From assembly GCA_903847585.1 (NCBI GenBank), contig CAINEC010000064.1, positions 10,225-74,224 of the forward strand: a stretch of 64,000 nt of DNA. Direction: 5' to 3'. The DNA comes from an uncultured Bacteroidota bacterium. GTDB lineage: Bacteria > Bacteroidota > Bacteroidia > AKYH767-A > OLB10. A program made the translations under genes and the position numbers. Position 1 is the first letter of the stretch, and each line of letters begins with the position of its first letter. The notes under the pieces were generated by a model. That model was not told where the DNA came from. It saw nothing but the letters and a program-made list of their open reading frames with translations, and ran no database searches. Of the stretch, positions 1-64,000 are shown one piece after another.

Positions 1-719
1 TCGACATTAACCACAGCTTCGATACTTTCTTTGTTTGCAATGATTGCTACAACTTCTCCCCTACGAACATAGTCGCCTTTGTTTTTGAACTTCTTAATAA
101 TTGTTCCCGCTTGCAACGATTGAATTTTATTATATTCGCTTGCTACAAGACTATTTTGCAACTGACCTTTACTTAATACTTGTTGTTGTTTGGCTTGAAG
201 AAGAATGGCGTTGTACTGGTTTTTTAACGACAACCAATTGGCCATGGATGTCTTCTCAGCGAGTTGAGCATTTTCCATCGCTACTTTGGACGTACTTTGC
301 TGCGCATACAATATTTCATAGCGACGAGCTTGTAAAGAGTCCTGACGATATTTATTCTCTGCCGAGCGAATATTTTCTTTAATCTGCAAAAGAGCAGGAG
401 AATTGACAGAAACATTTTCATCGGCAATCTGAAGCTGATCTTTTGCTACTGCTGAATTTACTTCGTTCGATTGATTATCAATAGTGGCTAATAACTGTCC
501 CGCCTGTACGAAAACACCTTCTTCAATATTTGAGCTGATTAAAACACCTTCTGTTTGTGCAGTTACATTATAAGCATCTTTCCAATCAATGCTACCACTC
601 GCAAAAACCAGTTCTTCGATATCTTTTACCTGAGGTTTTACTGTCTCGTTACTGCAAGAAATAAAAGTTGAAATAAGAAACAGAATGAATACAGCTTTAC
701 AGCTCTTTTTACTAAACAT
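1..719 (-). CDS. Efflux RND/HlyD-family periplasmic adaptor subunit (3' end runs off the window)
   Basis: Not in the ORF track. Manual translation from ATG at 719 (MFSKKSCKAVFILFLISTFISCSNETVKPQVKDIEELVFASG...) stays open to the window edge. It shows a lipoprotein-like signal, a coiled-coil hairpin and a lipoyl-like half motif (AGTIIKKFKNKGDYVRRGEVVAII). Confidence 0.85.
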   Translation of the reverse strand, partial: MFSKKSCKAVFILFLISTFISCSNETVKPQVKDIEELVFASGSIDWKDAYNVTAQTEGVLISSNIEEGVFVQAGQLLATIDNQSNEVNSAVAKDQLQIADENVSVNSPALLQIKENIRSAENKYRQDSLQARRYEILYAQQSTSKVAMENAQLAEKTSMANWLSLKNQYNAILLQAKQQQVLSKGQLQNSLVASEYNKIQSLQAGTIIKKFKNKGDYVRRGEVVAIIANKESIEAVVNV

Positions 720-786
720 GATAAATCGCTTAAAAACGAATCAAAATTAAAGAATGTCGATATAACACAAAGTGATAAACCTCATT

Positions 787-1551
787 TTATTCAATGAATT
801 TTAAAACTTCGTTCAATAATTCCAACGGCTTTTCTGCATGCACCCAATGTCCTGCTCCCTCAATATTCACAAATTGTGCATTAGGATACCAGCTTTTGAT
901 TTCTGAAAAACGTGCATCTTCAATATAACCTGAATTACCTCCTTTCACAAAAAGCACTGGTGTATTTACTAAAACAGAGGGCCATGTTGCTGTTCCGACT
1001 TCTTCAATTTGCTCATTTAACGTTTTCAGATTAAAGCGCCAGTCCATCTGCTCAGGCGTTTTCCAATGTAAATTCTTCAACAAAAATTGCTTTGTACCAT
1101 AATCATCGATTGCCTCATTCATGATTTTCTCTGCTTCCGAGCGACGCGTAATCGTTGATAAATCGATAGAAAGCAAGGTGTCAATTATTTCACGATGATG
1201 AACAGGATACTGATAAGGAGCAATATCAATCACCACTGCTTTACTTACCAAATCAGGAAAAGAATTAATCAGCGAAAGCGTCATTTTACCTCCCATTGAA
1301 TGACCGATAACGACAGGCTGATGTAAATTCAAATCAGCAATCAGCTCTGCGACATCAGAAGCCATAGAAAAGTAATCATGCACCTCCTCATGTGGCGATA
1401 ATCCATGATTACGAAGATCAGCGGTAATTACCTGATACCCTTTTTCGGCTAGTTGTCGTGCAAAACTTTGCCAGTTATCGCTCATCCCAAAAAGGCCATG
1501 AAAAATCAAAACCGGCCTTCCCTCGCCATAAACTCTATAACTCAATTTCAT
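787..1551 (-). CDS. Alpha/beta-fold hydrolase (YbfF-like esterase)
   Basis: HGLFG oxyanion motif, GHSMGG nucleophile elbow, GAGHWVHAE catalytic His. Start moved to MKLSYRV (1551) because the upstream extension overlaps the divergent gene. Confidence 0.9.
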   Translation of the reverse strand: MKLSYRVYGEGRPVLIFHGLFGMSDNWQSFARQLAEKGYQVITADLRNHGLSPHEEVHDYFSMASDVAELIADLNLHQPVVIGHSMGGKMTLSLINSFPDLVSKAVVIDIAPYQYPVHHREIIDTLLSIDLSTITRRSEAEKIMNEAIDDYGTKQFLLKNLHWKTPEQMDWRFNLKTLNEQIEEVGTATWPSVLVNTPVLFVKGGNSGYIEDARFSEIKSWYPNAQFVNIEGAGHWVHAEKPLELLNEVLKFIE

Positions 1552-1620
1552 AATGACTGCAAAGATGATAATTTTTGAGGGATTGATGGAAATTCTTACA
1601 GGAGTAAATTGTTTTAAGTC

Positions 1621-1628
1621 TAAATTTG
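1621..1628 (+). promoter_or_regulatory. Bacteroidota -7 promoter element TAAATTTG
   Basis: Exact TAnnTTTG match, 4 nt upstream of the ATG at 1633. Confidence 0.7.
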
Positions 1629-1632
1629 CACC

Positions 1633-2094
1633 ATGAATACAACCGTTCGTTTTGCCAAGGAAGAAGACATCCCTTTTGTACATGCTTTAATCCAAGAATT
1701 AGCAGCTTACGAAAAGGCTCCGCAAGAAGTAACCAATACGGTAGAAGATATGCTTCGTGATGGATTCAGTGCGCAGCCGGTATTTCGTTGCCAGGTTGCA
1801 GAAACAGATGGTAAAATTACTGGAATGGCTATCTATTTTGTGAAGTATTCAACGTGGAAAGGGAAAGGTGTTTACCTTGATGATATCGTAGTGACTGAAT
1901 CGATGCGACGAATGGGAATTGGTAAACTACTATTTGATGCTGTGATGAAAGATGCAAAAGCAATCGGAGCAAAACAATTACACTGGCAGGTGTTAGATTG
2001 GAATTCTCCTGCTATTGAATTCTATAAAAAGTACAACGCCGATTTAGACGGTGAATGGATTAACTGCAAACTTACTGAACAACAATTAGCATGA
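1633..2094 (+). CDS. GNAT N-acetyltransferase (spermidine/diamine acetyltransferase-like)
   Basis: YSTWKG.GVYLDDIVV and RRMGIG acetyl-CoA motif; LDWNSPAIEFY. Confidence 0.9.
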   Translation: MNTTVRFAKEEDIPFVHALIQELAAYEKAPQEVTNTVEDMLRDGFSAQPVFRCQVAETDGKITGMAIYFVKYSTWKGKGVYLDDIVVTESMRRMGIGKLLFDAVMKDAKAIGAKQLHWQVLDWNSPAIEFYKKYNADLDGEWINCKLTEQQLA

Positions 2095-3359
2095 ACGTTT
2101 TTAAATTCGGAGGAGCCTCGGTAAAAGATGCAGCTGCAGTAAAAAATGCTGGAGAAATTCTTAAGTTGCATTCCAATGAGCAATTGGTTGTTGTCATTTC
2201 AGCAATGGGCAAAGTGACGAATGCACTTGAAAAAATTGTTGATGCTTATATCAATCAAACTGGAGAAGCAACTACTTTATTAGACGAATTAAAAAAATAT
2301 CATCTTGAAATTTTAAGCGGACTGTTTGCGGATAGTAAACACGAAGTATATAACAAGCTCAATAATTTTTTAGTCGAGATAGAATGGGTTTTAGAAGAAA
2401 CACCTCGTGAATATGATTTTGTTTACGATCAAATTGTTTCTTTTGGAGAACTGATTTCTACAACGATCGTAAGTGAATGGCTGAATGATAATGGAATTAC
2501 CAATCAGTGGTTAGATGTTCGTGATTGCTTAATCACTGATAATACTTATCGCGAAGGCAAAATCGATTGGGAAGTGAGCACTAACCTTTTTCAATCGCGA
2601 TTGAATGACATCTTCAAACAATCAAATATTGTCATCACGCAAGGATTTATTGGAAGCACCACCGAAAACTTTTCGATCACGTTAGGTCGTGAAGGATCTG
2701 ATTATACTGCAGCCATTATTGCGCATATTATGAATGCAGAATCAGTTACTATTTGGAAAGATGTACCAGGAGTTTTAAATGCAGATCCGAAGCAATTTAA
2801 AGATGCTCAAAAATTAATTCAGTTAAGTTACCAAGACGCAATTGAATTAGCTTATTACGGAGCTTCTGTTATTCATCCGAAGACCATCAAACCACTCGAG
2901 AATAAAAATATTCCACTGTATGTAAAATCGTTTTTAGAACCGGGTAGCAAAGGAACTGTTATCGGAAAGGATCTTGAAACAAAGCCGCTTATCCCTTCCT
3001 TCATTTTTAAATCGAATCAAGTATTAATCAGTATTGCGGCAAAAGATTTTTCCTTTATTGCAGAAGAAAATTTAAGTGAGATTTTTTCTGATTTTGCAAA
3101 TGCAGGAATAAAATTAAACCTGATGCAAAACTCTGCTATTAGTTTTTCTGTTTGTATTGATGACACTCCAAAAAAGGATTCCTTAATTGAAAAATTAAGA
3201 GCTAAATACAAAGTAAAATACAATTCAAGTTTGCAACTATACACCATCCGACATTATTATCCTTCAACAATTGAATCGTTAACTGTTGGAAAAGAAATAT
3301 TGCTGGAGCAAAGAAGTAGAACAACCGCACAATTAGTTACAAAAGACCTACCCAAATGA
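2091..3359 (+). CDS. lysC: Aspartate kinase
   Basis: VFKFGGASV, VISAMGK, LGREGSDY and GASVIHPKT motifs; ACT-like C-terminus. Confidence 0.93.
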   Translation: MNVFKFGGASVKDAAAVKNAGEILKLHSNEQLVVVISAMGKVTNALEKIVDAYINQTGEATTLLDELKKYHLEILSGLFADSKHEVYNKLNNFLVEIEWVLEETPREYDFVYDQIVSFGELISTTIVSEWLNDNGITNQWLDVRDCLITDNTYREGKIDWEVSTNLFQSRLNDIFKQSNIVITQGFIGSTTENFSITLGREGSDYTAAIIAHIMNAESVTIWKDVPGVLNADPKQFKDAQKLIQLSYQDAIELAYYGASVIHPKTIKPLENKNIPLYVKSFLEPGSKGTVIGKDLETKPLIPSFIFKSNQVLISIAAKDFSFIAEENLSEIFSDFANAGIKLNLMQNSAISFSVCIDDTPKKDSLIEKLRAKYKVKYNSSLQLYTIRHYYPSTIESLTVGKEILLEQRSRTTAQLVTKDLPK

Positions 3360-4450
3360 AAGATCCTCTTATAGAAAACAGACCCGCTAACAAAAGCAGC
3401 TTAATTATCTGGTTGTTTGTTGGTTGCTTCATGATATTTACAATGGTTGTTGTTGGCGGCATTACTCGTTTAACAGGATCAGGATTATCGATAACCGAAT
3501 GGAAAGTCGTGACAGGAGTTATTCCTCCACTAAGTCAAGCAGAATGGGAAAGTGAATTTTTCAAATACCAACAGATACCACAATTTCAATTAATCAACTC
3601 TAACTTTACATTAGACGATTTTAAATTTATTTATTTCTGGGAGTACATCCATCGGTTAATTGGCCGAACTATCGGACTCGTATTTTTATACGGTCTCATC
3701 ACTTATTACATGCGGGGTGTCATTTCTAAGGAACTAATGCCTAGATTAATATTCATGTTTGTTTTAGGTGGAATACAAGGTTTTTTAGGCTGGTATATGG
3801 TGAGCAGCGGACTAACAGAAAATGTGAGAGTAAGTCATATCAGATTAGCGATTCATTTAACATTTGCATTTATCACTTTCGGATACATATTTTGGGTAGC
3901 ACTTACGCAGTTGTTTCCTGTGAAGCATACTAACAACTACGCCTATACCCGATATAAAAAATACGGATGGACATTATTATTACTTGTGATTTTACAAGTA
4001 ATTTATGGGGCGTTTGTTGCGGGAACAAAAGCAGGTATGGTATACACTACATGGCCATTGATGGAAGGAGAATGGGTACCTGAATCAATTACCTACATGC
4101 TTCAAAAAGATGGCATCGGCAGTTTGATTAATAACCTTGCAAGTGTTCAATTCATTCATCGTTCTCTAGCCTATTTAATTTCTGTCATTGTAGTTTTGCT
4201 GATAGTAAAAGTATGGAAAGACAAACAGCTTGAAGTAGGCCAAAAGAATAGCGCCTACGTGCTAGGTGGATTAGTAATCGTTCAAATTGTACTAGGAATT
4301 TACACTTTGCTAAACGGTGTTCCTGTTGCGTTAGGTGTGATTCATCAAGCTACTGCCTTTTTTATATTCGCAACTACTATTTATTTTATTTATCGACTTG
4401 CTTATGCATCGATGAAAGAGAAAATTGTATTTGTTAACGACGAAGAATAA
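3356..4450 (+). CDS. ctaA: Heme A synthase (COX15/CtaA family)
   Basis: GGITRLTGSGLSITEW, EYIHRLIGR, QFIHR and GVIHQ motifs; polytopic membrane protein. Confidence 0.93.
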   Translation: MKDPLIENRPANKSSLIIWLFVGCFMIFTMVVVGGITRLTGSGLSITEWKVVTGVIPPLSQAEWESEFFKYQQIPQFQLINSNFTLDDFKFIYFWEYIHRLIGRTIGLVFLYGLITYYMRGVISKELMPRLIFMFVLGGIQGFLGWYMVSSGLTENVRVSHIRLAIHLTFAFITFGYIFWVALTQLFPVKHTNNYAYTRYKKYGWTLLLLVILQVIYGAFVAGTKAGMVYTTWPLMEGEWVPESITYMLQKDGIGSLINNLASVQFIHRSLAYLISVIVVLLIVKVWKDKQLEVGQKNSAYVLGGLVIVQIVLGIYTLLNGVPVALGVIHQATAFFIFATTIYFIYRLAYASMKEKIVFVNDEE

Positions 4451-5068
4451 ATGAAAATTGCACCGAGTGAACTAACTAAATACGGCTATGAATTGCATGC
4501 TCAATTGCAGCATAGTGACATTGCTGCGTTTATTCAGCCGTATATTTTTAGAAAGAATTTTGCTTCGATATTTTACTGGACATTTAATGCACTTGTATTA
4601 GCATTATCGTTGTACAAAATATTTACGTGTGAAATAGGAATAGGAGAATCATTTGGAAAATTTGCTCTAGGATTTTGCCTGTTGCTTCCACTCATCCCTA
4701 TTCATGAATTAATACATGGCTTATTCTATAAACTTGATGGAGCACCTGCCGTTCAATACAAAGCTAATTTCAAGAAATTTATTTTTTATGCGATGGCTGA
4801 TCAGTATGTAACTACCTTTTACTCGTTCGTCATTTTAGCTATAGCTCCTTTTGTGATTATAAACACACTACTCTTAATTGGAATTATTACGACCGCAGGT
4901 GGATTATCTTTTTTATTTGCAGGAGCTCTTTTCATGCATACTGCAGGATGTGCGGGTGATTTTGCTCTAATCAGCTATTTTCTTGAAAACGATAGCAAAC
5001 GACTCGTTACCTACGATGATATTTCATTGGGCATGTCGTATTTCTATAAAAAGGGCAATAATTCGTAA
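4451..5068 (+). CDS. DUF3267-like putative membrane zinc metalloprotease
   Basis: IHELIHG (HExxH) motif, hydrophobic helices, downstream GCAGDF motif. Confidence 0.7.
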   Translation: MKIAPSELTKYGYELHAQLQHSDIAAFIQPYIFRKNFASIFYWTFNALVLALSLYKIFTCEIGIGESFGKFALGFCLLLPLIPIHELIHGLFYKLDGAPAVQYKANFKKFIFYAMADQYVTTFYSFVILAIAPFVIINTLLLIGIITTAGGLSFLFAGALFMHTAGCAGDFALISYFLENDSKRLVTYDDISLGMSYFYKKGNNS

Positions 5069-5124
5069 AGCATACTCGTAGTCATTCTTATTTTTTTTAA
5101 TTTCGGACTTCATTCTATTTACCT

Positions 5125-7116
5125 ATGAAGAAGATTACTGCGTTGTTATTTTTAACGATTCTTACTGCTTTCGCAAGTATGGGACAATTGGTAGACCCTG
5201 TAAAATGGAGCTACCGCGTTGAACAAAAAGGACAAGAGGCTACTTTGATATTTAAAGCTACTGTCGACAAAGGATGGCATGTGTATTCTCAATTTATTCC
5301 TGATGGAGGACCCATCCCAACTTCATTTACGTTTACTCCTGATAACAATTTTACTTTGATTGGAAAGGTTTCGGAACCAAAAGGCGAAGAAATTTTCGAT
5401 TCAAACTTTGATATGAAATTAAAGTATTTCGAGAATACAGCAGAGTTTAAGCAAAAGATCAAACTAACCTCAAATAAAGCATTTAAACTGAAGGGGGTTG
5501 TTGAATCGATGGCTTGTAACGATAAAAACTGTACACCTCCGAATGCTGTTGATTTCGAATTTTCAATTACAGGTGATGCTTCAACTGAAGTAGTTAGTCC
5601 TGAAGCCCCTACTACCACTACAGAACCAGAATCGGCTAGTGTTACAACTACAACAGAAGTAACTACATCGAATTCTAAAATTCCTCTTCCTTCCAGCGAC
5701 TTAAGCAAATTAGAACCAGCCTGTAATAATGGTGGCTCTATAGAAGCAGAAGACAAAAGTTATTTAGGAATATTTATAGCGGGAATGTTAGGTGGATTCT
5801 TAGCATTGTTAACACCTTGCGTTTTCCCAATGATTCCTATGACCGTTAGCTTCTTCACGAAAAGAAGTCCAACACGCGCAAAGGGTATACGCAATGCCTT
5901 TATTTACGCACTTTCAATTATTTCGATTTATGTTACCATCGGATTTTTTGTTACAATCACCCTTGGATCAGATGCTTTAAATGACTTAGCAAGCGGTGCG
6001 TTTTTTAATCTTTTATTCTTTATAATTTTCCTCTTATTTGGACTTTCTTTCCTTGGAGCATTTGAAATCACCTTACCCAATTCATGGTTGAATAAAGCGG
6101 ACTCTGCCTCTGAAAAAGGGGGCTTGATAGGAATCTTCTTTATGGCCTTTACATTGAGTTTGGTCTCTTTCTCTTGTACAGGTCCTATTATCGGAACCTT
6201 ATTAGTAGAAGCAGCGAAAGGTTCTAGTTACTTAGGTCCTATTATGGGCATGACAGGATTTTCATTTGCGTTGGCAATTCCTTTTGCATTTTTTGCAGCA
6301 TTCCCAGGTTGGTTAAATTCATTACCTAAATCTGGAGGATGGCTCAATAGTGTAAAAGTCGTTTTTGGACTATTAGAATTAGCTTTAGCATTGAAATTTT
6401 TATCTGCTGTTGACTTAGCATATAATTGGAACATTTTACTACGAGAAAGGTACCTTGCAATTTGGATTTCAATATTCGGATTAATGTCATTGTATTTAAT
6501 TGGGAAAATAAAATTCTCTCACGATAGCGATTTGCCTTACATTAGCAGCGTAAGAATATTGTTTGCCATTATATCATTTTCATTTACATTTTATATGATA
6601 CCAGGCTTATGGGGAGCTCCCTTAAATATTATTACGGGATATTTACCGCCACAAACAAAACAAGAATGGAACCCAGAACCAGAGCATTTTAATAATTATG
6701 ACGAAGGTATGGCTTATGCAAAATCGATTGGCAAACCTGTTATGATTGACTTTACTGGATGGAGCTGTGTGAATTGCAGAAAGATGGAAAACACTGTTTG
6801 GAAAGATCCGAAAGTTAAGACGCATCTTTCAGAAGATTATGTCGTCATTTCATTATTTGTTGATGATAAAGCAGAATTACCTTCCAATGAACAATACGTA
6901 AGTAAGTTCAGCGGTAAGAAAATCAAGACGACTGGAAATAAATGGAGCGATTTGGAAGCTTCTGTTTTTAATAGAAATGTTCAACCTTACTATGTTTTAT
7001 TAGACAACGAAGGGAAAATGTTGGCAGAGCCAAGAAGTTATACTCCTAACGTTGAGGAATACACGAAGTTCTTAGAAGAAGGTTTGTGTAGGTTTAAAAT
7101 CAGAAACAACAAGTAA
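5125..7116 (+). CDS. dsbD: Thiol:disulfide interchange protein DsbD (N-terminal Ig-like, DsbD/CcdA membrane and thioredoxin domains)
   Basis: LTPCVFPMIP and SCTGPIIG membrane cysteines; DFTGWSCVNCRKME thioredoxin motif. Confidence 0.92.
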   Translation: MKKITALLFLTILTAFASMGQLVDPVKWSYRVEQKGQEATLIFKATVDKGWHVYSQFIPDGGPIPTSFTFTPDNNFTLIGKVSEPKGEEIFDSNFDMKLKYFENTAEFKQKIKLTSNKAFKLKGVVESMACNDKNCTPPNAVDFEFSITGDASTEVVSPEAPTTTTEPESASVTTTTEVTTSNSKIPLPSSDLSKLEPACNNGGSIEAEDKSYLGIFIAGMLGGFLALLTPCVFPMIPMTVSFFTKRSPTRAKGIRNAFIYALSIISIYVTIGFFVTITLGSDALNDLASGAFFNLLFFIIFLLFGLSFLGAFEITLPNSWLNKADSASEKGGLIGIFFMAFTLSLVSFSCTGPIIGTLLVEAAKGSSYLGPIMGMTGFSFALAIPFAFFAAFPGWLNSLPKSGGWLNSVKVVFGLLELALALKFLSAVDLAYNWNILLRERYLAIWISIFGLMSLYLIGKIKFSHDSDLPYISSVRILFAIISFSFTFYMIPGLWGAPLNIITGYLPPQTKQEWNPEPEHFNNYDEGMAYAKSIGKPVMIDFTGWSCVNCRKMENTVWKDPKVKTHLSEDYVVISLFVDDKAELPSNEQYVSKFSGKKIKTTGNKWSDLEASVFNRNVQPYYVLLDNEGKMLAEPRSYTPNVEEYTKFLEEGLCRFKIRNNK

Positions 7117-7117
7117 T

Positions 7118-7156
7118 AAAAAAACCCCTATAGTACGCACTATAGGGGTTTTTATT
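7118..7156. terminator. Bidirectional intrinsic terminator
   Basis: AAAAACCCCTATAGT-acgc-ACTATAGGGGTTTTT perfect inverted repeat between convergent genes. Confidence 0.9.
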
Positions 7157-7169
7157 TTGAATTTGTTAA

Positions 7170-8834
7170 CTATTTAATTTGTATCGACTGATTGGTATAA
7201 CCATCAGGAGTTAAAACTTTCACTTGATAAACACCTGCTGTTAGCCCTCCAAGATCAATGGAAGTACTTTTAAGTGGCATGTCCATTTCAACATGATGAA
7301 CACGTTGACCAGTGATAGAATAAACTTCAATTTCATTCATATAATTACCTTCAGGCAATTCAATATTTACTTGACCTGTTGTTGGATTTGGATAAAGCAA
7401 AAAGTTAATTGGGGCTTTTACCTCTTGGAATCCTGTTGTAAATCCATTCAAACGACCAAGGTAAGTACCTACATTAGTAGGTAAGGAATTAACAGGAGTT
7501 AATGTACCTAAGGTCATCGCGCCAAAGAAATTACCCATAACGTAGCAATAGCCATTGTTATCACTTATTATCGCCTTTGGACGATCATCACTTGAGTTAG
7601 ATGCTCTTATTCCCCATAAAATTTTTCCATTAGGGTTATATTTCGCAGCAAAGCCATCAGCACCACCTGTATTAGCTAAGTTGACAGGAGAACCACTTGT
7701 AGTAGATAATGACACAGTTGAATTATTATAATATCCACACAAATAAATGTAACCATTATTAACTACCTCCATAGATGTTGTAACATCATCTGAATTACTT
7801 CCTTGCTTACAAGCCCAAAGTCCCCAACCAGCAGAGTTCAATTTCGCAACGAATCCATCACTATAAGTAGTGGAACCATTCGATGTAATACTTGTTGTTC
7901 CTCCAAAATTAACTGTTCCTAAAAAGCTTCCAGAAATATAAATATTTCCATAATTATCGTATCCAATACATGTAGCCTGATCCGTAGAAGTGGAACCAAA
8001 TCTTTTTGCAAGGTCAAAACTTCCTGATGTAGTTAAACGCGTAACCAACATATCATCTGCTGAACCAGATCCTGTTAAATTAGTAGAACCAAAGGCTGCA
8101 GAAGAGCCTCTCACTGTACCACAAGCATAAATATTTGTTGCAGATGCAGAAACACCATAAAAATAATCTTCATCAGCGCCACCGCCAGTTGTACTCCATA
8201 AGGCTGTTCCTGCAGTATCAAAAGCAATTACCATTGCATCAGTACTTGCTGAATTACTTGCAGGCAAGGTTAATGAACCAACATTGAATGTTCCAGAGTA
8301 GGAACCAACTACATAAATTTTATTTCCATTAATTGCGATTCCGTTAAACGACTGAGGAGTTGAAGAACCAAACGCTTTTACCCAAATCACATTCCCATTT
8401 GGATCCAACTTAATTAGGTATCCATCTTTATCACCTGCAGAATAATAATTATTACCATTAATGGTCATTCCGAAAGAAAAAGAACCAGCTAAATAAATAT
8501 TGCCTGCGCCATCCATGACAATTCCTCCGGGGAACATTATGTTTGATATTCCAGAAAAACTTTTTGCCCATACTGGAGTACCTGATTGATCGTACTTTGC
8601 AGCATATAAGTCTATCGTACCAACCACTGGTAAATTTGCTGCACCAAAGGGAGCATTCGCATCAAACTGACCAGAGACGATAATTCCACCAGCTGCATCT
8701 TTCACAGCGGTAACTTTTGCTTCATTATCTAATCGTGCACTCAACGACTTAGACCACACCCATGCAGGTGCCTGAGCATTCATAACATTGGTAGCAAGGA
8801 TTACCAATGCAATAACAAGTAAATTTTTTCTCAT
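7170..8834 (-). CDS. T9SS type A sorting-domain protein with SBBP-like beta-propeller repeats
   Basis: Signal peptide from MRKNLL (8834); repeated W.K.FG...D..GNIY..G.F units; C-terminal LYPNPT...IEVYSITGQ...GVYQVKV sorting domain. Confidence 0.85.
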   Translation of the reverse strand: MRKNLLVIALVILATNVMNAQAPAWVWSKSLSARLDNEAKVTAVKDAAGGIIVSGQFDANAPFGAANLPVVGTIDLYAAKYDQSGTPVWAKSFSGISNIMFPGGIVMDGAGNIYLAGSFSFGMTINGNNYYSAGDKDGYLIKLDPNGNVIWVKAFGSSTPQSFNGIAINGNKIYVVGSYSGTFNVGSLTLPASNSASTDAMVIAFDTAGTALWSTTGGGADEDYFYGVSASATNIYACGTVRGSSAAFGSTNLTGSGSADDMLVTRLTTSGSFDLAKRFGSTSTDQATCIGYDNYGNIYISGSFLGTVNFGGTTSITSNGSTTYSDGFVAKLNSAGWGLWACKQGSNSDDVTTSMEVVNNGYIYLCGYYNNSTVSLSTTSGSPVNLANTGGADGFAAKYNPNGKILWGIRASNSSDDRPKAIISDNNGYCYVMGNFFGAMTLGTLTPVNSLPTNVGTYLGRLNGFTTGFQEVKAPINFLLYPNPTTGQVNIELPEGNYMNEIEVYSITGQRVHHVEMDMPLKSTSIDLGGLTAGVYQVKVLTPDGYTNQSIQIK

Positions 8835-8943
8835 AATAACGTGAAGTTTGTAACGGGTTTGTTTTTCTGTGTTATTCCGTATTTCAAAAATAAAAAAATA
8901 TTGAATAAAAAAGGCCTTATTTTTCAATAAGACATTTGCTTTT

Positions 8944-10350
8944 TTAGATATGAATTGCCCGGTTATCCGTTGCCGCTAAACAGGCTTCTTTAAATGCTTC
9001 TGTAAACGTTGGATGCGCATGGCTCATTCTGGCTATATCCTCTGCCGAAGCTCTGTATTCCATAGCCACAACAGCCTCTGCAATTAAATCAGCACAACGT
9101 GGTCCGATCATATGTACTCCCAAAATCTCGTCTGTTTCTTTATCTGCTAATACTTTGATAAACCCATCTAAGTCCATACTCGCACGCGCTCTACCACTTG
9201 CTTTAAATGGAAACATTCCCGACTTATATGCTTTCCCCTGTGCTTTTAACTCTTCTTCTGTATGGCCTACCGCAGCTACTTCTGGCCATGTGTAAACAAC
9301 CCCCGGAATTAATAGGTAATTGATATGTGGTTTTTGTCCTGCGATTAACTCAGCAACATAGGTTCCTTCTTCTTCTGCCTTATGCGCTAACATTGCCCCT
9401 TTTACAACATCACCTATTGCATAAACACCTTTTGCAGCGGTTTGTAAATGCTCATCAACGATGATTCTTCCTCGCTCATCTTTCGCGATGCCTGCATTCT
9501 CTAATCCTAAATTCTCTGTGTATGGCGAACGACCTACACATACTAGACAATAATCTCCTGTAAGTTCTAATTCTTTGCCGTCTTTATTCGCAGTAGCTTT
9601 TAGTTTTACATTCTTACCTTTTACTTCTACACCACTTACTGCATGCGATAAATAAAATTCAACTCCTGTTTTTGCTAATACTTTTTGTAGTTCTTTTCCT
9701 AATGATTTATCCATTGTAGGAATGATGGAATCAGCATATTCAACTACACTAACCTTTGCGCCTAGCCGCGCATATACACTTCCTAGTTCTAATCCGATTA
9801 CACCGCCACCAATAATTAATAAATGCTTAGGAATTTCTTTAAGTTTTAAAGCTTCCGTAGAGGTAATAATACGTTGCTTATCGATAGTAACACCTTTCAG
9901 ATTAGAAGGCTTTGAACCCGTTGCAATAATGGTATTTTCAGAAGTGATGGTTTCAACGCTTCCATCTTCTTTTTTAATATTGATTGTTTTCGCATCAACA
10001 AAAGAGGCAAATCCGTGAATCACATCAACCTTGTTTTTCTTCATTAAAAAACGAATACCTTGTACCGTTTGCGTGATTACGTCTTCTTTACGCTGAATCA
10101 TCTGCGGAAAGTTGATCGATAATCCTTTAACATCAATACCATGCTCCTTGAACTGATGCGCAGCTTGATGATAATGCTCTGATGAATCCAACAATGCTTT
10201 TGAAGGAATACATCCAACATTTAAACAAGTTCCACCAAGGGAATTATATTTTTCAATTAACGCTGTTTTCTTTCCTAATTGAGCTAAACGAATTGCTGCT
10301 ACATAGCCACCTGGGCCTGCACCAATTACCACTGCATCATATGAAGCCAT
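8944..10350 (-). CDS. lpdA: Dihydrolipoyl dehydrogenase
   Basis: GAGPGGY FAD motif, GGTCLNVGCIPSK redox disulfide, HAHPT...E catalytic dyad. Confidence 0.97.
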   Translation of the reverse strand: MASYDAVVIGAGPGGYVAAIRLAQLGKKTALIEKYNSLGGTCLNVGCIPSKALLDSSEHYHQAAHQFKEHGIDVKGLSINFPQMIQRKEDVITQTVQGIRFLMKKNKVDVIHGFASFVDAKTINIKKEDGSVETITSENTIIATGSKPSNLKGVTIDKQRIITSTEALKLKEIPKHLLIIGGGVIGLELGSVYARLGAKVSVVEYADSIIPTMDKSLGKELQKVLAKTGVEFYLSHAVSGVEVKGKNVKLKATANKDGKELELTGDYCLVCVGRSPYTENLGLENAGIAKDERGRIIVDEHLQTAAKGVYAIGDVVKGAMLAHKAEEEGTYVAELIAGQKPHINYLLIPGVVYTWPEVAAVGHTEEELKAQGKAYKSGMFPFKASGRARASMDLDGFIKVLADKETDEILGVHMIGPRCADLIAEAVVAMEYRASAEDIARMSHAHPTFTEAFKEACLAATDNRAIHI

Positions 10351-10427
10351 TTCTGATTGATTTTATTGATTGCCCGCAAATTTACAAGTAATTCGCATGT
10401 AAAAGCAAAGAAAAAGTGATTTAATCC

Positions 10428-12047
10428 CTAGCCCTTTTGTTGCTTGAAAATCCCAATTGGGAAGTATGAAAGGACATTGATTAGCAGTAATAATCCTACG
10501 ATCAAACAGGCAATACGTCCTAAATAATCGCCATAGCGTGTATAAAATGTCTGCCCATCATGAATGTATACATCCTTGCGAATAACATTATCTGTCCACC
10601 ACTTGGTAATATCTGATAACTCCCCTCGAGAATTAATAAAGCATGATATTCCAGTATTTGCAGAACGAACAATATTCTTTCGCGTTTCAATAGCACGCAG
10701 ACGTGCATACTGGCAATGTTGTTTATGGCCTGGTGTATTTTCCCACCAGCCGTCATTGGTCATGATGCAAATTAAATTTGCCCCCTGACGAATATAATCA
10801 CCAACGTATTCTCCATAAATCGACTCATAACAGATGACAGGAGCTGTGATTACCCCATCGCCAACAGGCAAAATAGTAGGCTGTTTTTTACTACCTAAAC
10901 TTCCAGCAGTCCCTCCTAAATCAATCGCATACTCTTCAAAAAATCCAAAGAAAGCAGGGAAAGGCATTTTTTCTACTCCAGGCACTAACTTCGATTTATA
11001 ATGCATCGGGAAATTTGTCCCGTTATAAAAATCAGTTGCTGCATTATAGGCATCGTAATAAGCATTGTCGTTGGATAATTGTCTAGCGGTTGCTGACTTC
11101 TTCGACGGATCCATATACAACTGCAATGTTGTTAAGCCAGATAGAAAATGAATGTTCGGATGTTTTTTAGTAAAATCCAAGAAAGGCAAAACACTTGGGT
11201 GAACGGGCATATCATTCATCCAGATAGCGTCAGGAATTGCTGTTTCTGGAGCTACTACCAACTTTGTTTTGGTAGTAATTTTACTTTCTGCTAATCGCAG
11301 GATTTTATTAATCTGCTCGTTACTCGACATCCCAGAAAACTTTTCGTTGTACGGATCGATGTTAGGTTGTACAACAACTACTTCAATCGATTTACCTGTA
11401 TCATCAACATTCTTTTTAATGATGAAGGAAATAAGAATCGGGAGAATAATAATACAAGATGTTAGCGCGATATTTTTCTTCGTTCTGAATGCTGTTTTGC
11501 TGATTAGCTGAAATAAAAGAATATTCACGAGTAAAATCCATAAGGTGCCACCTTGCGTACCTGTGTATTCATACCACTGCACCATATCAGCCCAAGCTGC
11601 GAATCCGTTACCCATATTTAACCATGGCCACGATAAATCCCAATCCATGTGTAAATGTTCAAAGGCAACCCAGCCAACTAACAGCATGGCATATCCGAAG
11701 AAATCACCTAAACGCTTATGCACCCAATGAAAGAGCCCGAATGCACCCGCCATCAATAACGAATTGGCTAATATAGCTCCTACCATTCCGCCTCCACTAG
11801 CGAAGTAAATCCACCATGTAGTTGCAAGGTTAAACAAGATAAAAGCTAAGTACGTCCAACCGAACAAACGGACTTTTACGCCGGCACGTTTTTGCTCCAA
11901 CACATTTTTTTCGAGCCATAGCAATGGCAACCATGCAATAAATAAAATAGGAGCAAATCCACCAGCAGGCCAGGCCATCCACATCAATAATGCGAATAGC
12001 AATATGCTTATGATTTTATGTTTGATAGTAAAGTTGGAAACTTGCAT
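10428..12047 (-). CDS. lnt: Apolipoprotein N-acyltransferase
   Basis: N-terminal transmembrane block; VQPNI, PETA, KSKLVPG and ICYES nitrilase-fold triad; QH..YARLRAIE. Confidence 0.95.
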   Translation of the reverse strand: MQVSNFTIKHKIISILLFALLMWMAWPAGGFAPILFIAWLPLLWLEKNVLEQKRAGVKVRLFGWTYLAFILFNLATTWWIYFASGGGMVGAILANSLLMAGAFGLFHWVHKRLGDFFGYAMLLVGWVAFEHLHMDWDLSWPWLNMGNGFAAWADMVQWYEYTGTQGGTLWILLVNILLFQLISKTAFRTKKNIALTSCIIILPILISFIIKKNVDDTGKSIEVVVVQPNIDPYNEKFSGMSSNEQINKILRLAESKITTKTKLVVAPETAIPDAIWMNDMPVHPSVLPFLDFTKKHPNIHFLSGLTTLQLYMDPSKKSATARQLSNDNAYYDAYNAATDFYNGTNFPMHYKSKLVPGVEKMPFPAFFGFFEEYAIDLGGTAGSLGSKKQPTILPVGDGVITAPVICYESIYGEYVGDYIRQGANLICIMTNDGWWENTPGHKQHCQYARLRAIETRKNIVRSANTGISCFINSRGELSDITKWWTDNVIRKDVYIHDGQTFYTRYGDYLGRIACLIVGLLLLINVLSYFPIGIFKQQKG

Positions 12048-12064
12048 TGTACTGCAAATTTAAT

Positions 12065-13366
12065 TTATTCTGAATATGTAGCTGCTGCTTTTCGCTTGAT
12101 TACATATTCATTGGCAACAATACAAAATGTAGCCATCAAAACAGGAAAGACAGGCAAACGAAATCGTGTGCTTGCAGAAGGTCCAGTGACGATCGCGAAG
12201 TAGATGATGATACTCGCCACACATCCACGAAGTGAATAAGAAATATGACGAGAGAAAATAAATTTTACGAAAGCAATAAGAACAATTAATCCCATTATGC
12301 TACACGCAATCAAATATGCATAATAAGAAAACATCGCTAATCGAGATTCAGATTGATAGGGTTTCCCCACATTCACCTCACCGAGATAAAACTTTTCTAC
12401 ATCCCAACGTGGATGTCCCGCAAAGAAATTAAATATTCCTGTTAACTCTTGCTTTATAGCACTCTTCGGATGATTGAATAATACTTCTCGGTTAAATGCA
12501 TCAATCTGCTTACACTTTTCGGGATAAGGCAAATTGGCTACACTCGATTGAAACTCGCTAATTGTTTTAGTTGCTTCTTCTTCATTAAACGCATCTTTCA
12601 AAATAGCATACGAATTATAATTAATCATCAGCTTTCGTTGGATGCTGGAAAACTCCCAGATACCCGTATGCGCATGACTGTAATTGAAGAAAAATGCAAT
12701 GGTGCTAAACGGAATAACAAAGGTGATCAATGCAATCAGTTTAACTTTTTTATTGAAGAAGTGAATCAGAAAACTTACAACTGCCACCATCGGGAATAAC
12801 CACATTACCGGCTTAATAGCCATTGCAATTGCTACACTCCACTGCGACCACCACAGGTCTTTCATCTGACTGTATTTGATTAATCGCGCAATAAAATAAA
12901 TTGCTAATAGCACAAATAATTGTAATAGTATTTCCGACATCACCATGTTGCAGTAAACAAACTGTGATGGGAAAAACAACAACGGAATTAACAACCACAT
13001 ACGATTCCATTCTTCGCCTAAAAACAATTTAACAAATTGAACGGCTATGAAGGTCGTTAGTAAGCTAATCCCTATTTGCAATAATAGCAACACGAACACA
13101 TTTCCTAAGCCTGCATCTATATGCAACAACGATAAAAATGCTCCATATACTGGCGGACGTTGATTGTATAAAGCAGGATTAATTTCCTGCGACAAATCGC
13201 CACAATACCAAGAACCATTAGCACTTAAATTTTGTGCTTGCCAGATATATTCTGATGAATCTTTGGTAGTGAAATTTTTCTGATGCAACGCCACTCCAAA
13301 AAATGCAAGATGCATCAATATCAAAATTGACCAAAACCAAAACTTGCTCGACTTAATCATCTTCAT
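12065..13366 (-). CDS. Polytopic membrane protein, probably a GT-C (ArnT/PMT-like) glycosyltransferase
   Basis: DS.EY, RPPVYGAFL, MSEIL and RFRLP motifs resembling lipid-carrier glycosyltransferases; many TM helices. Confidence 0.6.
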   Translation of the reverse strand: MKMIKSSKFWFWSILILMHLAFFGVALHQKNFTTKDSSEYIWQAQNLSANGSWYCGDLSQEINPALYNQRPPVYGAFLSLLHIDAGLGNVFVLLLLQIGISLLTTFIAVQFVKLFLGEEWNRMWLLIPLLFFPSQFVYCNMVMSEILLQLFVLLAIYFIARLIKYSQMKDLWWSQWSVAIAMAIKPVMWLFPMVAVVSFLIHFFNKKVKLIALITFVIPFSTIAFFFNYSHAHTGIWEFSSIQRKLMINYNSYAILKDAFNEEEATKTISEFQSSVANLPYPEKCKQIDAFNREVLFNHPKSAIKQELTGIFNFFAGHPRWDVEKFYLGEVNVGKPYQSESRLAMFSYYAYLIACSIMGLIVLIAFVKFIFSRHISYSLRGCVASIIIYFAIVTGPSASTRFRLPVFPVLMATFCIVANEYVIKRKAAATYSE

Positions 13367-13434
13367 TGTGGGTGTGAAATTAATAAAACACTTATTGTCC
13401 CAAAATGTTATTGATAATTTCAGATATTTAACGC

Positions 13435-14493
13435 GTGGAAATAAAACTGACTCCTTTTACCTACCGATTAACCTTTAAAAGAGCCTTCGGGATTGCGCAT
13501 GGTACGCGTAATGGCACCGACTCACTTTTTATTCGTGCTACCACTGACGACAAAGAAGGGTATGGTGAAGCCGCATTGCCTCCTTATCTTGGCTATGATG
13601 TTCATCAACTGATCAGCGATTTTAATTCGTATTTCCCGACAACTATTTATAGCATGGAGGAATTGATTGCTTTATTGCAAAAAGTATCCTCTCCTATTTC
13701 GGACATTCCTTCGCCGTTGCGTTGTGCAATGGATATTGCCTTGCATGATCTCTGCGGACAATTAGCCAATATGCCTGCACGAAAAATTTTAGAAGTGCCT
13801 GCTGCCAATAATGTGCGTTGTAGTGTAACGCTCGGCATTAGCAGTGTGGAAGAGATGATTGAAAAAATAAAAGAAGTTACGACCGATTCGAATTTAGGAT
13901 TTACGCTTTTCAAGCACAAGTTAGGAGGAGAAAATGATTTAGAACGCATCAAAGCTTTTAACGATTTTACGAATGCGGATTTTTGTATCGATGCAAATCA
14001 AGCTTGGAAATCGGTGGAAGAAGCCACAAAACAAATTCATTTTTTACAAGACCTCGGATGTTTGTTTGTAGAACAACCCATGCCTGTTTCGATGAACGCT
14101 CATTTGTGTGAATTGAAAAAAAATATTCAGTTGCCAATTATTTTGGATGAGTCGATACAGAATGCCAGCGACTTTGACTTACTGAAAAACAGTTGCGATG
14201 GAATTAATGTGAAGCTGATGAAATGTGGTGGAATGGCGGCAGGGAAAAACTTAATTCAACTTGCAAAACGTCACGGTAAAAAAATTCTGATTGGCTGTAT
14301 GTCGGAGAGCACCTGTGGCGCTGCTGCTGCTGCTGAATTAGCAGGGCTTGCCGATTGGGTTGATTTAGATGGACCGTTGTTAATCAGTAATGATCCATTT
14401 GAAGGAATCATTTATCAGCAAGGATGTATTTTACCAAACACCTCTAACGGGGTGGGTATCCGAAGAGTTAAGGATTTAACATTTTCTGCATAA
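13435..14493 (+). CDS. Dipeptide epimerase (L-Ala-D/L-Glu epimerase, enolase superfamily)
   Basis: GYGEAA, K.KLG, IDANQAW, VEQP, LDES, INVKLMKCGG, GCMSES and DLDG motifs; GTG start. Confidence 0.88.
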   Translation: MEIKLTPFTYRLTFKRAFGIAHGTRNGTDSLFIRATTDDKEGYGEAALPPYLGYDVHQLISDFNSYFPTTIYSMEELIALLQKVSSPISDIPSPLRCAMDIALHDLCGQLANMPARKILEVPAANNVRCSVTLGISSVEEMIEKIKEVTTDSNLGFTLFKHKLGGENDLERIKAFNDFTNADFCIDANQAWKSVEEATKQIHFLQDLGCLFVEQPMPVSMNAHLCELKKNIQLPIILDESIQNASDFDLLKNSCDGINVKLMKCGGMAAGKNLIQLAKRHGKKILIGCMSESTCGAAAAAELAGLADWVDLDGPLLISNDPFEGIIYQQGCILPNTSNGVGIRRVKDLTFSA

Positions 14494-14962
14494 TCATTAC
14501 ATCGAGGTAACGATTAAATTTTTGCCCCGCTTCGTGAAGTACTCCCGTTTTTACAAATCCTTCTTTTTCATTTAAGTATATGCTATGCAAATTATCTGTA
14601 GTAATTCGCGCTAGTATAGAATGTAATCCTACTCTTTTTCCTTCTTCGATAATTTCCTTCAGTAAAATACTTCCTAATCCCTGAAATTGATAATCAGGGT
14701 GAATGTACACCGACCCTTCAGCCATAATATCATAGCCTTTTTTGGGACTCCAAGGACTTAAAGATGCCCAACCAGCAATTTGTTGATTGATTACTCCAAC
14801 AATAACCGGATGAATCGGCATACGATTAATTAGCCATTGCATTCGGTCTTCTTCCGACTGAATTTCGGTATCGAAGGTAGCTGTTGTGTTTAGCACAGCA
14901 TGATTATAAATTTCGGTAATCGCTTTAACATCGTTGGGAATAGCAGCTCTGATTTCAAACAT
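14468..14962 (-). CDS. GNAT N-acetyltransferase (phosphinothricin/YncA-like)
   Basis: IYNHAVLNTTATFD, SVYIHPD.QFQGLGS and GQKFNRYLDV motifs; start moved to MFEIRAA. Confidence 0.88.
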   Translation of the reverse strand: MFEIRAAIPNDVKAITEIYNHAVLNTTATFDTEIQSEEDRMQWLINRMPIHPVIVGVINQQIAGWASLSPWSPKKGYDIMAEGSVYIHPDYQFQGLGSILLKEIIEEGKRVGLHSILARITTDNLHSIYLNEKEGFVKTGVLHEAGQKFNRYLDVMIMQKMLNP

Positions 14963-15056
14963 AATTGTAGAATAGCATCCGAAGATACAAAAACAATTTT
15001 TCAACAAATACCTGAAACACTTAATCATAACCAAGAATATTTTTTTACTTTGTTGC

Positions 15057-16433
15057 ATGGCAAAAACAAAAACAACTTTTTATTGTCAATCGTGTGGGGC
15101 AAATGCATCCAAATGGATTGGAAAATGTCCTTCGTGCAATGAATGGAATACCTATGTTGAGGAAGTAATACCTACGGGCACCGACCATAACAAATGGAAA
15201 TCATCTGCCACCAAAGAAAGTAAAGCTGCAAAGCCACGCTTAATTACCGAGATAGAACTTGAATCAAGTCCGAGAATCATTTTACCCGACGAAGAATTAA
15301 ATCGTGTGTTAGGAGGAGGATTAGTTCCAGGATCATTAACGCTATTGGGTGGTGAGCCAGGCATTGGTAAATCGACCTTGCTATTACAGTTAGCCGTACG
15401 ATTAAAAAACAAAAAGATACTTTACATTTCGGGAGAAGAGAGCGAGCAACAAGTGCGCATGCGTGCGGAGCGAATTGGTAAATTGGAAAGCAACTGTTAC
15501 ATCTTAACAGAAACATCTACTCAAAATATTTTTCGTCAGATAGAAGAATTAAAACCAGAGTTTGTGATTGTTGATTCTATTCAAACGTTGTATTCATCCG
15601 TGTATGAATCGGCTCCAGGAACAGTTTCCCAAATTCGCGGCTGTGCGGGAGAGTTATTGCGCTACGCGAAAGAAACAGCAACGCCTGTTTTAATGATCGG
15701 ACATATAACTAAAGACGGAAGCATTGCTGGTCCGAAGGTATTAGAGCATATGGTTGATACGGTTTTACAATTTGAAGGCGACCGTCATCATATTTACCGC
15801 ATTGTGCGAGCAGTAAAAAATCGTTTTGGTTCTACGGCGGAGCTGGGTATTTACGAGATGCAGGGAGCTGGACTTACCGAAGTATCAAATCCTTCGCAGA
15901 TATTATTAAGTCAGCGTGACAACCAACTCAGCGGAACTGCGATTGCCTGCACGTTAGAAGGAGCGCGGCCGATGCTCATTGAGACGCAAGCATTAGTAAG
16001 CACAGCGGTGTATGGCACTCCTCAACGCACTACAACAGGATTTGATATGCGACGATTACATATATTACTCGCAGTATTAGAAAAACGTTGTGGCTTCCGA
16101 TTAGGAGCGAAAGATGTATTCCTAAATATAGCTGGTGGTATACGCGTAGAAGATCCGGCCATAGACCTCGCCGTTATATGTGCTATTTTATCTTCTTCGG
16201 AAGATTTAGTGATTGACCCGATGATTTGCTTTGCTGGCGAAGTAGGATTAACAGGAGAAATCCGACCAGTGAACCGCATTGAAACACGCATTAAAGAAGC
16301 CGCACGATTAGGCTTTAAGAAAATATTTGTATCGCGATATAACTTACAAGGCTTAGATTTAAAATCCGAAAAATCAATTGAAGTGATTGGTGTTGGGAGA
16401 GTAGAAGAGGTTTTGCAGATGTTGTTTGCGTGA
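15057..16433 (+). CDS. radA: DNA repair protein RadA/Sms
   Basis: C4 zinc finger CQSCG...CPSCNEW, Walker A GGEPGIGKS, KNRFG motif. Confidence 0.97.
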   Translation: MAKTKTTFYCQSCGANASKWIGKCPSCNEWNTYVEEVIPTGTDHNKWKSSATKESKAAKPRLITEIELESSPRIILPDEELNRVLGGGLVPGSLTLLGGEPGIGKSTLLLQLAVRLKNKKILYISGEESEQQVRMRAERIGKLESNCYILTETSTQNIFRQIEELKPEFVIVDSIQTLYSSVYESAPGTVSQIRGCAGELLRYAKETATPVLMIGHITKDGSIAGPKVLEHMVDTVLQFEGDRHHIYRIVRAVKNRFGSTAELGIYEMQGAGLTEVSNPSQILLSQRDNQLSGTAIACTLEGARPMLIETQALVSTAVYGTPQRTTTGFDMRRLHILLAVLEKRCGFRLGAKDVFLNIAGGIRVEDPAIDLAVICAILSSSEDLVIDPMICFAGEVGLTGEIRPVNRIETRIKEAARLGFKKIFVSRYNLQGLDLKSEKSIEVIGVGRVEEVLQMLFA

Positions 16434-16659
16434 TAATATATCAAACGAATTAAATTGTCTTTTCACAACAAATGAGTGTACGCACCTAATTATATATGAT
16501 ATTAACATTTTTTTTAATCCTTGTTAAAAAATCATGTCAAAACATTTTTATTTTTTTGTATTTTTAGTATTCGCTTATAATCACTGACTTGAACAGTTAA
16601 TTTAAGGGCGTAACCGAAAAGCCATACGAGTAGGAAAACTAAAACCAAAAACTAAAAAA

Positions 16660-17028
16660 ATGGAAGGACTAGTTGCATTATTAGGAGCGTTTGCCATTAT
16701 ATGGCTCGCAATTGCAGTGTTATTAATTGCTGCTATGTGGAAAATTTTCACAAAAGCTGGGAAGCCAGGATGGGCTTCCATAATTCCGATTTATAATTTA
16801 GTAGTACTATTAGAAATTACAGGAAAGCCTACATGGTGGATAATTTTATTTATTATCCCAATAGTTAATATTGTGTTTTTAATAATGATGTATCACAGCT
16901 TATCTCTTTCATTCGGTAAAGACACCGGATTCACAGTTGGTCTTGTTTTATTAGGAGTAGTATTTCTACCAATATTAGCTTTTGGAGATGCTACCTATAT
17001 AGGGCCAGGTGGTCAATCCACAACTTAA
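16660..17028 (+). CDS. Small membrane protein, DUF5684-like
   Basis: WKIFTKAGKPGWASIIPIYN motif; SFGKDTGF; four TM helices. Confidence 0.8.
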   Translation: MEGLVALLGAFAIIWLAIAVLLIAAMWKIFTKAGKPGWASIIPIYNLVVLLEITGKPTWWIILFIIPIVNIVFLIMMYHSLSLSFGKDTGFTVGLVLLGVVFLPILAFGDATYIGPGGQSTT

Positions 17029-17048
17029 TTTTTGAAACTTTTAAAAGC

Positions 17049-17076
17049 AAAGCGAGGAAAATTCCTCGCTTTTTTT
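17049..17076 (+). terminator. Intrinsic terminator
   Basis: AAAGCGAGGA-aaat-TCCTCGCTTT followed by a T run. Confidence 0.85.
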
Positions 17077-17180
17077 GTTCGTGATAATACCCCTTTTCAC
17101 ATTAACAAAATCTCAAATGATATTAGTTAGTTAATAATTCCTTCTGTTGTTGGTTGAGATGCTTCTTGACTCGAATCTTT

Positions 17181-17265
17181 GACCTCTCCTAGCCTCTCCT
17201 AGCGAAGCCTCGCTAGGAGAGGTACTTGTTTGAAAGTCCCTCCTTCGGAGGGATTTAGGGAGGTC
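17181..17265. repeat. GC-rich double-hairpin REP-like palindromic element
   Basis: 13-bp perfect hairpin CCTCTCCTAGCGA-agcc-TCGCTAGGAGAGG plus TCCCTCC-ttc-GGAGGGA; near-complementary ends GACCTCTCCTAG / TTAGGGAGGTC. Confidence 0.7.
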
Positions 17266-17293
17266 ATTTACCAATAAATCTAAATAGCATCCC

Positions 17294-19786
17294 CTATTCA
17301 TGATAATAAACCCTTTTCACACGCTCCGAAATACCAGTGAGTACTTCGTAAGGAATAGTGCCTAATTGCTGTGCAATTTCGAGGATGGAATTTTCTTGTC
17401 CGAAAACAATTACTTCCATGCCTTCGCGGACATCCATACCCGTTACATCCAACATGGTCATGTCCATACAAATGCTACCTACAATAGGAGCCAGTTGTCC
17501 ATTCACTAACATCTTCCCTACTCCATTGCCTAATTGTCGGCTTAATCCATCGGCATAGCCTATTCCTACAGTAGCAATGAGCATATCGCGTTGCGCAACT
17601 CCCCTGCGACTATATCCGATCGTATCGCCGGCCGCAACGGTTTTTAATTGTGAAATAGTAGTCTTTAACGTAGCAACCATTTGTAATTGTCGCTGTTCAT
17701 TCGCAGTGGCCGCAATGCCATGCAATCCTATTCCTAATCGCACCATTTCAAATTGCGCTTCTGGGAAACGAAGTATTCCTGATGAATTTAAAATATGTCG
17801 TAAAATAGGATAGTTAAAATGCGATTGCAAGGTCATCGAAATTTTATTGAAGCGTGCAATCTGATCGCGCGTAAACTGATCGTGCTCTAATTCATCACTC
17901 GCAACTAAATGAGAAAACACCGTTGCTACTTTAATGAACTTGTTATTCTTAATTCGAATAATCATTTCATTAATATCATTTTCATCAAACCCTAAACGAT
18001 GCATGCCGGTATCTAACTCAATATGCACTGGAAAACGAGTTATGTTCTCTTCTCCTCTGCGCTTTAGCGCTTCGGTAAAATGATTTAATATTCGGAAGCT
18101 ATAAATATCTGGTTCCAGCTGATAGTTAATCATAGCATCGAAACTTTGCTCCTCGGGATTCATCACCATAATTGGTAACGTAATTCCTGATTTGCGAAGT
18201 TCTATACCTTCATCGGCGTAAGCAACAGCTAAGTAATCGGCGCGATGAAACTGCATCACATTCGCAATTTCAAAACTACCACTGCCATAGGAAAACGCTT
18301 TTACCATGACCATTAATTTTGTTTCTGGTCGTAGGCGCGAGCGATATAAATTTAAATTATGTACTACAGCATTGAGATTAATTTCAAGTACCGTTTCATG
18401 CGCTTTTTGTTGCAACGATTTACTGATGCGTTCAAAGCCAAAAGAGCGAGCGCCTTTAATTAAAATCGTTTCATCATTAAACGAAGCGTAATTTAAGTCG
18501 CGAAGAAATTCATCCGTAGAATTATAAAACGATTTTTCAATTTTAAAAATATTGCTTTGTCGAGAAATGGCTTCACCAATACCAATCAAACGATTGATTT
18601 TTTTCTGTGATAACAAATCGGCTACCTGCTGATAAAGCACTTCTTCACTTTTTCCACTCTGTAAAATATCACTTAGAATTAATGTTCTACGCTCGTGTTG
18701 TTTTTGCTGCAACATAAAATCAAGTGCAATCGTCAACGAGCCGAAATCAGAATTGTAAGAATCATTGATCACCGAGCAATTATTAATTCCCTCTTTCATT
18801 TCGAGGCGCATCGCCACCGGACTTAATAACTCAAAGCGTTTTGATATTTGTTCATTCGGAATTTCAAGAAACAACATCAACGCCCAACAATGAATTGCAT
18901 TCTCAATGCTGGCTTCATCAGTAAACGGAATTTTAATTCCGATAAATTGATTCTTGTAAATCCCTTGTATTTCTGTATCGTGATCGTGCTTGGCAATACG
19001 GCCAATTTGTAAATCAGCCTTCGACTTTCGCGACCAGGTAAATGTATTGCAATGCGAAGAAAGTAATCCCGCCGAATTCACCAGCTCATGAATGGCGGTA
19101 TAATCTTTACAATAAACTAACTGATGCGCATGTACGAAAAGTTTAAGTTTCTCAACAACCTTAGCATTGAGGTCGTTAAAGTTCTCATCATGTGCTGAAC
19201 CTATATTTGTAAATACACCAATAGTCGGGCGAATCATCTCCCCCAACTTCAACATCTCATCAGGCTGTGAAATTCCTGCTTCAAAAATTCCGAGTGTATG
19301 ACTCTCCTCCATTTGCCAGAGCGAAAGAGGCACTCCAATTTGTGAATTATAACTCTTCGGACTTCTTACAATCGAATAATCTTCGCGAAGCAATTGATAA
19401 AGCCATTCCTTCACAATCGTTTTACCGTTTGAGCCAGTGACACCAATAACAGGAACAGAGAACTTCCTTCGATGCCATGCTGCTAATTGCTGCATTGCAT
19501 TCAAAGGACTCATCACTAAAATAAAATTTGCTTGTGGCAGCTGTTCAGCAACAGCCTCCTCACTCACAATAAAATTGCGTACTCCTTGGGCGTATAAATC
19601 TGCAATGTATAAATGTCCATCGTGACGTTCACCCTTAATTGCAAAAAAGAGCGAATGTTCCGGATCAACGACCTTACGACTATCCGTTATTAAAAATGAA
19701 ATATGTGCGGCTGCTTCATTTCCGATTCTGCAATCAACGCCCAACACTTCGGCTATTTGTTGCAACGAATACGATAGATGCGCCAT
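17294..19786 (-). CDS. alr: Bifunctional MurF ligase / alanine racemase fusion
   Basis: N-terminal Mur ligase (VTGSNGKT, DSYNSD); C-terminal Alr (VMVKAFSYG PLP lysine, GYSR, GSICMDM, IPYE). Confidence 0.95.
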   Translation of the reverse strand: MAHLSYSLQQIAEVLGVDCRIGNEAAAHISFLITDSRKVVDPEHSLFFAIKGERHDGHLYIADLYAQGVRNFIVSEEAVAEQLPQANFILVMSPLNAMQQLAAWHRRKFSVPVIGVTGSNGKTIVKEWLYQLLREDYSIVRSPKSYNSQIGVPLSLWQMEESHTLGIFEAGISQPDEMLKLGEMIRPTIGVFTNIGSAHDENFNDLNAKVVEKLKLFVHAHQLVYCKDYTAIHELVNSAGLLSSHCNTFTWSRKSKADLQIGRIAKHDHDTEIQGIYKNQFIGIKIPFTDEASIENAIHCWALMLFLEIPNEQISKRFELLSPVAMRLEMKEGINNCSVINDSYNSDFGSLTIALDFMLQQKQHERRTLILSDILQSGKSEEVLYQQVADLLSQKKINRLIGIGEAISRQSNIFKIEKSFYNSTDEFLRDLNYASFNDETILIKGARSFGFERISKSLQQKAHETVLEINLNAVVHNLNLYRSRLRPETKLMVMVKAFSYGSGSFEIANVMQFHRADYLAVAYADEGIELRKSGITLPIMVMNPEEQSFDAMINYQLEPDIYSFRILNHFTEALKRRGEENITRFPVHIELDTGMHRLGFDENDINEMIIRIKNNKFIKVATVFSHLVASDELEHDQFTRDQIARFNKISMTLQSHFNYPILRHILNSSGILRFPEAQFEMVRLGIGLHGIAATANEQRQLQMVATLKTTISQLKTVAAGDTIGYSRRGVAQRDMLIATVGIGYADGLSRQLGNGVGKMLVNGQLAPIVGSICMDMTMLDVTGMDVREGMEVIVFGQENSILEIAQQLGTIPYEVLTGISERVKRVYYHE

Positions 19787-19787
19787 A

Positions 19788-20396
19788 TTACTTCGAGTTT
19801 TCTTTTGATTTTAATTCTACATTTTGCGTAGCATGCACGAAGCACATACGACAAAGCGGAATATAACTTTCTTTTTCACCAAGCATCACTAATGCATCGT
19901 CTTGCACTGTGCGGTGAGAGTGAGAAGCCAGATCACCACAATGCATACAGATGGCATGCACCTTCGTGATATAATCAGCAATGGCTAATAAATTCGGCAT
20001 TGGCCCGAAAGGCTTACCCAAATAATCCATATCGAGACCTGCAATAATCACACGCGTACCTTGTCCTGCTAACTGTTCTACTACTGCTGGCAGATTATCA
20101 TCAAAAAATTGTGCTTCATCAATTCCAATTACATCTACTGTATGACTTAGTAATAAAAGATTTGAAGAAGAAGGAATAGGTGTACTCTTAATAAAATTAG
20201 AATCGTGGGAAACGATATTCTCTTCATCATATCGAACATCCACACCCGGTTTAAAAATCTCGACATCGAGCTTTGCGATTTGCGCTCTTTTCAAACGACG
20301 AATTAACTCTTCTGTTTTACCAGAAAACATACTTCCGGTGATGACTTCTATACAACCTTTGCGTGGTAAGTGCTTGCGCGTGTGTTCTAAAAACAT
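19788..20396 (-). CDS. tdk: Thymidine kinase
   Basis: [26 protein letters not shown] motifs and zinc cysteines. Confidence 0.97.
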
Positions 20397-20460
20397 GATG
20401 ATTGGAATGAGGCTCTAAAATACAAAATTTTGGTGTAGCATTTTAGGCGTCGGACAACAA

Positions 20461-20487
20461 AAAAGGGTTGCCTATGACAACCCTTTA
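20461..20487 (-). terminator. Intrinsic terminator after the hmuY-like operon
   Basis: AAAGGGTTG-cctatga-CAACCCTTT; T run on the minus strand. Confidence 0.7.
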
Positions 20488-20510
20488 ACATTCAGTATTT
20501 TTTAAACTAA

Positions 20511-21770
20511 TTATTGAACAACGATGCGTGTAATTTGACGCTCGTTACCCATTGTGATTAATACCTGATAGATTCCAGGAGTTAATGATGTTAATGATAA
20601 ATCGATAGACTGTAATCCGTTGTTTAATTGAATAACCTCAGACGACATCAACATACCGTTCATAGATATAACTTGCATTTGAGCTTCACCTGCTTTCTCA
20701 GAAGATAAAATCAAACGAGTTGAACTATGCGCAGGATTTGGAGCGGCATCAAAAGTTTTGATTGCAGAATTTTCAATTTGTCCGATACCAGTTGTTGTTC
20801 CTTTTGAGAAATAGAAATTACCATTAGCAGACCCGCCGAAGCCCGTAAAAATCATTTTCCAAATTGTTCCCTGATGATCTTGAACAAAATAAACTGTTGA
20901 GTCTGAAATATCAAAAGTATTAGTTGCCATGTTGAATGTTTTCCAATCGTAACCAATAATATTTATTGCTTTATCAAATGTTAATCCTACAGAAGAAGCA
21001 GTATTTACATCAACTGGATATGCCTTTACAGCAGTAATAGAATCATTCAAAAGCACCCCTGTTACTTTGTAAGTAATCGGTGTAGTTGTTAAGTATTGTG
21101 CAAATGATAAATCCCAAGAATAAAAAGAAGGCTCACGATCGATGATTTGATTGTTTAACAAAGAAAAATAAACGAAGCTTTTACCTGCATACGTAGTTTT
21201 GTTAATCGCACCTAATGTTTCATTACTTCCATCTAAATCAGCCCATTTAAAATCATAGATGCTGTTAGCAAGAGAAACGATACATAACTTCTTATAAACA
21301 CCGCTTGATAGTTTAATAAAGTAAACAGAGTCGCCAGTGATTGCATGCGTCATGAAATCGTAGTTCCCCCAACCTAAGTCGAACATATCCGCAGGATTAT
21401 TTGTTCTGTTGAATGCACCAAAGTTCCATGATGTATCAGAATTAAATAACTCATTTGTTGGCGTACTTAAAATTCCTGTTGTATCAGCTGCTGTCATTGT
21501 TGACCAATCTGCTACTGATTTATTCGCTTTGTATAAACGAACATTGTTTTTTGAATTAATTAAGATGGAAGCTAAATAGCCACGAAGTTGGAATCCTAAA
21601 TCCCAATCTAAGTTTGAAACGGAGCTCACAGTTCCAGTTGAGAAGCTATAAAATGTTTGGTTCGTGTACCCCGGATTAACGGTAACCGTATCCGTTGTTT
21701 GAGCAGTTGCAGCGAAACTAACGCCTGCTGCCATAACTACAAGTACTAATTTTTGTAAAATTGATTTCAT
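20511..21770 (-). CDS. T9SS-secreted protein with two HmuY-like domains
   Basis: Sec signal (ATAQ); two repeats of Y/F-S-L...WDL.F...GW/GYDW...VYF(I/V)...G..K; C-terminal PNPA...GIYQV sorting domain; last gene of a TBDR-HmuY operon. Confidence 0.72.
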   Translation of the reverse strand: MKSILQKLVLVVMAAGVSFAATAQTTDTVTVNPGYTNQTFYSFSTGTVSSVSNLDWDLGFQLRGYLASILINSKNNVRLYKANKSVADWSTMTAADTTGILSTPTNELFNSDTSWNFGAFNRTNNPADMFDLGWGNYDFMTHAITGDSVYFIKLSSGVYKKLCIVSLANSIYDFKWADLDGSNETLGAINKTTYAGKSFVYFSLLNNQIIDREPSFYSWDLSFAQYLTTTPITYKVTGVLLNDSITAVKAYPVDVNTASSVGLTFDKAINIIGYDWKTFNMATNTFDISDSTVYFVQDHQGTIWKMIFTGFGGSANGNFYFSKGTTTGIGQIENSAIKTFDAAPNPAHSSTRLILSSEKAGEAQMQVISMNGMLMSSEVIQLNNGLQSIDLSLTSLTPGIYQVLITMGNERQITRIVVQ

Positions 21771-21793
21771 GGTATATATGGTTTTTTATTTTT

Positions 21794-22819
21794 TTAAATT
21801 CTTTGAGTTTGAAATGTGACCGTCCCTTTATTTCCTGATGTATCGTAAAAATCGACCATTTTTAAAGTATAGTAATAGCCATCACTTGACTTTACTACGT
21901 AATACAAGTTGGGATATACCTGGTACAAGGCATTATTGAAATCATAATATTTCCAATTATACCCAATCGTATTGGCATTACTTGAAAATACAAAATTTGG
22001 AATTTGCGAATAGTTAAATTGTTCAATTGGCAAATAAGGTACATTAGCTGGCATTGAATCTTTTTGAAAACGCAATACCTCCGTATTATTCCAGATATTC
22101 TGAATAACTCCTGTTACAAAATAGTAACGGAATGGAGAGGTTACATCATACTCAAAAAACACATGCGTATATTTTGTGAAAACAAAATCCCATTGCTCTT
22201 TAGGTGGCGCTTGTTGCACTAATTGATTCGGTGTATCAAACGAAAAATACATCAATGAGTAATTATCATCTTTTATTATATCAACTGTATCTAACGATGT
22301 GTTATCATAATTGCTAAAGCAAATGGTGTATTTAGCGCTATCTGCATTTAACACTTTAAACTTGCGCCAGCGTGCAGCACCTGTGTGTTCTAACTTTCCA
22401 CGATCAATGGCAAACACATTACTTCCTTGAGTAGAAAAATTAGCATCCAGCCAATACTTTGTTAAAGCTAATGTATCATCTAACAATTGTTCACAATCTA
22501 ACGCCCATGGCTGTCCGACAGTATCTGCTGTAGCCATATCATGCGATTGTGTTTTGCAAGCGAACATAAATTTTGCGCTATTCAAGTAAATGCGTAATCC
22601 GCTTTTAGAAGCTTCGAAAGCCAGGTCATAGGTTTTATAAGGACGAACAATTGAATTTCCTGTTTCTAAATCGAAGTAAATCTGATTTTCATAATTCACA
22701 CCCATATTGGCAACACCTTGCTTTACAGGTCCTGGAGGAGCAAGCGTGATTGCCTCATCTTCTTTCATGCAAGAAGAAAGTACAACTATTACAAATAAAA
22801 ACAACGCTATCCTCTTCAT
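21794..22819 (-). CDS. HmuY-family heme-binding lipoprotein
   Basis: Lipobox LSSC; YFDL...YDLAF, WDFVF, GYNWKYY and DGYYY.LKMVDFYD..G.KG.VTF motifs. Confidence 0.8.
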   Translation of the reverse strand: MKRIALFLFVIVVLSSCMKEDEAITLAPPGPVKQGVANMGVNYENQIYFDLETGNSIVRPYKTYDLAFEASKSGLRIYLNSAKFMFACKTQSHDMATADTVGQPWALDCEQLLDDTLALTKYWLDANFSTQGSNVFAIDRGKLEHTGAARWRKFKVLNADSAKYTICFSNYDNTSLDTVDIIKDDNYSLMYFSFDTPNQLVQQAPPKEQWDFVFTKYTHVFFEYDVTSPFRYYFVTGVIQNIWNNTEVLRFQKDSMPANVPYLPIEQFNYSQIPNFVFSSNANTIGYNWKYYDFNNALYQVYPNLYYVVKSSDGYYYTLKMVDFYDTSGNKGTVTFQTQRI

Positions 22820-25029
22820 TAGAATTTGTAATTTAATTTAATGAATCCAGAGCGGCCAGTACCAACCATCATCGTTCCGTTATTATTTCCACTGTGAATA
22901 CTGTTATTCATTGCAGCATTAACATTCTGTACATCCAATATGTTTTTTAATCCGACAGAAATATTCAACTTCTTCTTGAAGAAGAATTTCGACGTTGTAA
23001 AATCCATCAAACTAAAAGCAGCGTTCTCCTGACGAGAAACTGAATTATCAGCAGCAAGAACAAAAACTGGCTTTACACCTGTATATTTATAGAACAAGGC
23101 GAATGATGTCTCCCACTTCTCGATAGTATATGAAGCAGAAGATGTATTTTCAAAATACCAAGCGTATTCCTCCTGCTTTATATTTCCGTTGTAAGTTGCT
23201 GTTGTACCTGTGTAACAAACTCCTGATTTGATTTCAAAATTATTAAACAGATAACGCATTTGCATTTCACCTCCTAGAGCTGTAAAATCATCGAGATTGA
23301 TGTAAGTAAACAAATTGCTATACAAATCCGCCTGTGCTAAAGAAATCTGATTGGTAATATGATTATAAAAGAAAGCAGGTTCAAATTCAAACACCGACTT
23401 TGACTTCACATATTTTGCATTGAATGAAAAATTATAGTTATCAGAATTTTCTGCTTTTAAATTCGGATTGCCACGTACATTATGACTCGCATCTACAAAA
23501 TACAAATATTGCTCTTTGATAGAAGGAGCTCTGAAACCTTTACTCCAGCTTAATCGCAAAGAATATTTTTCAGATAATTTGTACAATGCATTTAATGAAG
23601 GAACTATCGGTGCATCATACTGCGAATTGTAAATTCCTCGTAATGCAGGACGAATAGTTAATTTTTCAAACGGGTTGTAATCGAAACATACAAAAACAGC
23701 AGCATCCGTTATTGAATGATTAGAATTATCAATCTTCTTTCCTTGAGCTGTTTCCTGATTAAGTTCAAGTCCCGACAACAACGAAACTTTTTTTGATAAT
23801 GAATGATTAAAAACTGTTCTTGAAAAATAGGACTGAAACACGGTTGTGTCATCATCCATCGGGTCTTCCGTAAGAACAGACACTAAATCAACTAAATCCT
23901 TTCTATAAGAATTTCTTAAATAACGGTAATGATTATACGCAGCAGTAAATTGCCAAGATGTTTGATCATTCAACTTTTTATCCGTTGTAAACAACACCTG
24001 ATTACGCGTTGTATGGAAATCCTGATCGAACGCATAGGCTTGGTAAGGAGTTAATGTAATGTCGCCTTGGTTAAAAACAGTTTCATTATTCAGGTTGTAC
24101 TGCAACGACATTTTATATCCGTTCACCGTTTTATTGTACTTTACATTTGCAAAGTATTGCTCTTTTGGGTTCCACTGCTGACTTCTCAATGAATCATTAG
24201 GGCTCCATCCATCGAAAAAATTACGACCTGCATTAAAATACAAATTTGAATTTTTAAATCCTTTGCCAACACTAAAATCAGCATTGTAATTTCCAACTGT
24301 TTCATAATAGGCAGTAGCATTACCATTCCAGTTTTCTTCTTTGTTTGATTTAGTAATAAGGTTTATCACACCGCCCAATGCATCGCTGCCATACAAAACC
24401 GACATAGGTCCTTTCACAATTTCTGCGTGATCGATATTGGCCAAATTAAGTTGACTAACATCAACGTTTCCGTTCTGGCGACCAATTACAGGAACACCAT
24501 CAATTAAGAACTTAACATGCTGTCCACCTACCCCCTGCAAAGAGACACTACTTCCGAGAACACCATCATTGGATAGCTGTACATTTAACTGCTGCGACAT
24601 TAAATCACGAACGTTGTACACCGCACGTTGTTCGATTTCTTTGCTTGATATTACATCGATATTGTAAATTGAATTCGATTTAAAACCAGGTGTGTAATTA
24701 CCGGTAACAGTTACTTCGTCAAAACTTTTAGGACTAGCCTTTAAGGCAACAACGGTATTTGAGTTTGTCGAGTTTAGCGTATCCGTAAAAGTGACGAATC
24801 CCAAGGAAGACACCTTTACCAAAATTGGCAATCTGAATTTCGGAATGGTAACAAATCCCTGATTATTGGTAAATCTAGCTTCCTGCTTACCGTCGGAAAG
24901 GGAATGAAAAACCACAACAGCCCCTTCCATACTTTCATTTTCGAAAGTCTTCACCTGCACTTGTTGCCCATGAACGCCGAGGAACATGAAGCACCATACA
25001 ATTTGAAGGAAGAATATGCGTTTTTTCAT
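22819..25029 (-). CDS. TonB-dependent outer-membrane receptor (HmuR-like)
   Basis: Plug motifs (LIDGVP, IVKGPMSVLYGSDALGGVINLIT), NPNLKAE motif, terminal Phe; translationally coupled to the HmuY gene. Confidence 0.9.
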   Translation of the reverse strand: MKKRIFFLQIVWCFMFLGVHGQQVQVKTFENESMEGAVVVFHSLSDGKQEARFTNNQGFVTIPKFRLPILVKVSSLGFVTFTDTLNSTNSNTVVALKASPKSFDEVTVTGNYTPGFKSNSIYNIDVISSKEIEQRAVYNVRDLMSQQLNVQLSNDGVLGSSVSLQGVGGQHVKFLIDGVPVIGRQNGNVDVSQLNLANIDHAEIVKGPMSVLYGSDALGGVINLITKSNKEENWNGNATAYYETVGNYNADFSVGKGFKNSNLYFNAGRNFFDGWSPNDSLRSQQWNPKEQYFANVKYNKTVNGYKMSLQYNLNNETVFNQGDITLTPYQAYAFDQDFHTTRNQVLFTTDKKLNDQTSWQFTAAYNHYRYLRNSYRKDLVDLVSVLTEDPMDDDTTVFQSYFSRTVFNHSLSKKVSLLSGLELNQETAQGKKIDNSNHSITDAAVFVCFDYNPFEKLTIRPALRGIYNSQYDAPIVPSLNALYKLSEKYSLRLSWSKGFRAPSIKEQYLYFVDASHNVRGNPNLKAENSDNYNFSFNAKYVKSKSVFEFEPAFFYNHITNQISLAQADLYSNLFTYINLDDFTALGGEMQMRYLFNNFEIKSGVCYTGTTATYNGNIKQEEYAWYFENTSSASYTIEKWETSFALFYKYTGVKPVFVLAADNSVSRQENAAFSLMDFTTSKFFFKKKLNISVGLKNILDVQNVNAAMNNSIHSGNNNGTMMVGTGRSGFIKLNYKF

Positions 25030-25282
25030 TGTGCTGCGAAAATACCTTCCTCAAACGGATTGCGTCTAGTATGAAAAACTGAGAAATGTCAAATTGAACC
25101 GATTCTGACAATGGACTGACAAAGGATAGATTCGCTATCGTTCAAAGTGTAAATTCAAGATTTTAGAAAGGAAATACGACACCCTATTAATTAACTTTCG
25201 GTTGTTGAAATACTATTGATGGCGCCTGAAAATTTGAAAAGAAATTCAGAGATATTTGAAAAACTAAATTACCATCCGTCAA

Positions 25283-26233
25283 ATGACAAAGTATCAAAGA
25301 GAACAAATCACGTTAGCTATCAGCGATCAGCTTGAAATAATTACTGAACAATTCATCATGGCAAGTCAAAATAAAGGCGCCATCCCTCTGATTGAAATTG
25401 ATTTATTAAAAGAAAGCGTTCGTACTTTGTATCAGCAAATAAACGATTGGCAAAGCACTAATGAAGTCATTGCTGTCCCTGCTAAAGCTGTGGAAGAAAA
25501 TACAATCATTGTAACTAAGTCGATTGAAGAGCCGGTAATGACTACACAACCAACGGAAGCATTATTCAATGATGCAACGGTATCTGTTGAAGTATCAGAG
25601 CCTGTTTTAGAGATAGTAGCAGAAGAACCAATTGTTGAAGAGACAATTGTTGAAGAGCCAACTATTGAAGAGTTTGTTGCTGAAGAGCCAATTCAGGTTG
25701 TGGCGGAAGTACCGAGCACTACAAGCGAAGGCTTTTTATCACGCATTCTAAAGGCTAAACCAGCTGAGAAAACGTCAGAAGTAAAACAAGAGGTTACACC
25801 AAAGCAAGAAGTAAAAACAGTAACAGCACAAGTTTCAGAACAGCCTGTGGCAAAGCCAGCGTTACAAGTTTCAAGAACAGTATATCCTGATGCTGACACA
25901 ACTACTGGTAATCGTTTTAAAGGTCAAGAAACTATATACGACCGCCTTCGTCAGCAGAGCAACCCAACAGTTGCCGATCGTTTATCTGCAAAGCCCGTTG
26001 GTGATTTGAAAAAGTCGATTGGTATTAACGAACGATTTACTTTAATCAATGAATTGTTTGGTGGTAACCAGCAGTTATTCATGGAGAGCATTGATAAAAT
26101 CAACAATGTGAATGCCTATGAAGAAGCGCGCAAAGTACTTTATGAGGAATTAGCAGGTAACCTAAAATGGAATACAGAAGGCAACACCTTTCATGTATTA
26201 GATGAATTAGTGAAACGCCGTTTTAATGGTTAA
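25283..26233 (+). CDS. Hypothetical protein with acidic low-complexity centre and conserved-looking C-terminal helical domain
   Basis: 316-aa ORF; Glu/Pro/Val-rich centre; C-terminal DLKKSIGINERFTLINELFGG block of a kind seen in Bacteroidota hypothetical proteins. Confidence 0.75.
   Translation: MTKYQREQITLAISDQLEIITEQFIMASQNKGAIPLIEIDLLKESVRTLYQQINDWQSTNEVIAVPAKAVEENTIIVTKSIEEPVMTTQPTEALFNDATVSVEVSEPVLEIVAEEPIVEETIVEEPTIEEFVAEEPIQVVAEVPSTTSEGFLSRILKAKPAEKTSEVKQEVTPKQEVKTVTAQVSEQPVAKPALQVSRTVYPDADTTTGNRFKGQETIYDRLRQQSNPTVADRLSAKPVGDLKKSIGINERFTLINELFGGNQQLFMESIDKINNVNAYEEARKVLYEELAGNLKWNTEGNTFHVLDELVKRRFNG
25622..25696 (+). repeat. Five imperfect 15-nt in-frame tandem repeats (EEPIV/EETIV/EEPTI/EEFVA/EEPIQ)
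   Basis: gaagaaccaattgtt gaagagacaattgtt gaagagccaactatt gaagagtttgttgct gaagagccaattcag. Confidence 0.85.
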
Positions 26234-27465
26234 TGAGAAAAAAAATTAGTTTTTCGGTATTATTTATTTTTTCATTTTTCGTTGCTCAAACACAGAATTT
26301 AGAATATGCAAGAAAATGTGTTAACGAGTTAACTTCAAAAAAATACCACGGTAGAGGATATGTAAAAGATGGCAGCAATAAAGCTGCCTCTTTTTTATAT
26401 GATGAATTTTTAAAGTACTCCACCAACAAGCCATATTTGCAATCGTTCTCATTTCCGGTGAACACTTTCCCAGGAAAGATGAAAGTTGTCATCAATGGAA
26501 AAAAATTAATTCCTGGAAAAGATTATATCATAGGCACTGCATGCCCGACAGTAAATGGAGAATTTACCATTTACAAAATCGATAAATCAAATTACGAAAG
26601 CATTGCAACAGATTTTAGAAATCAATTTGTTTTGTTTGATTCTACAGGTAGTAATGGGGCCATCGACAAGGAATTCATCAAGCGGTTTCAGTTAACATAT
26701 AAACCAGCAGGGTATATTCAAATAGAAGAGAAAAAATTAACCTGGTCGGTTAATAGCATACAAAAATTTCCAGTGGTTTATATTTTAAGAAGCGCTCTGC
26801 CTTCCAATCCAAATAAAATAAAACTGCAAGTAGATGCGCAGTTAATCAACTATACTGCGAAAAATGTGATTGGTGTTATTGAAGGACAGCAACCCGATTC
26901 ATTCATTTTTATTACGGCTCATTACGATCATTTAGGTCGTATGGGAAAGAGAATCTACTTCCCCGGAGGAAATGATAATGCGTCTGGCACATCGATGATA
27001 TTAAATTTAATGCAGTACTTTTCATTGCCGCATAATAAACCAACTTATACATTAGTTTTTATTTCATTTGCTGCTGAAGAAGCAGGACTGCTAGGCTCTG
27101 AATATTATACTAATCATCCAACAAAGGACTTAAAGAAAATAAAGTTTCTACTCAATCTTGACTTAATGGGAACAGGCGATGATGGAATTATGGTAGTCAA
27201 TGGAAGTATTTTTGAAAAAGAATTTTTATTGATGGAAAAAATAAATTCAGATTTTAAATTACTTACAACCGTGGGTAAGCGTGGCAAAGCACAGAATAGT
27301 GATCACCACCATTTCACTGAAAAAGGAGTTCCGTCATTTTTCTTATACACTATAGGAGGCAGGACAGCTTATCATGATATCTATGATGATGGAAAAGGAT
27401 TGCCACTTACAAAGTTTAAAGAAGTGTTTACGCTGATCAGTACGTTTATTAAAAAAGTAGAATGA
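26233..27465 (+). CDS. M28-family aminopeptidase
   Basis: AHYDHLG, GGNDNASG, AAEEAGLLGS, NLDLMG, SDH and YHD..D motifs. Confidence 0.92.
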   Translation: MRKKISFSVLFIFSFFVAQTQNLEYARKCVNELTSKKYHGRGYVKDGSNKAASFLYDEFLKYSTNKPYLQSFSFPVNTFPGKMKVVINGKKLIPGKDYIIGTACPTVNGEFTIYKIDKSNYESIATDFRNQFVLFDSTGSNGAIDKEFIKRFQLTYKPAGYIQIEEKKLTWSVNSIQKFPVVYILRSALPSNPNKIKLQVDAQLINYTAKNVIGVIEGQQPDSFIFITAHYDHLGRMGKRIYFPGGNDNASGTSMILNLMQYFSLPHNKPTYTLVFISFAAEEAGLLGSEYYTNHPTKDLKKIKFLLNLDLMGTGDDGIMVVNGSIFEKEFLLMEKINSDFKLLTTVGKRGKAQNSDHHHFTEKGVPSFFLYTIGGRTAYHDIYDDGKGLPLTKFKEVFTLISTFIKKVE

Positions 27466-30400
27466 TTACTCTACAATCACTTTTACAATTTCTGATTTTT
27501 CTTCAGACAATAAACGAATAGAATATAGTCCCGCACTCATCTGCAACTGACTTTTCTCAAGATGAATTTTATTTAATCCTCGCTTATAAAATGCTGAATT
27601 ATCAATCATAATTGCCTTACCAAGCTGATCAAAAATTTCAACTGTTACTTTTGAATCATTCTCCAACTCAAAAACAACATCCATATTTTCATGAACAGGA
27701 TTTGGGAACACCGCTAATTTAAATTCACTGTTGTTACTATTAATTATTGCTGACTGCACATCAGAATAAATTTTTTGTCCCATATCATCAACATAGGCCA
27801 GCTGGTAGTAATAGCGTTTATTCAACTCAATAGAATTATCGATATAATCGTAGCGAATTCCAGCATTAAAATTAAGTCCTTGCGACTGATCAATCCAAGC
27901 GATTTGTTCGAAGTTGCTGGCATCTGATGAACGATACAATTCAAACCCTTGAAGATCACCTACCATATAATTAGTCATCCATTTTAACGCTATTTCAGTA
28001 GACTTAGCATTTGCATTAAAATTAATTAGCTGCATAGCTAATGGTGATGGGCCTTGTGCTGTACTAAAAGGTGTGATTCCTGAAACTGCCAATCGTTGCA
28101 CAGCAGTTACAGGTGATACGACACATGTTCCTGGTGCTAACACCCACGCAGCCCCGCTATTTGACTGTATTGTCCAACGGCCGGCAGCATTCGTATAGTT
28201 TAAATTGTATAATGTTAAATCAAATTGTCCTGATGTAGGATTTGCATTTGCAACAAAATTCCAGAATCCGTTATTTAATGAAGGACTGCTATACGTTGTA
28301 CCACACTCGGTGACACCCAAAGCTACTGGCAATACCGTATGCACTGCAAAGTTTCCTAGAATGTTATCTATTGCTGTTGGAAACGCATTATTATTAAAAT
28401 TCAGATTTGCACGTTGGTAGCCTTTAGTAGTTTCTCCAACGGGAAAATCGTATGCACCAAGCGTGTTTAAATATCTTCTTAATTTTCCTTGAACAAAACT
28501 GGAAGTGTTTCCAGTTGTAACAGAAGTTGCCGTTCTGTTTTTAGTACTTACTTCAAAAGCGTTGGTAATAATTTTTCCGAGTGTTAAATTAAGGTTCCCG
28601 CTCGTATTTAAAACCATATTATTAAGAAGAGTTAATCCTGTAGACGTATGATTCATTTTTACATTACCAACCTCAGCACCATTAAGTCCGGTATTAGAAT
28701 AGGTTTGAGCTGCGGTACCATTGAACTCTAACACACCAGTTGAAGGAATAAAATTTCCTACGTTATTAAAGTTGCCTCCCACTTTTAAATTCTTACCATT
28801 CATGGTAAATACAGAAGTGTTATTAGTCACCGAAAAATTCCCTCGTGCTTCTGCATTTTGCAGAATAGAAACTTGTCCTCCTGTTTTGGTAACTGTTAAA
28901 TTACCAAAGGCATTTGGAGCTAAAAGATTCCCATCAATATTTTGATTTACTGCAGCATTTGAAAAGAGAACGATAGATGTCGGTGCGGCTGTAAATGATC
29001 CATAGTTTGTAAAGTTCTCACAAACAGCGAGTGTTGCTCCTGGGTTTAATGTGAGCGTAGCGCCCGGATTAATCACAATAGATTTACAACTCGCCACAAG
29101 TGACACAACTGAAGGCTGATTAACAATTCCACCTGGTATAATTGCATCCTTAGTACAATTAGGCACTGGGCATCCACCCCAATTATCCGACTTGAACCAA
29201 TCGGTATCAATCCCCCCAGACCAATTAGATCGCGTACCTGTAGCTGCATAATTTATTGGTGATGCACTTCCAAAGATGATATCAAATCCGCTTGTACTAT
29301 TGGTAAAATTACTCACCACTAAAACATATTTTTCACCTGTCACAACAGGAATTCCCGCATTAAACGCTGTTCCAAATCCGGGATAAGCGGCCGGCGAAAC
29401 ACCAGCTGCAGCACTGAAGCATCCGGTAACACCCAAATAATTGTAATTACAACTTATAGGTGCAGAACCAGCAGCAATTTGAGCACATGTCACAGCGCCT
29501 GTTCCTGCAATTTTCCAAACTGCAAAATCATAATCAGTACACACTGTACTTGGAGCACCTGCCCAATCTTTTGGAACAATCGAGAAAGTTAAGCTACCAT
29601 TTGCTAAAATTGGAATTTCAAACCAAACAGTACTTCTTTCTCCTGATAACAAACAATTAGTTCCTCCACCAGGAAAATCACAGATGTTTCCAAAACTTTG
29701 AAAACCGGGATCGCCAAAACTCATTGTTGTATCACATACTGGTAAATAAACCCCACAATCTTGTCCGTTGTTTAAAGGAGTTAAAGGAATGGATGCATCA
29801 AGAGCCATTACTGAATAAGTTCCTACTTCAGAATTATAACCATCAACAACGATATAGTAAGTAGCACCAGCTGTCAACCCTGCCATTGTCAAATCTGAAC
29901 TATAATTGGTCGTTGTTCCACAAGGAGTTCCATCATCATTACATCCTACTAACGTCATTGCCGTACCGCAAACTCCTGAATACACTGCAACCTGAGGATT
30001 AGTTAATGAATTAGGTATTACGCGTACACGCATCTGTCCACTTGCTGGTGCAACGGCAGAATACCAAACTGTATTTAAATTATTTGGCGTGAGCCAGCAT
30101 GCAGGAGCAGGCGGCTCTGATGCGCCACCAGAACAATTGTTTGCACCATTCAATGGAATACCTAATACTAACGGCGTTGCATTACATGGCAAATCATTAC
30201 TAGCGCCAGAACCAAATGAATTGATAGTTATGTTATACTGAGCGTTTGTTGGACTAGCCCAAGTATCAACTACGATGTAATATGTCCCAGCACCAGGTAA
30301 AGTTATACTACCTGTAAGTGCTCCTGAATTTGCACCTCCAGCACTGCCTATACAAGTTGTACCAACAACTCCTGGACAACCTTTATAAACCTGAAATCCG

Positions 30401-31887
30401 ATAGAGTTTGTGCTCGCCCCAGTTAAAGTAATGCTTAAACATTCGGGACCAGTTGCCACATAAGAGTACACTTTGTCTTCCCCTGACTCATAAAATGTTC
30501 CGCACGATCCGGTCGATGCGTTGGTGTATTCGTTTCCTAAGCAAGCTGTAGATTCTCCAGCACGCGTGAAAGGCAAAGTGCCAACGGCTACAGACGATGC
30601 ACATGTTGCTCCTGGTAATATTCCTGATGGAGCCGTGATTGAAATTGAATATGGATTACAAGCAGGCGAAGCCCAAGAATCCACAATTAAATAATATGTT
30701 TTTCCAGCTGTTACGTTTGCGCAAAGTGATTTACTACCTGTTGAACTTTGTTCAAATGCAATACATGTTCCTCCAACTCCTGAGCAACTTGAGGTGAGCG
30801 GACAACCATCATACAGTGTTATACCCGTGTAAGATCCAGATGACGTTAACGAAATGGAAATATTACCACTGGCAGCCGGGGTGAATGTAAAAACCTCATC
30901 TTCTCCTGTATAATACAAAGAACTACCGCAGGCAATTGTATTGGATGAAGTAATGTCATCAACTTTACCACAGGTTGTTCGTCCCGCACTTGTGTAAGGC
31001 AAAACAATTGCATTAACGCCTGTTCCCAATGAGCATCCATTTCCTGTAACTGGCGCCGATATCGTTAAGTTCGTATAGGCGTTACAGGTAGGATTTGGCC
31101 ATGAATCTAAAATTAAATAATAAGTTTTGTTTGCTGTTAAACATGCCGTTATTGTCTTATTCCCTGACGACGACTGAGTAACCTGTAAACAGACACCTCC
31201 TTGTCCAACAAGCGGACAACCATCATATAGTGCCAACCCTGTATAAGTACCTGTAGAAGTTAAATTAATTGTTACTGTGCCTGTTGCCGTAGGAGTAAAA
31301 ATCCAAACGCGATCTTCGCCATCAAAATAATACCCTGTACCACAAGATATAATATTGGAACTGGTCAAATCATTACCAGTTCCACATGTAGTACCAGCAC
31401 CAGCACTATAGGGTAAAGACGGTACCGTTACAACACCACCGCCCATATTATTCGGACAAGTAAGAGGCGCACTCGATTTATAAACAAAGGTCCCTAATCC
31501 CGCTTGAGCTGCACAACTAAATTTGGTCACTAACACACGATATGTTCCAGGCGTGACACATGTCCACGCAAGGTAAGATTGAATCCCACAAAAATCATCG
31601 TTATATCCTCCTGCAACAGCAACACCAAGATTATCAAGAATTGTTATCTGAGTGTCGTATACTGACGACCCTCCATCAGCTGCACAAAATGAAAAATAGT
31701 AAGTAAATCCAGCAGCCGCAGTAAATGTCCAATATCTCTTTCCATCAATATTGGTAGTGTTTGTCGATTGCCAAGCCGCATTAGGTGTTATGGCAGTCGC
31801 TAATGATCCAGCGGTACATTGTGCCCACGAATTATAATTCGCAGTGAACAGGACAACCAATAAGCATAAGCGTAAAAAATACTTCAT
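27466..31887 (-). CDS. Large Cys-rich multidomain T9SS-sorted surface protein (PPC-like beta-sandwich repeats, adhesin-like)
   Basis: Signal peptide; repeated GED.V..FTP...YDGCP...TYY(L/I)(I/V)VD.W domains; beta-rich C-terminal half; VFPNPV...GLYSIRL sorting domain. Confidence 0.85.
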   Translation of the reverse strand: MKYFLRLCLLVVLFTANYNSWAQCTAGSLATAITPNAAWQSTNTTNIDGKRYWTFTAAAGFTYYFSFCAADGGSSVYDTQITILDNLGVAVAGGYNDDFCGIQSYLAWTCVTPGTYRVLVTKFSCAAQAGLGTFVYKSSAPLTCPNNMGGGVVTVPSLPYSAGAGTTCGTGNDLTSSNIISCGTGYYFDGEDRVWIFTPTATGTVTINLTSTGTYTGLALYDGCPLVGQGGVCLQVTQSSSGNKTITACLTANKTYYLILDSWPNPTCNAYTNLTISAPVTGNGCSLGTGVNAIVLPYTSAGRTTCGKVDDITSSNTIACGSSLYYTGEDEVFTFTPAASGNISISLTSSGSYTGITLYDGCPLTSSCSGVGGTCIAFEQSSTGSKSLCANVTAGKTYYLIVDSWASPACNPYSISITAPSGILPGATCASSVAVGTLPFTRAGESTACLGNEYTNASTGSCGTFYESGEDKVYSYVATGPECLSITLTGASTNSIGFQVYKGCPGVVGTTCIGSAGGANSGALTGSITLPGAGTYYIVVDTWASPTNAQYNITINSFGSGASNDLPCNATPLVLGIPLNGANNCSGGASEPPAPACWLTPNNLNTVWYSAVAPASGQMRVRVIPNSLTNPQVAVYSGVCGTAMTLVGCNDDGTPCGTTTNYSSDLTMAGLTAGATYYIVVDGYNSEVGTYSVMALDASIPLTPLNNGQDCGVYLPVCDTTMSFGDPGFQSFGNICDFPGGGTNCLLSGERSTVWFEIPILANGSLTFSIVPKDWAGAPSTVCTDYDFAVWKIAGTGAVTCAQIAAGSAPISCNYNYLGVTGCFSAAAGVSPAAYPGFGTAFNAGIPVVTGEKYVLVVSNFTNSTSGFDIIFGSASPINYAATGTRSNWSGGIDTDWFKSDNWGGCPVPNCTKDAIIPGGIVNQPSVVSLVASCKSIVINPGATLTLNPGATLAVCENFTNYGSFTAAPTSIVLFSNAAVNQNIDGNLLAPNAFGNLTVTKTGGQVSILQNAEARGNFSVTNNTSVFTMNGKNLKVGGNFNNVGNFIPSTGVLEFNGTAAQTYSNTGLNGAEVGNVKMNHTSTGLTLLNNMVLNTSGNLNLTLGKIITNAFEVSTKNRTATSVTTGNTSSFVQGKLRRYLNTLGAYDFPVGETTKGYQRANLNFNNNAFPTAIDNILGNFAVHTVLPVALGVTECGTTYSSPSLNNGFWNFVANANPTSGQFDLTLYNLNYTNAAGRWTIQSNSGAAWVLAPGTCVVSPVTAVQRLAVSGITPFSTAQGPSPLAMQLINFNANAKSTEIALKWMTNYMVGDLQGFELYRSSDASNFEQIAWIDQSQGLNFNAGIRYDYIDNSIELNKRYYYQLAYVDDMGQKIYSDVQSAIINSNNSEFKLAVFPNPVHENMDVVFELENDSKVTVEIFDQLGKAIMIDNSAFYKRGLNKIHLEKSQLQMSAGLYSIRLLSEEKSEIVKVIVE

Positions 31888-31893
31888 AAGCTC

Positions 31894-32262
31894 CTACTGA
31901 TGCGATCGTTTGTTTAAATATTTCATTTCTCCGTGGCAATTCGCTTCTACCTGTGCTCCTGTTGCCCCGACCTTTATTACCCCCTGCAAATTAGCATTTC
32001 TTAAAATCGTTTCAGGATCTGTTGAAGTTGGAATGATAGCATCGTCTACCGATAATACCAACCAACCTTGAGCAGCACAATATTTCTGAAGTGTAACTCC
32101 ATCAATATTAGCTAAAGCATCCTTCCAGACCTGAATTGTTTTCCCTTCTGAAAAAGATGGCACTTCTATAACAAGCGTATAAAACTGATTAGTACTTTGT
32201 GCACTCACAATGTTAAAACTCACTATAAAAAACACAACTAAAATTCCGCTTTTAAGATACAT
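31894..32262 (-). CDS. Small secreted hypothetical protein, possibly ferredoxin/HMA-like fold
   Basis: Signal peptide ending SAQ; similar to ORF 45243-45635; ATG at 32262. Confidence 0.65.
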   Translation of the reverse strand: MYLKSGILVVFFIVSFNIVSAQSTNQFYTLVIEVPSFSEGKTIQVWKDALANIDGVTLQKYCAAQGWLVLSVDDAIIPTSTDPETILRNANLQGVIKVGATGAQVEANCHGEMKYLNKRSHQ

Positions 32263-32394
32263 AGCCAAAATGATCTTTTTGAGATTAGTGAATGAAGATA
32301 TAAATATTATTTTTAAGTATTAATTTTTGTGAATAACTATTTTCTTTCGTTTTTTTATTTTCGTTACTTTACCCAATCAAAGTTTAAGAATTTT

Positions 32395-33021
32395 ATGCAT
32401 AGAAAACATATTCTATTTATCATATTTATTTTCTTCATTTCACCTTCCAAAGCCCAAAACTTTAAAGCCAAATTATTCCTTGGTGCAGCAGGAAGTCAAG
32501 TCTCGGGCGATGAACTTTCAGGATTCAATAAAGGAAGTGCGCTATTAGGACTTGGAGTAACTTATCCAGTAAAATCGACTTCTGCATTAAGCCTTCAACT
32601 CTATTATTTACAAAAAGGTAGTCGCAAACCCAGCAAATTAGACCAAGGAGATCCTTCAACATACCTCATGCGACTTAATTATGTTGAATCAACCATTACG
32701 TACGACTTTTCATTAAGTAGAAAATTGTACTTGCGAATCGGCCCTTCTATCGGATATTTGGCGTCGTTTAAAGAAGAAGATCAAGACGGGCCATTGGGTA
32801 ACAGAAGTAAATTTTCTCCCATAGACATTAGCCTTGCCGGCGCCCTTGGTTTTCCATTTTCAAATTCCTGGAATTTTGAATTTGGTTACTTGCAATCAAT
32901 ACTACCCATTCGCGAACATGGATCAGGAGAAACGTATTATTTAAACAAAGGGCAGTATAATTCTGTTATTACTTTTACATTAGTCAAATCGTTCGGAAAT
33001 AAAACAGAAAAAAGTGAATAA
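32395..33021 (+). CDS. Outer-membrane beta-barrel protein (PorT/porin-like)
   Basis: Signal peptide; Y.QKGS, L.YVE and G.GPS..YL pattern typical of Bacteroidota 8-stranded barrels; start moved to MHRKH. Confidence 0.75.
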   Translation: MHRKHILFIIFIFFISPSKAQNFKAKLFLGAAGSQVSGDELSGFNKGSALLGLGVTYPVKSTSALSLQLYYLQKGSRKPSKLDQGDPSTYLMRLNYVESTITYDFSLSRKLYLRIGPSIGYLASFKEEDQDGPLGNRSKFSPIDISLAGALGFPFSNSWNFEFGYLQSILPIREHGSGETYYLNKGQYNSVITFTLVKSFGNKTEKSE

Positions 33022-33577
33022 GAGAAAAATAATTGTAGCCATTACTGGTGCTAGCGGGTCCGTTTACGCAAAAGTGCTTTTAAATAAACTTGTTAGCTTA
33101 CAAGATCAAATTGAAGCTGTGGGAATCGTTATGAGTGACAATGCAAAAGATGTATGGAAATATGAATTAGGCGATACTTCCTACGAAAATTTGCCGTTTA
33201 AAGTATATGATAAAAATGACTTTTTCGCTCCCTTTGCATCTGGCTCTGCTAAATATGATTCAATGGTTATTTGTCCTTGCTCTATGGGGACAATGGCACG
33301 CATTGCAACAGGTATCAGCAACGATTTAACCACACGTGCAGCCGATGTCGTCTTAAAAGAACGCAGAAAATTAATACTCGTTACCAGAGATACGCCACTG
33401 AGTTTAATTCACATTGAAAACATGCGTACTATTACACTTGCGGGTGGCATCATCTTACCAGCATCGCCATCCTTTTACAGCAGACCAGCCTCATTCGAAG
33501 ATTTAGCAGCTACAGTGGTCGACAGAATTATTGATCAAATAGGGTTAAATCAAGATGCTTACCGTTGGAGTGAATAA
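33014..33577 (+). CDS. ubiX: Flavin prenyltransferase
   Basis: ITGASG, ASGS, PCSMGT, RAADV.LKERR and PASPSFY motifs. Confidence 0.95.
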   Translation: MNKRKIIVAITGASGSVYAKVLLNKLVSLQDQIEAVGIVMSDNAKDVWKYELGDTSYENLPFKVYDKNDFFAPFASGSAKYDSMVICPCSMGTMARIATGISNDLTTRAADVVLKERRKLILVTRDTPLSLIHIENMRTITLAGGIILPASPSFYSRPASFEDLAATVVDRIIDQIGLNQDAYRWSE

Positions 33578-33668
33578 CTATTGTAAAATTGATGCAAGAA
33601 TTTTTGAAATTATTCGTTTTTTACATTCTTGATTACTTAAATTTGATATGCACTTAAAACACGCTTCT

Positions 33669-33860
33669 ATGTTTGAATATTCAAAAGAGATTTTAACGAA
33701 AGTTAGTTTTGACCGAGAACTATTCCGCAAGGAACTTGTGAAAGCAATTAAATGGCTCACCGCCGATGAGCGTAAACTATTGATGATTTGGTGTCTCGCT
33801 ACTTTTCAGGACAGATACAGCACAATCATTACTCAAGCCTTCAAACAGGTTATTCGATAA
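33669..33860 (+). CDS. Small conserved-looking hypothetical protein
   Basis: MFEYSKEILTKVSFD..LF.KEL.KAIKWL pattern; own TAAATTTG promoter at 33638-33645. Confidence 0.7.
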   Translation: MFEYSKEILTKVSFDRELFRKELVKAIKWLTADERKLLMIWCLATFQDRYSTIITQAFKQVIR

Positions 33861-33864
33861 GCAC

Positions 33865-34773
33865 TTATAAGGGCTTGAAATTATCTTTTACCTTTTGATA
33901 GCCCGCTCTACCCAAAGGTGATTCTTGAAATACTTTTTTGAAAACTTCTTCAGTAATTTCTTCCCACTCTTCACGGCTCCATGATAATCTGTTGTCATGC
34001 GGAATAAAATCTTTTTCGTTCGTTGGTTTTGAAAAACGGTTCCACGGACAAACATCCTGACAGGTATCGCAACCAAAAGCCCAGTTATCTAATTTACCTT
34101 TGTAAGAGGAAGGAATTTGCTCTTTCAACTCAATGGTGAAATAAGAAATACACTTGCTGCCATCCACTATTTTAGGAGCTATAATGGCCTCTGTCGGACA
34201 AGCATCAATGCATCGAGTGCACGTACCACAATAATCGCGGATAGGCGCATCCGTTGGTAAATCTAAATCAATAATTAATTCAGCAATAAAATAAAACGAA
34301 CCAGATTTTGTATTGATTAAGTTTCCATTCTTGCCAATCCAACCTAAGCCACTTTTCTTCGCCCATGCTCTATCTAATACCGGAGCAGAATCCACAAAAG
34401 CACGTCCGTTAACATCACCCACATTTTCCTGAATAAAATGCAACAACTCTTTTAACTTTTCCTTTATCACAAAATGATAATCGCGACCATATGCATATTT
34501 AGAAATTTGGGGTGCCTCCATATTTTGCATTTGGGGCGGATAATAATTCAATAATAAACTAATGACAGTTTTTGCATCATCAACCAGCAATCGAGGATCT
34601 AATCGTTTATCAAACCAATTCTCCATGTAGGCCATTTTACCATGGTAATTGTTCGTTAGCCACTGCTCTAATCGTGGTGCTTCTTCCTCTAAAAAATTGG
34701 CTTTCGAAAATCCCACATGCTCAAATCCTAAGCGATACGCCTCCTCTTTTATTTGCTGAGCAATGTTGGTCAT
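33865..34773 (-). CDS. queG: tRNA epoxyqueuosine(34) reductase
   Basis: [25 protein letters not shown]; two 4Fe-4S motifs [12 protein letters not shown] and [12 protein letters not shown]. Confidence 0.97.
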
Positions 34774-34813
34774 TTTTTAATAGTAGTAAGTACTAGATGT
34801 TTTATAATTTTTA

Positions 34814-34920
34814 TTTGGGCGCCCCCCAGTAGTAGAGCTAGCTTCGCTTCGCACACTACTTGGCCGGGCTATCCGTTTGTTTCTGCTGACGCAGGAAACC
34901 ACTTCTATCCCTGGCGCAAA
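34814..34920 (+). ncRNA. Structured intergenic element resembling the Flavo-1 RNA motif / Bacteroidota repeat
   Basis: GGGCGCCCCCC..GGCCGGGCTATCCGTT..hairpin..CCACTTCTATCCCTGGCGC. Nested stems CCAGTAGT/ACTACTTGG and TTTCTGC/GCAGGAA. Family assignment is from recall, not a search. Confidence 0.6.
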
Positions 34921-34949
34921 TTTATCAATGCAAAAACACTTATTCGCTT

Positions 34950-35987
34950 TTATGCTAAATCGTCAAACAGACTTCCTTTGTCTTTAAAGAACTTCTTTCC
35001 TAAATGACGGTAAGCCTTCTCCGTTACTTCTCTGCCGCGAGGCGTTCTTACTAAAAAGCCTTCCATAATCAAAAATGGTTCATACACTTCTTCTATTGTA
35101 CCACCTTCTTCTCCAACTGCTGTTGCTAAAGTGTTTAATCCAACAGGACCACCTTTGAATTTATCAATGATAGATGAAAGAATACGATTATCCATTTCAT
35201 CTAATCCAAACATATCTACGTTTAATTTTTCCAACGAAAATTGCGCAATAGATAAGTCAATATTACCATCACCTTTTATCTGCGCAAAGTCACGCACGCG
35301 GCGTAACAACGCATTTGCAATACGAGGTGTTCCTCTACTTCTACGAGCAATTTCATAAGCTGCATCTTCTGAAATTTCAATCTTTAAAATTTCACTTGCA
35401 CGCTGTACAATTAACGTCAAACGCTTTGCATCATAGTACTCTAAACGTGACGTAATACCGAAACGTGCACGTAAAGGAGCCGTTAATAATCCAGAGCGAG
35501 TAGTAGCGCCCACTAATGTAAAAGGATTCAATTGAATTTGCACGGAACGAGCATTCGGTCCGCTTTCAATCATAATATCAATACGGAAATCTTCCATCGC
35601 CGAGTATAAATACTCTTCAACAACTGGACTTAACCGATGAATCTCATCAATGAATAAAACATCATTAGGTTCAAGATTAGTTAGCAATCCTGCCAGGTCT
35701 CCCGGCTTATCTAAAACAGGCCCTGAAGTAGTTTTAATATTTGATCCTAGCTCGTTTGAAATAATGTAGGCCAACGTAGTTTTTCCTAATCCTGGAGGGC
35801 CATGCAATAGCACATGATCCAACGATTCACCGCGTTGTGCTGCTGCCTTCACAAATATTTTCAAATTCTCGACTACCTGATCTTGTCCTGTAAAATCTCC
35901 AAAATCACCGGGACGCAATGCCTTCTCAATATCTCTTTCTGTGGTGTTCATCTTTTCTTTTTCAGGATCTAAATGCTGATTTCTCAT
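34950..35987 (-). CDS. ruvB: Holliday junction branch migration helicase RuvB
   Basis: [24 protein letters not shown] and RTPRGR motifs. Confidence 0.98.
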
Positions 35988-36126
35988 TCAACAAATTTAA
36001 GAAACATCCACCACAATAATTAATTATTAAAGTTCAATATCGGTGCTAATACTCAATTATCATTCAACACTTGAGTCAGCTTAGTGTTTTTCGTATATTT
36101 ACACTTAGAATTTAAAAAAAATCACG

Positions 36127-36672
36127 ATGTACGGATTAGTAAATCAAGCTATACAAGGCTTAGTAATTGATAATTTTGGTGAAGACAACTGGAAAGCAAT
36201 TAAGCAAAAGGCAAACGTAACAGAAGATTCTTTCCTAAGCAATGAAATCTATGATGATAGTATTACATTCAATTTAGCAGTTTCTGCCTCTGAAGTATTA
36301 AATATTCCTTTAGCAGATGTTCTTAAAACATTTGGTAAATATTGGATTATCAAAGTAGGCAACGAAAAATATGGTCCGTTGATGAAATCAGGTGGTGATA
36401 ACTTCATCGACTTTATCGTAAACCTTCCTAATTTCCATAGTCGTGTAATGCTTATTTACTCCGACATCAAACCACCCGAATTTATTGTAGAAAAAGTAAC
36501 AGACAAACAGTTGAAATTGCATTACTATTCTACTCGTCAAGGGTTAACAGATTTTATGTTTGGGTTAATACAAGGACTAGGTGAACTATATCAAACGCCA
36601 ATAGATATTAAATTAATTGCTGATCGCAGAAATGGTGATGAGCACGATATTTTTGAAATAGTTATTCTATAA
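36127..36672 (+). CDS. H-NOX (heme NO-binding) protein
   Basis: MYGLVN start, Y.D.IT, FG.YW, LPNFHSRV proximal His, PP.F, YYSTR (YxSxR) motif. Confidence 0.95.
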   Translation: MYGLVNQAIQGLVIDNFGEDNWKAIKQKANVTEDSFLSNEIYDDSITFNLAVSASEVLNIPLADVLKTFGKYWIIKVGNEKYGPLMKSGGDNFIDFIVNLPNFHSRVMLIYSDIKPPEFIVEKVTDKQLKLHYYSTRQGLTDFMFGLIQGLGELYQTPIDIKLIADRRNGDEHDIFEIVIL

Positions 36673-37826
36673 TGATTAGTACCACAGAGAGCAATTTACT
36701 TATCAGCAGATTGTTCCCATTCTACTTTTCACTTGATCAAGATTTAATAATTAAAGATGCGGGAATCAGTTTAAAAAAAATAATCGGCGACGATTGTATT
36801 GAGAGTGCATTCTCCGATTTTTTTACTTTTCTACGACCAGGCCTAGGAATCAAATACCATATCGATTCTATCAAGCAATACGAAAACCAGATTTTTATTT
36901 TGCAGGGCAAATCGCAATCATCCAACTTCAGAATGAAGGGACAGTTTATCGTTCATCAAGAAAACCGAACGTTACTATTTTGTGGTTCACCCTGGATTGT
37001 TTCTGAAAAAGATTTTGAAAGCTTAGGATTAAAAATTAAAGACTTTGCTTTGCATGATTCAACTATCGATATGATTCAGAATTTGCGTGTTCAACAAATG
37101 GCCGTTGAAGACTCCAATCATGTAAACAAAATGTTATTGGAAAAGAATGAGGAACTAAAAAAGACGAATGCTGAATTAGATCGTTTTGTCTATAGCGTTT
37201 CTCATGATTTACGTTCGCCATTATTATCAATCCACGGAGTAATCGATATTTTAAAACAGAAAGAATCCATTAGTGAAACAGGCAATCAATTGCTACAGAT
37301 GATTGTTAATTCCATCGATCGACTAGACAATTCGATCGTTGAAATTTTAGATTATAGTCGTAATGCACGCTTCGACGTAGAACATGTTGAGCTCGACTTA
37401 AACACCATTTTACAACAAATCACCACGGACTTACAACATCTCGCTCCAGTTAGATTTGACATACAATTTGAAACTTCTGCTATTGTTACTAGTGATAAAT
37501 TCCGATTGATAACTATTTTAAAAAACACGATAAGCAACGCTGTAAAATATCGCAAACAAAATGATACAGATTGCTTCGTAAATATCAAAGTAAGTAAAGA
37601 AGATAACTATACAATTATTCGAATAGAAGATAATGGTATTGGAATCAGCGAAAAAAGTTTACCGAAAATTTTCGATATGTTTTTTAGAGCTACTAGTAGT
37701 GTAGCAGGTACTGGTCTCGGACTTTATATCTGCAAAGAAATGATCACTAAGCTGGGCGGCGCAATCAACCTCGATTCAAAATTAGGGGAAGGAACTAAGG
37801 TTACAATTAAAATTCCTTCTAACTAA
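36672..37826 (+). CDS. Sensor histidine kinase with N-terminal HNOBA (sGC PAS-like) domain
   Basis: LFPFYFSLD.DL, MKGQF, LFCGSPW and GL.I.DFALHDS (HNOBA); H-box SHDLRSP, N-box NAVKY, DNGIGI, GTGLGL. Confidence 0.9.
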   Translation: MISTTESNLLISRLFPFYFSLDQDLIIKDAGISLKKIIGDDCIESAFSDFFTFLRPGLGIKYHIDSIKQYENQIFILQGKSQSSNFRMKGQFIVHQENRTLLFCGSPWIVSEKDFESLGLKIKDFALHDSTIDMIQNLRVQQMAVEDSNHVNKMLLEKNEELKKTNAELDRFVYSVSHDLRSPLLSIHGVIDILKQKESISETGNQLLQMIVNSIDRLDNSIVEILDYSRNARFDVEHVELDLNTILQQITTDLQHLAPVRFDIQFETSAIVTSDKFRLITILKNTISNAVKYRKQNDTDCFVNIKVSKEDNYTIIRIEDNGIGISEKSLPKIFDMFFRATSSVAGTGLGLYICKEMITKLGGAINLDSKLGEGTKVTIKIPSN

Positions 37827-38719
37827 TCTTTCTTCCAGATATTAATTGAGCGATCATCGCCTGCACTAATCAAAGTGTTATCGTCTATCCACAATAATGT
37901 ATTGACAGAATTTAAATGTCCATCATTTGAATGTTCAATACGCTGAATAACCTGATTCGTATTTGCATCCCAAATTTTTAATGTCTTATCACGACTAGCA
38001 GTAGCAAATAATTTTCTATCAAGCGAAAATCCGATTTTATAAATCGCATAATTGTGAGCAGGAATTGCATTCACAACCGTATAATCTTTTTTGTCAACCC
38101 ATCTTAAATGCGCATCTCTTCCACCGCAAAGTAAAATATCATCAGTGTAATGAATAATCGCATTAACAGAAAAACCTTGCTTCGATAGTTGATTACTATA
38201 GGTCACTTCCATCGTATCGTCATCAAAAACATAAAACATCCCTTCACCACAACCAACAAATGTTTTGTTTAGCTTTTCGTCAAAAAAAACAGAACGCAAT
38301 TTCATAGTAGAAATTTTTTGTTTGAAGATCAATGAATAATCTGCTGATGATAATACGGACAATACTCCGTCACCGCCTAATACATACACCTTCGATTTAC
38401 TTTTATTCTCAACGATAGAAAACACCCCTTTCTCATTTACTTTCAACAATCTCTTCTCCTGGTTGTTCGATAAATCGATGACATGAATTTCTCCTTTCGC
38501 CTGACCGATTAATAATTCATTTTTACCTTCCAGATAACATATTGAATAAATACTATCAGACGCTCTCGCAATTAAATTACCTTGTTCAGGTTGATCAATG
38601 TTCCATGATACCACTAAACGATCGCCAGATGCCGACAAAAATGATTTATCGCTTAATTTAATTAAATCATACACGCCACTTGTATGACCTAAACAACGAT
38701 TATGTAATTTGAATTGCAT
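37823..38719 (-). CDS. WD40-repeat beta-propeller protein
   Basis: GH...Y, SASGD, AHNYAIY, ATASRDKTLKIWD and SAGDDRSINIW repeats. Confidence 0.92.
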   Translation of the reverse strand: MQFKLHNRCLGHTSGVYDLIKLSDKSFLSASGDRLVVSWNIDQPEQGNLIARASDSIYSICYLEGKNELLIGQAKGEIHVIDLSNNQEKRLLKVNEKGVFSIVENKSKSKVYVLGGDGVLSVLSSADYSLIFKQKISTMKLRSVFFDEKLNKTFVGCGEGMFYVFDDDTMEVTYSNQLSKQGFSVNAIIHYTDDILLCGGRDAHLRWVDKKDYTVVNAIPAHNYAIYKIGFSLDRKLFATASRDKTLKIWDANTNQVIQRIEHSNDGHLNSVNTLLWIDDNTLISAGDDRSINIWKKD

Positions 38720-38840
38720 ATTGCAAAGATACGGCAGCCAATGATAACTATCGTGTTAATTTAAATTAATCGTTTGTAAATGGATATAAACGTTTAATAA
38801 CCGAATAAAAAAACAATCATCCTTAATCTTGCAACATGAT

Positions 38841-39094
38841 TGTTCAACCCTGTAGCGCAATGCTACAGGGTTGGCAATTACCAATGAATGAATCGATTAA
38901 TTAATGTTAAATGGAAAACAATAATCTACCAATGTTCAACCCCGCAATGCTGCGGGGTTGGCGAAATAAAAACCACGAAGTGGTTTAACAAACATAAATA
39001 ATCACGAACTATAAAACTCATCAAACCGCAACGCGGTTCAACAACCATCACCTATCACATACTATTAACCCCAGAACCGCAACGCGGTTCAACA
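38841..39094. repeat. Cluster of five REP-like hairpins (TGTT + palindrome)
   Basis: Plus strand: 38841-38873 and 38933-38960. Minus strand: 38970-38990, 39023-39043 and 39074-39094. All read TGTT-NAACC...GGTTN. Confidence 0.85.
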
Positions 39095-39105
39095 AAATCA
39101 AACTT

Positions 39106-39552
39106 ATGACGACCTACACCCAAATCATTTACCAGATAGTTTTCGCGACGAAAAGACGACAGAAAACACTAAGCGCCGAAAATCGGCAACGGCTTTTCGC
39201 GTACATGGCAACTGTAATCAGAAACAAAAAATGCCTGCCTTATTGTATCAACGGTGTTGAAGACCACCTCCACATTGTATGCGACCTCCATCCTTCAGTT
39301 GCGTTAGCTTCATTGGTAAAAGACATTAAACTTTCAAGCACAATTTTTATAAAGGAAAACAAACTCTTTAAAAAATTTAATGGATGGCAATCGGGTTATG
39401 GAGCATTTACCTATACTATAGAGGAAAAGCCAAGGCTTATTCGCTACGTCGAGAATCAGGAAAATCATCATAAGAAAAAGAAATCCATAGAAGAACAAAG
39501 AGACTTTTTAATGGCTCATGAAGTGGAGTTTTATGAAAAATATTTTACCTAG
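39106..39552 (+). mobile_element. tnpA: Y1 HUH transposase (IS200/IS605 TnpA family, probably REP-associated RAYT/TnpA-REP type)
   Basis: Y.IVFATK.R, DHLHI (HUH), WQSGYGAFT, RYVENQE.HH (catalytic Tyr); no tnpB follows; REP-like array immediately upstream. Confidence 0.9.
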
Positions 39553-39668
39553 TTGCTAAAACTATTTATATGATAAACCATGAATAATAACCTTTCAATT
39601 GAATTTAATTTTTTCCGACAATACAGGTCAATCATAAAAATAAATTTGGTTATCATAAAAAATCGTTT

Positions 39669-39676
39669 TTACTTTG
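39669..39676 (+). promoter_or_regulatory. Probable -7 promoter element for the metK leader
   Basis: TTACTTTG, a variant also found 4 nt before radA and 7 nt before the SDR gene; it ends 4 nt before the GCATT core of the first aptamer's P1 strand. Confidence 0.55.
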
Positions 39677-39679
39677 CAT

Positions 39680-39776
39680 CGCATTCAGACATCATATGTA
39701 ATGTATGATACCAACCGAGCGGACGATGCAACGGTGGTAAAACGATGCGGACCAGGAGTCAAAAAAGCGCTTTGCA
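39680..39776 (+). promoter_or_regulatory. SAM riboswitch aptamer 1 (SAM-I/IV-type, lacking P4)
   Basis: P1 CGCAUU/GAUGCG; J1/2 CAGA; P2 UCAUAU/GUAUGA; P3 UACCAACC/GGUGGUA with AA/U pocket; P5 GAC-CAGGA-GUC; L3 GAGCG complementary to tail CGCUU; lies upstream of metK. Confidence 0.8.
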
Positions 39777-39843
39777 CAATAAACCCTCCCTCCTCTCGTT
39801 AATGTTACAGATTGCAGAGTACAATTTGTTCTTTATTTTTTAA

Positions 39844-39953
39844 TACATCAAGAATTATAGTTCCGACTATAATACCAACCGAGCGTATCCGCGCCACGGT
39901 GGTAAAGCGATGTGGACGTTCAGTCAAAATAAAACAGGATATCCACTTCGCTT
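39844..39953 (+). promoter_or_regulatory. SAM riboswitch aptamer 2 (SAM-I/IV-type, lacking P4)
   Basis: P1 UACAUC/GAUGUG; J1/2 AAGA; P2 UUAUAGU/ACUAUAA; P3 UACCAACC/GGUGGUA; P5 GAC-GUUCA-GUC; L3 GUAUCC complementary to tail GGAUAU (pseudoknot). Confidence 0.85.
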
Positions 39954-40004
39954 CTTTTTGATGTATGTATTGAGTTAGAAATTAAACTTTAATTCCATCA
40001 TACT

Positions 40005-41423
40005 ATGAAACAATTCGATTATTCGTTTACGAGCGAATCGGTGTCGGCAGGACACCCAGACAAAGTGGCTGATCAAATTTCAGACGCTATTCTTGATGCT
40101 TACTTAGCACAAGACCCGCATGCTAAAGTAGCCTGCGAATGTTTAATTACAACCAATCATTTAACGATTGCTGGTGAGGTGACTTCTACCGCTATTGTAG
40201 ATCCTATTGCGATTGCAAAAGAAGTATTGGAGCGCATCGGTTATAATGATTCAGCATCAGGTTTTAATTGGAAAACTGCATTCTATCAAAATTTATTACA
40301 TCAACAAAGTCGTGAAATTAACGATAGCGTTGCCGATGGAGGTGCAGGTGATCAAGGATTAATGTTTGGCTATGCAACATCCGAAGGCCCGAACTTTATG
40401 CCTTTACCTATCTGGCTTGCTCATCAGCTAATGCGCAAACATCAGGAACTTCGCGATAGTGGTAAATATCCATTCTTACTTCCTGATGCTAAATCGCAAG
40501 TCACAGTTGATTACAATATCAATACACCAGTAGGTATTAGCAAAGTTGTTTTATCCGCACAACATACTCCTGATATCAAGCAAGAAGACTTACGCAAGTT
40601 TATCATCGCTGAAATCATTGAACCTGTAATTGCAAATTATAAAGGTGAATCCGAGACTGAATATTTAATCAATCCTTCTGGAAGTTTTACTATTGGTGGC
40701 CCGCATGGTGATACTGGTTTAACAGGAAGAAAAATTATTGTGGATACTTATGGAGGTAAATGTCCACATGGAGGTGGTGCCTTCTCTGGTAAAGACCCAA
40801 GCAAAGTAGATCGTTCTGCTGCATATATGGCACGCTACATAGCAAAAACGTTAGTAGCCAACGGATATGCGAAAGAATGTACAATTCAACTAGCCTATGC
40901 TATTGGACATGACCAACCGCTTTCGGTTCACGTTAATACACATGGAACAGGTAACCAACATCCAGATACGCGGTTAGCCCTTGCCGTTAGAGCAGTATTT
41001 GATTTGAATCCGAACGGAATTATCAAAGAACTCGGACTAAAACAACCTATCTATAGTCAAACTGCTATCAATGGACATTTCGGAAATTTAGATTTCCCAT
41101 GGGAGAAAGTATCGTCTGAAAAAGCAAATCGCCTACGTGAATATTTTGAAACTGGCTACGGAACAGAGTTGCGAAATAAGGAATGGAAAAAACTTTTGGC
41201 CGCATCTAGCTTAGATAAACTAATTGAAAATTTTAATCGCGAAGTAAGAGTTCCTGCATCCAGCAGCGCACGATTTGAATATATCATTTTACTGGTTGAT
41301 GAAATCAAAAACAGAGACATTGATATTTCATGTATTACAGGCGAAAACAATTCGATTCGTTTAAGTAAGAAAGTAAAAATTGTAAATAACACCTTAGTAT
41401 ATTCAGAAGAAAATAATTTGTAA
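40005..41423 (+). CDS. metK: S-adenosylmethionine synthetase with ~90-aa C-terminal extension
   Basis: FTSESV..GHPDK, GAGDQGLMFG, PD.KSQV, GDTGLTGRKII.DTYGG, GGGAFSGKDPSKVDRSAAY and FPWEK motifs, followed by extra sequence. Confidence 0.96.
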   Translation: MKQFDYSFTSESVSAGHPDKVADQISDAILDAYLAQDPHAKVACECLITTNHLTIAGEVTSTAIVDPIAIAKEVLERIGYNDSASGFNWKTAFYQNLLHQQSREINDSVADGGAGDQGLMFGYATSEGPNFMPLPIWLAHQLMRKHQELRDSGKYPFLLPDAKSQVTVDYNINTPVGISKVVLSAQHTPDIKQEDLRKFIIAEIIEPVIANYKGESETEYLINPSGSFTIGGPHGDTGLTGRKIIVDTYGGKCPHGGGAFSGKDPSKVDRSAAYMARYIAKTLVANGYAKECTIQLAYAIGHDQPLSVHVNTHGTGNQHPDTRLALAVRAVFDLNPNGIIKELGLKQPIYSQTAINGHFGNLDFPWEKVSSEKANRLREYFETGYGTELRNKEWKKLLAASSLDKLIENFNREVRVPASSSARFEYIILLVDEIKNRDIDISCITGENNSIRLSKKVKIVNNTLVYSEENNL

Positions 41424-41455
41424 TTAATGTCAATCCTTAAAAATAAAAATTAAAA

Positions 41456-41791
41456 ATGAGAACGGATAAAATCATAAAAGAAGCAAGTGACAAAAAGCTT
41501 CTTGACTTGCTAAATTGCCTCTTAACTCGTGACAACGATTTCAAAAATCCTCGATTAATTCTCACAAAAGTCGTCTACGAACTTGCTCTAAGAAAATACA
41601 ATCTCAAAAATTTATTTACTGATGATCAGGAAGTAAAACGAGGTAAATTCTTTAAAGCAAAGCAAAACACTTTAATAGAAGATCCTAAAAGAGTAATTAC
41701 CACACAGGATATTGGAAGAAGTTTTTTGATGGCGCTCGAGTTAAAAGGTCCAACTAATGACAGACTGGGGAAATCATTTAGTCGTAATTAA
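41456..41791 (+). CDS. Hypothetical protein similar to the MetK C-terminal extension
   Basis: 111-aa ORF 32 nt after the metK stop, preceded by an A-rich leader; aligns by eye to the extension. Confidence 0.75.
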   Translation: MRTDKIIKEASDKKLLDLLNCLLTRDNDFKNPRLILTKVVYELALRKYNLKNLFTDDQEVKRGKFFKAKQNTLIEDPKRVITTQDIGRSFLMALELKGPTNDRLGKSFSRN

Positions 41792-41836
41792 TACTATTTC
41801 TATAAAACATTCTTCACCCTAAAAAAATCTTAGAAC

Positions 41837-42283
41837 ATGAAAAAATCAATCATTCTGTTGCTAACCATTCTGGGAATAGTTACAACAAGCAAAGCACAGT
41901 ATTACGAACTATCAACTCATGCTGTGGGCGATACAGTGGAGATAGTGGATTCAACAACAGTGCAAGTGCTGAATATGACTATTGGAGACATGAATATTGA
42001 AAGCGCTAAGTCGTGCAAGGTAATTAATGTGTTTCGACTACAAGAATATGCCGATGACGACACTAAACTAATTCCATCATTCATTGGAACCAAGATTCAT
42101 TTTCAAGCTACAGATGATCAATGGAATTATTTAGACCTGAATATTTATGTCGACTTACAAGCCAACTTCCATGCAAGAGGAATTTTTAATGGGAGGACCT
42201 TTACGAGATATCTAGATAATGGAAATTTATATTATGACGATAATGATGAAATGGTTCCAAATTTTGATTGGGAAATTTACTGA
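41837..42283 (+). CDS. Secreted acidic hypothetical protein
   Basis: Signal peptide MKKSIILLLTILGIVTTSKA; Asp/Tyr-rich mature region. Confidence 0.8.
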   Translation: MKKSIILLLTILGIVTTSKAQYYELSTHAVGDTVEIVDSTTVQVLNMTIGDMNIESAKSCKVINVFRLQEYADDDTKLIPSFIGTKIHFQATDDQWNYLDLNIYVDLQANFHARGIFNGRTFTRYLDNGNLYYDDNDEMVPNFDWEIY

Positions 42284-42299
42284 TTGCCTGGCATTTTTA

Positions 42300-42332
42300 G
42301 GAGGAGGAGTGGTGGTGCCGCTCCTCCTTTTG
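42300..42332 (+). terminator. Intrinsic terminator closing the metK cluster
   Basis: AGGAGGAGTGG-tggtg-CCGCTCCTCCT followed by TTT. Confidence 0.8.
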
Positions 42333-42468
42333 ATTGAGTATAAGGTTGTATATAATCTTAGTAGGAAATAATCGTTTATTTATTTTTAAGATGTACTTAA
42401 ATAATAAATTCTTGTTAGCTATTCCCTATTCAACAATTACAGAAGTATTAATTTAATACCTTAGCACC

Positions 42469-43149
42469 ATGTTAAAAAAGGTCTTACGAATAGTTGGAAT
42501 ATTTGCAGCTGCATTTTTTTTGTTGAGCATTGGGACAACTATCATCTATCGTTGGATAAACCCTCCAGTTACCTTACTCATGATTTCGCGATACTTCGAT
42601 CCAGAGATTGGTAAATTAGAAAAAGAATGGAAATCGCTGGATGAAATTTCCCCGAAGCTTCCACTTGCTGTTGTTACTTCCGAAGATCAAAAGTTTGAAG
42701 ATCATTTTGGATTCGATTTAGAGGCCATCGAAAAAGCGGCCGACTATAACGCTACGCATAAGGGTAAACCTGTTAAGGGCGCATCTACTATTAGTCAGCA
42801 GACCGCCAAAAATGTTTTCTTGTGGCAATCGCGAAGCTGGTTTAGAAAAGGATTGGAAGTGTACTTTACTTTTCTAATTGAAATTTTTTGGAGTAAAGAA
42901 CGAATCATGGAAGTGTACTTAAACGTGATTGAAATGGGTCCTGGTATTTATGGAGCAGAAGCAGCATCTCAATATTATTTTCACAAGCCTGCGATTAAAT
43001 TATCGAAAGGAGAAGCAGCACTCATCGCAGCAATACTTCCGAATCCACTTAAATGGTCAGCATCGAAACCGACTCCATACATCCGAAGAAAAAAAGTATG
43101 GATCATGACGCACATGAAGTACATCGAGCTAAAAGAAATCAATAATTAA
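42469..43149 (+). CDS. mtgA: Monofunctional peptidoglycan transglycosylase
   Basis: SEDQKF..HFGFD, GASTISQQTAKN, RKGLE, KERI.EVYLN and GAEAAS.YYF motifs. Confidence 0.96.
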   Translation: MLKKVLRIVGIFAAAFFLLSIGTTIIYRWINPPVTLLMISRYFDPEIGKLEKEWKSLDEISPKLPLAVVTSEDQKFEDHFGFDLEAIEKAADYNATHKGKPVKGASTISQQTAKNVFLWQSRSWFRKGLEVYFTFLIEIFWSKERIMEVYLNVIEMGPGIYGAEAASQYYFHKPAIKLSKGEAALIAAILPNPLKWSASKPTPYIRRKKVWIMTHMKYIELKEINN

Positions 43150-43673
43150 AATCCGAGATTTACTCCTGCTCGGATAATAGGATTTTCATAGTAAGAATAC
43201 TGACTAGGAGAGAAATTCCACAACCCCATAATAACAAAACTAGATCGGTCGCTGATAGGAGTAACATAGCCGCCGCCTAATAATAATGATTCAATATTTG
43301 TACGAATCAGTTTTGTTTGAAGTAAGTTGGGCACTTCCGCATTAATCACTTCATATTCTCCATACAATATAGCCTTGGGATGGACTCTGTATTGCGCGAA
43401 TATTCTTCCGCCATACGTATTCGTCTCATAATAATAACCAGGGTAGCGCTTATCATTTAAGTAACTATACGAAGGTCCAAAGCCAGCACCAAACTCCTCT
43501 GTAATTTTGTAACCTATCGTTGGTGCTAAATAAATATACGTCACCGTTCCGAAGTTTAACCCCACATTTCCGCCGTAAAACAATCGATCTTTAAACGGTG
43601 GTTTGGCCGCTTCTTGCTGTGCATAAGAAGCCATCGAAAACAAACATATCGCAAGTAATATTCTGAATTTCAT
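43146..43673 (-). CDS. Hypothetical outer-membrane beta-barrel-like protein
   Basis: Signal peptide from MKFRILL; alternating Gly/aromatic strands; terminal Phe. Confidence 0.7.
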   Translation of the reverse strand: MKFRILLAICLFSMASYAQQEAAKPPFKDRLFYGGNVGLNFGTVTYIYLAPTIGYKITEEFGAGFGPSYSYLNDKRYPGYYYETNTYGGRIFAQYRVHPKAILYGEYEVINAEVPNLLQTKLIRTNIESLLLGGGYVTPISDRSSFVIMGLWNFSPSQYSYYENPIIRAGVNLGF

Positions 43674-43730
43674 AAAATAATTGTTCAATCAAAGATATCG
43701 AATTAAATAGATTGTTTACTTTGCATCATC

Positions 43731-44432
43731 ATGGAAATTAAAACCATTCTTATTACAGGGGCTTCATCAGGTGTAGGCTATCAAACAGCCTTGCAACTTT
43801 CGCAACAAGGCCATCAGGTAATTGCACTTGCCAGAAACACCGATTTACTCGAAAAATTAAAGGCAGCATCAGCAGGAAAAATCATTGTTTGCTCGCATGA
43901 TTTAGCCACTTTAATTTTTGATGCAGTACTCAACACTTTAAAGAATAACAACATCGATCATATTGATGTTTTAATCAATAATGCAGGACAGTTAGTGAAT
44001 AATAATTTTGAAAAAATCACTTCATCAGAATTAATTGGGGCTTATAACACAAACGTATTTGCGCCTTATTTACTCATACAGGCATTATTACCCGCACTGA
44101 AAAAATCAACGTATCCGCATATCATCAATATCAGTTCGGTTGGCGGAATTCAAGGCAGTGTAAAGTTTGCAGGACTATCTGCTTACTCTTCTTCCAAAGG
44201 AGCATTAACCATTCTAACGGAATGCCTAGCCGAAGAATTTAAAGATCAAAATATAAAAGTCAATTGCTTAGCATTAGGCGCTGTAAATACTGAAATGTTA
44301 TCGAAAGCATTTCCCGGCTATAACGCACCACTAAGCGCAGCCGAAATGGGCAACTATGTAACGTGGTTTGCTGAAAACGGACATCAATACTTTAACGGAA
44401 AAATAATTCCAGTAGCATTAAGCACCCCTTAA
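43731..44432 (+). CDS. SDR-family oxidoreductase
   Basis: TGASSGVG, NNAG, YSSSKGA (YxxxK) motifs. Confidence 0.93.
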   Translation: MEIKTILITGASSGVGYQTALQLSQQGHQVIALARNTDLLEKLKAASAGKIIVCSHDLATLIFDAVLNTLKNNNIDHIDVLINNAGQLVNNNFEKITSSELIGAYNTNVFAPYLLIQALLPALKKSTYPHIINISSVGGIQGSVKFAGLSAYSSSKGALTILTECLAEEFKDQNIKVNCLALGAVNTEMLSKAFPGYNAPLSAAEMGNYVTWFAENGHQYFNGKIIPVALSTP

Positions 44433-44433
44433 A

Positions 44434-45165
44434 ATGATTAAACTTCTAAAAGCACTCTACGCTGTATATTGCTTACTAGCATTTGCAGCTTCCTTTATCA
44501 TTGTTATTCCTTGCTACTTTATTGTTTTTAATTTATTCTCGAAAAAGAAAGCGCCATTCATTGCCCATAAGGTTTCTAAGTTCTGGGCGCATTTATTATT
44601 CGTTTTGTTTTTAGTAAGATGTAAAATTGAAAACAAAGAATACATTGATCCTGATAAGCAATATGTTTTTGTCGCGAATCATTTATCAATGTTAGACATC
44701 CCTGCATACGCTGCTGCGTGTAGTAATAGTTTTCGTTTTTTATCGAAGGCAGAGTTGGCAAAAATTCCATTGTTAGGTTACGTTATCAAAAATTTATACA
44801 TCACAGTTAACCGTACCGATCGTTCCGATAGAAGTAAAAGTATCGAACGCATGAAAGAAACAATTGATGAGGGCTTGTCTGTTTTCTTAGCTCCCGAAGG
44901 AACAAGAAATAAAACAGAAGCTCCGCTACTTGAATTCAAAGATGGCGCTTTCCGATTAGCTATTTATGCGCAAGTACCAATTGCTGTTTTAACGCTTAAA
45001 AATCCGCATCACCTACACTCACCTAAACGTATGTTAAGTATGCGCCCTGGTGTATTGCATGGAACGTGGAGTAAACCCATCGAGACAAAAGGAATGACAG
45101 AAGCCGATGTTCCTCGTTTAAAAGAGATGGTGCGACAACAAATGTTGGAGTATCTGCAATCGTAA
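44434..45165 (+). CDS. 1-acyl-sn-glycerol-3-phosphate acyltransferase (PlsC family)
   Basis: NHLSMLD (HX4D), PEGTRN and FKDGAF motifs. Confidence 0.92.
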   Translation: MIKLLKALYAVYCLLAFAASFIIVIPCYFIVFNLFSKKKAPFIAHKVSKFWAHLLFVLFLVRCKIENKEYIDPDKQYVFVANHLSMLDIPAYAAACSNSFRFLSKAELAKIPLLGYVIKNLYITVNRTDRSDRSKSIERMKETIDEGLSVFLAPEGTRNKTEAPLLEFKDGAFRLAIYAQVPIAVLTLKNPHHLHSPKRMLSMRPGVLHGTWSKPIETKGMTEADVPRLKEMVRQQMLEYLQS

Positions 45166-45242
45166 ATAGCAAAGGCCTTGCACTAACGAGATTATTAATG
45201 CAAAGCCTTTGGAAGTAAATCATTTTTCATTGTTAACTTTTG

Positions 45243-45635
45243 TTAGCCTCCTTTATTCTTTATTGGTTTAACATCAGCTTTCGCTTTTATTAGATCGGGA
45301 TTTACATATTTATCATCGACAATGTCGTAAATAGTATATCCGTTTAGCACCTCTGATTTCATTTTCTGATTGAGGTAAGAGATGACCACCTTTATTATGG
45401 CGGGATCGAGAATTTTGTCTGTATCATATTTAATTAATAAGCAACTTGACGATTGATGATAACCACTAAGATGAACTCCATCTAAGCAACGCATCCAACG
45501 ATTTATTTTATAGACCGTCCATTCATTTAAAACAGGCGTCTTAATAACTAACTCTTTCCATCCGCTCACATTCTGAGCTGATGAATACAAACTCATCGCA
45601 ACAAAGAAGGAAAGAAGTATCGTTCGTTTAATCAT
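45243..45635 (-). CDS. Small secreted hypothetical protein, paralog-like to 31894-32262
   Basis: Signal peptide ending SAQ; LVI.TP...LDGV.L..Y pattern. Confidence 0.7.
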   Translation of the reverse strand: MIKRTILLSFFVAMSLYSSAQNVSGWKELVIKTPVLNEWTVYKINRWMRCLDGVHLSGYHQSSSCLLIKYDTDKILDPAIIKVVISYLNQKMKSEVLNGYTIYDIVDDKYVNPDLIKAKADVKPIKNKGG

Positions 45636-45763
45636 AGAAGCAAGTTAAGCCGTAAAAAAGGACAGCGTAAAAAATTTGTTTGAAAACCTTACAAGCATCT
45701 TACAAACAAAAATCAGCTTGGTATTAACTCAAAGCGATTATATTTGACATAGATTATACTTTT

Positions 45764-47665
45764 ATGAATACAAGAATCGATTCGATGGAAGCCTATCATG
45801 AGGCTTATGAAAAAAGCGTTCGTCAACCTGAGAAATTCTGGGCAGATATTGCCAATGAATTTACCTGGAAAACTCGCTGGAATAATGTACTTAACTGGGA
45901 CTTTAAATCGTTTGATGTAAAATGGTTTGAAGGAGCAACTTTAAATATTACAGAAAACTGCCTCGACCGTCACCTAGAAAAAAATGGAGATACACCAGCC
46001 ATTATCTGGGAGCCCAACGACCCTAACGGTAAAGGATGTACGCTCACGTATAAAGAACTTCATCAAGAGGTTTGTAAAGCCTCTAATATGTTAAAACGCT
46101 TAGGGGTAAAAAAAGGTGATCGTGTTTGTATTTACATGCCTATGGTGCCAGAAGCAGCTGTTGCGATGTTGGCCTGTGCAAGATTGGGCGCGATTCATTC
46201 CATTGTATTCGCAGGATTCTCTGCGCAAAGTTTAGCCGATCGTATTAATGATGCAACTTGTAAATTAGTCATTACAGCTGATGGCGTTTACAGAGGAGCG
46301 AAAGCCTTGAACTTAAAAGAAATAGTTGATGAGGCGTTAACGTCTACGACATCCGTAGAAAAAGTAATTGTATTAAAACATTTATCCTCTTCTATTTTTA
46401 TGCATTCAGAAAGAGATATTTATTGGCAAGATGCTATTTCAGGCTGCAGCGATGTTTGTGAAGCAGAACCGATGGATGCAGAGGATATGTTATTCATTTT
46501 ATACACCTCAGGCTCTACGGGTAAACCAAAGGGTGTTGTTCATACCACAGCAGGTTATATGGTATGGGCTGGCTATACATTCAACAATGTATTTCAGTAT
46601 AACGCAGGAGATATTTACTGGTGTACTGCCGACATTGGTTGGGTAACTGGACATTCGTATATTGTATATGGTCCGTTATTGAATGGGGCTACTACATTAA
46701 TGTTTGAAGGAATACCTACCTACCCTGATGCAGGTCGTTTTTGGAATGTGATTGATAAACACCAAGTGAATATTTTTTATACTGCTCCGACTGCAATCCG
46801 TTCGTTAATGGCACAAGGCGATGAATTCGTTAAGCCCTATGCGTTAGATAGCTTAAAAACATTAGGCTCCGTTGGAGAACCTATCAACGAGGAAGCATGG
46901 AACTGGTATCATGAAAAAATTGGTAAAGGTCGTTGCGGAATTGTTGATACCTGGTGGCAAACAGAAACAGGCGGTGTAATGATTTCTCCGCTGGCGAATA
47001 TTACTCCTACTAAACCGACCTATGCTACCTTACCACTTCCGGGAGTTCAACCTGTGCTGGTAGATGCCGAAGGAAAAATAATTGAAGGAAATAATGTGGA
47101 AGGGAACTTATGCATCCAATTTCCATGGCCAGGTATGTTAAGAACCACTTATGGAGATCATGAACGATGCAGAACAACTTATTTTAGCACTTACGATAAT
47201 TTATACTTTACTGGTGATGGTTGTAAACGCGACCACGATGGTTATTACCGAATAATTGGAAGAGTTGATGATGTAATCAATGTAAGTGGCCACCGATTAG
47301 GAACAGCAGAAGTTGAGAATGCCATTAACGAACATATTCACGTGATTGAATCGGCTGTGATTGGTTACCCACATGAAATTAAAGGACAGGGTATATACGC
47401 ATACGTTATATGCGATCAATTACCAGCTGATGAACACAAGACCCGCAAAGAAATATTAGACGTAGTAAGCAAAGTAATTGGTCCAATTGCTAAGCCCGAC
47501 AAAATTCAATTTGTAACGGGATTACCTAAAACACGCTCAGGTAAAATCATGCGAAGAATTTTAAGAAAAGTAGCAGAGAACGATATAAGCAATTTAGGCG
47601 ACACGAGTACTTTGTTAGACCCAAGTGTGGTAGATGCGATTATTGAGGGAGCGAAAAATATTTAG
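45764..47665 (+). CDS. acs: Acetate--CoA ligase
   Basis: YTSGSTGKPKGV, DTWWQTETG, GRVDDV and PKTRSGKIMRR motifs. Confidence 0.97.
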   Translation: MNTRIDSMEAYHEAYEKSVRQPEKFWADIANEFTWKTRWNNVLNWDFKSFDVKWFEGATLNITENCLDRHLEKNGDTPAIIWEPNDPNGKGCTLTYKELHQEVCKASNMLKRLGVKKGDRVCIYMPMVPEAAVAMLACARLGAIHSIVFAGFSAQSLADRINDATCKLVITADGVYRGAKALNLKEIVDEALTSTTSVEKVIVLKHLSSSIFMHSERDIYWQDAISGCSDVCEAEPMDAEDMLFILYTSGSTGKPKGVVHTTAGYMVWAGYTFNNVFQYNAGDIYWCTADIGWVTGHSYIVYGPLLNGATTLMFEGIPTYPDAGRFWNVIDKHQVNIFYTAPTAIRSLMAQGDEFVKPYALDSLKTLGSVGEPINEEAWNWYHEKIGKGRCGIVDTWWQTETGGVMISPLANITPTKPTYATLPLPGVQPVLVDAEGKIIEGNNVEGNLCIQFPWPGMLRTTYGDHERCRTTYFSTYDNLYFTGDGCKRDHDGYYRIIGRVDDVINVSGHRLGTAEVENAINEHIHVIESAVIGYPHEIKGQGIYAYVICDQLPADEHKTRKEILDVVSKVIGPIAKPDKIQFVTGLPKTRSGKIMRRILRKVAENDISNLGDTSTLLDPSVVDAIIEGAKNI

Positions 47666-47692
47666 TTTACTAAATGATTTGTTGCAAAGACC

Positions 47693-48127
47693 TCAATTGA
47701 CTTTTTTCGTTGTCTGCCAAGCAGCTAATTGCCATTGTCGTTTACGTTTAATGTACACAGCGGTAAATCTTCCATCTAACTTGTAGGGAGTATCATAATA
47801 GCGTCCTTGCATATGCACTAATCCAGCTGCAATGACTGTTTTTTTATTCAGAAAAACGTATTGCGTACTATCCGTAACAAAAGATTCAAACTTATACTTT
47901 CCACTTTTCAGCGCAAGTAAATAGGCCTGCTTATCTTCAAAGTTTAAATTCGAATGTGTGTATAAAAGATTGTTAGATATTAATTGAGTCGTTTTTGAAA
48001 TATCACCGTCAACTAATGCTTGATACCTTCCACTTTCAAAAGCTTTTATTGCAGTGAGATCTGATTGGGCAAAGGCATTATTTGCGGCGAGTAATAATGT
48101 AAACAACACAATTATTTTTGATTTCAT
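47693..48127 (-). CDS. Secreted NTF2-like (DUF4440) protein
   Basis: Signal peptide from MKSKII; L.YTHSN and FTAVY.K....WQL.AWQ motifs. Confidence 0.8.
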   Translation of the reverse strand: MKSKIIVLFTLLLAANNAFAQSDLTAIKAFESGRYQALVDGDISKTTQLISNNLLYTHSNLNFEDKQAYLLALKSGKYKFESFVTDSTQYVFLNKKTVIAAGLVHMQGRYYDTPYKLDGRFTAVYIKRKRQWQLAAWQTTKKVN

Positions 48128-48351
48128 AGAAAGGAAATAAAATTTTATTGAATTTAAATTTAGAAAGTGAATTAACCCACTGCGGATAATCTCCAAAATT
48201 ACAATACTTTCTACAAAGAGGAACGAAAAAATCAAACTCCATTTTATGGGGCTAAAGCCCCTCCCCCCCCCATTTCAAATTTATTCCTTAAATTTATTGC
48301 TGCCAAATAATAAGCATTTACAAACGTTTAATTACTAACACATCGACTCCT

Positions 48352-48885
48352 TTGAAAAAGAACTACTCCCTACTCATCTTGATAGTTTTTACGACCACGT
48401 TTGCATTTGGGCAAAAAAAAGAAAAGAAAAACCCCGACACCTACATCTTCAAAGAAACATTACTTCAATCGTTGGTGGAAAATGATGAAGCTATTTTTCT
48501 AACGCTGGCGCCTGCACGAAATGATATAGATACAGCCATCAAATATTTTGATGAACCAAAACAAATTTCTTCCAAAGGTGCGGACTCGCTATTTTCAGTG
48601 CTCCAAGAAAAAGCAGGCGATAATTTTAAAACGCTACAAAAGTTTGGAACGGTTAACAATATCGACTGGACCATGATTTCAGAAGATAGTTTAGTAGCAG
48701 AACCCAAAAAGAAATTGGAAAATGAATTCCCTTCTTTACGTTTTAAATATTACTTCACCCATTTAGGTGAACACTATTATTTTTCAGCAACTCGTCTATT
48801 GCTTATCAATAATCACTGGGTATTAACTAACGGTGTGCGCTTAAAGAAAGTGATTACTACTTCCGAAGAACAAAAAAAGGACTGA
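48352..48885 (+). CDS. Secreted hypothetical protein
   Basis: TTG start; signal peptide ending AFG; no family recognised. Confidence 0.7.
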   Translation: MKKNYSLLILIVFTTTFAFGQKKEKKNPDTYIFKETLLQSLVENDEAIFLTLAPARNDIDTAIKYFDEPKQISSKGADSLFSVLQEKAGDNFKTLQKFGTVNNIDWTMISEDSLVAEPKKKLENEFPSLRFKYYFTHLGEHYYFSATRLLLINNHWVLTNGVRLKKVITTSEEQKKD

Positions 48886-48903
48886 TTACTCAGTCCTTAA
48901 ATT

Positions 48904-49563
48904 TTACTGTGTTTTTGCCATTGAGCGTTTTACTTCTTCAGTACCCCAATGCGGTTTTAAAAACTCTTCCGATTTATTTGCTTTTAATCCATCGCTTGCT
49001 AACTTATAAATTTTAGCGGCTTCTTTTTTATTGCCTGCCTTCAAAAACTCATCCCCTTCTACTAAATATAATCGAGGATTGGTAGCATCCATCTTTTTTG
49101 CTTCCGCAATTAGCTTTTTAATCTTCGATTTGTGATCGGTTTCTAATGAATCATTATGATTAGCCATCAAACGTAAAATATGCGCCTTCAAAATTAATGG
49201 CTCTGCATCCTTCGGACTTAACTTAATTGCTTTTTCAGCAAAACCTAACGCTCGCGTATATACTTCCGGCTTTCTTAATGAATCGAAATATAAAAAACCT
49301 GCTTCCGCATCAATATAAGCAGCATAGTATTGTCCGTAAAAGTTGGTTGAGTCAGCATGTGCTAATCGATCAAAACTTTCATAAATCTTTGCTCTGAAAT
49401 TATCATTCGTACAAGTATCCCAAACCATTACATAACGATCGAGAGCTCGTTTAACATTGTTCTGAGATATTGGTGGTCGCTTAGGCTCTTGCTTTGGTGC
49501 TTGTGCATTTACACTCATTTGCAAACATAACAGCACTAACACTGCACTTATTACTTTCTTCAT
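48904..49563 (-). CDS. Secreted helical/TPR-like hypothetical protein
   Basis: Signal peptide; A...A..A....P.D.E and NPRLYL..G TPR-like patterns; PHWG motif. Confidence 0.7.
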   Translation of the reverse strand: MKKVISAVLVLLCLQMSVNAQAPKQEPKRPPISQNNVKRALDRYVMVWDTCTNDNFRAKIYESFDRLAHADSTNFYGQYYAAYIDAEAGFLYFDSLRKPEVYTRALGFAEKAIKLSPKDAEPLILKAHILRLMANHNDSLETDHKSKIKKLIAEAKKMDATNPRLYLVEGDEFLKAGNKKEAAKIYKLASDGLKANKSEEFLKPHWGTEEVKRSMAKTQ

Positions 49564-49568
49564 TACGA

Positions 49569-50525
49569 TTAGTTTTTAAATAAATCTTCTACCCAGGCTT
49601 TTCCCCAATTTTCTAATTCTTCTTGCGACCAAAGTTCGTGATAAAAAATTCTTTTCTGAAAACGAGGAGGTAAATATTTTTGCCAGTTCGTGCCACCCGT
49701 CGCCGCAATATCAACTGGATCTTTTTGTAAGTATCGTACAGCCGATTTATAATGCGACAATGGCCAGTTAATATTTACATTCACATCTAACTGCTTTAAT
49801 AATTTGATCAGCTTTTCATTCTGCTGATCTTCCGCCGATAGCTTTTTATATTGCGACAATACATTCACTCCTTCCATCGATTTAGCAAGAGTGATTAACT
49901 GCGTAGAGTATTTTTCTTCAAACTGATTTAACGTTAGCGTCTTTTTTCCCGTTGCTAATTCTGTTGCACCCGCCTTCCAGTAAATATGTTCAAACATTTC
50001 TTCTACGCTTGAACTCTTACTATTAATTTTTTCTCTAACATCTTTTGAAACCAGTCTTTCAAATTCAGTTGAGTAAATTTCAATGCTACGGTATTGCGCC
50101 GACTGAAATCCAGATGCAGGCAATAAGCTCATGCGAAACTTTTGAAACTGCTCTGGCTCCATACCATCCACCATAATCGAAAATGAGTCAGTTAATGCTA
50201 CGAAATAACGATTGATGCGCTGTAACTTTTGAATCATCAAATCAACAGTAACATTTTTCGAATTACTTATTTGCTTGAATTCATGAATGGCTAACTTAAA
50301 ATACAATTCCGTAATCTGATGATACATGATGAATACTTCTTCATCAGGAAACTTCGTTTTAGGCGATTGTAAACTTAACAAGGTATCGAGATGAATATAG
50401 TCCCAGTAAGTCAAATAATCAGCATATAACAACCCATCAAGGTAAGATGTTAAATCCTGCCCCATGGCATTAAACTTCTCTTCCAGAAGCTTAATTCTAC
50501 TTTCAATGTTTTCAGGTAAACTCAT
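49569..50525 (-). CDS. kynA: Tryptophan 2,3-dioxygenase
   Basis: YWDYIHLD.LLSLQ, FIMYHQITELYFK, FR..L.PASGFQS.QYR and GTGGT-like ATGGT motifs. Confidence 0.92.
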   Translation of the reverse strand: MSLPENIESRIKLLEEKFNAMGQDLTSYLDGLLYADYLTYWDYIHLDTLLSLQSPKTKFPDEEVFIMYHQITELYFKLAIHEFKQISNSKNVTVDLMIQKLQRINRYFVALTDSFSIMVDGMEPEQFQKFRMSLLPASGFQSAQYRSIEIYSTEFERLVSKDVREKINSKSSSVEEMFEHIYWKAGATELATGKKTLTLNQFEEKYSTQLITLAKSMEGVNVLSQYKKLSAEDQQNEKLIKLLKQLDVNVNINWPLSHYKSAVRYLQKDPVDIAATGGTNWQKYLPPRFQKRIFYHELWSQEELENWGKAWVEDLFKN

Positions 50526-50631
50526 GGTTCAAAAATACTATTTCCGCTCGAATATTTGCCCACGACTGATAAAGATTAGTCCATAAAAAAAGCCGACTCT
50601 AAAGCCGGCTTCCTATTTTTATCGGTTGAAA

Positions 50632-51309
50632 TTAATTTCTTCTACCACCCATGTAAATCATGATGTAGTAAAGCAATGTTGCAATCGACGCAATAGCAGC
50701 TACTACATAGGTCATTGCTGCCCACCATAAAGCATCTTTTGCATTTTCATGCTCTTGTCTTGTAGAAACTCCTGACGATTCTAACCATGCTAATGCACGG
50801 TTACTTGCATCAAATTCTACAGGCAATGTTACTAAACTAAATAAGGTAGTTGCAGCAAATAAACAGATTCCAATTAATAATAAACTTGGGAAAGTATTAA
50901 TTGTTAAAATTCCTGCTAATAAAATCCAATGCATCCAACCTGAAGCGACACTTACAATAGGAACCAACGTTGAGCGAAGCTGTAACATGCTATATGCGGT
51001 TGCATGCTGAACAGCGTGACCACATTCGTGAGCAGAAACTGCTGCTGCCGCTGCGTTTTTTCCATAATATACACCCTGACTTAAATTTACTGTTTTGTCT
51101 GCAGGATTGTAGTGATCTGTTAATTGACCTTCAACACAAATTACTTTTACATCATAAATAGCATTGTCGCGAAGCATCTTTTTCGCAATTTCTTCTCCTG
51201 ATAAATCAGAACTGATTGGTGTTTGAGAGTATTTTTCAAACTTGCTCTTTAAACGAGCACTAACCATCCAACCAATGGCCATAAAAACTAAGGAAAGGAT
51301 AAACATCAT
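50632..51309 (-). CDS. Membrane zinc metallopeptidase (YugP-like)
   Basis: LTDHYNP, AHECGHAVQH, TLPVEFDASNRA and AAMTYV motifs. Confidence 0.92.
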   Translation of the reverse strand: MMFILSLVFMAIGWMVSARLKSKFEKYSQTPISSDLSGEEIAKKMLRDNAIYDVKVICVEGQLTDHYNPADKTVNLSQGVYYGKNAAAAAVSAHECGHAVQHATAYSMLQLRSTLVPIVSVASGWMHWILLAGILTINTFPSLLLIGICLFAATTLFSLVTLPVEFDASNRALAWLESSGVSTRQEHENAKDALWWAAMTYVVAAIASIATLLYYIMIYMGGRRN

Positions 51310-51402
51310 AATCTTATTATTTTTTTCTGTTATACGTTGATTGTGTCTTTTTATTGTAGTTGACTAAAGATTAAACAAATTTAATAGATAAAAGTTAAAT
51401 AT

Positions 51403-52515
51403 TTACTCCCAACGAAAGACTTTTACCGCAGCAAAATAGATGATTACTCCCCAAAGCAGAATAACTCCTAATTGAGAGGTAATATCCATCAAACCAGCAC
51501 CTTCAAATGCTACTTTACGCATGGCATCGTTCAGATAGGTAAGCGGAAGGATTTTACAAACGGGCTGTAACCAAGAAGGGAAATTATCAATTCCGAAGAA
51601 AGTTCCAGAGAGTAAAAACTGCGGCAGCGTGACAATATTTGCCAATGGAGGAATCGTTCCTTCATTCTTTGCAATTCCTGAAACCACAAATCCAAATCCC
51701 ATAAATACAATTAATCCGATAGCCGACAAAATAATCATATCAACAAAAGTGGTGAGTCCGTTAACGAGCGTAAATCCGAAAGCATAATGCCCTAATAAAA
51801 TTAAGAACATAGCACCCAACAACGCAAAAACCATTCTTGCTAACGCTTCCCCTAAAACGATAAAAGGACGTTTAATAGGAGTTGCAAAAAATCGTTTAAT
51901 AACTAATGTCTGACGTAAATTAAAAAATACGAATGCTGTTCCGAATACTCCCGTACTTAGCAATGAAAAACCTAATTGTCCTGGCAAAATAAAATCAATT
52001 GTTTCGTAAGTTCTTCCTTGCAATTGCTGTTGTTGGATAGTTGCCATTGGCTGAGAAATATTCGCTGCCTTTAAATTCAACTTATCAATCAAATGCTCTA
52101 ACATCGATTTTACGATTACACCCTTTTCACCAGATGCCATTGTTGTATAAAGCTGGACGTTGTAAGTAGAATCGCTGTTTGATTTTTGAATATTGATGAT
52201 AGCATCCAAATCGCCTTTAAATATTTTTACACGTTGCGTTGCCGTATCCATATGATGCTGAACCGAAAAAGCAGGATTAGAAATCATTCCAATATAAATC
52301 GGATTATTCGTATCGCAATCAGGTGATAATGCTACATCTAACGAAACACTTCCTCCTTTTAAAAATCCGAATACGGTAATAAATATTAGAGGAAATACCA
52401 ACGTAAATATCACCGCCGAAGGACTTCTTGTAATAGAACGAAAGCTTGCTTTTGAAATGGCAAGCATGGCTTTCAATTGACTATAATTTTGGTTGTTATT
52501 CATCTCTCCATTCAT
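51403..52515 (-). CDS. ABC-2 type transporter permease
   Basis: F.L.FP, DF..PG.LG and LSG.FF.I..FP.WLQ....LPLTY..DAMR motifs. Confidence 0.92.
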   Translation of the reverse strand: MNGEMNNNQNYSQLKAMLAISKASFRSITRSPSAVIFTLVFPLIFITVFGFLKGGSVSLDVALSPDCDTNNPIYIGMISNPAFSVQHHMDTATQRVKIFKGDLDAIINIQKSNSDSTYNVQLYTTMASGEKGVIVKSMLEHLIDKLNLKAANISQPMATIQQQQLQGRTYETIDFILPGQLGFSLLSTGVFGTAFVFFNLRQTLVIKRFFATPIKRPFIVLGEALARMVFALLGAMFLILLGHYAFGFTLVNGLTTFVDMIILSAIGLIVFMGFGFVVSGIAKNEGTIPPLANIVTLPQFLLSGTFFGIDNFPSWLQPVCKILPLTYLNDAMRKVAFEGAGLMDITSQLGVILLWGVIIYFAAVKVFRWE

Positions 52516-53260
52516 GGCCTGTCAGTGATAAAAATACGTCTTCTAAATTTGCTTTTTTTACTTCTTTCTTTCGCTCGAAGCCGGAAGCTACTAATTGATC
52601 AATTAACGCATCAGGCGTATCTAACGCAATAATTTTTCCTGCTTCCATCACTGCAACGCGATCACATAATTGCTCAGCTTCATCCATGTAGTGTGTGGTA
52701 ATCACAACCGTTGCTCCTTCATTGCGCACATTCCTGATTAAGTCCCAAAGATTTCTACGCGCCTGCGGATCAAGTCCGGTAGTAGGCTCATCTAAGAAAA
52801 TAATTTTCGGTTGATTGATTAACGTTGTTGCAATTGAAAATCGTTGTTTTTGTCCGCCGGATAACTCTTTGAATTTTGCTTTTGCTTTATCTTCTAGTCC
52901 AACTTCCGCCAACATTTGCATCGGATTAATTTCACGGTTATACAATCCAGCAAACAACACTAACAATTCAACTAACGTTAAACTTGGATAATATCCAGCA
53001 GCCTGCAATTGCACACCAATTAATTGTTTGATATCATTTGCCTGTGTCTCGATATTTAATCCGCAAACCGTTACTTGCCCGCTTGATTTTTCTCTTAACG
53101 TTTCGATGATTTCGAGCGTGGTTGTTTTACCTGCGCCATTCGGACCAAGAATACCGAAGATTTCGCCTTCTTGCACCTCGAAAGAAATTCCTTTCACCGC
53201 ATGAAAGGATTCATATTTCTTTTCAAGATTACTGACTTGAATAATACTTTTTATTTGCAC
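52496..53260 (-). CDS. ABC transporter ATP-binding protein
   Basis: GPNGAGKTT, LSGGQKQR, LDEPTTGLD and TTHYM motifs; GTG start. Confidence 0.96.
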   Translation of the reverse strand: MQIKSIIQVSNLEKKYESFHAVKGISFEVQEGEIFGILGPNGAGKTTTLEIIETLREKSSGQVTVCGLNIETQANDIKQLIGVQLQAAGYYPSLTLVELLVLFAGLYNREINPMQMLAEVGLEDKAKAKFKELSGGQKQRFSIATTLINQPKIIFLDEPTTGLDPQARRNLWDLIRNVRNEGATVVITTHYMDEAEQLCDRVAVMEAGKIIALDTPDALIDQLVASGFERKKEVKKANLEDVFLSLTGHEWRDE

Positions 53261-53318
53261 GTGGCAAAGTTAGAATTTAAAAAATGACCGCAGTTAAATT
53301 TCCGTAAAATATTCCGAA

Positions 53319-55586
53319 TTAAAATTTAACCATCGCCTGAATATTAAACGATCTTGGCGCCTGCAAATCGGCTGGTCGTCCTACATACAAGTTATTCAAG
53401 ATGTTTTTAGTAACAAAACTTAATTGCACCGACTCATTTACTTTATAGGCGAATCGAGCATCAAATACCCATTCGCCTTCGGGGTTTTTATCGCGATAAT
53501 CTTTTACTCCTGGAATAACCCCTTCAAATATCTTATCAATATTTTCCATATAGCTATAATATCTGGCGCTCCATCCAAACGAGTACTTTTTATAGGTTGT
53601 TTCTGAATCAAACTTAAACATGGTCCTGTTGCGGTATTTAAGTACGTTTTTATTCGAAGAGTTTATCAAAGTATCTTCTGCAGCATTGAAATCAGTTTGA
53701 ATTGGATCAATAATCGTAACACCGCCCATCACCGTTTCCTGAACATTGCCAATCTTACCATCACCACCAATTGAAATTTCAAATCCGTCGATGCGCGTGT
53801 TGCCAATATTCTTCGACTTAAATCCTAATCCGAATAATGGATCTACAAACGGATTACCCCATTGACCAAATGTAAACTCCATCATATCATTATATTCTTG
53901 GCGGAAAACGGAGGCATCAATAAATCCTAGCCACGATTTAATTTTAAATCCTTGACGCAAACCAAACTCATACGAAGTACCTCTTTCTGTCGTGAGTGAA
54001 TCATTTGGATAAATTACTATGCTACCCACTTGCGTACGAATATATTTTTCAGCAATGGTTGGAAAACGAAATCCTTGTCCGTATGCAGCTCTCAAAAATG
54101 TTGCTTCCGCTGCCTTGAAGTTTACACCTGCACGCATTAATTGTTGTGGATCAAATTTGATGTTTGAAATTTCACCACCTTCATATCTATAACCACCCGA
54201 TAAATTCCAACGGTTGTATTTAAAATCCGCTTGCAAATAGGCGGCATAGTTAGTACTGTTTTGATTGCTGTATAAATCGCCCGAAACTTTTGTTTTTGAT
54301 GCTGATAACCCTCCCGAAATTGTTAAACGGTCCTTCCACTTATACTGACCTAAGTATTCCCCATAAGTTAACAATGATAAAGCTTCTTGATTCGTATTGT
54401 TTTTATTGTTGGTAGAATAAATACGTCCTCTTAACTTATGACTAAAATTTTTTCCAACATAAGAGATGGATGGATCAACATAGGTACGGGTTGTAGTGTA
54501 TAAGCTTAAGGTACTTGATGAACCCGAAGTTCCACCATAGGGCTTAAGTGCTCCACTTGAATCATCTTGCCAGAATAAAAAGTTACCTCCTTTCGACAAT
54601 TGTGAGTTTACGGCTATTCCTGCCGTTAGTCCTGCAATATTTTTAAAATGATATCGCAAATTAAAATTACCACGTACACGTTCTTCGCGTTCTCCTTCGC
54701 GATATCCTTGATCGTTTAGATAATGTCCACCAGCTACTAAATCCAACTGACCAATTTTTCTTCTATGTGAAAATTGTCCACCTGAAATCATTTCTGGTCC
54801 GCTGCCCCACCATTTCATACTTCTATCAAGCGGAGTATCATAAACGCCTGAATAAATTGTAACACTCGATTCTGCAGTGTCAGTTGGCACAACAGTACGC
54901 ATATTAATTACGCCATTCAAGGCAGAAGAACCAAACAAAGCAGACGATGCCCCTTTTATCACTTCTACTTGCCCGATATTTTCTATTGGTAAAAAACTCC
55001 ATTTTACATCGCCAGCATCACCTGCTAAAAGTGGTAAATCATCTACCAAAACTAGCACACGACTACCCGCCCCGTAACTAAATCCACTACCTCCACGAAT
55101 ATTTGCTTGTCCGTCGATAACCGTTACACCAGGAATTTGCTCAACAGCTGTTTCCATCGTTGTTTGATTACTATTCTCGATATATTTCGGTTTTAATACT
55201 TCCATCGAAACAGGAACCTCTTCCATTCGCTGTGCGTGCTTTCCTGCGGAGATGACTACAGTTTTCAGATCGAATTTCGAGGGAACCATCAAAACTTTCA
55301 AGTTAACGGTTGCGTCTTTTTTAATTTCTACCATTGTCTTGTAGGCTTCATAACCGATATATCCAACGGTTATTTCTTGCATACCAACAGGTAACTTAAA
55401 TTCTGCGAATCCATTAAAGTCAACCTGAGCTCCCGCTTTATTAGGCTTGCTTTCAACTACACCACCCAATAAATGTTCTCCTGTTTTAGCATCTACAATT
55501 TCAACCCGAATTGTTCCCGTTTGTGCAAACGAATTATTACCAATTAGAAATAACAGAATAACAACAATTATAAATTTAAACTTCAT
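53319..55586 (-). CDS. TonB-dependent receptor with N-terminal CarboxypepD_reg-like domain
   Basis: Plug motif VEVIKGASSALFGSSALNGVIN, GFRFP...E, terminal Phe; ATG at 55586. Confidence 0.92.
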   Translation of the reverse strand: MKFKFIIVVILLFLIGNNSFAQTGTIRVEIVDAKTGEHLLGGVVESKPNKAGAQVDFNGFAEFKLPVGMQEITVGYIGYEAYKTMVEIKKDATVNLKVLMVPSKFDLKTVVISAGKHAQRMEEVPVSMEVLKPKYIENSNQTTMETAVEQIPGVTVIDGQANIRGGSGFSYGAGSRVLVLVDDLPLLAGDAGDVKWSFLPIENIGQVEVIKGASSALFGSSALNGVINMRTVVPTDTAESSVTIYSGVYDTPLDRSMKWWGSGPEMISGGQFSHRRKIGQLDLVAGGHYLNDQGYREGEREERVRGNFNLRYHFKNIAGLTAGIAVNSQLSKGGNFLFWQDDSSGALKPYGGTSGSSSTLSLYTTTRTYVDPSISYVGKNFSHKLRGRIYSTNNKNNTNQEALSLLTYGEYLGQYKWKDRLTISGGLSASKTKVSGDLYSNQNSTNYAAYLQADFKYNRWNLSGGYRYEGGEISNIKFDPQQLMRAGVNFKAAEATFLRAAYGQGFRFPTIAEKYIRTQVGSIVIYPNDSLTTERGTSYEFGLRQGFKIKSWLGFIDASVFRQEYNDMMEFTFGQWGNPFVDPLFGLGFKSKNIGNTRIDGFEISIGGDGKIGNVQETVMGGVTIIDPIQTDFNAAEDTLINSSNKNVLKYRNRTMFKFDSETTYKKYSFGWSARYYSYMENIDKIFEGVIPGVKDYRDKNPEGEWVFDARFAYKVNESVQLSFVTKNILNNLYVGRPADLQAPRSFNIQAMVKF

Positions 55587-55708
55587 TGTCAATTTTATTG
55601 ATTTGTTAGTAAGAATCCATAAAAATGCAACCTATTTTCGATTAATAAAAATAATTTTGCGGCATTCGCTCATTAATTTTTCACAACCCAAGCGATATTA
55701 TTTCATAG

Positions 55709-56806
55709 ATGATGAACAACGATTTATTCTACAAAATCGCCCTTACATTTATTCCCAATGTCGGTGCGGTGCTCGCAAAAAATTTAGTCGCTTATTGTGG
55801 CAGCGCACAAGCTGTTTTTGAACAAACGGAAAAAGAACTATTGAGCATTCCTGATATTGGTCCTGTTACCGCCCGATCTATTTTGGAACAAACAGTATTT
55901 CGCAGAGCGGAACAAGAAGTAGAAAGAGTCTTAAAAAATGAAATAGAAGTATTATTCTTTACAGATGAAGCCTTTCCTTTCCGATTAAAACAATGCTACG
56001 ACTCTCCGATTTTACTCTATAAAAAAGGGAATATCGATTTAAACAAACATCGTTACCTCGCAGTAGTAGGCACACGCAATGCGAGCAACTATGGAAAGGA
56101 GCTTACTAGAGATTTGATTGATGCTTGCATTGAAAAAAATATTGTCATTGTTAGCGGAATGGCTTACGGAATTGATATCATTGCTCACCGTCAAGCAGTA
56201 AAAAATAATATGCCTACGATTGCTGTACTCGGCCACGGTCTCGATATTTTTTATCCAGCGCAACATAAAGAAACGGCAATGGCTATGCTCAACAATGGAG
56301 GCTGGTTAAGTGAATATCCGTTTGAAACAATGCCCGACAGAGAAAATTTCCCGTCGAGAAACAGAATTGTAGCGGGAATGTGCGATGCTGTTGTGGTAGT
56401 AGAAGCAGCAAAAAAAGGAGGTGCATTAATTACTGCTGATATTGCACATAGTTATGCGCGTGATGTATTTGCTTTCCCTGGACGGATAGGCGATACGTTT
56501 AGTGAAGGATGTAATAATTTGATTCGATTTAATCAGGGTTCGTTAATTACAAATGCTTCTGATATTTTCCGTTTGATGAACTGGGATGATCAAGAAAAGA
56601 AGAAAAAACCAATTCAGAAGACGCTATTTGTTGAGCTTAATCAAGAAGAAGAACAAATTATCAATGCCTGCAAACTGGTAAAATCGATTGATGAAATAGC
56701 TATTACCGCACAACTTCCTATCAGCAAAGTATCTGCTGCTTTATTCGCGCTTGAAATGAAAGGAGTTATCAGGGCACTTCCGGGAAAAGAATTTGAAGTT
56801 ATCTAA
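55709..56806 (+). CDS. dprA: DNA-processing protein DprA
   Basis: [31 protein letters not shown] and GG.LITA motifs; C-terminal winged helix. Confidence 0.96.
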
Positions 56807-56844
56807 GGAGAATTAATTATTTTTGGACTTCAAAAATTCAGCAT

Positions 56845-58032
56845 ATGTATAAAACATTAGAACCCGTATTAAACGCGGAGTTAAACGAGATTAAAGAAGC
56901 GGGCTTATTTAAAACAGAACGAATTATCACCACTCCTCAGGCAGCTGATATAAAAGCAAATGGTAAAGAGGTAATTAATTTTTGCGCAAACAACTATTTA
57001 GGACTTTCATCACATCCCAAAGTAATTCAGGCAGCTGTTGATGCCATTCATACACACGGATTCGGAATGTCGAGTGTGCGCTTTATCTGCGGAACACAGG
57101 ATATACATAAAGAATTAGAGTCGAAGCTTGCTCAATTTTTAGGCACAGAAGATACGATCCTTTACGCAGCGGCATTCGATGCAAACGGTGGTGTTTTCGA
57201 ACCTTTGTTGAATGAGCAAGATGCAATTATATCAGACGAATTAAACCATGCTTCTATCATTGATGGAATTCGTTTGTGTAAGGCGCAACGTCATCGTTAC
57301 AAGCACAACGACATGAATGATCTGGAAGAGCAGTTAAAGGCCACTCAGCATTTACGTCATAGAATGATTGTTACCGATGGTGTTTTCTCGATGGACGGAA
57401 CAATTGCGCAGTTAGATAAAATTTGTGATTTAGCTGATAAATACAATGCATTAGTGATGATTGACGAATGCCATGCAAGTGGATTTATGGGAAAAACAGG
57501 TCGTGGAACGCATGAATACAGAAATGTAATGGGTCGTGTGGACATTATCACAGGTACATTAGGAAAAGCATTAGGTGGTGCGATGGGCGGATTCACTTCC
57601 GGTAAAAAAGAAATCATCGATATGCTTCGTCAGCGTTCTCGTCCGTATTTATTCTCGAATTCATTAGCTCCATCAATTGTTGGTGCATCGATAGCAGTAA
57701 TTGATATGCTAAGCGAAACAACAGCTTTACGCGATAAGTTATGGGAAAACACTGCTTATTTCAGAAGTGAGATTACAAAAGCGGGATTTGATATAAAACC
57801 AGGAGAACATCCGATTGTGCCAATCATGTTATACGAGGCGAAATTGGCTCAGGAATTCGCAGCCAAATTACTTGATGAGGGTATTTATGTCATTGGATTC
57901 TTCTATCCTGTTGTTGCCAAAGGTAATGCGCGTATCCGAGTGCAAATATCTGCGGGCCACGACAGACACCATATTGATCAGGCAATTGCAGCCTTTACCA
58001 AGGTTGGGAAAGAGCTTGGTGTGATTAAATAA
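56845..58032 (+). CDS. kbl: Glycine C-acetyltransferase (2-amino-3-ketobutyrate CoA ligase)
   Basis: [25 protein letters not shown] (PLP lysine), [11 protein letters not shown] and ARIRVQISA motifs. Confidence 0.96.
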
Positions 58033-58095
58033 CCGAGGGTTAAAATTGTTTGGGAACAAAATCAGAAATCATTACTTTTGCCTTCCCAATAAACA

Positions 58096-58172
58096 GGGCC
58101 TATAGCTCATTCGGTTAGAGCAACAGACTCATAATCTGTGGGTGCCTGGTTCGAATCCAGGTGGGCCCACCA
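58096..58172 (+). tRNA. tRNA with CAT anticodon, probably tRNA-Ile2 (lysidine type)
   Basis: Acceptor stem GGGCCTA/TGGGCCC; D arm AGCTCATTCGGTTAGAGC; anticodon arm ACAGA-CTCATAA-TCTGT; T arm CCTGG-TTCGAAT-CCAGG; encoded CCA. G1-C72 excludes the initiator, and C4:G69/C5:G68 favour Ile2. Confidence 0.92.
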
Positions 58173-58176
58173 ATTA

Positions 58177-58216
58177 AAAAAACCATGTAGCAGAGTAAAC
58201 TTGCTACATGGTTTTT
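58177..58216 (+). terminator. Intrinsic terminator after the tRNA
   Basis: AAAAAACCATGTAGCA...TGCTACATGGTTTTTT inverted repeat. Confidence 0.9.
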
Positions 58217-58378
58217 TATTTAATAGCATTTAGAATGTTATCATTTAAATTTTGATTTTAAATTACTGTGGGGGTCTTCCCGAAAAAATATCGGGACGAT
58301 GACTTCGGGACAGGTGGTTATGAATTAAATATATTTCATAAAAATTGATAATTTTGCTTCTGTTCAATTATCTATTTT

Positions 58379-59488
58379 ATGAATATTAAACCTTTATTTT
58401 CGACTTTATTATTTGCTGCAATGTTTTTAATTTTTGGTTGTAAGCAAGGCGATAATAAATCTTCTGCTACGGATGAATCTGCTAGCCTTACTAAACTTGT
58501 TAACGACTGGAACAATGCTCATAATTCGAAAGATGTTGCTGTGCTTGCTTCACTTTATAATGAATCGGTTGACTACTACGGCAGAGCAAAAGATAAAAAT
58601 GATTGCATCGACAGTAAATTATCTGAGTTCAAAAAACACAAGGATTATTACCAGCAAATAGATGGTGATATTAAATGTGAAAAAATAACGGATACCGAAT
58701 ACAAATGCTTGTTTTTAAAGCGCGTTACCTACAATAACAAAACAAAAAATTACCCTTCCTACTTAGTTTTTGCAAAGCAAGGTGACAAATGGTTTATCAC
58801 CGCAGAAAGCGATAGAGTTACAGATAAGAACATCAGTAAATCAAACGATAAAAACACATCTGCCGAAACAGAATATACTTCTGATGTTGATGCTTCCTCT
58901 GATAGTCGTGTTCAATCATCTGGAGATGGTTATTCAAGAATCGGATCTCAATATTGGATGACCACTAATTTAAATGTTAACAGGTTTAGAAATGGAGATA
59001 TTATTCCACAAGCCTATAGTATTGAAGAATGGTTGAATGCAGGGCATGAGGAGCGCCCAGTATGGTGTTATTATGAATTCAAAAACGAAAATGGCTATAA
59101 ATACGGCAAGCTTTATAATTGGTATGCTGTAAATGATATTCGCGGATTAGCTCCTAACGGGTGGCATGTACCAAGCGATGCGGAATGGAACAGCTTATCT
59201 AATAATCTAGGTGGCGATAATCAATCTGGTTATTCCTTAAAAGATAATTACGGCTGGTATAATGATGGAAATGGCAATAACGAAAGCGGGTTTGCTGGTT
59301 TACCTGGAGGGTGTATTCATGATGATGGTCGTTTTAGCAGCATCGGAAAAGGAAGCAGTTGGTGGACAAGTTCTACTAGGAACGGAGCAGAGGCATTTTC
59401 AAGACATCTACATTATAAAGATGATGAAATGCATAAAGCAAATTATAATATGTCAAGTGGCTTTTCTGTACGCTGCGTGAGAAATTAA
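58379..59488 (+). CDS. Lipoprotein with NTF2/SnoaL-like domain and C-terminal FISUMP (Fib_succ_major) domain
   Basis: Lipobox IFGC; IG.QYWMT.NLNV..FRNGD, YGKLYNWYAV.D.RGLAP.GWHVPS..EW, WWTSS and GFSVRCV motifs. Confidence 0.88.
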   Translation: MNIKPLFSTLLFAAMFLIFGCKQGDNKSSATDESASLTKLVNDWNNAHNSKDVAVLASLYNESVDYYGRAKDKNDCIDSKLSEFKKHKDYYQQIDGDIKCEKITDTEYKCLFLKRVTYNNKTKNYPSYLVFAKQGDKWFITAESDRVTDKNISKSNDKNTSAETEYTSDVDASSDSRVQSSGDGYSRIGSQYWMTTNLNVNRFRNGDIIPQAYSIEEWLNAGHEERPVWCYYEFKNENGYKYGKLYNWYAVNDIRGLAPNGWHVPSDAEWNSLSNNLGGDNQSGYSLKDNYGWYNDGNGNNESGFAGLPGGCIHDDGRFSSIGKGSSWWTSSTRNGAEAFSRHLHYKDDEMHKANYNMSSGFSVRCVRN

Positions 59489-59489
59489 T

Positions 59490-59894
59490 TTAATGCCGTT
59501 CCTGACATAATTCTATCAAAACACCATTCGTTCCTTTCGGATGTAAAAAACAAACGAGTTTATTATCAGCACCGTTCTTAGGTTCTTGATTTAATAAAAC
59601 AAATCCTTCGCTTTCTAAGCGTTTCATTTCTGCTCTGATGTCTGCTACATCAAAAGCAATATGATGAATCCCTTCTCCTTTCTTCTCAATAAACTTTGCA
59701 ATGGGTGAATCTGGATTTGTTGCTTCAAGTAATTCGATTTTATTTTCTCCAATCTGAAAAAAAGAAGTGCTTACTCCTTCTGATTGTACTTTTTCGGTTT
59801 TATAATGCGCCTGATTAAAAATCTTTTTAAATAATTCGTTCGACGTATTTAAATCTTTAACAGCAATTCCGATATGTTCAATTTTTAACATCAT
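59490..59894 (-). CDS. mce: Methylmalonyl-CoA epimerase
   Basis: IEHIGIAV, KIELLE, GEGIHHIAF, FLHPK..NGVLIELC motifs; start at the MM codons 59894/59891. Confidence 0.95.
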   Translation of the reverse strand: MMLKIEHIGIAVKDLNTSNELFKKIFNQAHYKTEKVQSEGVSTSFFQIGENKIELLEATNPDSPIAKFIEKKGEGIHHIAFDVADIRAEMKRLESEGFVLLNQEPKNGADNKLVCFLHPKGTNGVLIELCQERH

Positions 59895-60612
59895 TATGAT
59901 CTGAATTAGGTTTGTAAATATAATTAACAGTAGTGGAAGAATTATCGTCTGACGTTTTAGATTGTTCATCCGCTTTTACTTCTGCAATATCTTCCTTCCA
60001 ATATTCGACTTCGTGTTCTTCCTCTTCTAACTCCCAATCATAAACTGGGCGTTGTACTCCTGTTTTGCGATAATACCAAGCCATCAGTAATCCTGCAGCA
60101 CCACCAAATAAATGTCCTTCCCAACTGATGCCTTGCAAGAAAGGCATCAAGCCCCAAACCATACTACCATATAAAAACACTACCAGTAATGAAATGGTCA
60201 TGGTTGATTTTTCTTTCTTAAAAACTCCAGTAAAAAATAAAAAAGCCGCTAGACCATAGATGATTCCGCTTGCTCCAATATGATAAGTCGTTCGGCCGCC
60301 TAACCATAACCATATTGCATGCAGCAACCAAATTTGTAATATGACGCGATAGGCGATATCTCGATGGAAGGTAAACAATAGAAAGCCTAACACTAACAAT
60401 CCTGCACTGTTAGAAATCAAATGCTCCCAATCGCCATGCACTAAAGGGAAAGTAATAATTCCCGTTAACGCATCAATGTTACGAGGCAATAAACCGTATT
60501 TCGAGAATTGTAAATGAAAATTGATTTCTAATCCTTTTATGATCCATAAAAGCATTACAAAAAGTAATGGAGGAATAAAATTTTGAAGTAAAAGTTTCTC
60601 TTCTTTACGCAT
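59878..60612 (-). CDS. Rhomboid-family intramembrane serine protease
   Basis: HGDWEHL.SN, HIGASG.IYG and SWEGHLFG motifs. Confidence 0.93.
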   Translation of the reverse strand: MRKEEKLLLQNFIPPLLFVMLLWIIKGLEINFHLQFSKYGLLPRNIDALTGIITFPLVHGDWEHLISNSAGLLVLGFLLFTFHRDIAYRVILQIWLLHAIWLWLGGRTTYHIGASGIIYGLAAFLFFTGVFKKEKSTMTISLLVVFLYGSMVWGLMPFLQGISWEGHLFGGAAGLLMAWYYRKTGVQRPVYDWELEEEEHEVEYWKEDIAEVKADEQSKTSDDNSSTTVNYIYKPNSDHNDVKN

Positions 60613-60620
60613 TTATTCTA

Positions 60621-62165
60621 TCAAGGCTTTACCAACTTGCGCGATGCTTGCACATTTCCGTTTTGATCTTCAATACGCAACAAATAAAATCCTGTAGCAT
60701 AATTATTCGTATTCAACTGAAGTTTATTTCTAAACATCGTATTTAATACTTGCTGACCAGTTGCTGTATACACTTTCAAAATATAATTTTCTTGCTTTTC
60801 GACTTCGATATTTAACACATCATTCAATGGATTTGGATACACGTTTAATTCGATAGCATCATTCTCTTGCAAAGATGAAATGCTGGTACAAATAAAACTT
60901 CCATTGTTAGTTGCTGCATTGAAAACATTATTTACCTGCGTTAAAACATTAGTTGTTCCCGAATTTAATGAATGAGGCGTTGCTGAAATTTGTGTAACTG
61001 TTGTATTAGTTAAAGCAATAGTACTCATGTTGCATGACATCCCCGCTGAATCTGTCTTAACAACAAAAATATTTGTTGATGATGCACTACCTTCTGAGCC
61101 AGTTAATAAGTAACCACCATCGGATGTTTTTATAAATGAATTAAACTTCGATTGTGCTGAGCCTGTAGGTAAGTACTTGTTTACCCAATAAACTAATCCC
61201 GACTGGTCAATTTTAAAGAATAACGCTGATGTATATCCGCTTGATAATGATTCTGCATTTGCCGCAATTACATAATTTCCATATCCCACCTGATAATCGG
61301 TTGTGATTTTAATTCCATTTAAATTATTACCAGACAATTTATATTTTTTATTCATCAAAACCGTACTCAATGTTGAATCAAAACGCGTAACAACTAATGA
61401 ACCTCCTGTTGGTCCGCCAAAATCTCCAGCCGACATAATAACGGTATTTCCATCAAAATCTTTGTAACTATCAATCGAAAATATTCCCATTCCTGTTGAT
61501 GGATTAGTTAGAATAGTATTATTCGTATCAACAATACATGTTAGGTTCGCTAAACGATTAAAAGAAAAACGTCCATCTCCTAAATACGAAGCCTTATAAT
61601 AAGGACTAGCAAACTGATTGGTATTTAAATGGAATTCGCTAAGAATAGTTCCTGCTGTATCTAAATAAGTAATTGATGGCTTTGCTGCACCACTAATAGC
61701 TGTTGTTCCCGTTAACACATACTTATCGTTATTTAATTGGAAGATACTATTGCCATAATCATTTCCACCTGTAACTCCATATCTCTTAAACCATATTAAA
61801 TTAAGATCGGGCGTAAACTTGGCAATAAAAATATCATTATCGGTTGTAGATGCCCTATAATATCCAGTTACTAAAATTTCGTCAGTATTGGTAATATTCA
61901 TTGCTAATGGGACAGCAGTAACATTAGAACCTAATATACTTTGAATCGTATTTCCGTTCTGATCTAACTCTGTTAATGAAAAATTAAAATTGTTTCCTCC
62001 ATTATAAACTGAACCTAAAACAATATAATGTCCGGAACTCGTTTCTACCGCTGCAACACCTTCGTTATATCCAGTTGTGCCTAAAACAATTTTTTCTTCA
62101 AACTGACTTTGTGAATATGCCGTTAATGAGATAAATAAACTAATAAGAGTTAGTGCTTTTTTCAT
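60621..62165 (-). CDS. T9SS type A sorting-domain protein with beta-propeller repeats
   Basis: Signal peptide from MKKALTL; G..D.G..I...DGGY..G repeats; VYPNP...G.Y.LRI sorting domain. Confidence 0.85.
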   Translation of the reverse strand: MKKALTLISLFISLTAYSQSQFEEKIVLGTTGYNEGVAAVETSSGHYIVLGSVYNGGNNFNFSLTELDQNGNTIQSILGSNVTAVPLAMNITNTDEILVTGYYRASTTDNDIFIAKFTPDLNLIWFKRYGVTGGNDYGNSIFQLNNDKYVLTGTTAISGAAKPSITYLDTAGTILSEFHLNTNQFASPYYKASYLGDGRFSFNRLANLTCIVDTNNTILTNPSTGMGIFSIDSYKDFDGNTVIMSAGDFGGPTGGSLVVTRFDSTLSTVLMNKKYKLSGNNLNGIKITTDYQVGYGNYVIAANAESLSSGYTSALFFKIDQSGLVYWVNKYLPTGSAQSKFNSFIKTSDGGYLLTGSEGSASSTNIFVVKTDSAGMSCNMSTIALTNTTVTQISATPHSLNSGTTNVLTQVNNVFNAATNNGSFICTSISSLQENDAIELNVYPNPLNDVLNIEVEKQENYILKVYTATGQQVLNTMFRNKLQLNTNNYATGFYLLRIEDQNGNVQASRKLVKP

Positions 62166-62166
62166 T

Positions 62167-63459
62167 TTAATCGATTTTGTATTTTTTAAGATATTTTTGA
62201 TAGAGTTGCTTTTGGATATCATCCAGATTAATTTCTTTACCGCGTATATACGCATGCGTTACCACACTTGATTTCATATCTAATATATCACCTTCTGAAA
62301 TAATCAGTGTAGCGTCTTTACCATCTTCAAGTGTTCCCACTGTTTTATCGATACCTAAAATTCGAGCAGGAATTAAAGTTATCGTTTGCAAAGCTTCTTC
62401 TTTAGTTAATCCATAAGCAACAGCTTGTCCAGCCTGGAATGGAAGATTTCTATCTTTCCAAAATCCTTCATCAGTAATTGCAACTTCAACTCCTTTTTTC
62501 ATCAATATATTTGGAAGTTTATAAGGCAAATTTACATCTTCATCATCACGACGTGGAAGATTCTGTGTCCTTTCAATAATAACAGGAATATGTTTCGATT
62601 TTAATTCTTCAGTAACCATCCACGAATCCGCACCACCGCATAAAACCATGCGTACATTATACAACTCGCAGAACTTTATTGCAGCTAAAATATCTTTCGC
62701 AAAATTACATCGCACATAAAGTGTTTTTGTTTGATTAAATAATCCGCGCATGGCTTCTAAATTCTGATTGACAACCTCTGGTTTATTATTTTTAGAATAG
62801 ACTTTTGCTTGTTCAAACAATGTTGTCAAATCTTGCATTTGTTTAGCAGACCTTTTCATTTGCTCTTCCTCGGTATCTGCCCATGAAGCCTTGATAATTT
62901 GTGTTGACGGAAAATTCATCCAGATGCCTTCATCCATTTTATAAACTGCATCTTCATAATTCCAGGCATCTAATTCTACTACCGATGATTGTCCAGAAAT
63001 CAAGCCTCCCACAGGAGCTATTTGCGCCATCATAACTCCATTAGAACGAACCGTTGGAGTAACTTTAGAATCGGTATTATAAGCAATGATAGCTCGTGAT
63101 GATGGATTAACATTTCCTACTTCATCATAATCGTGTGTTGCACGCACAGCTTCAATTTCATTTATACCTAATACGGTATTCATTGCTATTAATCCCGGAT
63201 AAACATGTTTACCATAAATATCAATGATGGTATCAAACGCGTTGCGAGCTGGCTTAAATCCTTTACCATCCATAATAAAAGTAATCTTGCCTTGCGCAAT
63301 ACCAATTGCACTTTGCTCTATGACAGTTCCATTTCCAACATGTGCAATTCCACCTAACAATAAAATTCTTTTTGTAGCAGTATCAGCTGGTGCAGGATTT
63401 TGTGCAAAAGCAATTGCAGAAACAAACAATAAGTAAGTTGTACAAATATTCTTAATCAT
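62167..63459 (-). CDS. Amidohydrolase-family protein
   Basis: G.HVYPGLI, GL..EEAL..IT..PA.ILG and GTLE.GKDATL motifs. Confidence 0.88.
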   Translation of the reverse strand: MIKNICTTYLLFVSAIAFAQNPAPADTATKRILLLGGIAHVGNGTVIEQSAIGIAQGKITFIMDGKGFKPARNAFDTIIDIYGKHVYPGLIAMNTVLGINEIEAVRATHDYDEVGNVNPSSRAIIAYNTDSKVTPTVRSNGVMMAQIAPVGGLISGQSSVVELDAWNYEDAVYKMDEGIWMNFPSTQIIKASWADTEEEQMKRSAKQMQDLTTLFEQAKVYSKNNKPEVVNQNLEAMRGLFNQTKTLYVRCNFAKDILAAIKFCELYNVRMVLCGGADSWMVTEELKSKHIPVIIERTQNLPRRDDEDVNLPYKLPNILMKKGVEVAITDEGFWKDRNLPFQAGQAVAYGLTKEEALQTITLIPARILGIDKTVGTLEDGKDATLIISEGDILDMKSSVVTHAYIRGKEINLDDIQKQLYQKYLKKYKID

Positions 63460-63460
63460 A

Positions 63461-64000
63461 TTAATGCGGTAATTGTTCTTTATTGTTACAGTGATTTAAC
63501 TCTTCCATTTTATAAGATGGCTTGCCCATATTCGCCCCCTTCCCTTTTTCGTCTAATGATTTATTCATCAAACGAGTTTTCTCCTTATAAATATTTTCTA
63601 CCATTTGTTCTTCTTCAGTCGCATCATAATAGCAAACACCATCAACAAATGTCTTTTGGACTTTTGCATATATGCTTAATGGATTATTATCCCATATTAC
63701 CACATCCGCATCTTTTCCTTCTTTAATACTTCCTACACGATTATCGATATGTAATAAAATAGCAGGGTTAAGGGTTACAAATTTCAATGCCTCTTCTTCA
63801 CTTACATTTCCATACTTTATTGCCTTAGCGGCCTCCTGATTTAATCGTCGTGCCATCTCTGCATCATCACTATTATACGCGGTCACAACACCCATATCAT
63901 GTAATATTCTTCCATTATAAGGAATCGCTTCCATCACTTCAAACTTATAAGCCCACCAATCACTAAAGGTAGAAGCACCAACTCCATGTCGTTTCATTTT
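63461..64000 (-). CDS. Amidohydrolase-family protein (C-terminal part; 5' end outside the window)
   Basis: FSDWWAYKFEV, NSDD.EMARRLNQEA, T.NPA.LL and GSIK.GKDADVV motifs. Confidence 0.88.
   Translation of the reverse strand, partial: KMKRHGVGASTFSDWWAYKFEVMEAIPYNGRILHDMGVVTAYNSDDAEMARRLNQEAAKAIKYGNVSEEEALKFVTLNPAILLHIDNRVGSIKEGKDADVVIWDNNPLSIYAKVQKTFVDGVCYYDATEEEQMVENIYKEKTRLMNKSLDEKGKGANMGKPSYKMEELNHCNNKEQLPH

Follow-up and report, generated by a model that had tools for sequence, protein, structure and literature searches.

A candidate accessory SAM synthetase operon behind tandem SAM-I/IV aptamers in freshwater Chitinophagales

Gene content of the locus

The window analyzed here is a stretch of 64,000 nucleotides from an uncultured Bacteroidota bacterium (contig CAINEC010000064.1). 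Positions 39106-42332 contain, in order, tnpA, a leader of ~330 nt, metK (encoding a SAM synthetase), orf111, orf148 and a single strong terminator. The block is flanked by a gene for a WD40 protein and by a Transgly/mtgA gene (both assigned with Pfam), and in this clade it sits amid housekeeping genes, with no defence genes around it. Its features are as follows.

38845..39095, + strand: cluster of five REP-like GC-rich hairpins (repeat search), directly upstream of tnpA
39106..39552, + strand: tnpA, IS200/IS605-type Y1 tyrosine transposase (Pfam Y1_Tnp PF01797, E 3.8e-20)
39676..39776, + strand: SAM-I/IV aptamer 1 (RF01725, 42.9 bits; gathering score 41.1)
39807..39841, + strand: terminator-like 8-bp hairpin, proposed platform of aptamer 1 (ACAGAUUG/CAAUUUGU then UCUUUAUUUUUU)
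39840..39941, + strand: SAM-I/IV aptamer 2 (RF01725, 53.5 bits; gathering score 41.1)
39954..40011, + strand: putative expression platform of aptamer 2, alternative pairings (RNAduplex)
40005-41423, + strand: metK, whole gene, intact ORF of 472 aa
40005..41156, + strand: metK catalytic core, aa 1-384 (PF00438, PF02772, PF02773; TIGR01034)
41157..41423, + strand: MetK extension, aa 385-472 (~88 aa), a helical linker and a ~70-aa domain
41456..41791, + strand: orf111, 111 aa, basic (pI 9.85), N-terminal ~75 aa a probable divergent copy of the extension domain
41837..42283, + strand: orf148, 148 aa, small and acidic (mature pI 4.2), signal peptide (MKK-hydrophobic-SKA/Q N-terminus)
42294..42336, + strand: intrinsic terminator closing the operon (dG -31.3 kcal/mol, z -5.65, 0/200 shuffles as stable)

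The intergenic gaps are short (32 nt for metK/orf111 and 45 nt for orf111/orf148) and contain no terminator. The original prediction, made from the letters of the window, had placed tnpA, a leader with two aptamers and a metK with an extra domain between the WD40 and mtgA genes, followed by gaps of these lengths, a secreted acidic protein and one strong terminator, and this anatomy holds in every respect.

The hairpins upstream of tnpA include CAACCCTGTAGC/GCTACAGGGTTG and AACCGCAACGCGGTTCAACAA, the latter in two exact copies. An 18-mer of the cluster has 2 matches in the 64 kb window (0.03 expected), both in the cluster, and no further copies elsewhere in the window. Four such copies are carried by L029 (loci used for comparison are given L numbers). 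The tnpA gene is 79-99% identical at the syntenic site in L003, L005, L006, L007 and L029 and has a dN/dS of 0.01-0.07. Because it is kept at the same position across species, it resembles a REP-associated tyrosine transposase (RAYT).

A tandem SAM-I/IV leader

Both aptamers precede metK and share its strand, with aptamer 1 starting 329 nt upstream of the metK ATG. Aptamer 1 is above threshold in L004, L005, L007, L010 and L014, and aptamer 2 scores 49.9-53.5 bits in L004-L007, L010 and L014. Orthologous aptamers score 42.4-53.5 bits, and both pass threshold in the window and five other loci. Leader identity across loci is 92-99%, at a dS of flanking coding sequence of 0.44-1.1 (synonymous sites near saturation). 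The leader is a predicted SAM-sensing riboswitch pair, conserved and under strong constraint, which supports the SAM riboswitch control originally claimed for it. An aptamer preceding metK is also found in L018, L019, L104, L105 and L106.

The terminator-like hairpin downstream of aptamer 1 is kept in six loci, where changes from G.U to A-U and from A-U to G.U preserve pairing. It is weak, with a dG of -5.4 to -6.5 kcal/mol across loci. The 5' P1 region of aptamer 1 has a potential partner in 39795-39822, a segment overlapping the 5' arm of the hairpin. This antiterminator pairing has a dG of -13.8 in the window (0/300 shuffles), and is weaker in other loci and not significant in all of them. 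With moderate support from these pairings, aptamer 1 resembles a terminator switch.

The putative platform of aptamer 2 is of a different kind. Its distal strand 39954-39967 (CUUUUUGAUGUAUG) has two potential partners, the 5' P1 strand (39842-39855) and the segment 39998-40011, where the metK AUG lies. The distal helix has a dG of -12.8 (RNAduplex, 0/300 shuffles), and the duplex of the distal strand with the start region reaches only -5.4 kcal/mol in the window. The same three-partner layout recurs with other sequences in L104, L105 and L106/L018/L019, where start-region duplexes range from -7.1 to -15.7, and is common to four sequence-divergent lineages. Aptamer 2 would accordingly resemble a start-codon-masking switch, the distal helix being the strongly supported part. 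The unliganded fold of aptamer 2 also contains a long hairpin followed directly by five U residues, which at face value would be a terminator formed without SAM and so counts against the proposed switch. This is provisionally discounted because the U residues are just the complement of a conserved AAGAA and other lineages have no U-run at this position.

Tandem riboswitches for the same ligand have been catalogued, with 164 cases of double SAM-I, 44 of double SAM-II, 149 of SAM-II/SAM-V and a mixed arrangement of SAM-II with SAM-I/IV (7+2) (Sherlock et al. 2022, PMC9481103). A SAM-I/IV homotandem is not in that catalogue (Sherlock et al. 2022, PMC9481103). The leader resembles the SAM-II/SAM-V "bi-mechanism" and the double SAM-I or SAM-II pairs in combining two same-ligand aptamers, the first located before a terminator-like hairpin and the second apparently governing translation start. 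It differs from the catalogued tandems in being a SAM-I/IV homotandem and in having platforms defined computationally. Known tandem designs would thereby gain a SAM-I/IV homotandem with apparently two different levels of control. The aptamer class, the regulated gene and the logic of SAM feedback are those of metK control by SAM-I/S-box, SAM-IV and SAM-I/IV riboswitches (Rfam clan CL00012). Unlike the usual arrangement, the regulated gene here would be a dispensable extra copy with a fused unknown domain, and the riboswitch would gate two more genes that have no known link to SAM.

The extended MetK and its co-conserved neighbours

MetK scores 512.9 bits against a TIGR01034 equivalog cut-off of 309.4 and shares ~54% identity with the E. 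coli enzyme. The last of its three MetK Pfam domains ends at aa 368, and the core is presumably shorter than the usual Bacteroidota enzyme. In an alignment to solved bacterial MetKs, the substrate- and metal-binding motifs GHPDK, GAGDQG, DAKSQV, GGP.GD.GLTGRKIIVDTYGG and GGGAFSGKDPSKVDRS are conserved, and GGPHGDTGLTGRKIIVDTYGG is likewise intact. The dN/dS of the core is 0.06-0.10. Judged by its motifs, the enzyme is catalytically intact.

The extension (~aa 385-472) has no match in Pfam, NCBIfam or PHROG. Its AF2 model (pLDDT 86) contains three helices and a beta-hairpin in the domain and has no Foldseek match in PDB or BFVD. A 150-member family HMM matches MetK aa 392-465 (E 1.5e-21). The family, defined here by the pattern ELIxxFNxEVGNxGWxxxRxxYLxALxxEFxxRxxDxS, comprises 712 clusters at 50% identity (profile search, E<=1e-3), most of them stand-alone proteins 75-110 aa in length. 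These profile matches establish the extension as a homologue of a large, widespread and unannotated domain family, for which physical fusion to a SAM synthetase is the first functional handle. The dN/dS of the extension is 0.05-0.22.

The orf111 product belongs to a very small group, with only 18 clusters among 5.8 billion proteins, and every homologue examined is encoded directly 3' of an extended metK. Its basic C-terminal tail SFLMALELKGPTNDRLGKSFSRN is nearly invariant, and its dN/dS is 0.06-0.26. The original prediction regarded orf111 as a stand-alone paralog of the extra domain, a relationship that is seen by profile and structure methods and not by BLASTP, which finds no similarity to the extension (E 0.68). 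Comparison of deeper profiles with hhalign gives a P of 7.6e-5 over 69 colinear columns and a probability of 62%; HHpred-style probabilities are 44-62%, short of proof. The 150-member HMM matches 18/18 orf111 homologues in one register (per-sequence P 1e-5 to 0.03). In the AF2 models of orf111 and the extension, three helices and a beta-hairpin follow one another in identical order at a constant offset of 24 residues, which is the hhalign register. The N-terminal part of orf111 and the extension are probably paralogous, and the HMM matches are suggestive of membership of orf111 in the extension-domain family. In the Flavisolibacter group, extended MetKs have no stand-alone paralog beside them.

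The third gene, orf148, evolves quickly. Its product is 26-47% identical between species, compared with 78-97% for MetK and 90-99% for mtgA, and its dN/dS is 0.11-0.15 where measurable. A signal-type N-terminus is present in all orthologues. Five sister-species MAGs have the block, and at each locus examined orf111 and orf148 come after the extended metK. Neither gene occurs anywhere else in 1.6 Mb of relatives' DNA. The three genes are strictly co-conserved and under purifying selection, with a dN/dS of 0.05-0.26 for all parts.

The block is not universal among close relatives. In L026 the WD40 and mtgA genes are 65 nt apart and the block is wholly missing. L029 retains tnpA, leader sequence as far as window position 39675, the last ~26 codons of orf148 and the terminator, with nothing between the leader remnant and these codons; the deletion spans aptamer 1 into orf148. 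These two loci have ~80-87% nucleotide identity to L027 and L030, which carry the block. Scans of the L026 and L029 MAGs for a peptide pattern and for an invariant leader 46-mer found no relocated module, and these absence calls rest on MAGs, which can be incomplete. The operon is considered dispensable because L026 is without it and L029 is deleted at the syntenic site. With metK absent or deleted there in two sister species, the gene does not behave as a sole housekeeping copy, and another metK would be expected elsewhere in the carrier genomes. The accessory nature of the block, proposed from the window alone, is borne out by these comparisons, and so is the co-occurrence of its three ORFs, which are also lost together.

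Proposed function and rival explanations

The explanation that we favor, and consider on balance the likely one, is that 39676-42336 is an accessory, dispensable second-SAM-synthetase operon that is on only at low SAM and whose enzyme docks orf111 as a partner. The operon is found in a genus-level clade of freshwater Chitinophagales. The two duplicated aptamers may work in series. SAM bound to aptamer 1 would allow the weak hairpin and U-tract to form and stop transcription, and SAM bound to aptamer 2 would free the distal strand to mask the start codon of metK; the pair would thereby form a steep two-level OFF switch, although the polarity and mechanism of each aptamer are predictions from RNA pairing. 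When SAM is scarce, the spare short-type MetK would be switched on. The metK, orf111 and orf148 genes are presumably co-transcribed. The orf111 product may dock on MetK through domain-domain pairing as a regulatory or protective subunit, and orf148 would be a fast-evolving exported protein expressed along with them. In eukaryotic MAT2A-MAT2B, a catalytic subunit is joined by a regulatory subunit, and the C-terminal tail of MAT2B inserts at the MAT2A dimer interface. The likeness to MetK-orf111 is by analogy, with no relationship of sequence or fold: a MetK oligomer could be modulated by a small noncatalytic protein whose tail is conserved.

Several other explanations fit part of the evidence. 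The gene could be the sole, vertically inherited metK with a lineage-specific tail, the absences being due to relocation, mis-assembly or MAG incompleteness. The conserved housekeeping neighbourhood, which recurs across five species and numerous metagenome contigs, agrees with this, as do the score far over the equivalog cut-off, the SAM-riboswitch control typical of primary metK genes and the lack of a second metK within the 64 kb window. It is made quite improbable by the two independent contigs without the block at the syntenic site, one of them with a precise internal deletion that left both ends of the transcription unit, by the failure of two different scans to find a relocated copy in those MAGs, and by the location of the nearest extended or short-type relatives in variable islands. 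Among species-representative genomes the Flavisolibacter-type fusion is present in Flavisolibacter longurius only, which also argues against a sole metK. The polymorphism of the block among species, together with tnpA and REP-like hairpins at its 5' edge, might instead suggest cargo of the adjacent IS200-type transposase that persists as a selfish insertion. This is highly improbable since L029 has tnpA without the operon, L004 and L010 have the operon without tnpA, all genes are under purifying selection, and 3' of the terminator there is neither a right end nor a repeat to match (18-mer scan of the window; the repeat search covered the left side). A somewhat better case, though still a rather unlikely one, can be made that orf111 and orf148 are unrelated passengers on the metK transcript or neighbourhood and that the likeness of orf111 to the MetK tail is chance or convergence. 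The BLASTP result, the modest hhalign probability, the very fast evolution of orf148 and an extra 154-aa ORF in some loci are in keeping with this, and other small genes come after the Flavisolibacter-type fusions. However, the strict co-occurrence and joint loss, the short terminator-free gaps, and the single register in three independent profile comparisons, matching the secondary-structure offset of two independent AF2 models, count against this reading.

Related modules, in which a SAM-I/IV aptamer lies 62-70 nt upstream of a short-type metK, are found in variable, defence-rich or IS-flanked regions, often with DUF3293. One context contains PglZ/BrxL (BREX) with McrBC/HsdM, another HsdS/HsdR, and another a type IIG N6_Mtase/Eco57I gene with HipA. 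It appears that a metK gene may be accessory and dispensable, gated by riboswitches, and turn up repeatedly in regions rich in phage defences or IS elements. The phage T3 SAM lyase cleaves SAM, inhibits MetK, and defeats BREX and type I restriction-modification (R-M). It is a phage offence and not a host system, but it sets a selective pressure under which a structurally altered MetK induced by SAM starvation would be useful near BREX or R-M genes. The operon might provide a back-up MetK that is turned on once SAM has been drained by phage SAM lyases or MetK inhibitors, with the fused domain and orf111 shielding the enzyme or altering its assembly so that SAM-dependent R-M and BREX keep working. 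Expression only at low SAM suits a depletion response, and the homologous modules adjoin such defences. Nevertheless, ordinary SAM starvation accounts for the regulation equally well, the block has no surrounding defence genes in this clade, MetK-ext, orf111 and orf148 have no match in PADLOC-DB 2.0, and the L105 fusion sits among peptidase genes. The sample of related contexts is small and partly nonindependent because L018, L019 and L106 have flanking genes in common. We regard this explanation as unlikely, and no description of a host back-up MetK was found in the literature searched. A broader version, in our view no less doubtful, holds that SAM-I/IV-gated short-type metK genes are a mobile back-up class kept beside SAM-dependent defences as a host "anti-anti-defence" layer, often fused to or neighboured by the extension domain, orf111 or DUF3293, with the operon in the window as a chromosomally settled member. 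If the link to phage-imposed SAM depletion were true, SAM supply would be a contested resource with dedicated host countermeasures. The phage idea in the original prediction gains no more than circumstantial support from the relatives located in islands of BREX, McrBC and type I/IIG R-M genes, whereas the block in the window has a housekeeping setting. The interpretation offered in that prediction is, as a whole, partly supported.

Under the favored reading of an accessory second copy, the operon is comparable to the extra metK genes outside the core genome in Streptococcus "Javan" prophages, Faecalibacterium phage FP_Brigit and Streptomyces plasmids. The copies on mobile elements differ in having no extension and are all <60% identical to the MetK of the window, and no phage metK match covers >=80% of the extended MetK query. 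Of seven genes neighbouring the Flavisolibacter copy, one alone has a PADLOC match, a marginal one of the 139-aa gene to PDC-S32 (E 0.0039).

Anatomy, conservation and dispensability of the metK operon

The metK operon is probably an accessory SAM synthetase, predicted to be repressed by SAM, and should therefore be induced at SAM starvation. Its parts include a fused domain of an unannotated family (the C-terminal extension of MetK, residues 385-472), a co-conserved probable paralog of that domain (orf111) and a predicted exported partner (orf148). The finding exceeds a decorated housekeeping gene; riboswitch-controlled metK genes, tandem riboswitches and accessory metK copies are already known kinds. 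The original prediction described a block of tnpA, two SAM aptamers, metK, two further genes and one terminator, with gaps of 32 nt (metK to orf111) and 45 nt (orf111 to orf148). This anatomy is accurate and every element was recovered. Both aptamers score above the SAM-I/IV gathering score of 41.1, no terminator-like site is present in the two gaps of the operon, and the orf148 product has a signal-type N-terminus and a mature pI of 4.2.

Features of the block
37823-38719, minus strand: WD40-repeat gene, left flank
38845-39095, plus strand: cluster of five REP-like hairpins
39106-39552, plus strand: tnpA, IS200-type Y1 transposase gene (PF01797, E 3.8e-20)
39676-39776, plus strand: SAM-I/IV aptamer 1 (42.9 bits)
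39840-39941, plus strand: SAM-I/IV aptamer 2 (53.5 bits)
40005-41423, plus strand: metK (472 aa)
41456-41791, plus strand: orf111
41837-42283, plus strand: orf148
operon end, plus strand: strong hairpin terminator (dG -31.3 kcal/mol, z -5.65)
42469-43149: mtgA, monofunctional transglycosylase gene, right flank

The original prediction also raised the question whether the three genes and the riboswitches occur together across genomes. Five species-representative MAGs and many metagenome contigs share one arrangement: RuvB, H-NOX, histidine kinase, WD40, (tnpA), aptamers, extended metK, orf111, orf148-like gene, (orf154), mtgA. Across the 1.6 Mb of fetched loci, HMM and jackhmmer searches against every ORF place orf111 and orf148 in this operon only. 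The four coding segments are real coding sequence under constraint, with dN/dS values of 0.06-0.10 for the MetK core, 0.05-0.22 for the extension, 0.06-0.26 for orf111 and 0.11-0.15 for orf148, the last diverging very fast (26-47% identity where mtgA is 90-99% identical). In some carriers an extra 154-aa ORF, unrelated to orf148 by jackhmmer, lies between the orf148 homologue and mtgA (L010 5495-5959; L014 6895-7359), and thus the 3' end of the operon is variable. The H-NOX (HNOB) gene and the HNOBA-HisKA-HATPase_c histidine kinase gene directly after it (window 36127-37826) form a pair of the NO/O2-sensor type that is kept beside RuvB in the clade and missing from one relative, L029. Another MAG of the window clade, represented by the mtgA side only (L085), carries the label Chitinophagales.

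The key new result is that the block is dispensable. Further clade members were retrieved with mtgA as anchor. In one of them, L026 (CANFIN010000028; mtgA 96% and RuvB 93% identical), only 65 nt separate WD40 and mtgA, and window positions 38738-42450 have no counterpart. A second, L029 (JBJTMY010000231), retains WD40, the REP hairpins and tnpA, and its leader runs as far as window position 39675. The sequence resumes with the last ~26 codons of orf148, followed by the terminator (window 42224-42331). This is an internal deletion: the two aptamers, metK and orf111 are gone, as is most of orf148. Both are sister species of the carriers, since they share ~80-87% nucleotide identity with the carrier loci L027 and L030. 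A peptide-pattern scan and a scan with an invariant 46-nt stretch of aptamer 2 both detected the module in one identical set of five MAGs and in no others, and neither scan found it elsewhere in the two non-carrier MAGs. The carrier assemblies are JBDKGQ01, JBKCGZ01, CALQOD01, CANGJU01 and JBJOND01, and the non-carriers are CANFIN01 and JBJTMY01.

SAM synthetase is essential in free-living bacteria, so a lineage in which the operon was lost must have obtained SAM in another way. The simplest is a second metK, presumably of the Bacteroidota type of roughly 415-430 aa. The 1.6 Mb of relatives' loci contain no other metK. The original prediction suggested that the operon's metK is a second, acquired copy, as opposed to a sole vertically inherited one. 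The findings speak against a sole inherited copy, and the accessory reading is supported by the sister species without the block and by the internal deletion in the other, with no relocated copy in either scan.

A cluster of REP-like hairpins precedes tnpA (window 38845-39552; L029 8800-9550), and no further REP copies were found elsewhere in the 64 kb window. The gene occupies the same site across species with dN/dS of 0.01-0.07 and is retained even where the metK operon is deleted; it looks like a domesticated REP-associated transposase and not an active IS.

The MetK extension and its probable copy in orf111

Residues ~1-370 of the window MetK are an ordinary bacterial MetK with three Pfam domains. 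With 512.9 bits, the protein lies well above the TIGR01034 equivalog cut-off of 309.4. It is ~54% identical to E. coli MetK and has all of the classical motifs. Neither the extension nor orf111 matched any entry in Pfam, NCBIfam, PHROGs or PADLOC; a weak match to DUF7516 (E 0.022) in these searches was below threshold and was disregarded. When the full protein was used in a word-indexed search, extended MetKs of 463-488 aa appeared beyond the window clade, including those of Flavisolibacter longurius BT320 (JABUMY01) and a Sphingobacteriales MAG. The tails of these proteins align with the window tail. The same type of search with the extension alone returned zero matches, the window's own protein included. 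This probably reflects a limitation of the index because an exhaustive search with a ten-tail profile against 1.84 billion cluster representatives gave 712 clusters at E<=1e-3, of which 182 reach E<=1e-10. By these profile matches, the extension is a member of a large unannotated family. Most members are stand-alone proteins of 75-110 aa with the common motif ELIxxFNxEVGNxGWxxxRxxYLxALxxEFxxRxxDxS...KVxLxxNKI, and some form the C-terminal domain of longer proteins (180-330 aa) that carry no other annotation. A search of viral and metagenome contigs gave no additional extended MetKs, and a neighbor-joining tree of MetK cores leaves the monophyly of the three extended-MetK groups undecided.

The AF2 model of the extension (pLDDT 86) begins with a helical linker, after which come three helices and a beta-hairpin. 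Foldseek returned nothing significant for it in the PDB (best E 2.5) or BFVD (best E 0.31). Four small uncharacterised phage proteins of 54-79 aa in BFVD (A0A516LV04, A0A6J5L682, A0A6J5TCM5 and A0A6J5LUW1) superpose on the model over ~45 residues at ~1 A rmsd with non-significant E-values of 0.8-4.4, and a remote link between phages and the domain family is possible from these superpositions.

The original prediction called orf111 a stand-alone paralog of the extension. BLASTP detects no similarity between the two (E 0.68), whereas profile methods and the AF2 models favor the claim. Shallow profiles gave P 0.014 and deeper ones P 7.6e-5 (probability 62%, 69 colinear columns); a 150-member extension-family HMM matches all 18 of 18 orf111 homologues in one register (per-sequence P 1e-5 to 0.03), and hhalign of this family against orf111 gave P 2.3e-4. 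Helices 12-24 and 32-45 and strands 66-69 and 72-75 of the orf111 model (pLDDT 81) correspond to helices 36-46 and 54-69 and strands 90-93 and 96-99 of the extension model at a constant offset of 24 residues, the same register as in hhalign. The segment of orf111 from residue 1 to 76 is thus probably a diverged copy of the extension domain. The C-terminal tail of orf111, SFLMALELKGPTNDRLGKSFSRN, is nearly invariant, and Foldseek found nothing significant for orf111 in the PDB (best E 4.5). The orf111 family comprises 18 clusters among 5.8 billion proteins, and the gene lies directly 3' of an extended metK in every context examined.

The tandem riboswitch leader

Between genomes with a synonymous divergence of 0.44 to >1, the 370-nt leader retains 92-99% identity, so the leader RNA is strongly constrained as a whole. 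The 5' P1 strand of aptamer 2 (39842-39855) has a proximal partner, the aptamer-closing GAUGU, and a longer distal partner at 39954-39967 (dG -12.8, a value reached by 0/300 shuffles). Alternatively, this distal strand can pair across the metK AUG (39998-40011, dG -5.4). The same three-partner layout, built from other sequences, precedes related metK genes in L104, L105 and L106/L018/L019, with distal helices of -15.4 to -16.5 and start-region duplexes of -7.1 to -15.7. Such a layout is the predicted mark of a translational OFF switch, in which SAM binding to aptamer 2 would let P1 form and the freed distal strand would mask the start codon of metK. Such masking is sensible in Bacteroidota since translation initiation there depends on a start region free of structure. 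Without ligand, the predicted fold of aptamer 2 includes a long hairpin with five U residues directly after it. Read as a terminator, this hairpin would make an illogical SAM-ON switch, and it is discounted because other lineages have no U-run at that site (four lineages compared). The distal-helix/start-codon model is preferred.

Aptamer 1 is followed by a conserved 8-bp hairpin and U-rich tract, UCUUUAUUUUUU (39807-39841), and its 5' P1 region has a possible pairing partner in 39795-39822, which overlaps the 5' arm of the hairpin (dG -13.8, 0/300 shuffles in the window; weaker and non-significant in several orthologues). This arrangement has a predicted classical terminator/antiterminator design, in which the hairpin and U-tract would act as terminator and the P1/39795-39822 pairing as antiterminator. 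Between the aptamers, a C-rich tract, CCCTCCCTCCTCTC (39783-39799), is almost invariant in six loci. It has pairing potential with the G-rich 3' side of aptamer 1 and may belong to the switch or serve in Rho loading. The aptamer pair resembles the SAM-II/SAM-V 'bi-mechanism' tandems, the platforms in the window being predicted from pairing. The tandem riboswitch catalogue lists SAM-I, SAM-II and mixed SAM tandems and no SAM-I/IV homotandem (PMC9481103).

Genomic contexts of related metK genes and possible roles

The related metK genes of the same short core type that were examined each have a single SAM-I/IV aptamer (45-57.7 bits) located 62-70 nt 5' of the start codon, except in L019, where the aptamer is separated from metK by a 137-aa ORF. 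These genes sit in variable, defence-rich DNA.

Contexts of related short-type metK genes
Flavisolibacter longurius (L018/L020): metK directly downstream of PglZ and BrxL
L019: metK between BrxL and McrBC with HsdM; DUF3293 gene present
L106/L107: metK just 3' of type I HsdS and HsdR
Peijinzhouia sedimentorum (L104): HipA, DUF3293, N6_Mtase/Eco57I type IIG enzyme, DUF2130
L105: MetK-DUF3293 fusion amid peptidase genes
L112: Fic, AAA_14/DUF4143, Metallophos
L113: between IS110 and IS1595 transposases; DUF3293, HIRAN

The original prediction suggested that the operon might answer phage SAM depletion, as by SAM lyases. The contexts of the relatives make this role somewhat more plausible, but the window block itself adjoins housekeeping genes, and ordinary SAM limitation accounts equally well for the regulation. 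No account of host back-up MetKs in defence islands came up in literature searches. Genes for MetK are also present on phages and plasmids, none of them close to the window gene and none extended.

The rest of the window looks like housekeeping DNA. PADLOC matches among 40 other window proteins (outside 34900-47700) to ShosA/PsyrA (E 2.3e-65) and to mad3/mad8, AriA, GajA and HEC models are most likely cross-matches of a housekeeping DprA, in which Pfam DNA_processg_A is present, and of ABC/AAA ATPases.

DUF3293 (PF11697) is a second small MetK-linked domain of no described role, and the literature searches returned nothing on it. It lies beside a short-type metK with a SAM-I/IV aptamer in L019 (4881-5285), L104 (1035-1448) and L113 (7470-7871) and is fused once to the C-terminus of MetK (L105 4519-6090, P0027, 523 aa). 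In L106, a publicly annotated 86-aa gene (9744-10004) that overlaps the SAM-I/IV aptamer (9835-9939) is probably spurious.

F. longurius is the only species-representative genome with the Flavisolibacter-type fusion. Several unknown genes are common to the relatives' islands, and PADLOC gave nothing convincing for them (a single marginal match to PDC-S32, E 0.0039). The extended MetK of the Flavisolibacter group is followed in L018 (8145-9648), L019 (7554-9115) and L106 (12147-13164) by two small genes, of 87 aa and 77 aa, and by a gene for a Metallophos phosphoesterase; L112 has its own Metallophos gene (7887-8681), for which BLASTP showed no relation to the others. The islands of the Flavisolibacter group share other unknown genes among themselves and with L112 and L113, and this sharing suggests a larger recurring island or system.

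Follow-up and report, generated by a model that had tools for sequence, protein, structure and literature searches.

Two SAM-I/IV-type riboswitches in series in the conserved metK leader of a freshwater Bacteroidota bacterium

The DNA analysed here (the window) is a stretch of 64,000 nucleotides from an uncultured Bacteroidota bacterium. Its region 39640-40010 is a leader carrying two aptamers, located between an IS200-like open reading frame (ORF; 39106-39552) and a 472-residue ORF (40005-41423). The latter contains the N-terminal, central and C-terminal domains of S-adenosylmethionine (SAM) synthetase (PF00438, PF02772 and PF02773; Pfam, E 1e-37 to 6e-63), in agreement with the original prediction, which had placed two minimal SAM riboswitches upstream of metK. 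The main features of the locus are:

39645..39676, + strand: putative Bacteroidota-type promoter, with -33 TTTG (39645-48), a 20-nt spacer and the -7 box TTACTTTG (39669-76), read from the sequence
39676..39776 (core 39681-39760), + strand: aptamer 1, SAM-I/IV type, RF01725 42.9 bits, E 0.0013
39840..39941, + strand: aptamer 2, SAM-I/IV type, RF01725 53.5 bits, E 5.8e-06
40005..41423, + strand: metK, with the SAM synthetase core (residues 6-368) and a C-terminal extension of about 100 residues

The whole 64-kb window was scanned with cmscan against Rfam 15 at gathering thresholds. This returned three matches, namely a distant tRNA and two copies of the SAM-I/IV riboswitch RF01725, with no other riboswitch, and a permissive local rescan of the window added only noise to the two RF01725 matches. 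Both aptamers match this family over the full length of the model (1-99 of 99, in cmscan and in the local rescan) and score above its curated gathering threshold of 41.1 bits, which answers the covariance-model check proposed with the original prediction. The two units lie 164 nt apart on the same strand of one leader, and their pairwise alignment (78% column identity) confirms the position, the strand and the shared blocks first quoted for them, ATACCAACCGAGCG...ACGGTGGTAAA.CGATG.GGAC.....GTCAAAA. With a degenerate core pattern, we further collected 113 metagenomic stretches, from which 106 distinct aptamers were aligned to build our own covariance model (R1); it scores aptamer 1 at 69.0 bits and aptamer 2 at 84.2 bits. 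These 106 related aptamers show little or no variation in CCAACC, GGUGGU, CGAUG and the GA of J1/2, and none in GGAC...GUCAAA.

Minimum-free-energy folding of each unit alone yields P1, P2, P3 and P5. In aptamer 1, P1 is formed by GCAUU/GAUGC (39681-85/39744-48) and closed by a wobble pair, U85.G44; J1/2 reads CAGAC, P2 is a continuous helix of 7 bp (39691-97/39703-09), P3 pairs 39710-12 with 39736-38 and 39715-17 with 39732-34, and P5 pairs 39750-52 with 39758-60. In aptamer 2, P1 is ACAUC/GAUGU (39845-49/39909-13), with a C-G pair where aptamer 1 has U.G; J1/2 reads AAGA, which is the consensus form, P2 has 8 continuous base pairs (39854-61/39866-73), P3 pairs 39874-76 with 39901-03 and 39879-81 with 39897-99, and P5 pairs 39915-17 with 39923-25. 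The predicted SAM-I superfamily core (P1 with AU(C/U)/GAU, J1/2 xAGA, a simple P2 and P3 with CAACC/GGUG) is thus present base by base in both units, and the expected P5 hairpin is found in each copy as a three-pair GAC/GUC stem (39750-60 and 39915-25) directly followed by AAAA. One detail had to be corrected: the linker from P3 to P1, described as four nucleotides replacing P4, has five (AAAAC in aptamer 1, AAAGC in aptamer 2). The covariation between copies was also borne out, the outer P1 pair changing from G-C to A-U and P2 being wholly different while pairing is kept; some of the 106 related aptamers likewise show two-sided, pairing-preserving changes at the outer P1 pair, at three P2 pairs and at the inner P5 pair. 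Aptamer 1 does have the U.G wobble described for its P1. This wobble occurs in 9 of the 106 aligned aptamers, all of them aptamer 1 copies of the window's own tandem family, and outside this alignment in the upstream aptamers of a second tandem family. An alternative P1 register for aptamer 1, GCAUCG/CGAUGC (39676-81/39743-48), was rejected: its segment 39678-81 is unconserved and lies at or before the likely transcript start, so that both the promoter position and the unconserved 5' strand favour the Rfam register 39681-85/39744-48. Together, the Rfam matches, the shared blocks, the individual folds and the verified helices make the tandem observation real, well beyond chance.

The 3' tail of each copy had also been described as complementary to L3, and this is supported only for aptamer 2. 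Here, UAUCC of L3 (39886-90) can pair with GGAUA of the tail (39937-41) over 5 bp (-7.3 kcal/mol, z -2.2 against shuffled tails), and both strands are invariant in the relatives. The best L3:tail duplex of aptamer 1 (-6.3 kcal/mol) is no better than those of shuffled tails (z 0.1), its candidates being limited to 4-5 bp each (AGCG 39718-21 with CGCU 39768-71; GACGA 39722-26 with UCGUU 39797-801). In the wider Bacteroidota group such L3:tail complementarity is uncommon (9% with z < -2), and complementarity between the P5 loop and the tail is commoner (31%). SAM-I/IV riboswitches were described by Weinberg et al. in 2010 as having a simple P2, no P4 and a short P3-to-P1 linker (PMC2864571). Both units conform to RF01725 through their SAM-I-like core, simple P2 with neither internal loop nor K-turn, absence of P4 (which the Rfam consensus lacks as well), P5 and A-rich tail, to which aptamer 2 adds the L3:tail pseudoknot. 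They depart from typical members of the family by a very short P1 (4-5 bp) and, for aptamer 1, by the U.G closing pair and the lack of detectable L3:tail complementarity. The crystallised SAM-I/IV construct (4L81, sequence quoted in PMC5393176) has, in addition, a small hairpin between P3 and P1 that is absent from the aptamers of the window.

A MetK protein search, with one genome per species, identified five close loci, all in metagenome-assembled genomes of freshwater Bacteroidota, and two aptamers precede the gene in five of five. Both exceed the Rfam threshold in four of these loci; in the fifth, L004, the upstream aptamer falls just below it and scores 65.8 bits with R1. Among the relatives, the RF01725 score of aptamer 1 ranges from 41.9 to 45.9 bits, apart from L004. 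In all, the window's tandem is found in eight other Bacteroidota contigs (L001-L005, L023, L034 and L050) with a spacing of 164-165 nt, and MetK identity among the genome loci with this leader is 78-97%. The nine leaders share 94-99% identity with the window over 324 nt, counted from P1 of aptamer 1 up to the start codon, whereas identity at the third codon positions of metK is no more than 57-67% for the four most distant members. Variation affects just 49 of the 378 aligned columns; each aptamer accounts for 6 of them, all in loops or junctions or compatible with pairing, and the linker between the aptamers is the most variable part (14 of 66 columns). The metK leader of this freshwater Bacteroidota bacterium carries two complete, genuine and strongly conserved SAM-I/IV-type riboswitches in series, in support of the original prediction, and the whole leader is shown to be under strong purifying selection. 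It is scarcely credible in this light that aptamer 1 is a decaying relic and that aptamer 2 works alone. Its marginal Rfam score (42.9 against 41.1 bits, sub-threshold in L004) and its P1 of only 4-5 bp could be read in this way, but 6 variable columns in about 100 nt, with pairing spared or kept, contrast with synonymous sites of the relatives' metK that have diverged by about 40%.

A search of all loci with R1 revealed a second tandem family (L062, L077 and L087, with a degenerate copy in L053), which lies upstream of an unrelated ORF of 107 residues; about 100 aptamers in this search are single. Aptamer 1 belongs to a subtype recognised by GCAUUCAGA, its U.G wobble and a tail that ends in CACAAUAA...CUCUCGUU. 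The second tandem family has an aptamer of this subtype in its upstream position too, and the subtype recurs as an added upstream unit in front of two unrelated genes. We considered a recent local duplication as the origin of the pair and rejected it: identity is 72% between the two aptamers but 77-80% between them and unrelated single aptamers, which makes the pair old.

The relatives also provide some context for the C-terminal extension of MetK. A word-indexed protein search with the extension gave no matches, and an exhaustive HMMER search of 1.84 billion representatives found only 21 relatives, mostly of 77-135 residues, which share the motif FNREVG..SAR..L..E...R..D.S and belong to no Pfam family; DUF7516 was discarded as an assignment (weak, 19 bits against a cut-off of 27, and not common to the homologues). 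The extension is 38% identical (E 7e-13) to a stand-alone ORF of 86 residues located directly 3' of a single SAM-I/IV aptamer in L092, and it is also related to ORFs that follow aptamers in the L019 group and in L084. Most single aptamers of the group precede small proteins with no family assignment, and Pfam assigned no family to eight of nine proteins encoded after related aptamers, the ninth matching AAA-ATPase families. The comparative set hints at a group of uncharacterised small proteins, one of which is fused to MetK, that appear to come under SAM control.

The putative promoter would place the transcript start a few bases 5' of P1 of aptamer 1. A TAnnTTTG box, which we take to be the -7 element of Bacteroidota promoters, lies about 6 nt upstream of P1 in most of the related single aptamers. 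Between the two aptamers, no -33/-7 promoter pair could be read in the linker sequence, and comparison of the relatives' tandem leaders revealed no conserved ORF. A leader peptide was nevertheless considered, as the ATG in each P1 3' strand opens a small in-frame ORF (39745-39843 and 39910-39978) and substitutions in the linker initially seemed biased towards third positions. The T1 hairpin described below accounts for this pattern, and the ORFs are disrupted in the relatives by frameshifting insertions (after 39800 in L034 and L050, after 39835 in L003), by loss of the stop in L005 and by the absence of the ATG at 39802 in L003 and L004, which ruled the peptide out.

Downstream of aptamer 2, the following elements extend into the coding region:

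39942..39953, + strand: 3' strand of helix H4, UCCACUUCGCUU, which pairs with AAGCGAUGUGGA at 39905-16 (J3/1, P1 3' strand and P5 5' strand)
39955..39967, + strand: switching element UUUUUGAUGUAUG, with alternative pairings to the P1 5' strand and J1/2 of aptamer 2 or to the metK start region 39999-40010
39957..40010, + strand: predicted sequestering hairpin (-10.2 kcal/mol) enclosing the metK AUG at 40005-07
40023..40076, + strand: metK codons 7-24, with almost frozen synonymous sites, holding GAGCGAA (40031-37) and AAGUGG (40063-68)

Unconstrained folding predicts a four-way alternative in which both P1 strands of aptamer 2 are captured by downstream complements. The ligand-free helix H4 (39905-16/39942-53) has a folding energy of -17.3 kcal/mol and, in these folds, displaces P1 once 39953 has been transcribed, the P1 probability falling from 0.99 to 0.0. 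The second predicted ligand-free helix, H0, pairs AUACAUCAAGAA (39843-54) with UUUUUGAUGUAU (39955-66). When aptamer 2 is locked in the model, 39957-67 pairs instead with 39999-40010, including the AUG, and 39943-53 pairs within the coding region with GAGCGAA and AAGUGG. The substitutions found in the relatives spare these pairings: they are few over the whole platform and are either unpaired in the model, as are the variable positions 39968, 39986 and 39996 of the sequestering hairpin, or pair-compatible. Within 39942-53, the only change is C39944 to U, which keeps the pair as G.U, and G40031 to A likewise keeps its pair with this segment. In addition, codons 7-24 show 0-2 synonymous differences in 18 codons, compared with 23-43% elsewhere in the gene (Fisher p 0.002-0.017 per relative), although frozen synonymous sites near a start codon may have other causes.

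The layout of this platform is also found in related single riboswitches. A downstream complement to the P1 5' strand and J1/2 is general in the group (median z -2.85, 59% below -2, n=102 related aptamers), and the best complement of the 3' part of the switching element overlaps the start codon (-12..+3) in 36 of 46 non-redundant loci, against 20.3 expected from random placement, a significance that is overstated by the use of related sequences. The energy test of the switching element against the following 70 nt is non-significant alone (median z -0.5), and a downstream complement to the P1 3' and P5 5' strands is not general (median z 0.22). The comparative set suggests that a four-segment relay opening and closing the start-codon region is general to these aptamers. 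The complement to P1 5' and J1/2, the overlap with the start codon, the frozen codons and the pair-compatible substitutions lead us to read aptamer 2 as probably a translational OFF switch, whose predicted ligand-free helices act as anti-sequestors. Without SAM, H4 and H0 would capture both strands of the short P1, and the start region would stay accessible. Binding of SAM would lock P1, P5 and the pseudoknot and release the segment 39942-67, which would then base-pair across the start codon (39999-40010) as well as with codons 9-22 and so close off initiation.

The same helix H4 can be read in the opposite sense. The adenine-responsive pbuE leader, like other riboswitches in which the ligand prevents termination, has a terminator arm that overlaps the 3' strand of P1. 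H4 shares this design, its 5' arm overlapping the P1 3' strand; it is stable, has a G-C-rich base with U5 directly after it, and replaces P1 as soon as 39953 is transcribed. In addition, the upstream aptamer of the second tandem family also has AAACGA:UCGUUU with a U-run after it. Aptamer 2 could thus be a transcriptional ON switch, in which H4 (39905-53) and CUUUUU would terminate transcription without SAM and SAM would prevent it, so that the tandem would become an OFF switch followed by an ON switch, with expression only at intermediate SAM. However, positive feedback on a SAM synthetase makes little physiological sense, and we know of no SAM riboswitch class that acts as an ON switch. We consider this reading rather unlikely: the U-run has a second role in H0, where it pairs with J1/2 AAGAA, it is interrupted in L023 (39959 T to A), no U-run follows the equivalent helix in L092, the nearest relative of aptamer 2, or in most single aptamers, and conservation of the distal element 39960-67 would make no sense unless transcripts without ligand continue past the U-run.

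The tail of aptamer 1 (39754-82) is invariant in the relatives and is followed by two elements separated by a variable spacer:

39784..39800, + strand: C/U-rich tract CCCUCCCUCCUCUCGUU, which can pair with the P1 3' and P5 5' strands of aptamer 1 (39741-58)
39807..39841, + strand: hairpin T1, ACAGAUUG (39807-14) with CAAUUUGU (39822-29), a 7-nt loop, -4.9 kcal/mol, followed by the U-run UCUUUAUUUUUU (39830-41)

The T1 stem has a single substitution (39810 G to A, pair-compatible) and is otherwise invariant at 39808-14 and 39822-29, apart from its outermost pair, 39807:39829, which is G.U in L003 and lost in L034 and L050. Its loop positions 39816 and 39819, on the other hand, each carry three different bases across the relatives. 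This combination of a largely invariant stem with freely varying loop positions argues that T1 is a selected hairpin, and with its U-run it looks like a putative attenuator or pause site of aptamer 1. T1 is weak, with two G-C pairs, too few to be flagged by a simple terminator scan, and it forms in every modelled state. A freed P1 5' strand pairing with 39810-15 blocks T1 in a fold whose energy comes very close to that of the T1 state (-31.9 and -32.9 kcal/mol, respectively); this pairing has a shifted register in L004 and is poor in L034. Two other pairings seen in the folds were set aside. The helix between CAUU (39682-85) and AAUG (39801-04), part of the minimum-energy fold, involves 39801-05, which is highly variable in the relatives, and an antiterminator between CUUUGCA (39770-76, or its promoter copy 39672-78) and UGCAGAG (39813-19) would need the freely varying loop positions 39816 and 39819. 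For aptamer 1, we would more tentatively suggest that SAM binding withholds the P1 5' strand from 39810-15, leaving T1 and its U-run free to attenuate transcription upstream of aptamer 2. Such attenuation is plausible and agrees with the order known from the literature, termination coming first and translation second.

Aptamer 1 could also act by a route other than T1. The C/U-rich tract forms a predicted ligand-free alternative helix with 39741-58 (-11.6 kcal/mol), and its unpaired probability rises from 0.25 in the free state to 0.57-0.65 with aptamer 1 locked. SAM could thus expose 39784-39800, a C-rich and G-poor tract, to Rho, a reasonable alternative; otherwise, the two units could form a pseudo-cooperative pair acting at the same level. 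Similar pyrimidine tracts follow many related aptamers, and T1 forms in the folds independently of the state of the aptamer. However, pairing of the tract is only partly kept, U39791 to G or C breaking one pair in L005, L034 and L050, and the mostly invariant stem and hypervariable loop of T1 argue that the hairpin itself is selected. We therefore give these routes a limited chance of being correct.

A further possibility is that aptamer 1 senses a ligand other than SAM, for example S-adenosylhomocysteine (SAH) or another analogue, and that the leader is a two-input gate. The conserved U.G, which replaces C-G beside the A-U pairs of P1, the lack of detectable pseudoknot complementarity, a score barely above the Rfam threshold and the recurrence of the subtype upstream in a second tandem before an unrelated gene would be in line with this. 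Aptamer 1 nevertheless keeps every invariant core position (CCAACC, GGUGGU, CGAUG and GGAC...GUC), its J1/2 CAGA is within the variation of the group (AAGA in L034 and L050), and nothing indicates a specific alternative ligand, which makes this proposal improbable. Put more broadly, the two aptamers may be non-redundant, either because the U.G subtype differs in ligand preference or affinity or because the downstream unit is opposite in direction, giving a two-threshold or two-input leader; we regard this broader idea as doubtful. If it were correct, the leader would operate as a band-pass on SAM or as a SAM/SAH comparison instead of a steeper OFF switch.

The arrangement also recalls the glycine riboswitch, in which two aptamers share one expression platform and act cooperatively. 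Here too, similar aptamers for the same ligand lie side by side on one transcript, and the whole leader is conserved, linker included. Yet the two are set apart by a linker of 63 nt, which has a conserved hairpin and a U-run of its own and varies more than any other part of the leader; alternative pairings with downstream complements are available to each aptamer separately, and aptamer 2 has the same platform as single aptamers. A single cooperative sensor with one expression platform is, in our judgement, very improbable.

Based on these comparisons and models, we propose that both riboswitches, carried by one transcript, probably turn expression OFF with SAM at two levels, transcription and then translation, in what has been called a bi-mechanism tandem. 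Two SAM-responsive checkpoints in series would result in a steeper, two-level shut-off of SAM synthetase. Several observations weigh against this explanation. T1 is weak and present in all modelled states, so that control by aptamer 1 stays a hypothesis; L034 keeps the proposed antiterminator pairing only poorly; the alternative helix of aptamer 1 is one pair short in L005, L034 and L050; and H4 followed by CUUUUU has the geometry of a ligand-free terminator, which would imply ON logic.

The published bi-mechanism tandem likewise places two same-ligand aptamers in a single leader of a sulfur/SAM-metabolism gene, the first preceding a stem and U-run and the second controlling translation initiation, which is the mode proposed here. 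It is built from H-type pseudoknot aptamer classes, whereas the window has SAM-I/IV aptamers, and its second switch hides the ribosome-binding site, whereas in the metK leader the predicted target is the start codon with its flanking sequence; 5' of the metK AUG, we see no purine-rich, Shine-Dalgarno-like stretch. A further difference is that coupling of aptamer 1 to its putative terminator is a proposal here. More generally, tandem riboswitches of the same class are termed pseudo-cooperative and are made of two complete units for one ligand with an expected steeper response (PMC9481103), a description that also fits the two complete riboswitches found in series here. The 2022 survey of such tandems counted 164 SAM-I doublets, 44 SAM-II doublets and 149 SAM-II/SAM-V pairs, together with TPP and others (PMC9481103). 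SAM-II with SAM-I/IV occurs in it in either order (7 and 2), and a pair of SAM-I/IV units is absent from its tables and text (PMC9481103). A survey from 2025 treats all SAM classes as one pool and does not mention Bacteroidota or metK. On this evidence, the SAM-I/IV pair is an unreported combination and not a new principle, the theme of same-ligand tandems being already known.

Tandem riboswitches allow bacteria to obtain steeper or multi-level responses from simple parts. The SAM-I/IV pair enlarges the catalogue of such tandems with an example from a phylum whose riboswitch expression platforms are poorly understood, because its translation does not rely on Shine-Dalgarno pairing. In Bacteroidota, translation starts on unstructured leaders that have no Shine-Dalgarno sequence, and it is in a phylum initiating in this way that closure of the start region, as proposed for aptamer 2, would matter.

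Across 94 SAM-I/IV aptamers, drawn from the related loci L001-L119 and the window, only ~9% show complementarity between the 3′ tail and the P3 loop, as in the classical pseudoknot, versus ~31% between the tail and the P5 loop (pairs such as UUACA/UGUAA and UUUCA/UGAAA). The imbalance hints that many members of the group use a different tertiary or switching contact.

The metK leader of the window is preceded by the following features:

36672-37826, HNOBA-domain histidine kinase, upstream neighbour
37823-38719, minus strand, bacterial WD40 beta-propeller protein, upstream neighbour
39106-39552, IS200-like (Y1 transposase) ORF of 148 aa, adjoining the leader on its upstream side
39610-39630, TTTTTCCGACAATACAGGTCA, just 5′ of the putative promoter

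The kinase and beta-propeller genes (36672-38719) are both syntenic in relatives. The IS200-like ORF is syntenic in L001, L003, L004, L005 and L023 (79-99% identity) and absent from L002, L034 and L050; it has the look of a resident, single-copy gene and not of a recent insertion. TTTTTCCGACAATACAGGTCA does not vary in any relative, whether or not this ORF is present; it may be bound by a regulator or act as an UP-like element of the promoter. Within metK itself, synonymous sites of codons 7-24 (40023-40076), a stretch containing a local GGUGUC/GACACC hairpin (40039-55), are almost invariant across relatives, with synonymous divergence of 23-43% outside it in the same relatives.

Among the SAM-I/IV aptamers of Bacteroidota recovered from freshwater metagenomic sequence (L007-L119), most precede not classic methionine/SAM genes but small ORFs without a Pfam family (for example, in L038, L008, L010, L013, L036 and L053), among which several families recur, with 18, 9, 7 and 5 members. 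One contig, L060, carries two nearly identical single riboswitches 2.2 kb apart (5612-5722 and 3444-3554, both on the minus strand), which presumably control separate genes. A second tandem family lies upstream of a 107-aa ORF of unassigned function:

L062, 969..560, minus strand
L087, 595..286, minus strand
L077, 2298..2607, plus strand
L053, degenerate copy

Its upstream aptamer is of the U.G-wobble subtype, like aptamer 1 of the window. Since the relatives L030, L069 and L100 possess the downstream aptamer only, this upstream unit behaves like an add-on module.

Directly 3′ of single SAM-I/IV aptamers we also find stand-alone homologues of the MetK C-terminal extension, a rare domain of ~75 aa without a Pfam family, which carries the motif FNREVG..SAR..L..E...R..D.S and has only 21 relatives among 1.84 billion representative proteins:

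Window, 41118-41420 (residues ~372-472), extension domain fused to SAM synthetase
L092, 664-921 and 1995-2270, homologues
L019, 4539-4817, minus strand, homologue
L084, 6811-7059, homologue

Fusion of an apparently SAM-controlled small protein to SAM synthetase points to a role connected with SAM.

Follow-up and report, generated by a model that had tools for sequence, protein, structure and literature searches.

Within the window, the whole stretch of 64,000 nucleotides that was analysed, a single metK gene was found. Its ORF (40005..41423, with the stop codon in the span) encodes a 472-aa MetK, of which residues 8-371 match TIGR01034 with 512.9 bits against a curated equivalog cutoff of 309.4. 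The N, M and C domains of S-AdoMet synthetase in Pfam all score above their cutoffs (E = 1e-37 to 6e-63), the C domain (S-AdoMet_synt_C) spanning residues 230-368. The catalytic motifs GHPDK, GAGDQG, GGGAFSGKD and DRSAAY are intact at residues 16, 113, 256 and 269, respectively, and DTYGG is also present. The metK leader contains two SAM-I/IV aptamers in tandem (Table 1), and both match the Rfam model over its full length (model positions 1-99 of 99). A SAM riboswitch upstream of metK is a common arrangement. The proximal aptamer is kept in all five related loci scanned, and the tandem also occurs in L001, L012, L015 and L019. Judged from its sequence, the gene product is a SAM synthetase under SAM riboswitch control, and the lineage that carries it is one of freshwater Bacteroidota.

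The gene downstream of metK, ORF2 (41456..41791, 111 aa), starts 32 nt past the MetK ORF. Where coordinates of related loci were read, the spacer between the two genes measures 30-33 nt, and a terminator scan of positions 39500-42500 returned no site on the + strand. Each ORF2-bearing locus for which upstream sequence is available has the gene for an extended MetK directly upstream. ORF2-like proteins were not found away from such loci, including in a search of 3239 ORF segments with an ORF2 HMM. A gene of 133-148 aa occupies the position of the next gene, ORF3, in L001, L005, L012, L011 and L020, and profile searches gave no family match for ORF3. The window locus as a whole is a conserved housekeeping neighbourhood.

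ORF2 gave no Pfam family at E values up to 1 and no PDB sequence or fold match. Its AlphaFold2 (AF2) model has a pLDDT of 87.8, which drops in the C-terminal tail to 53 at residues 101-110 and to 37 at residue 111. The gene is under purifying selection (dN/dS = 0.06-0.26), and the tail is among the best-conserved parts of the protein (dN/dS = 0.03-0.17), with G98, P99, N101, F108, R110 and N111 invariant. The pI is 9.9 for ORF2 and 10.9 for its tail. Such conservation, combined with low pLDDT over the last ~10 residues, is commonly seen in segments that take up their fold on a partner. The domain fused to MetK has no counterpart of the ORF2 tail.

Table 1. Features of the metK locus and their positions in the window
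Feature	Position	Strand	Basis
Distal SAM-I/IV aptamer, first of the tandem, metK leader	39676..39776	+	Rfam RF01725, 42.9 bits vs gathering 41.1
Proximal SAM-I/IV aptamer, 63 nt upstream of the metK start	39840..39941	+	Rfam RF01725, 53.5 bits, E = 5.8e-6
MetK catalytic core, residues 1-381	40005..41147	+	TIGR01034, Pfam N/M/C domains, motifs
Linker, MetK residues 382-395, start of the long helix between core and added domain	41148..41189	+	AF2 helix at extension residues 3-19; segment kept in relatives
Added C-terminal domain, MetK residues 396-466, member of the 'FNREVGNxGW' family	41190..41402	+	phmmer, AF2, dN/dS
Variable MetK tail YSEENNL and stop codon	41403..41423	+	Poor conservation between lineages; last residue (91) pLDDT 40
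Intergenic spacer, 32 nt, A/T-rich, without terminator-like hairpin	41424..41455	+	Sequence; terminator scan
ORF2 residues 1-75, putative highly diverged paralogue of the MetK-fused domain	41456..41680	+	hhalign, DSSP, coinciding invariant residues
ORF2 residues 76-111 and stop codon, conserved basic tail (...LELKGPTNDRLGKSFSRN)	41681..41791	+	Invariant residues, dN/dS, pI
ORF3, 148 aa, signal-peptide-like N-terminus, co-directional, syntenic	41837..42283	+	Same-position gene in relatives

The C-terminal extension of MetK and its family

The sequence-only reading of this DNA had placed about 90 aa beyond the normal end of MetK, and the count is 91: FPWEK...RLREYF closes at residue 381 (nt 41147), the additional residues occupy nt 41148-41420, and the TIGR01034 and Pfam models stop before them. 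AlphaFold2 predicts that the extension folds as helix-helix-helix followed by a beta-meander and hairpin (pLDDT 88.5). MetKs of 469-475 aa that carry the extension were present at every related MAG or metagenome locus recovered, one broken contig (L020) being set aside, and the 90%-identity cluster of the window's MetK has 44 members. The extension is under purifying selection (dN/dS = 0.05-0.20); between L018 and the window its identity goes down to 58%, and that of the core is 83%. Because the extension is kept across related loci and is under purifying selection, it is no readthrough accident, and the unique readthrough from a lost stop codon that had been considered as a counter-explanation is contradicted by the relatives, the cluster and the selection values alike. 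It is hardly credible that loss of a stop codon left the extension behind as a relic without function, or that it is an artefact of assembly, and this explanation is effectively refuted: it can point to L020, where the extension appears as a separate 82-aa ORF, but that contig is single-run and of low quality with both the metK and ORF2 frames broken beside A-runs, all other loci, from independent assemblies, retain the single ORF, and neither the dN/dS range nor the compact, confident AF2 fold suits a relic.

Two candidate matches were rejected. P0020, at first sight a near copy of the extension standing on its own (63% identity), was regarded as an artefact or pseudogene, because frameshifts break both metK and ORF2 on its single-run contig. 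A partial match to the Pfam family DUF7516 (PF24360), with 15.3 bits against a cutoff of 27 and E = 0.022, was taken as chance. A word-index protein search, a method that misses these MetKs, returned nothing with the extension alone and one fragment with the last 173 residues. The sequence-only reading had not recognised the fusion as a described one, and no description of it was found in Pfam, NCBIfam or the literature searched; on extensions at the MetK C-terminus and on partners of MetK, that literature gave nothing relevant besides MAT2B and T3 SAMase.

A phmmer search with the extension against 1.84e9 cluster representatives returned 19 proteins of one family (E = 1.7e-5 to 7.5e-4), one of them a 227-aa fusion, and most of these matches span the larger part of query residues 8-88. 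The family is recognized by the motif ELI..FNREVGNxGW..AR..YL.AL..EF..R..D.S, and its members are mostly free-standing proteins of 77-135 aa. A further protein, P0021 (1734 aa, E = 2.5e-8), was rejected as spurious, being an Ig-like repeat protein with 12 repeated weak matches. The extension is 29-42% identical to unlinked free-standing members, and the family HMM, which contains the query itself, matches the MetK ORF with E = 5e-32. The L, F, N, E, R and D that are invariant or nearly so in the family are all present in the window sequence, as L25, F29, N30, E52, R56 and D59 (extension numbering). The GNxGW loop occurs in about half to two thirds of the family members and is absent from the MetK extension. 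On these sequence comparisons, the extension is clearly a member of a stand-alone family of ~80-aa proteins, which bears out the sequence-only reading that one domain is present both fused and free-standing, with ORF2 as a putative, far more divergent relative. MetK has gained a ~70-residue alpha/beta domain at its C-terminus, the source of which is an otherwise stand-alone, unannotated small-protein family.

No match for this family was found in Pfam, NCBIfam, PHROG, PADLOC or the PDB, apart from isolated weak PHROG matches of one member each (E at least 0.001). PADLOC profiles matched none of the extension, ORF2 and four free-standing members, and tblastn of a typical free-standing member against plasmid and phage collections gave no match in either. 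PDB sequence searches, together with Foldseek searches against the PDB (extension and ORF2 models) and BFVD (extension model), returned nothing at E < 0.9, and no fold assignment was drawn from low-rmsd partial Foldseek matches. Further metagenome loci of the family number 55; a narrower alignment was used for locus recovery, the broad family alignment containing no sufficiently conserved stretch.

Relationship between the extension and ORF2

The sequence-only reading had aligned the extension with ORF2 and described the one as duplicated in the other. As a plain pairwise alignment this does not stand, since BLASTP gave 13.1 bits, 20% identity and E = 0.87 in a one-sequence database, which is not above chance. 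The extension-family profile placed the single ORF2 sequence outside the top 12 of 160 comparisons, so that it was not distinguished from decoys, and HMMER comparisons between the two families were not significant (E = 0.14 and 8.7). These results, together with an hhalign probability of only 65-70%, speak for analogy, that is, for two unrelated small helix-plus-hairpin domains that happen to be neighbours, with ORF2 as an unrelated small gene.

At the family level, however, the alignment is supported. The two families were compared with hhalign, on which the sequence-only reading had staked its claim, and the result was significant at a moderate level. The inputs were the extension family (A2, 21 sequences) and the ORF2 family (A1, 18 sequences, at least 50% identical), and extension residues 15-84 were aligned on ORF2 residues 5-74 with P = 4e-5 and a probability of 70%, reproducing exactly the register that had been claimed. 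The register was unchanged when the extension family was enlarged to 55 sequences (P = 6.3e-5; the probability is 65-70% over both runs). The hhalign score of 31.8 lies about 10 sd above 300 column shuffles (mean 11.1, sd 2.1, max 19.4), and reversed alignments scored 14.0 and 12.7. Seven decoy families, made of syntenic genes with similarly shallow alignments, reached 10-19.9, and ORF2 scored 25.4 with only 8 sequences. The shallowness of the ORF2 family limits the diversity on which the homology is based.

The predicted structures agree with this register. At offset 10, the DSSP strings of the two independent AF2 models agree in 83% of 81 residues, including all 11 strand residues, against a mean of 45% (sd 10%) at other offsets. 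Residues L15, L19, N20, E42 and R46, invariant in the ORF2 family, coincide with L25, F29, N30, E52 and R56 of the extension family, and five of the seven extension-family columns that are at least 90% conserved pair with ORF2-family columns conserved at least 90% in the same or a similar residue. In the search of the 3239 ORF segments with the ORF2-family HMM, five proteins were returned, all of them members of the extension family and four of them in the expected register. Analogy is thus very unlikely: it would have to account for an hhalign score far above the column shuffles and above all seven syntenic decoy families, for a DSSP identity that peaks exactly at the sequence-alignment register, for the coincidence of highly conserved columns, and for an HMM search that led to the extension family only. 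The profile and model comparisons support the reading that ORF2 is an old, strongly diverged paralogue of the extension and no recent duplicate. Of the claimed duplication, paralogy is supported and a recent copy is not, since the extension is ~20% identical to ORF2 and 29-42% identical to unlinked free-standing proteins. The residues common to the extension and ORF2 families could be purely structural.

Candidate roles of the paired domains

When a domain is conserved as a fusion and the gene next door is a co-regulated paralogue of it, the pattern is a classic 'Rosetta stone' indication that the products form a physical complex. The sequence-only reading had pointed to heterodimerising partners or an inhibitor/adaptor pair as what such a pattern may mark. 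We tentatively favour, at somewhat below an even chance, that ORF2 is an accessory or regulatory subunit of bacterial MetK that docks on the fused paralogous domain. In the mechanism proposed here, the extended metK and ORF2 would be co-transcribed, and SAM levels would therefore set both via the tandem riboswitch. The MetK-fused domain would be a built-in docking site, to which ORF2 would bind by a pseudo-homodimeric contact between the paralogous domains, with one ORF2 per MetK subunit on the side of the tetramer that faces the solvent. The conserved ORF2 tail may touch the MetK core or a third partner, thereby modulating activity, product inhibition or localisation. Neither free-standing members beside metK nor tandem pairs of paralogues were found among the loci examined, and heterodimerisation would for this reason be no general habit of the family. 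The wider proposal that ORF2 and the MetK-fused domain constitute a previously unknown bacterial MetK holoenzyme, with a small subunit recruited by the fused paralogous docking domain, is possible at a greater degree of doubt.

It is also conceivable, if rather unlikely, that the paralogous domains do not bind each other but have one type of ligand or third partner in common, which might be a metabolite, a nucleic acid or a SAM-dependent methyltransferase. In that case the fusion would bring the partner to MetK, and ORF2 would compete for the partner or buffer it. Such a role would fit the free-standing members, which function without MetK and without a paralogous neighbour and several of which adjoin SAM-using DNA methyltransferases or restriction genes, and the high pI of ORF2 would go with an acidic partner or with nucleic acid. 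Against it, the most conserved loop of the family, GNxGW, is replaced by RVPASSS in the MetK extension and by RDNDFKNP in ORF2, so a shared ligand site is not evident, and Foldseek against the PDB recovered no known nucleic-acid-binding fold.

A connection between SAM supply and phage defence through this domain family is highly improbable. According to this explanation, free-standing members serve restriction-modification or defence operons, and the MetK-fused copy together with ORF2 would protect, sense or couple MetK, the threat being, for example, MetK-targeting phage proteins. Phage T3 SAMase binds and inactivates MetK (PMC8406200) and so defeats BREX (bioRxiv 10.1101/2023.02.27.530186). 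Some members come first in restriction-modification or candidate defence operons, beside DNA methyltransferases. At L030 (six contigs), the family member lies 5 nt upstream of the gene for a T5orf172 protein, which corresponds to the PADLOC candidate PDC-S57 (E = 1.4e-65) and is followed by MmeI-like and Eco57I methylases. At L052, a member lies two genes downstream of an N6_N4 methylase-Mrr fusion, and others occur near WYL regulators, AbiEi, relaxases or a Tn3 transposase, at individual loci and case by case. However, these neighbourhoods are heterogeneous, with no neighbour family common across loci save two two-member groups. The failure of the domain to match PADLOC profiles, its isolated and weak PHROG matches, the absence of tblastn matches in the plasmid and phage collections and the housekeeping character of the window locus itself likewise speak against a defence role.

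Few enzymes in biology are as conserved as MetK, and we know of no dedicated protein partners of bacterial MetK besides phage inhibitors. If the favoured complex of ORF2 with the extended MetK is real, it would add protein-level control of SAM synthesis to riboswitch control, and a widespread small-protein family would gain its first functional handle, the binding of SAM-pathway enzymes. A holoenzyme, if it exists, would for the first time show the logic of MAT-beta in a bacterium. For a small-protein family without annotation, Pfam model or structural relatives in the PDB or BFVD, the locus is also the first clue to function, and the system is small (472 + 111 aa).

Comparison with known systems

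The core of the window's MetK (residues 1-381) resembles the bacterial MetK described by TIGR01034 and PF00438, PF02772 and PF02773 in being full-length and motif-complete and in lying behind SAM riboswitches. Canonical MetK stops shortly past FPWEK and one helix, and its three-domain architecture is, to our knowledge, otherwise almost invariant. In contrast, the window protein runs 91 residues further, into what is predicted to be an extra folded domain. The metK leader is comparable with tandem riboswitch arrangements, as two complete SAM-I/IV aptamers are placed serially in one leader. The free-standing members of the small-protein family stand alone in variable neighbourhoods, never beside metK, and the copy in MetK differs from them in having lost the GNxGW loop; ORF2 is linked to the family only by profile-profile and structure-level comparison.

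The mammalian MAT-alpha2/MAT-beta (MAT2A/MAT2B) complex, in which an accessory subunit works through its C-terminal tail, sets a precedent. MAT-beta is a large NADP-binding protein, SDR/RmlD-like. ORF2, in contrast, has 111 aa with no Pfam or PDB fold match, and there is no homology between the two; moreover, docking in the window's MetK would use a fused paralogous domain, whereas MAT2A has none. Provided that the proposed role of ORF2 holds, the likeness would lie in a non-catalytic accessory protein with a tail, the tail of ORF2 being conserved and modelled at low confidence. The C-terminal tail of MAT-beta, normally disordered, inserts into the MAT-alpha2 dimer interface (PMC4107924).

Binding of the small T3 SAMase alters the activity and assembly state of MetK (PMC8406200), which shows that small partners are able to target the MetK surface. 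That protein is an inhibitor encoded by a phage, with no relation in sequence, whereas the candidate partner ORF2 is chromosomal, syntenic and, as proposed here, co-regulated with metK.

The extended metK gene and its chromosomal setting

The only metK copy in the window encodes an enzyme core recognized by the curated MetK model TIGR01034 over residues 8-371 (512.9 bits; cutoff, 309.4). It contains three Pfam S-AdoMet synthetase domains, the last of which stops at residue 368, and all MetK catalytic motifs (GHPDK, GAGDQG, DTYGG, GGGAFSGKD and DRSAAY). FPWEK is followed by the usual C-terminal helix, whose last residues, RLREYF, reach residue 381 (nt 41147); the protein then continues for 91 residues (the extension, numbered 1-91). 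ORF translation and the MetK and Pfam models bear out the sequence-only reading in its description and coordinates of this extension and of the adjacent ORF (ORF2). The tandem SAM-I/IV aptamers of the metK leader are kept in the related loci L001, L012, L015 and L019, and in L018 the proximal aptamer alone exceeds the threshold. The short ORFs called between 39580 and 39961, which overlap these RNAs, are unlikely to be genes. No terminator-like site was found on the + strand between metK and ORF2, and the spacer measures 30-33 nt wherever a related locus has coordinates, which makes co-transcription of the two genes likely.

Features of the metK locus and of loci encoding extension-family proteins
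Feature	Sequence	Positions	Strand	Description
WD40 beta-propeller protein	window	37823-38719	-	adjoins H-NOX (HNOB) gene and HNOBA-HisKA-HATPase histidine kinase gene
IS200-like Y1 transposase gene	window	39106-39552	+	PF01797, E = 3.8e-20; directly upstream of metK leader
SAM-I/IV aptamer, distal	window	39676-39776	+	RF01725, 42.9 bits, full length; metK leader
SAM-I/IV aptamer, proximal	window	39840-39941	+	RF01725, 53.5 bits, full length; metK leader
metK with extension	window	40005-41423	+	472 aa
ORF2	window	41456-41791	+	111 aa; starts 32 nt past metK stop
ORF3	window	41837-42283	+	148 aa; signal-peptide-like N-terminus; starts 45 nt past ORF2
Apparent operon	L030	167-3175		83-aa member, T5orf172/MUG113 protein, MmeI-like methylase domain protein, Eco57I-type methylase
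Member near methylase	L052	3394-5517		member two genes after N6_N4 methylase-Mrr restriction endonuclease fusion; member also follows small 87-91 aa protein
Fusion	L072	216-1001		261 aa; DUF3293 (E = 1.9e-21) plus extension-family domain

The wider neighborhood is chromosomal and syntenic, including an H-NOX-associated histidine kinase, a WD40 protein, the IS200-like Y1 transposase, mtgA, an SDR, an acyltransferase and an acetyl-CoA synthetase. Within this block, the WD40, H-NOX and histidine kinase genes, which occupy the WD40 gene and the region upstream of it in the window and positions 1-1216 in L012, look like a haem-NO/O2 sensing two-component module of this Bacteroidota lineage. The transposase gene lies in the same place in several diverged relatives (L001-L005) and is missing in L012; it might be domesticated or REP-associated rather than an active IS. 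The ORF3 position holds a similar gene in all relatives, and family searches with ORF3 gave no match.

ORF2 look-ups retrieved the relatives as independent contigs from metagenomes and MAGs of freshwater Bacteroidota; in these, the gene upstream of ORF2 always encodes a MetK of 469-475 aa with the same extension. The 90%-identity cluster of the window MetK comprises 44 sequences, almost every one of them 472 aa long. In L018, the most divergent relative, the core is 83% and the extension 58% identical to the window. Values of dN/dS lie at 0.05-0.20 in the extension, 0.06-0.10 in the MetK core and 0.06-0.26 in ORF2. The length of the relatives' MetKs, the cluster and the low dN/dS together exclude both an assembly artefact and the unique readthrough that the sequence-only reading had considered. 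On L020, a Logan single-run contig, the extension appears as a separate 82-aa ORF (P0020). Frame breaks lie beside A-runs in both metK and ORF2 (480-900); L020 is therefore a poor assembly or a pseudogene, and P0020, which the database carries as if free-standing owing to these breaks, was rejected as a true free-standing copy.

Relationship between the extension and ORF2

The pairwise alignment on which the sequence-only reading had based a shared domain is not above chance as evidence alone (BLASTP, 20% identity, E = 0.87). Two HMMER profile comparisons between the families gave E = 0.14 and 8.7, and an extension-family profile did not separate the single ORF2 sequence from 160 decoys. Alignment of the 21-sequence extension family with the 18-member ORF2 family by hhalign was moderately significant (P = 4e-5, probability 70%) and recovered exactly the register proposed from the sequence, with extension residues 15-84 matching ORF2 residues 5-74. 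Against this score of 31.8, 300 column shuffles averaged 11.1 ± 2.1 and peaked at 19.4, and alignments run in reverse reached 14.0 and 12.7. With only eight sequences ORF2 scored 25.4, above the 10-19.9 of seven decoy families built from syntenic genes, and enlarging the extension family to 55 sequences left the register unchanged (P = 6.3e-5).

When an ORF2-family HMM was run against 3239 ORF segments of 55 loci encoding extension-family proteins, it matched five proteins, each of which belongs to the extension family; four aligned in the expected register, and every match was weak alone (E = 0.36-0.54). Conserved columns of the extension correspond to those of the ORF2 family (L25 to L15, F29 to L19, N30 to N20, E52 to E42, R56 to R46, and D59 to N/D49). 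In addition, DSSP strings of the extension model and of an independently built AlphaFold2 model of ORF2 (pLDDT 87.8) are 83% identical across 81 residues at offset 10, with agreement at 11 of 11 strand residues; the remaining offsets average 45 ± 10%. Profile-profile alignment, HMM matches among decoys, conserved residues and predicted structure thus agree on kinship at the family level. The extension and ORF2 are very probably homologous, and a chance or analogous likeness, with which the pairwise and HMMER values would fit, is improbable beside these four lines. Judging from sequence, the relationship is old and diverged: identity is 29-42% between the extension and unlinked free-standing proteins, but about 20% between the extension and ORF2.

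The extension family and the ORF2 tail

An exhaustive phmmer search with the extension against 1.84 billion cluster representatives (E <= 0.001) returned 22 matches, namely 19 family proteins, a MetK fragment, the frameshifted L020 copy and a repeat protein discarded as spurious. The 19 proteins are of 77-135 aa, with one 227-aa fusion, and have in common the pattern S/D..ELI..FNREVGNxGW.SAR..YL.AL.DEF..R..D.S.I....SL..KV.L..NKLV. Pattern-based scanning of metagenome contigs gave 55 additional loci, whose products are nearly all free-standing (63-125 aa); a few are fusions, one of them with DUF3293. Further fusions, in which the partner part is without a Pfam match, occur in L042 (249 aa), L063 (347 aa), L068 (198 aa) and P0033/P0046. 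The family had no match in Pfam, NCBIfam, PHROGs or PADLOC, nor in a PDB sequence search. A confident AlphaFold2 model of the extension (pLDDT 88.5), with the family alignment as input, comprises a linker helix, two more helices, three beta-bridges and a beta-hairpin, and Foldseek against PDB and BFVD gave nothing with E < 0.9.

ORF2 residues 76-111 are without a counterpart in the extension. This basic tail (pI 10.9; full ORF2, 9.9) has the lowest dN/dS of the whole protein (0.03-0.17), and its invariant residues include G98, P99, N101, F108, R110 and N111, within the stretch ...LELKGPTNDRLGKSFSRN. The last ~10 residues are modeled with low confidence (pLDDT 53, then 37), and such a conserved, low-confidence end would be typical of a segment folding on a partner. 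Among the loci retrieved, ORF2-like proteins were seen only downstream of the extended MetK; the ORF2-family HMM found none in the 55 free-standing-family loci.

Possible function and precedents

The C-terminus of MetK leaves the oligomer at a helix-covered, solvent-exposed face. Four added domains would then decorate the MetK tetramer. ORF2, a probable paralogue encoded next door and presumably on the same SAM-controlled transcript, would be the most economical ligand of the fused domain, binding it by a pseudo-homodimer contact, and its conserved tail may in turn extend to MetK itself or to a third component. We consider such docking plausible yet tentative. That both domains instead bind a common third partner seems rather unlikely.

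A defence-linked role of the domain is at most hinted at by the surroundings of the free-standing members, which have no neighbor in common and to which metK is never adjacent. Pfam families among 102 neighboring proteins include DNA methylases (N6_N4_Mtase, Eco57I and N6_Mtase), WYL/HTH/WCX regulators, PD-(D/E)XK nucleases, Tn3 transposase, relaxases and ParA. In L030-L035, an 83-aa member, identical in L031-L035, lies 5 nt upstream of a T5orf172/MUG113 protein that matches PDC-S57, listed by PADLOC as a candidate defence system (E = 1.4e-65). An AbiEi-type gene follows the member in L057, a WYL regulator precedes the L044 member by two genes, and those of L050, L052 and L054 form a sub-group of 113-115 aa with its own C-terminal extension. 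These settings may point to variable or defence islands with an occasional tie to SAM-using enzymes. For the MetK extension and ORF2, which lie in a syntenic chromosomal block, a defence-linked role is distinctly improbable, and tblastn of a typical free-standing member gave no match in plasmid and phage collections. A functionless relic is scarcely credible for an extension so constrained among relatives.

Neither the extended MetK architecture nor the small-protein family is described in Pfam, NCBIfam or the literature found. The locus likely presents a known enzyme in a new form together with a new putative accessory protein, and the pair is limited to a narrow uncultured lineage. For docking of ORF2 on MetK, T3 SAMase illustrates that small proteins are able to remodel bacterial MetK (PMC8406200). 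The nearest parallel in logic comes from MAT-beta, which has a disordered C-terminal tail that folds into a tunnel at the dimer interface of MAT-alpha2 (PMC4107924), a use of the tail resembling the role proposed for that of ORF2.
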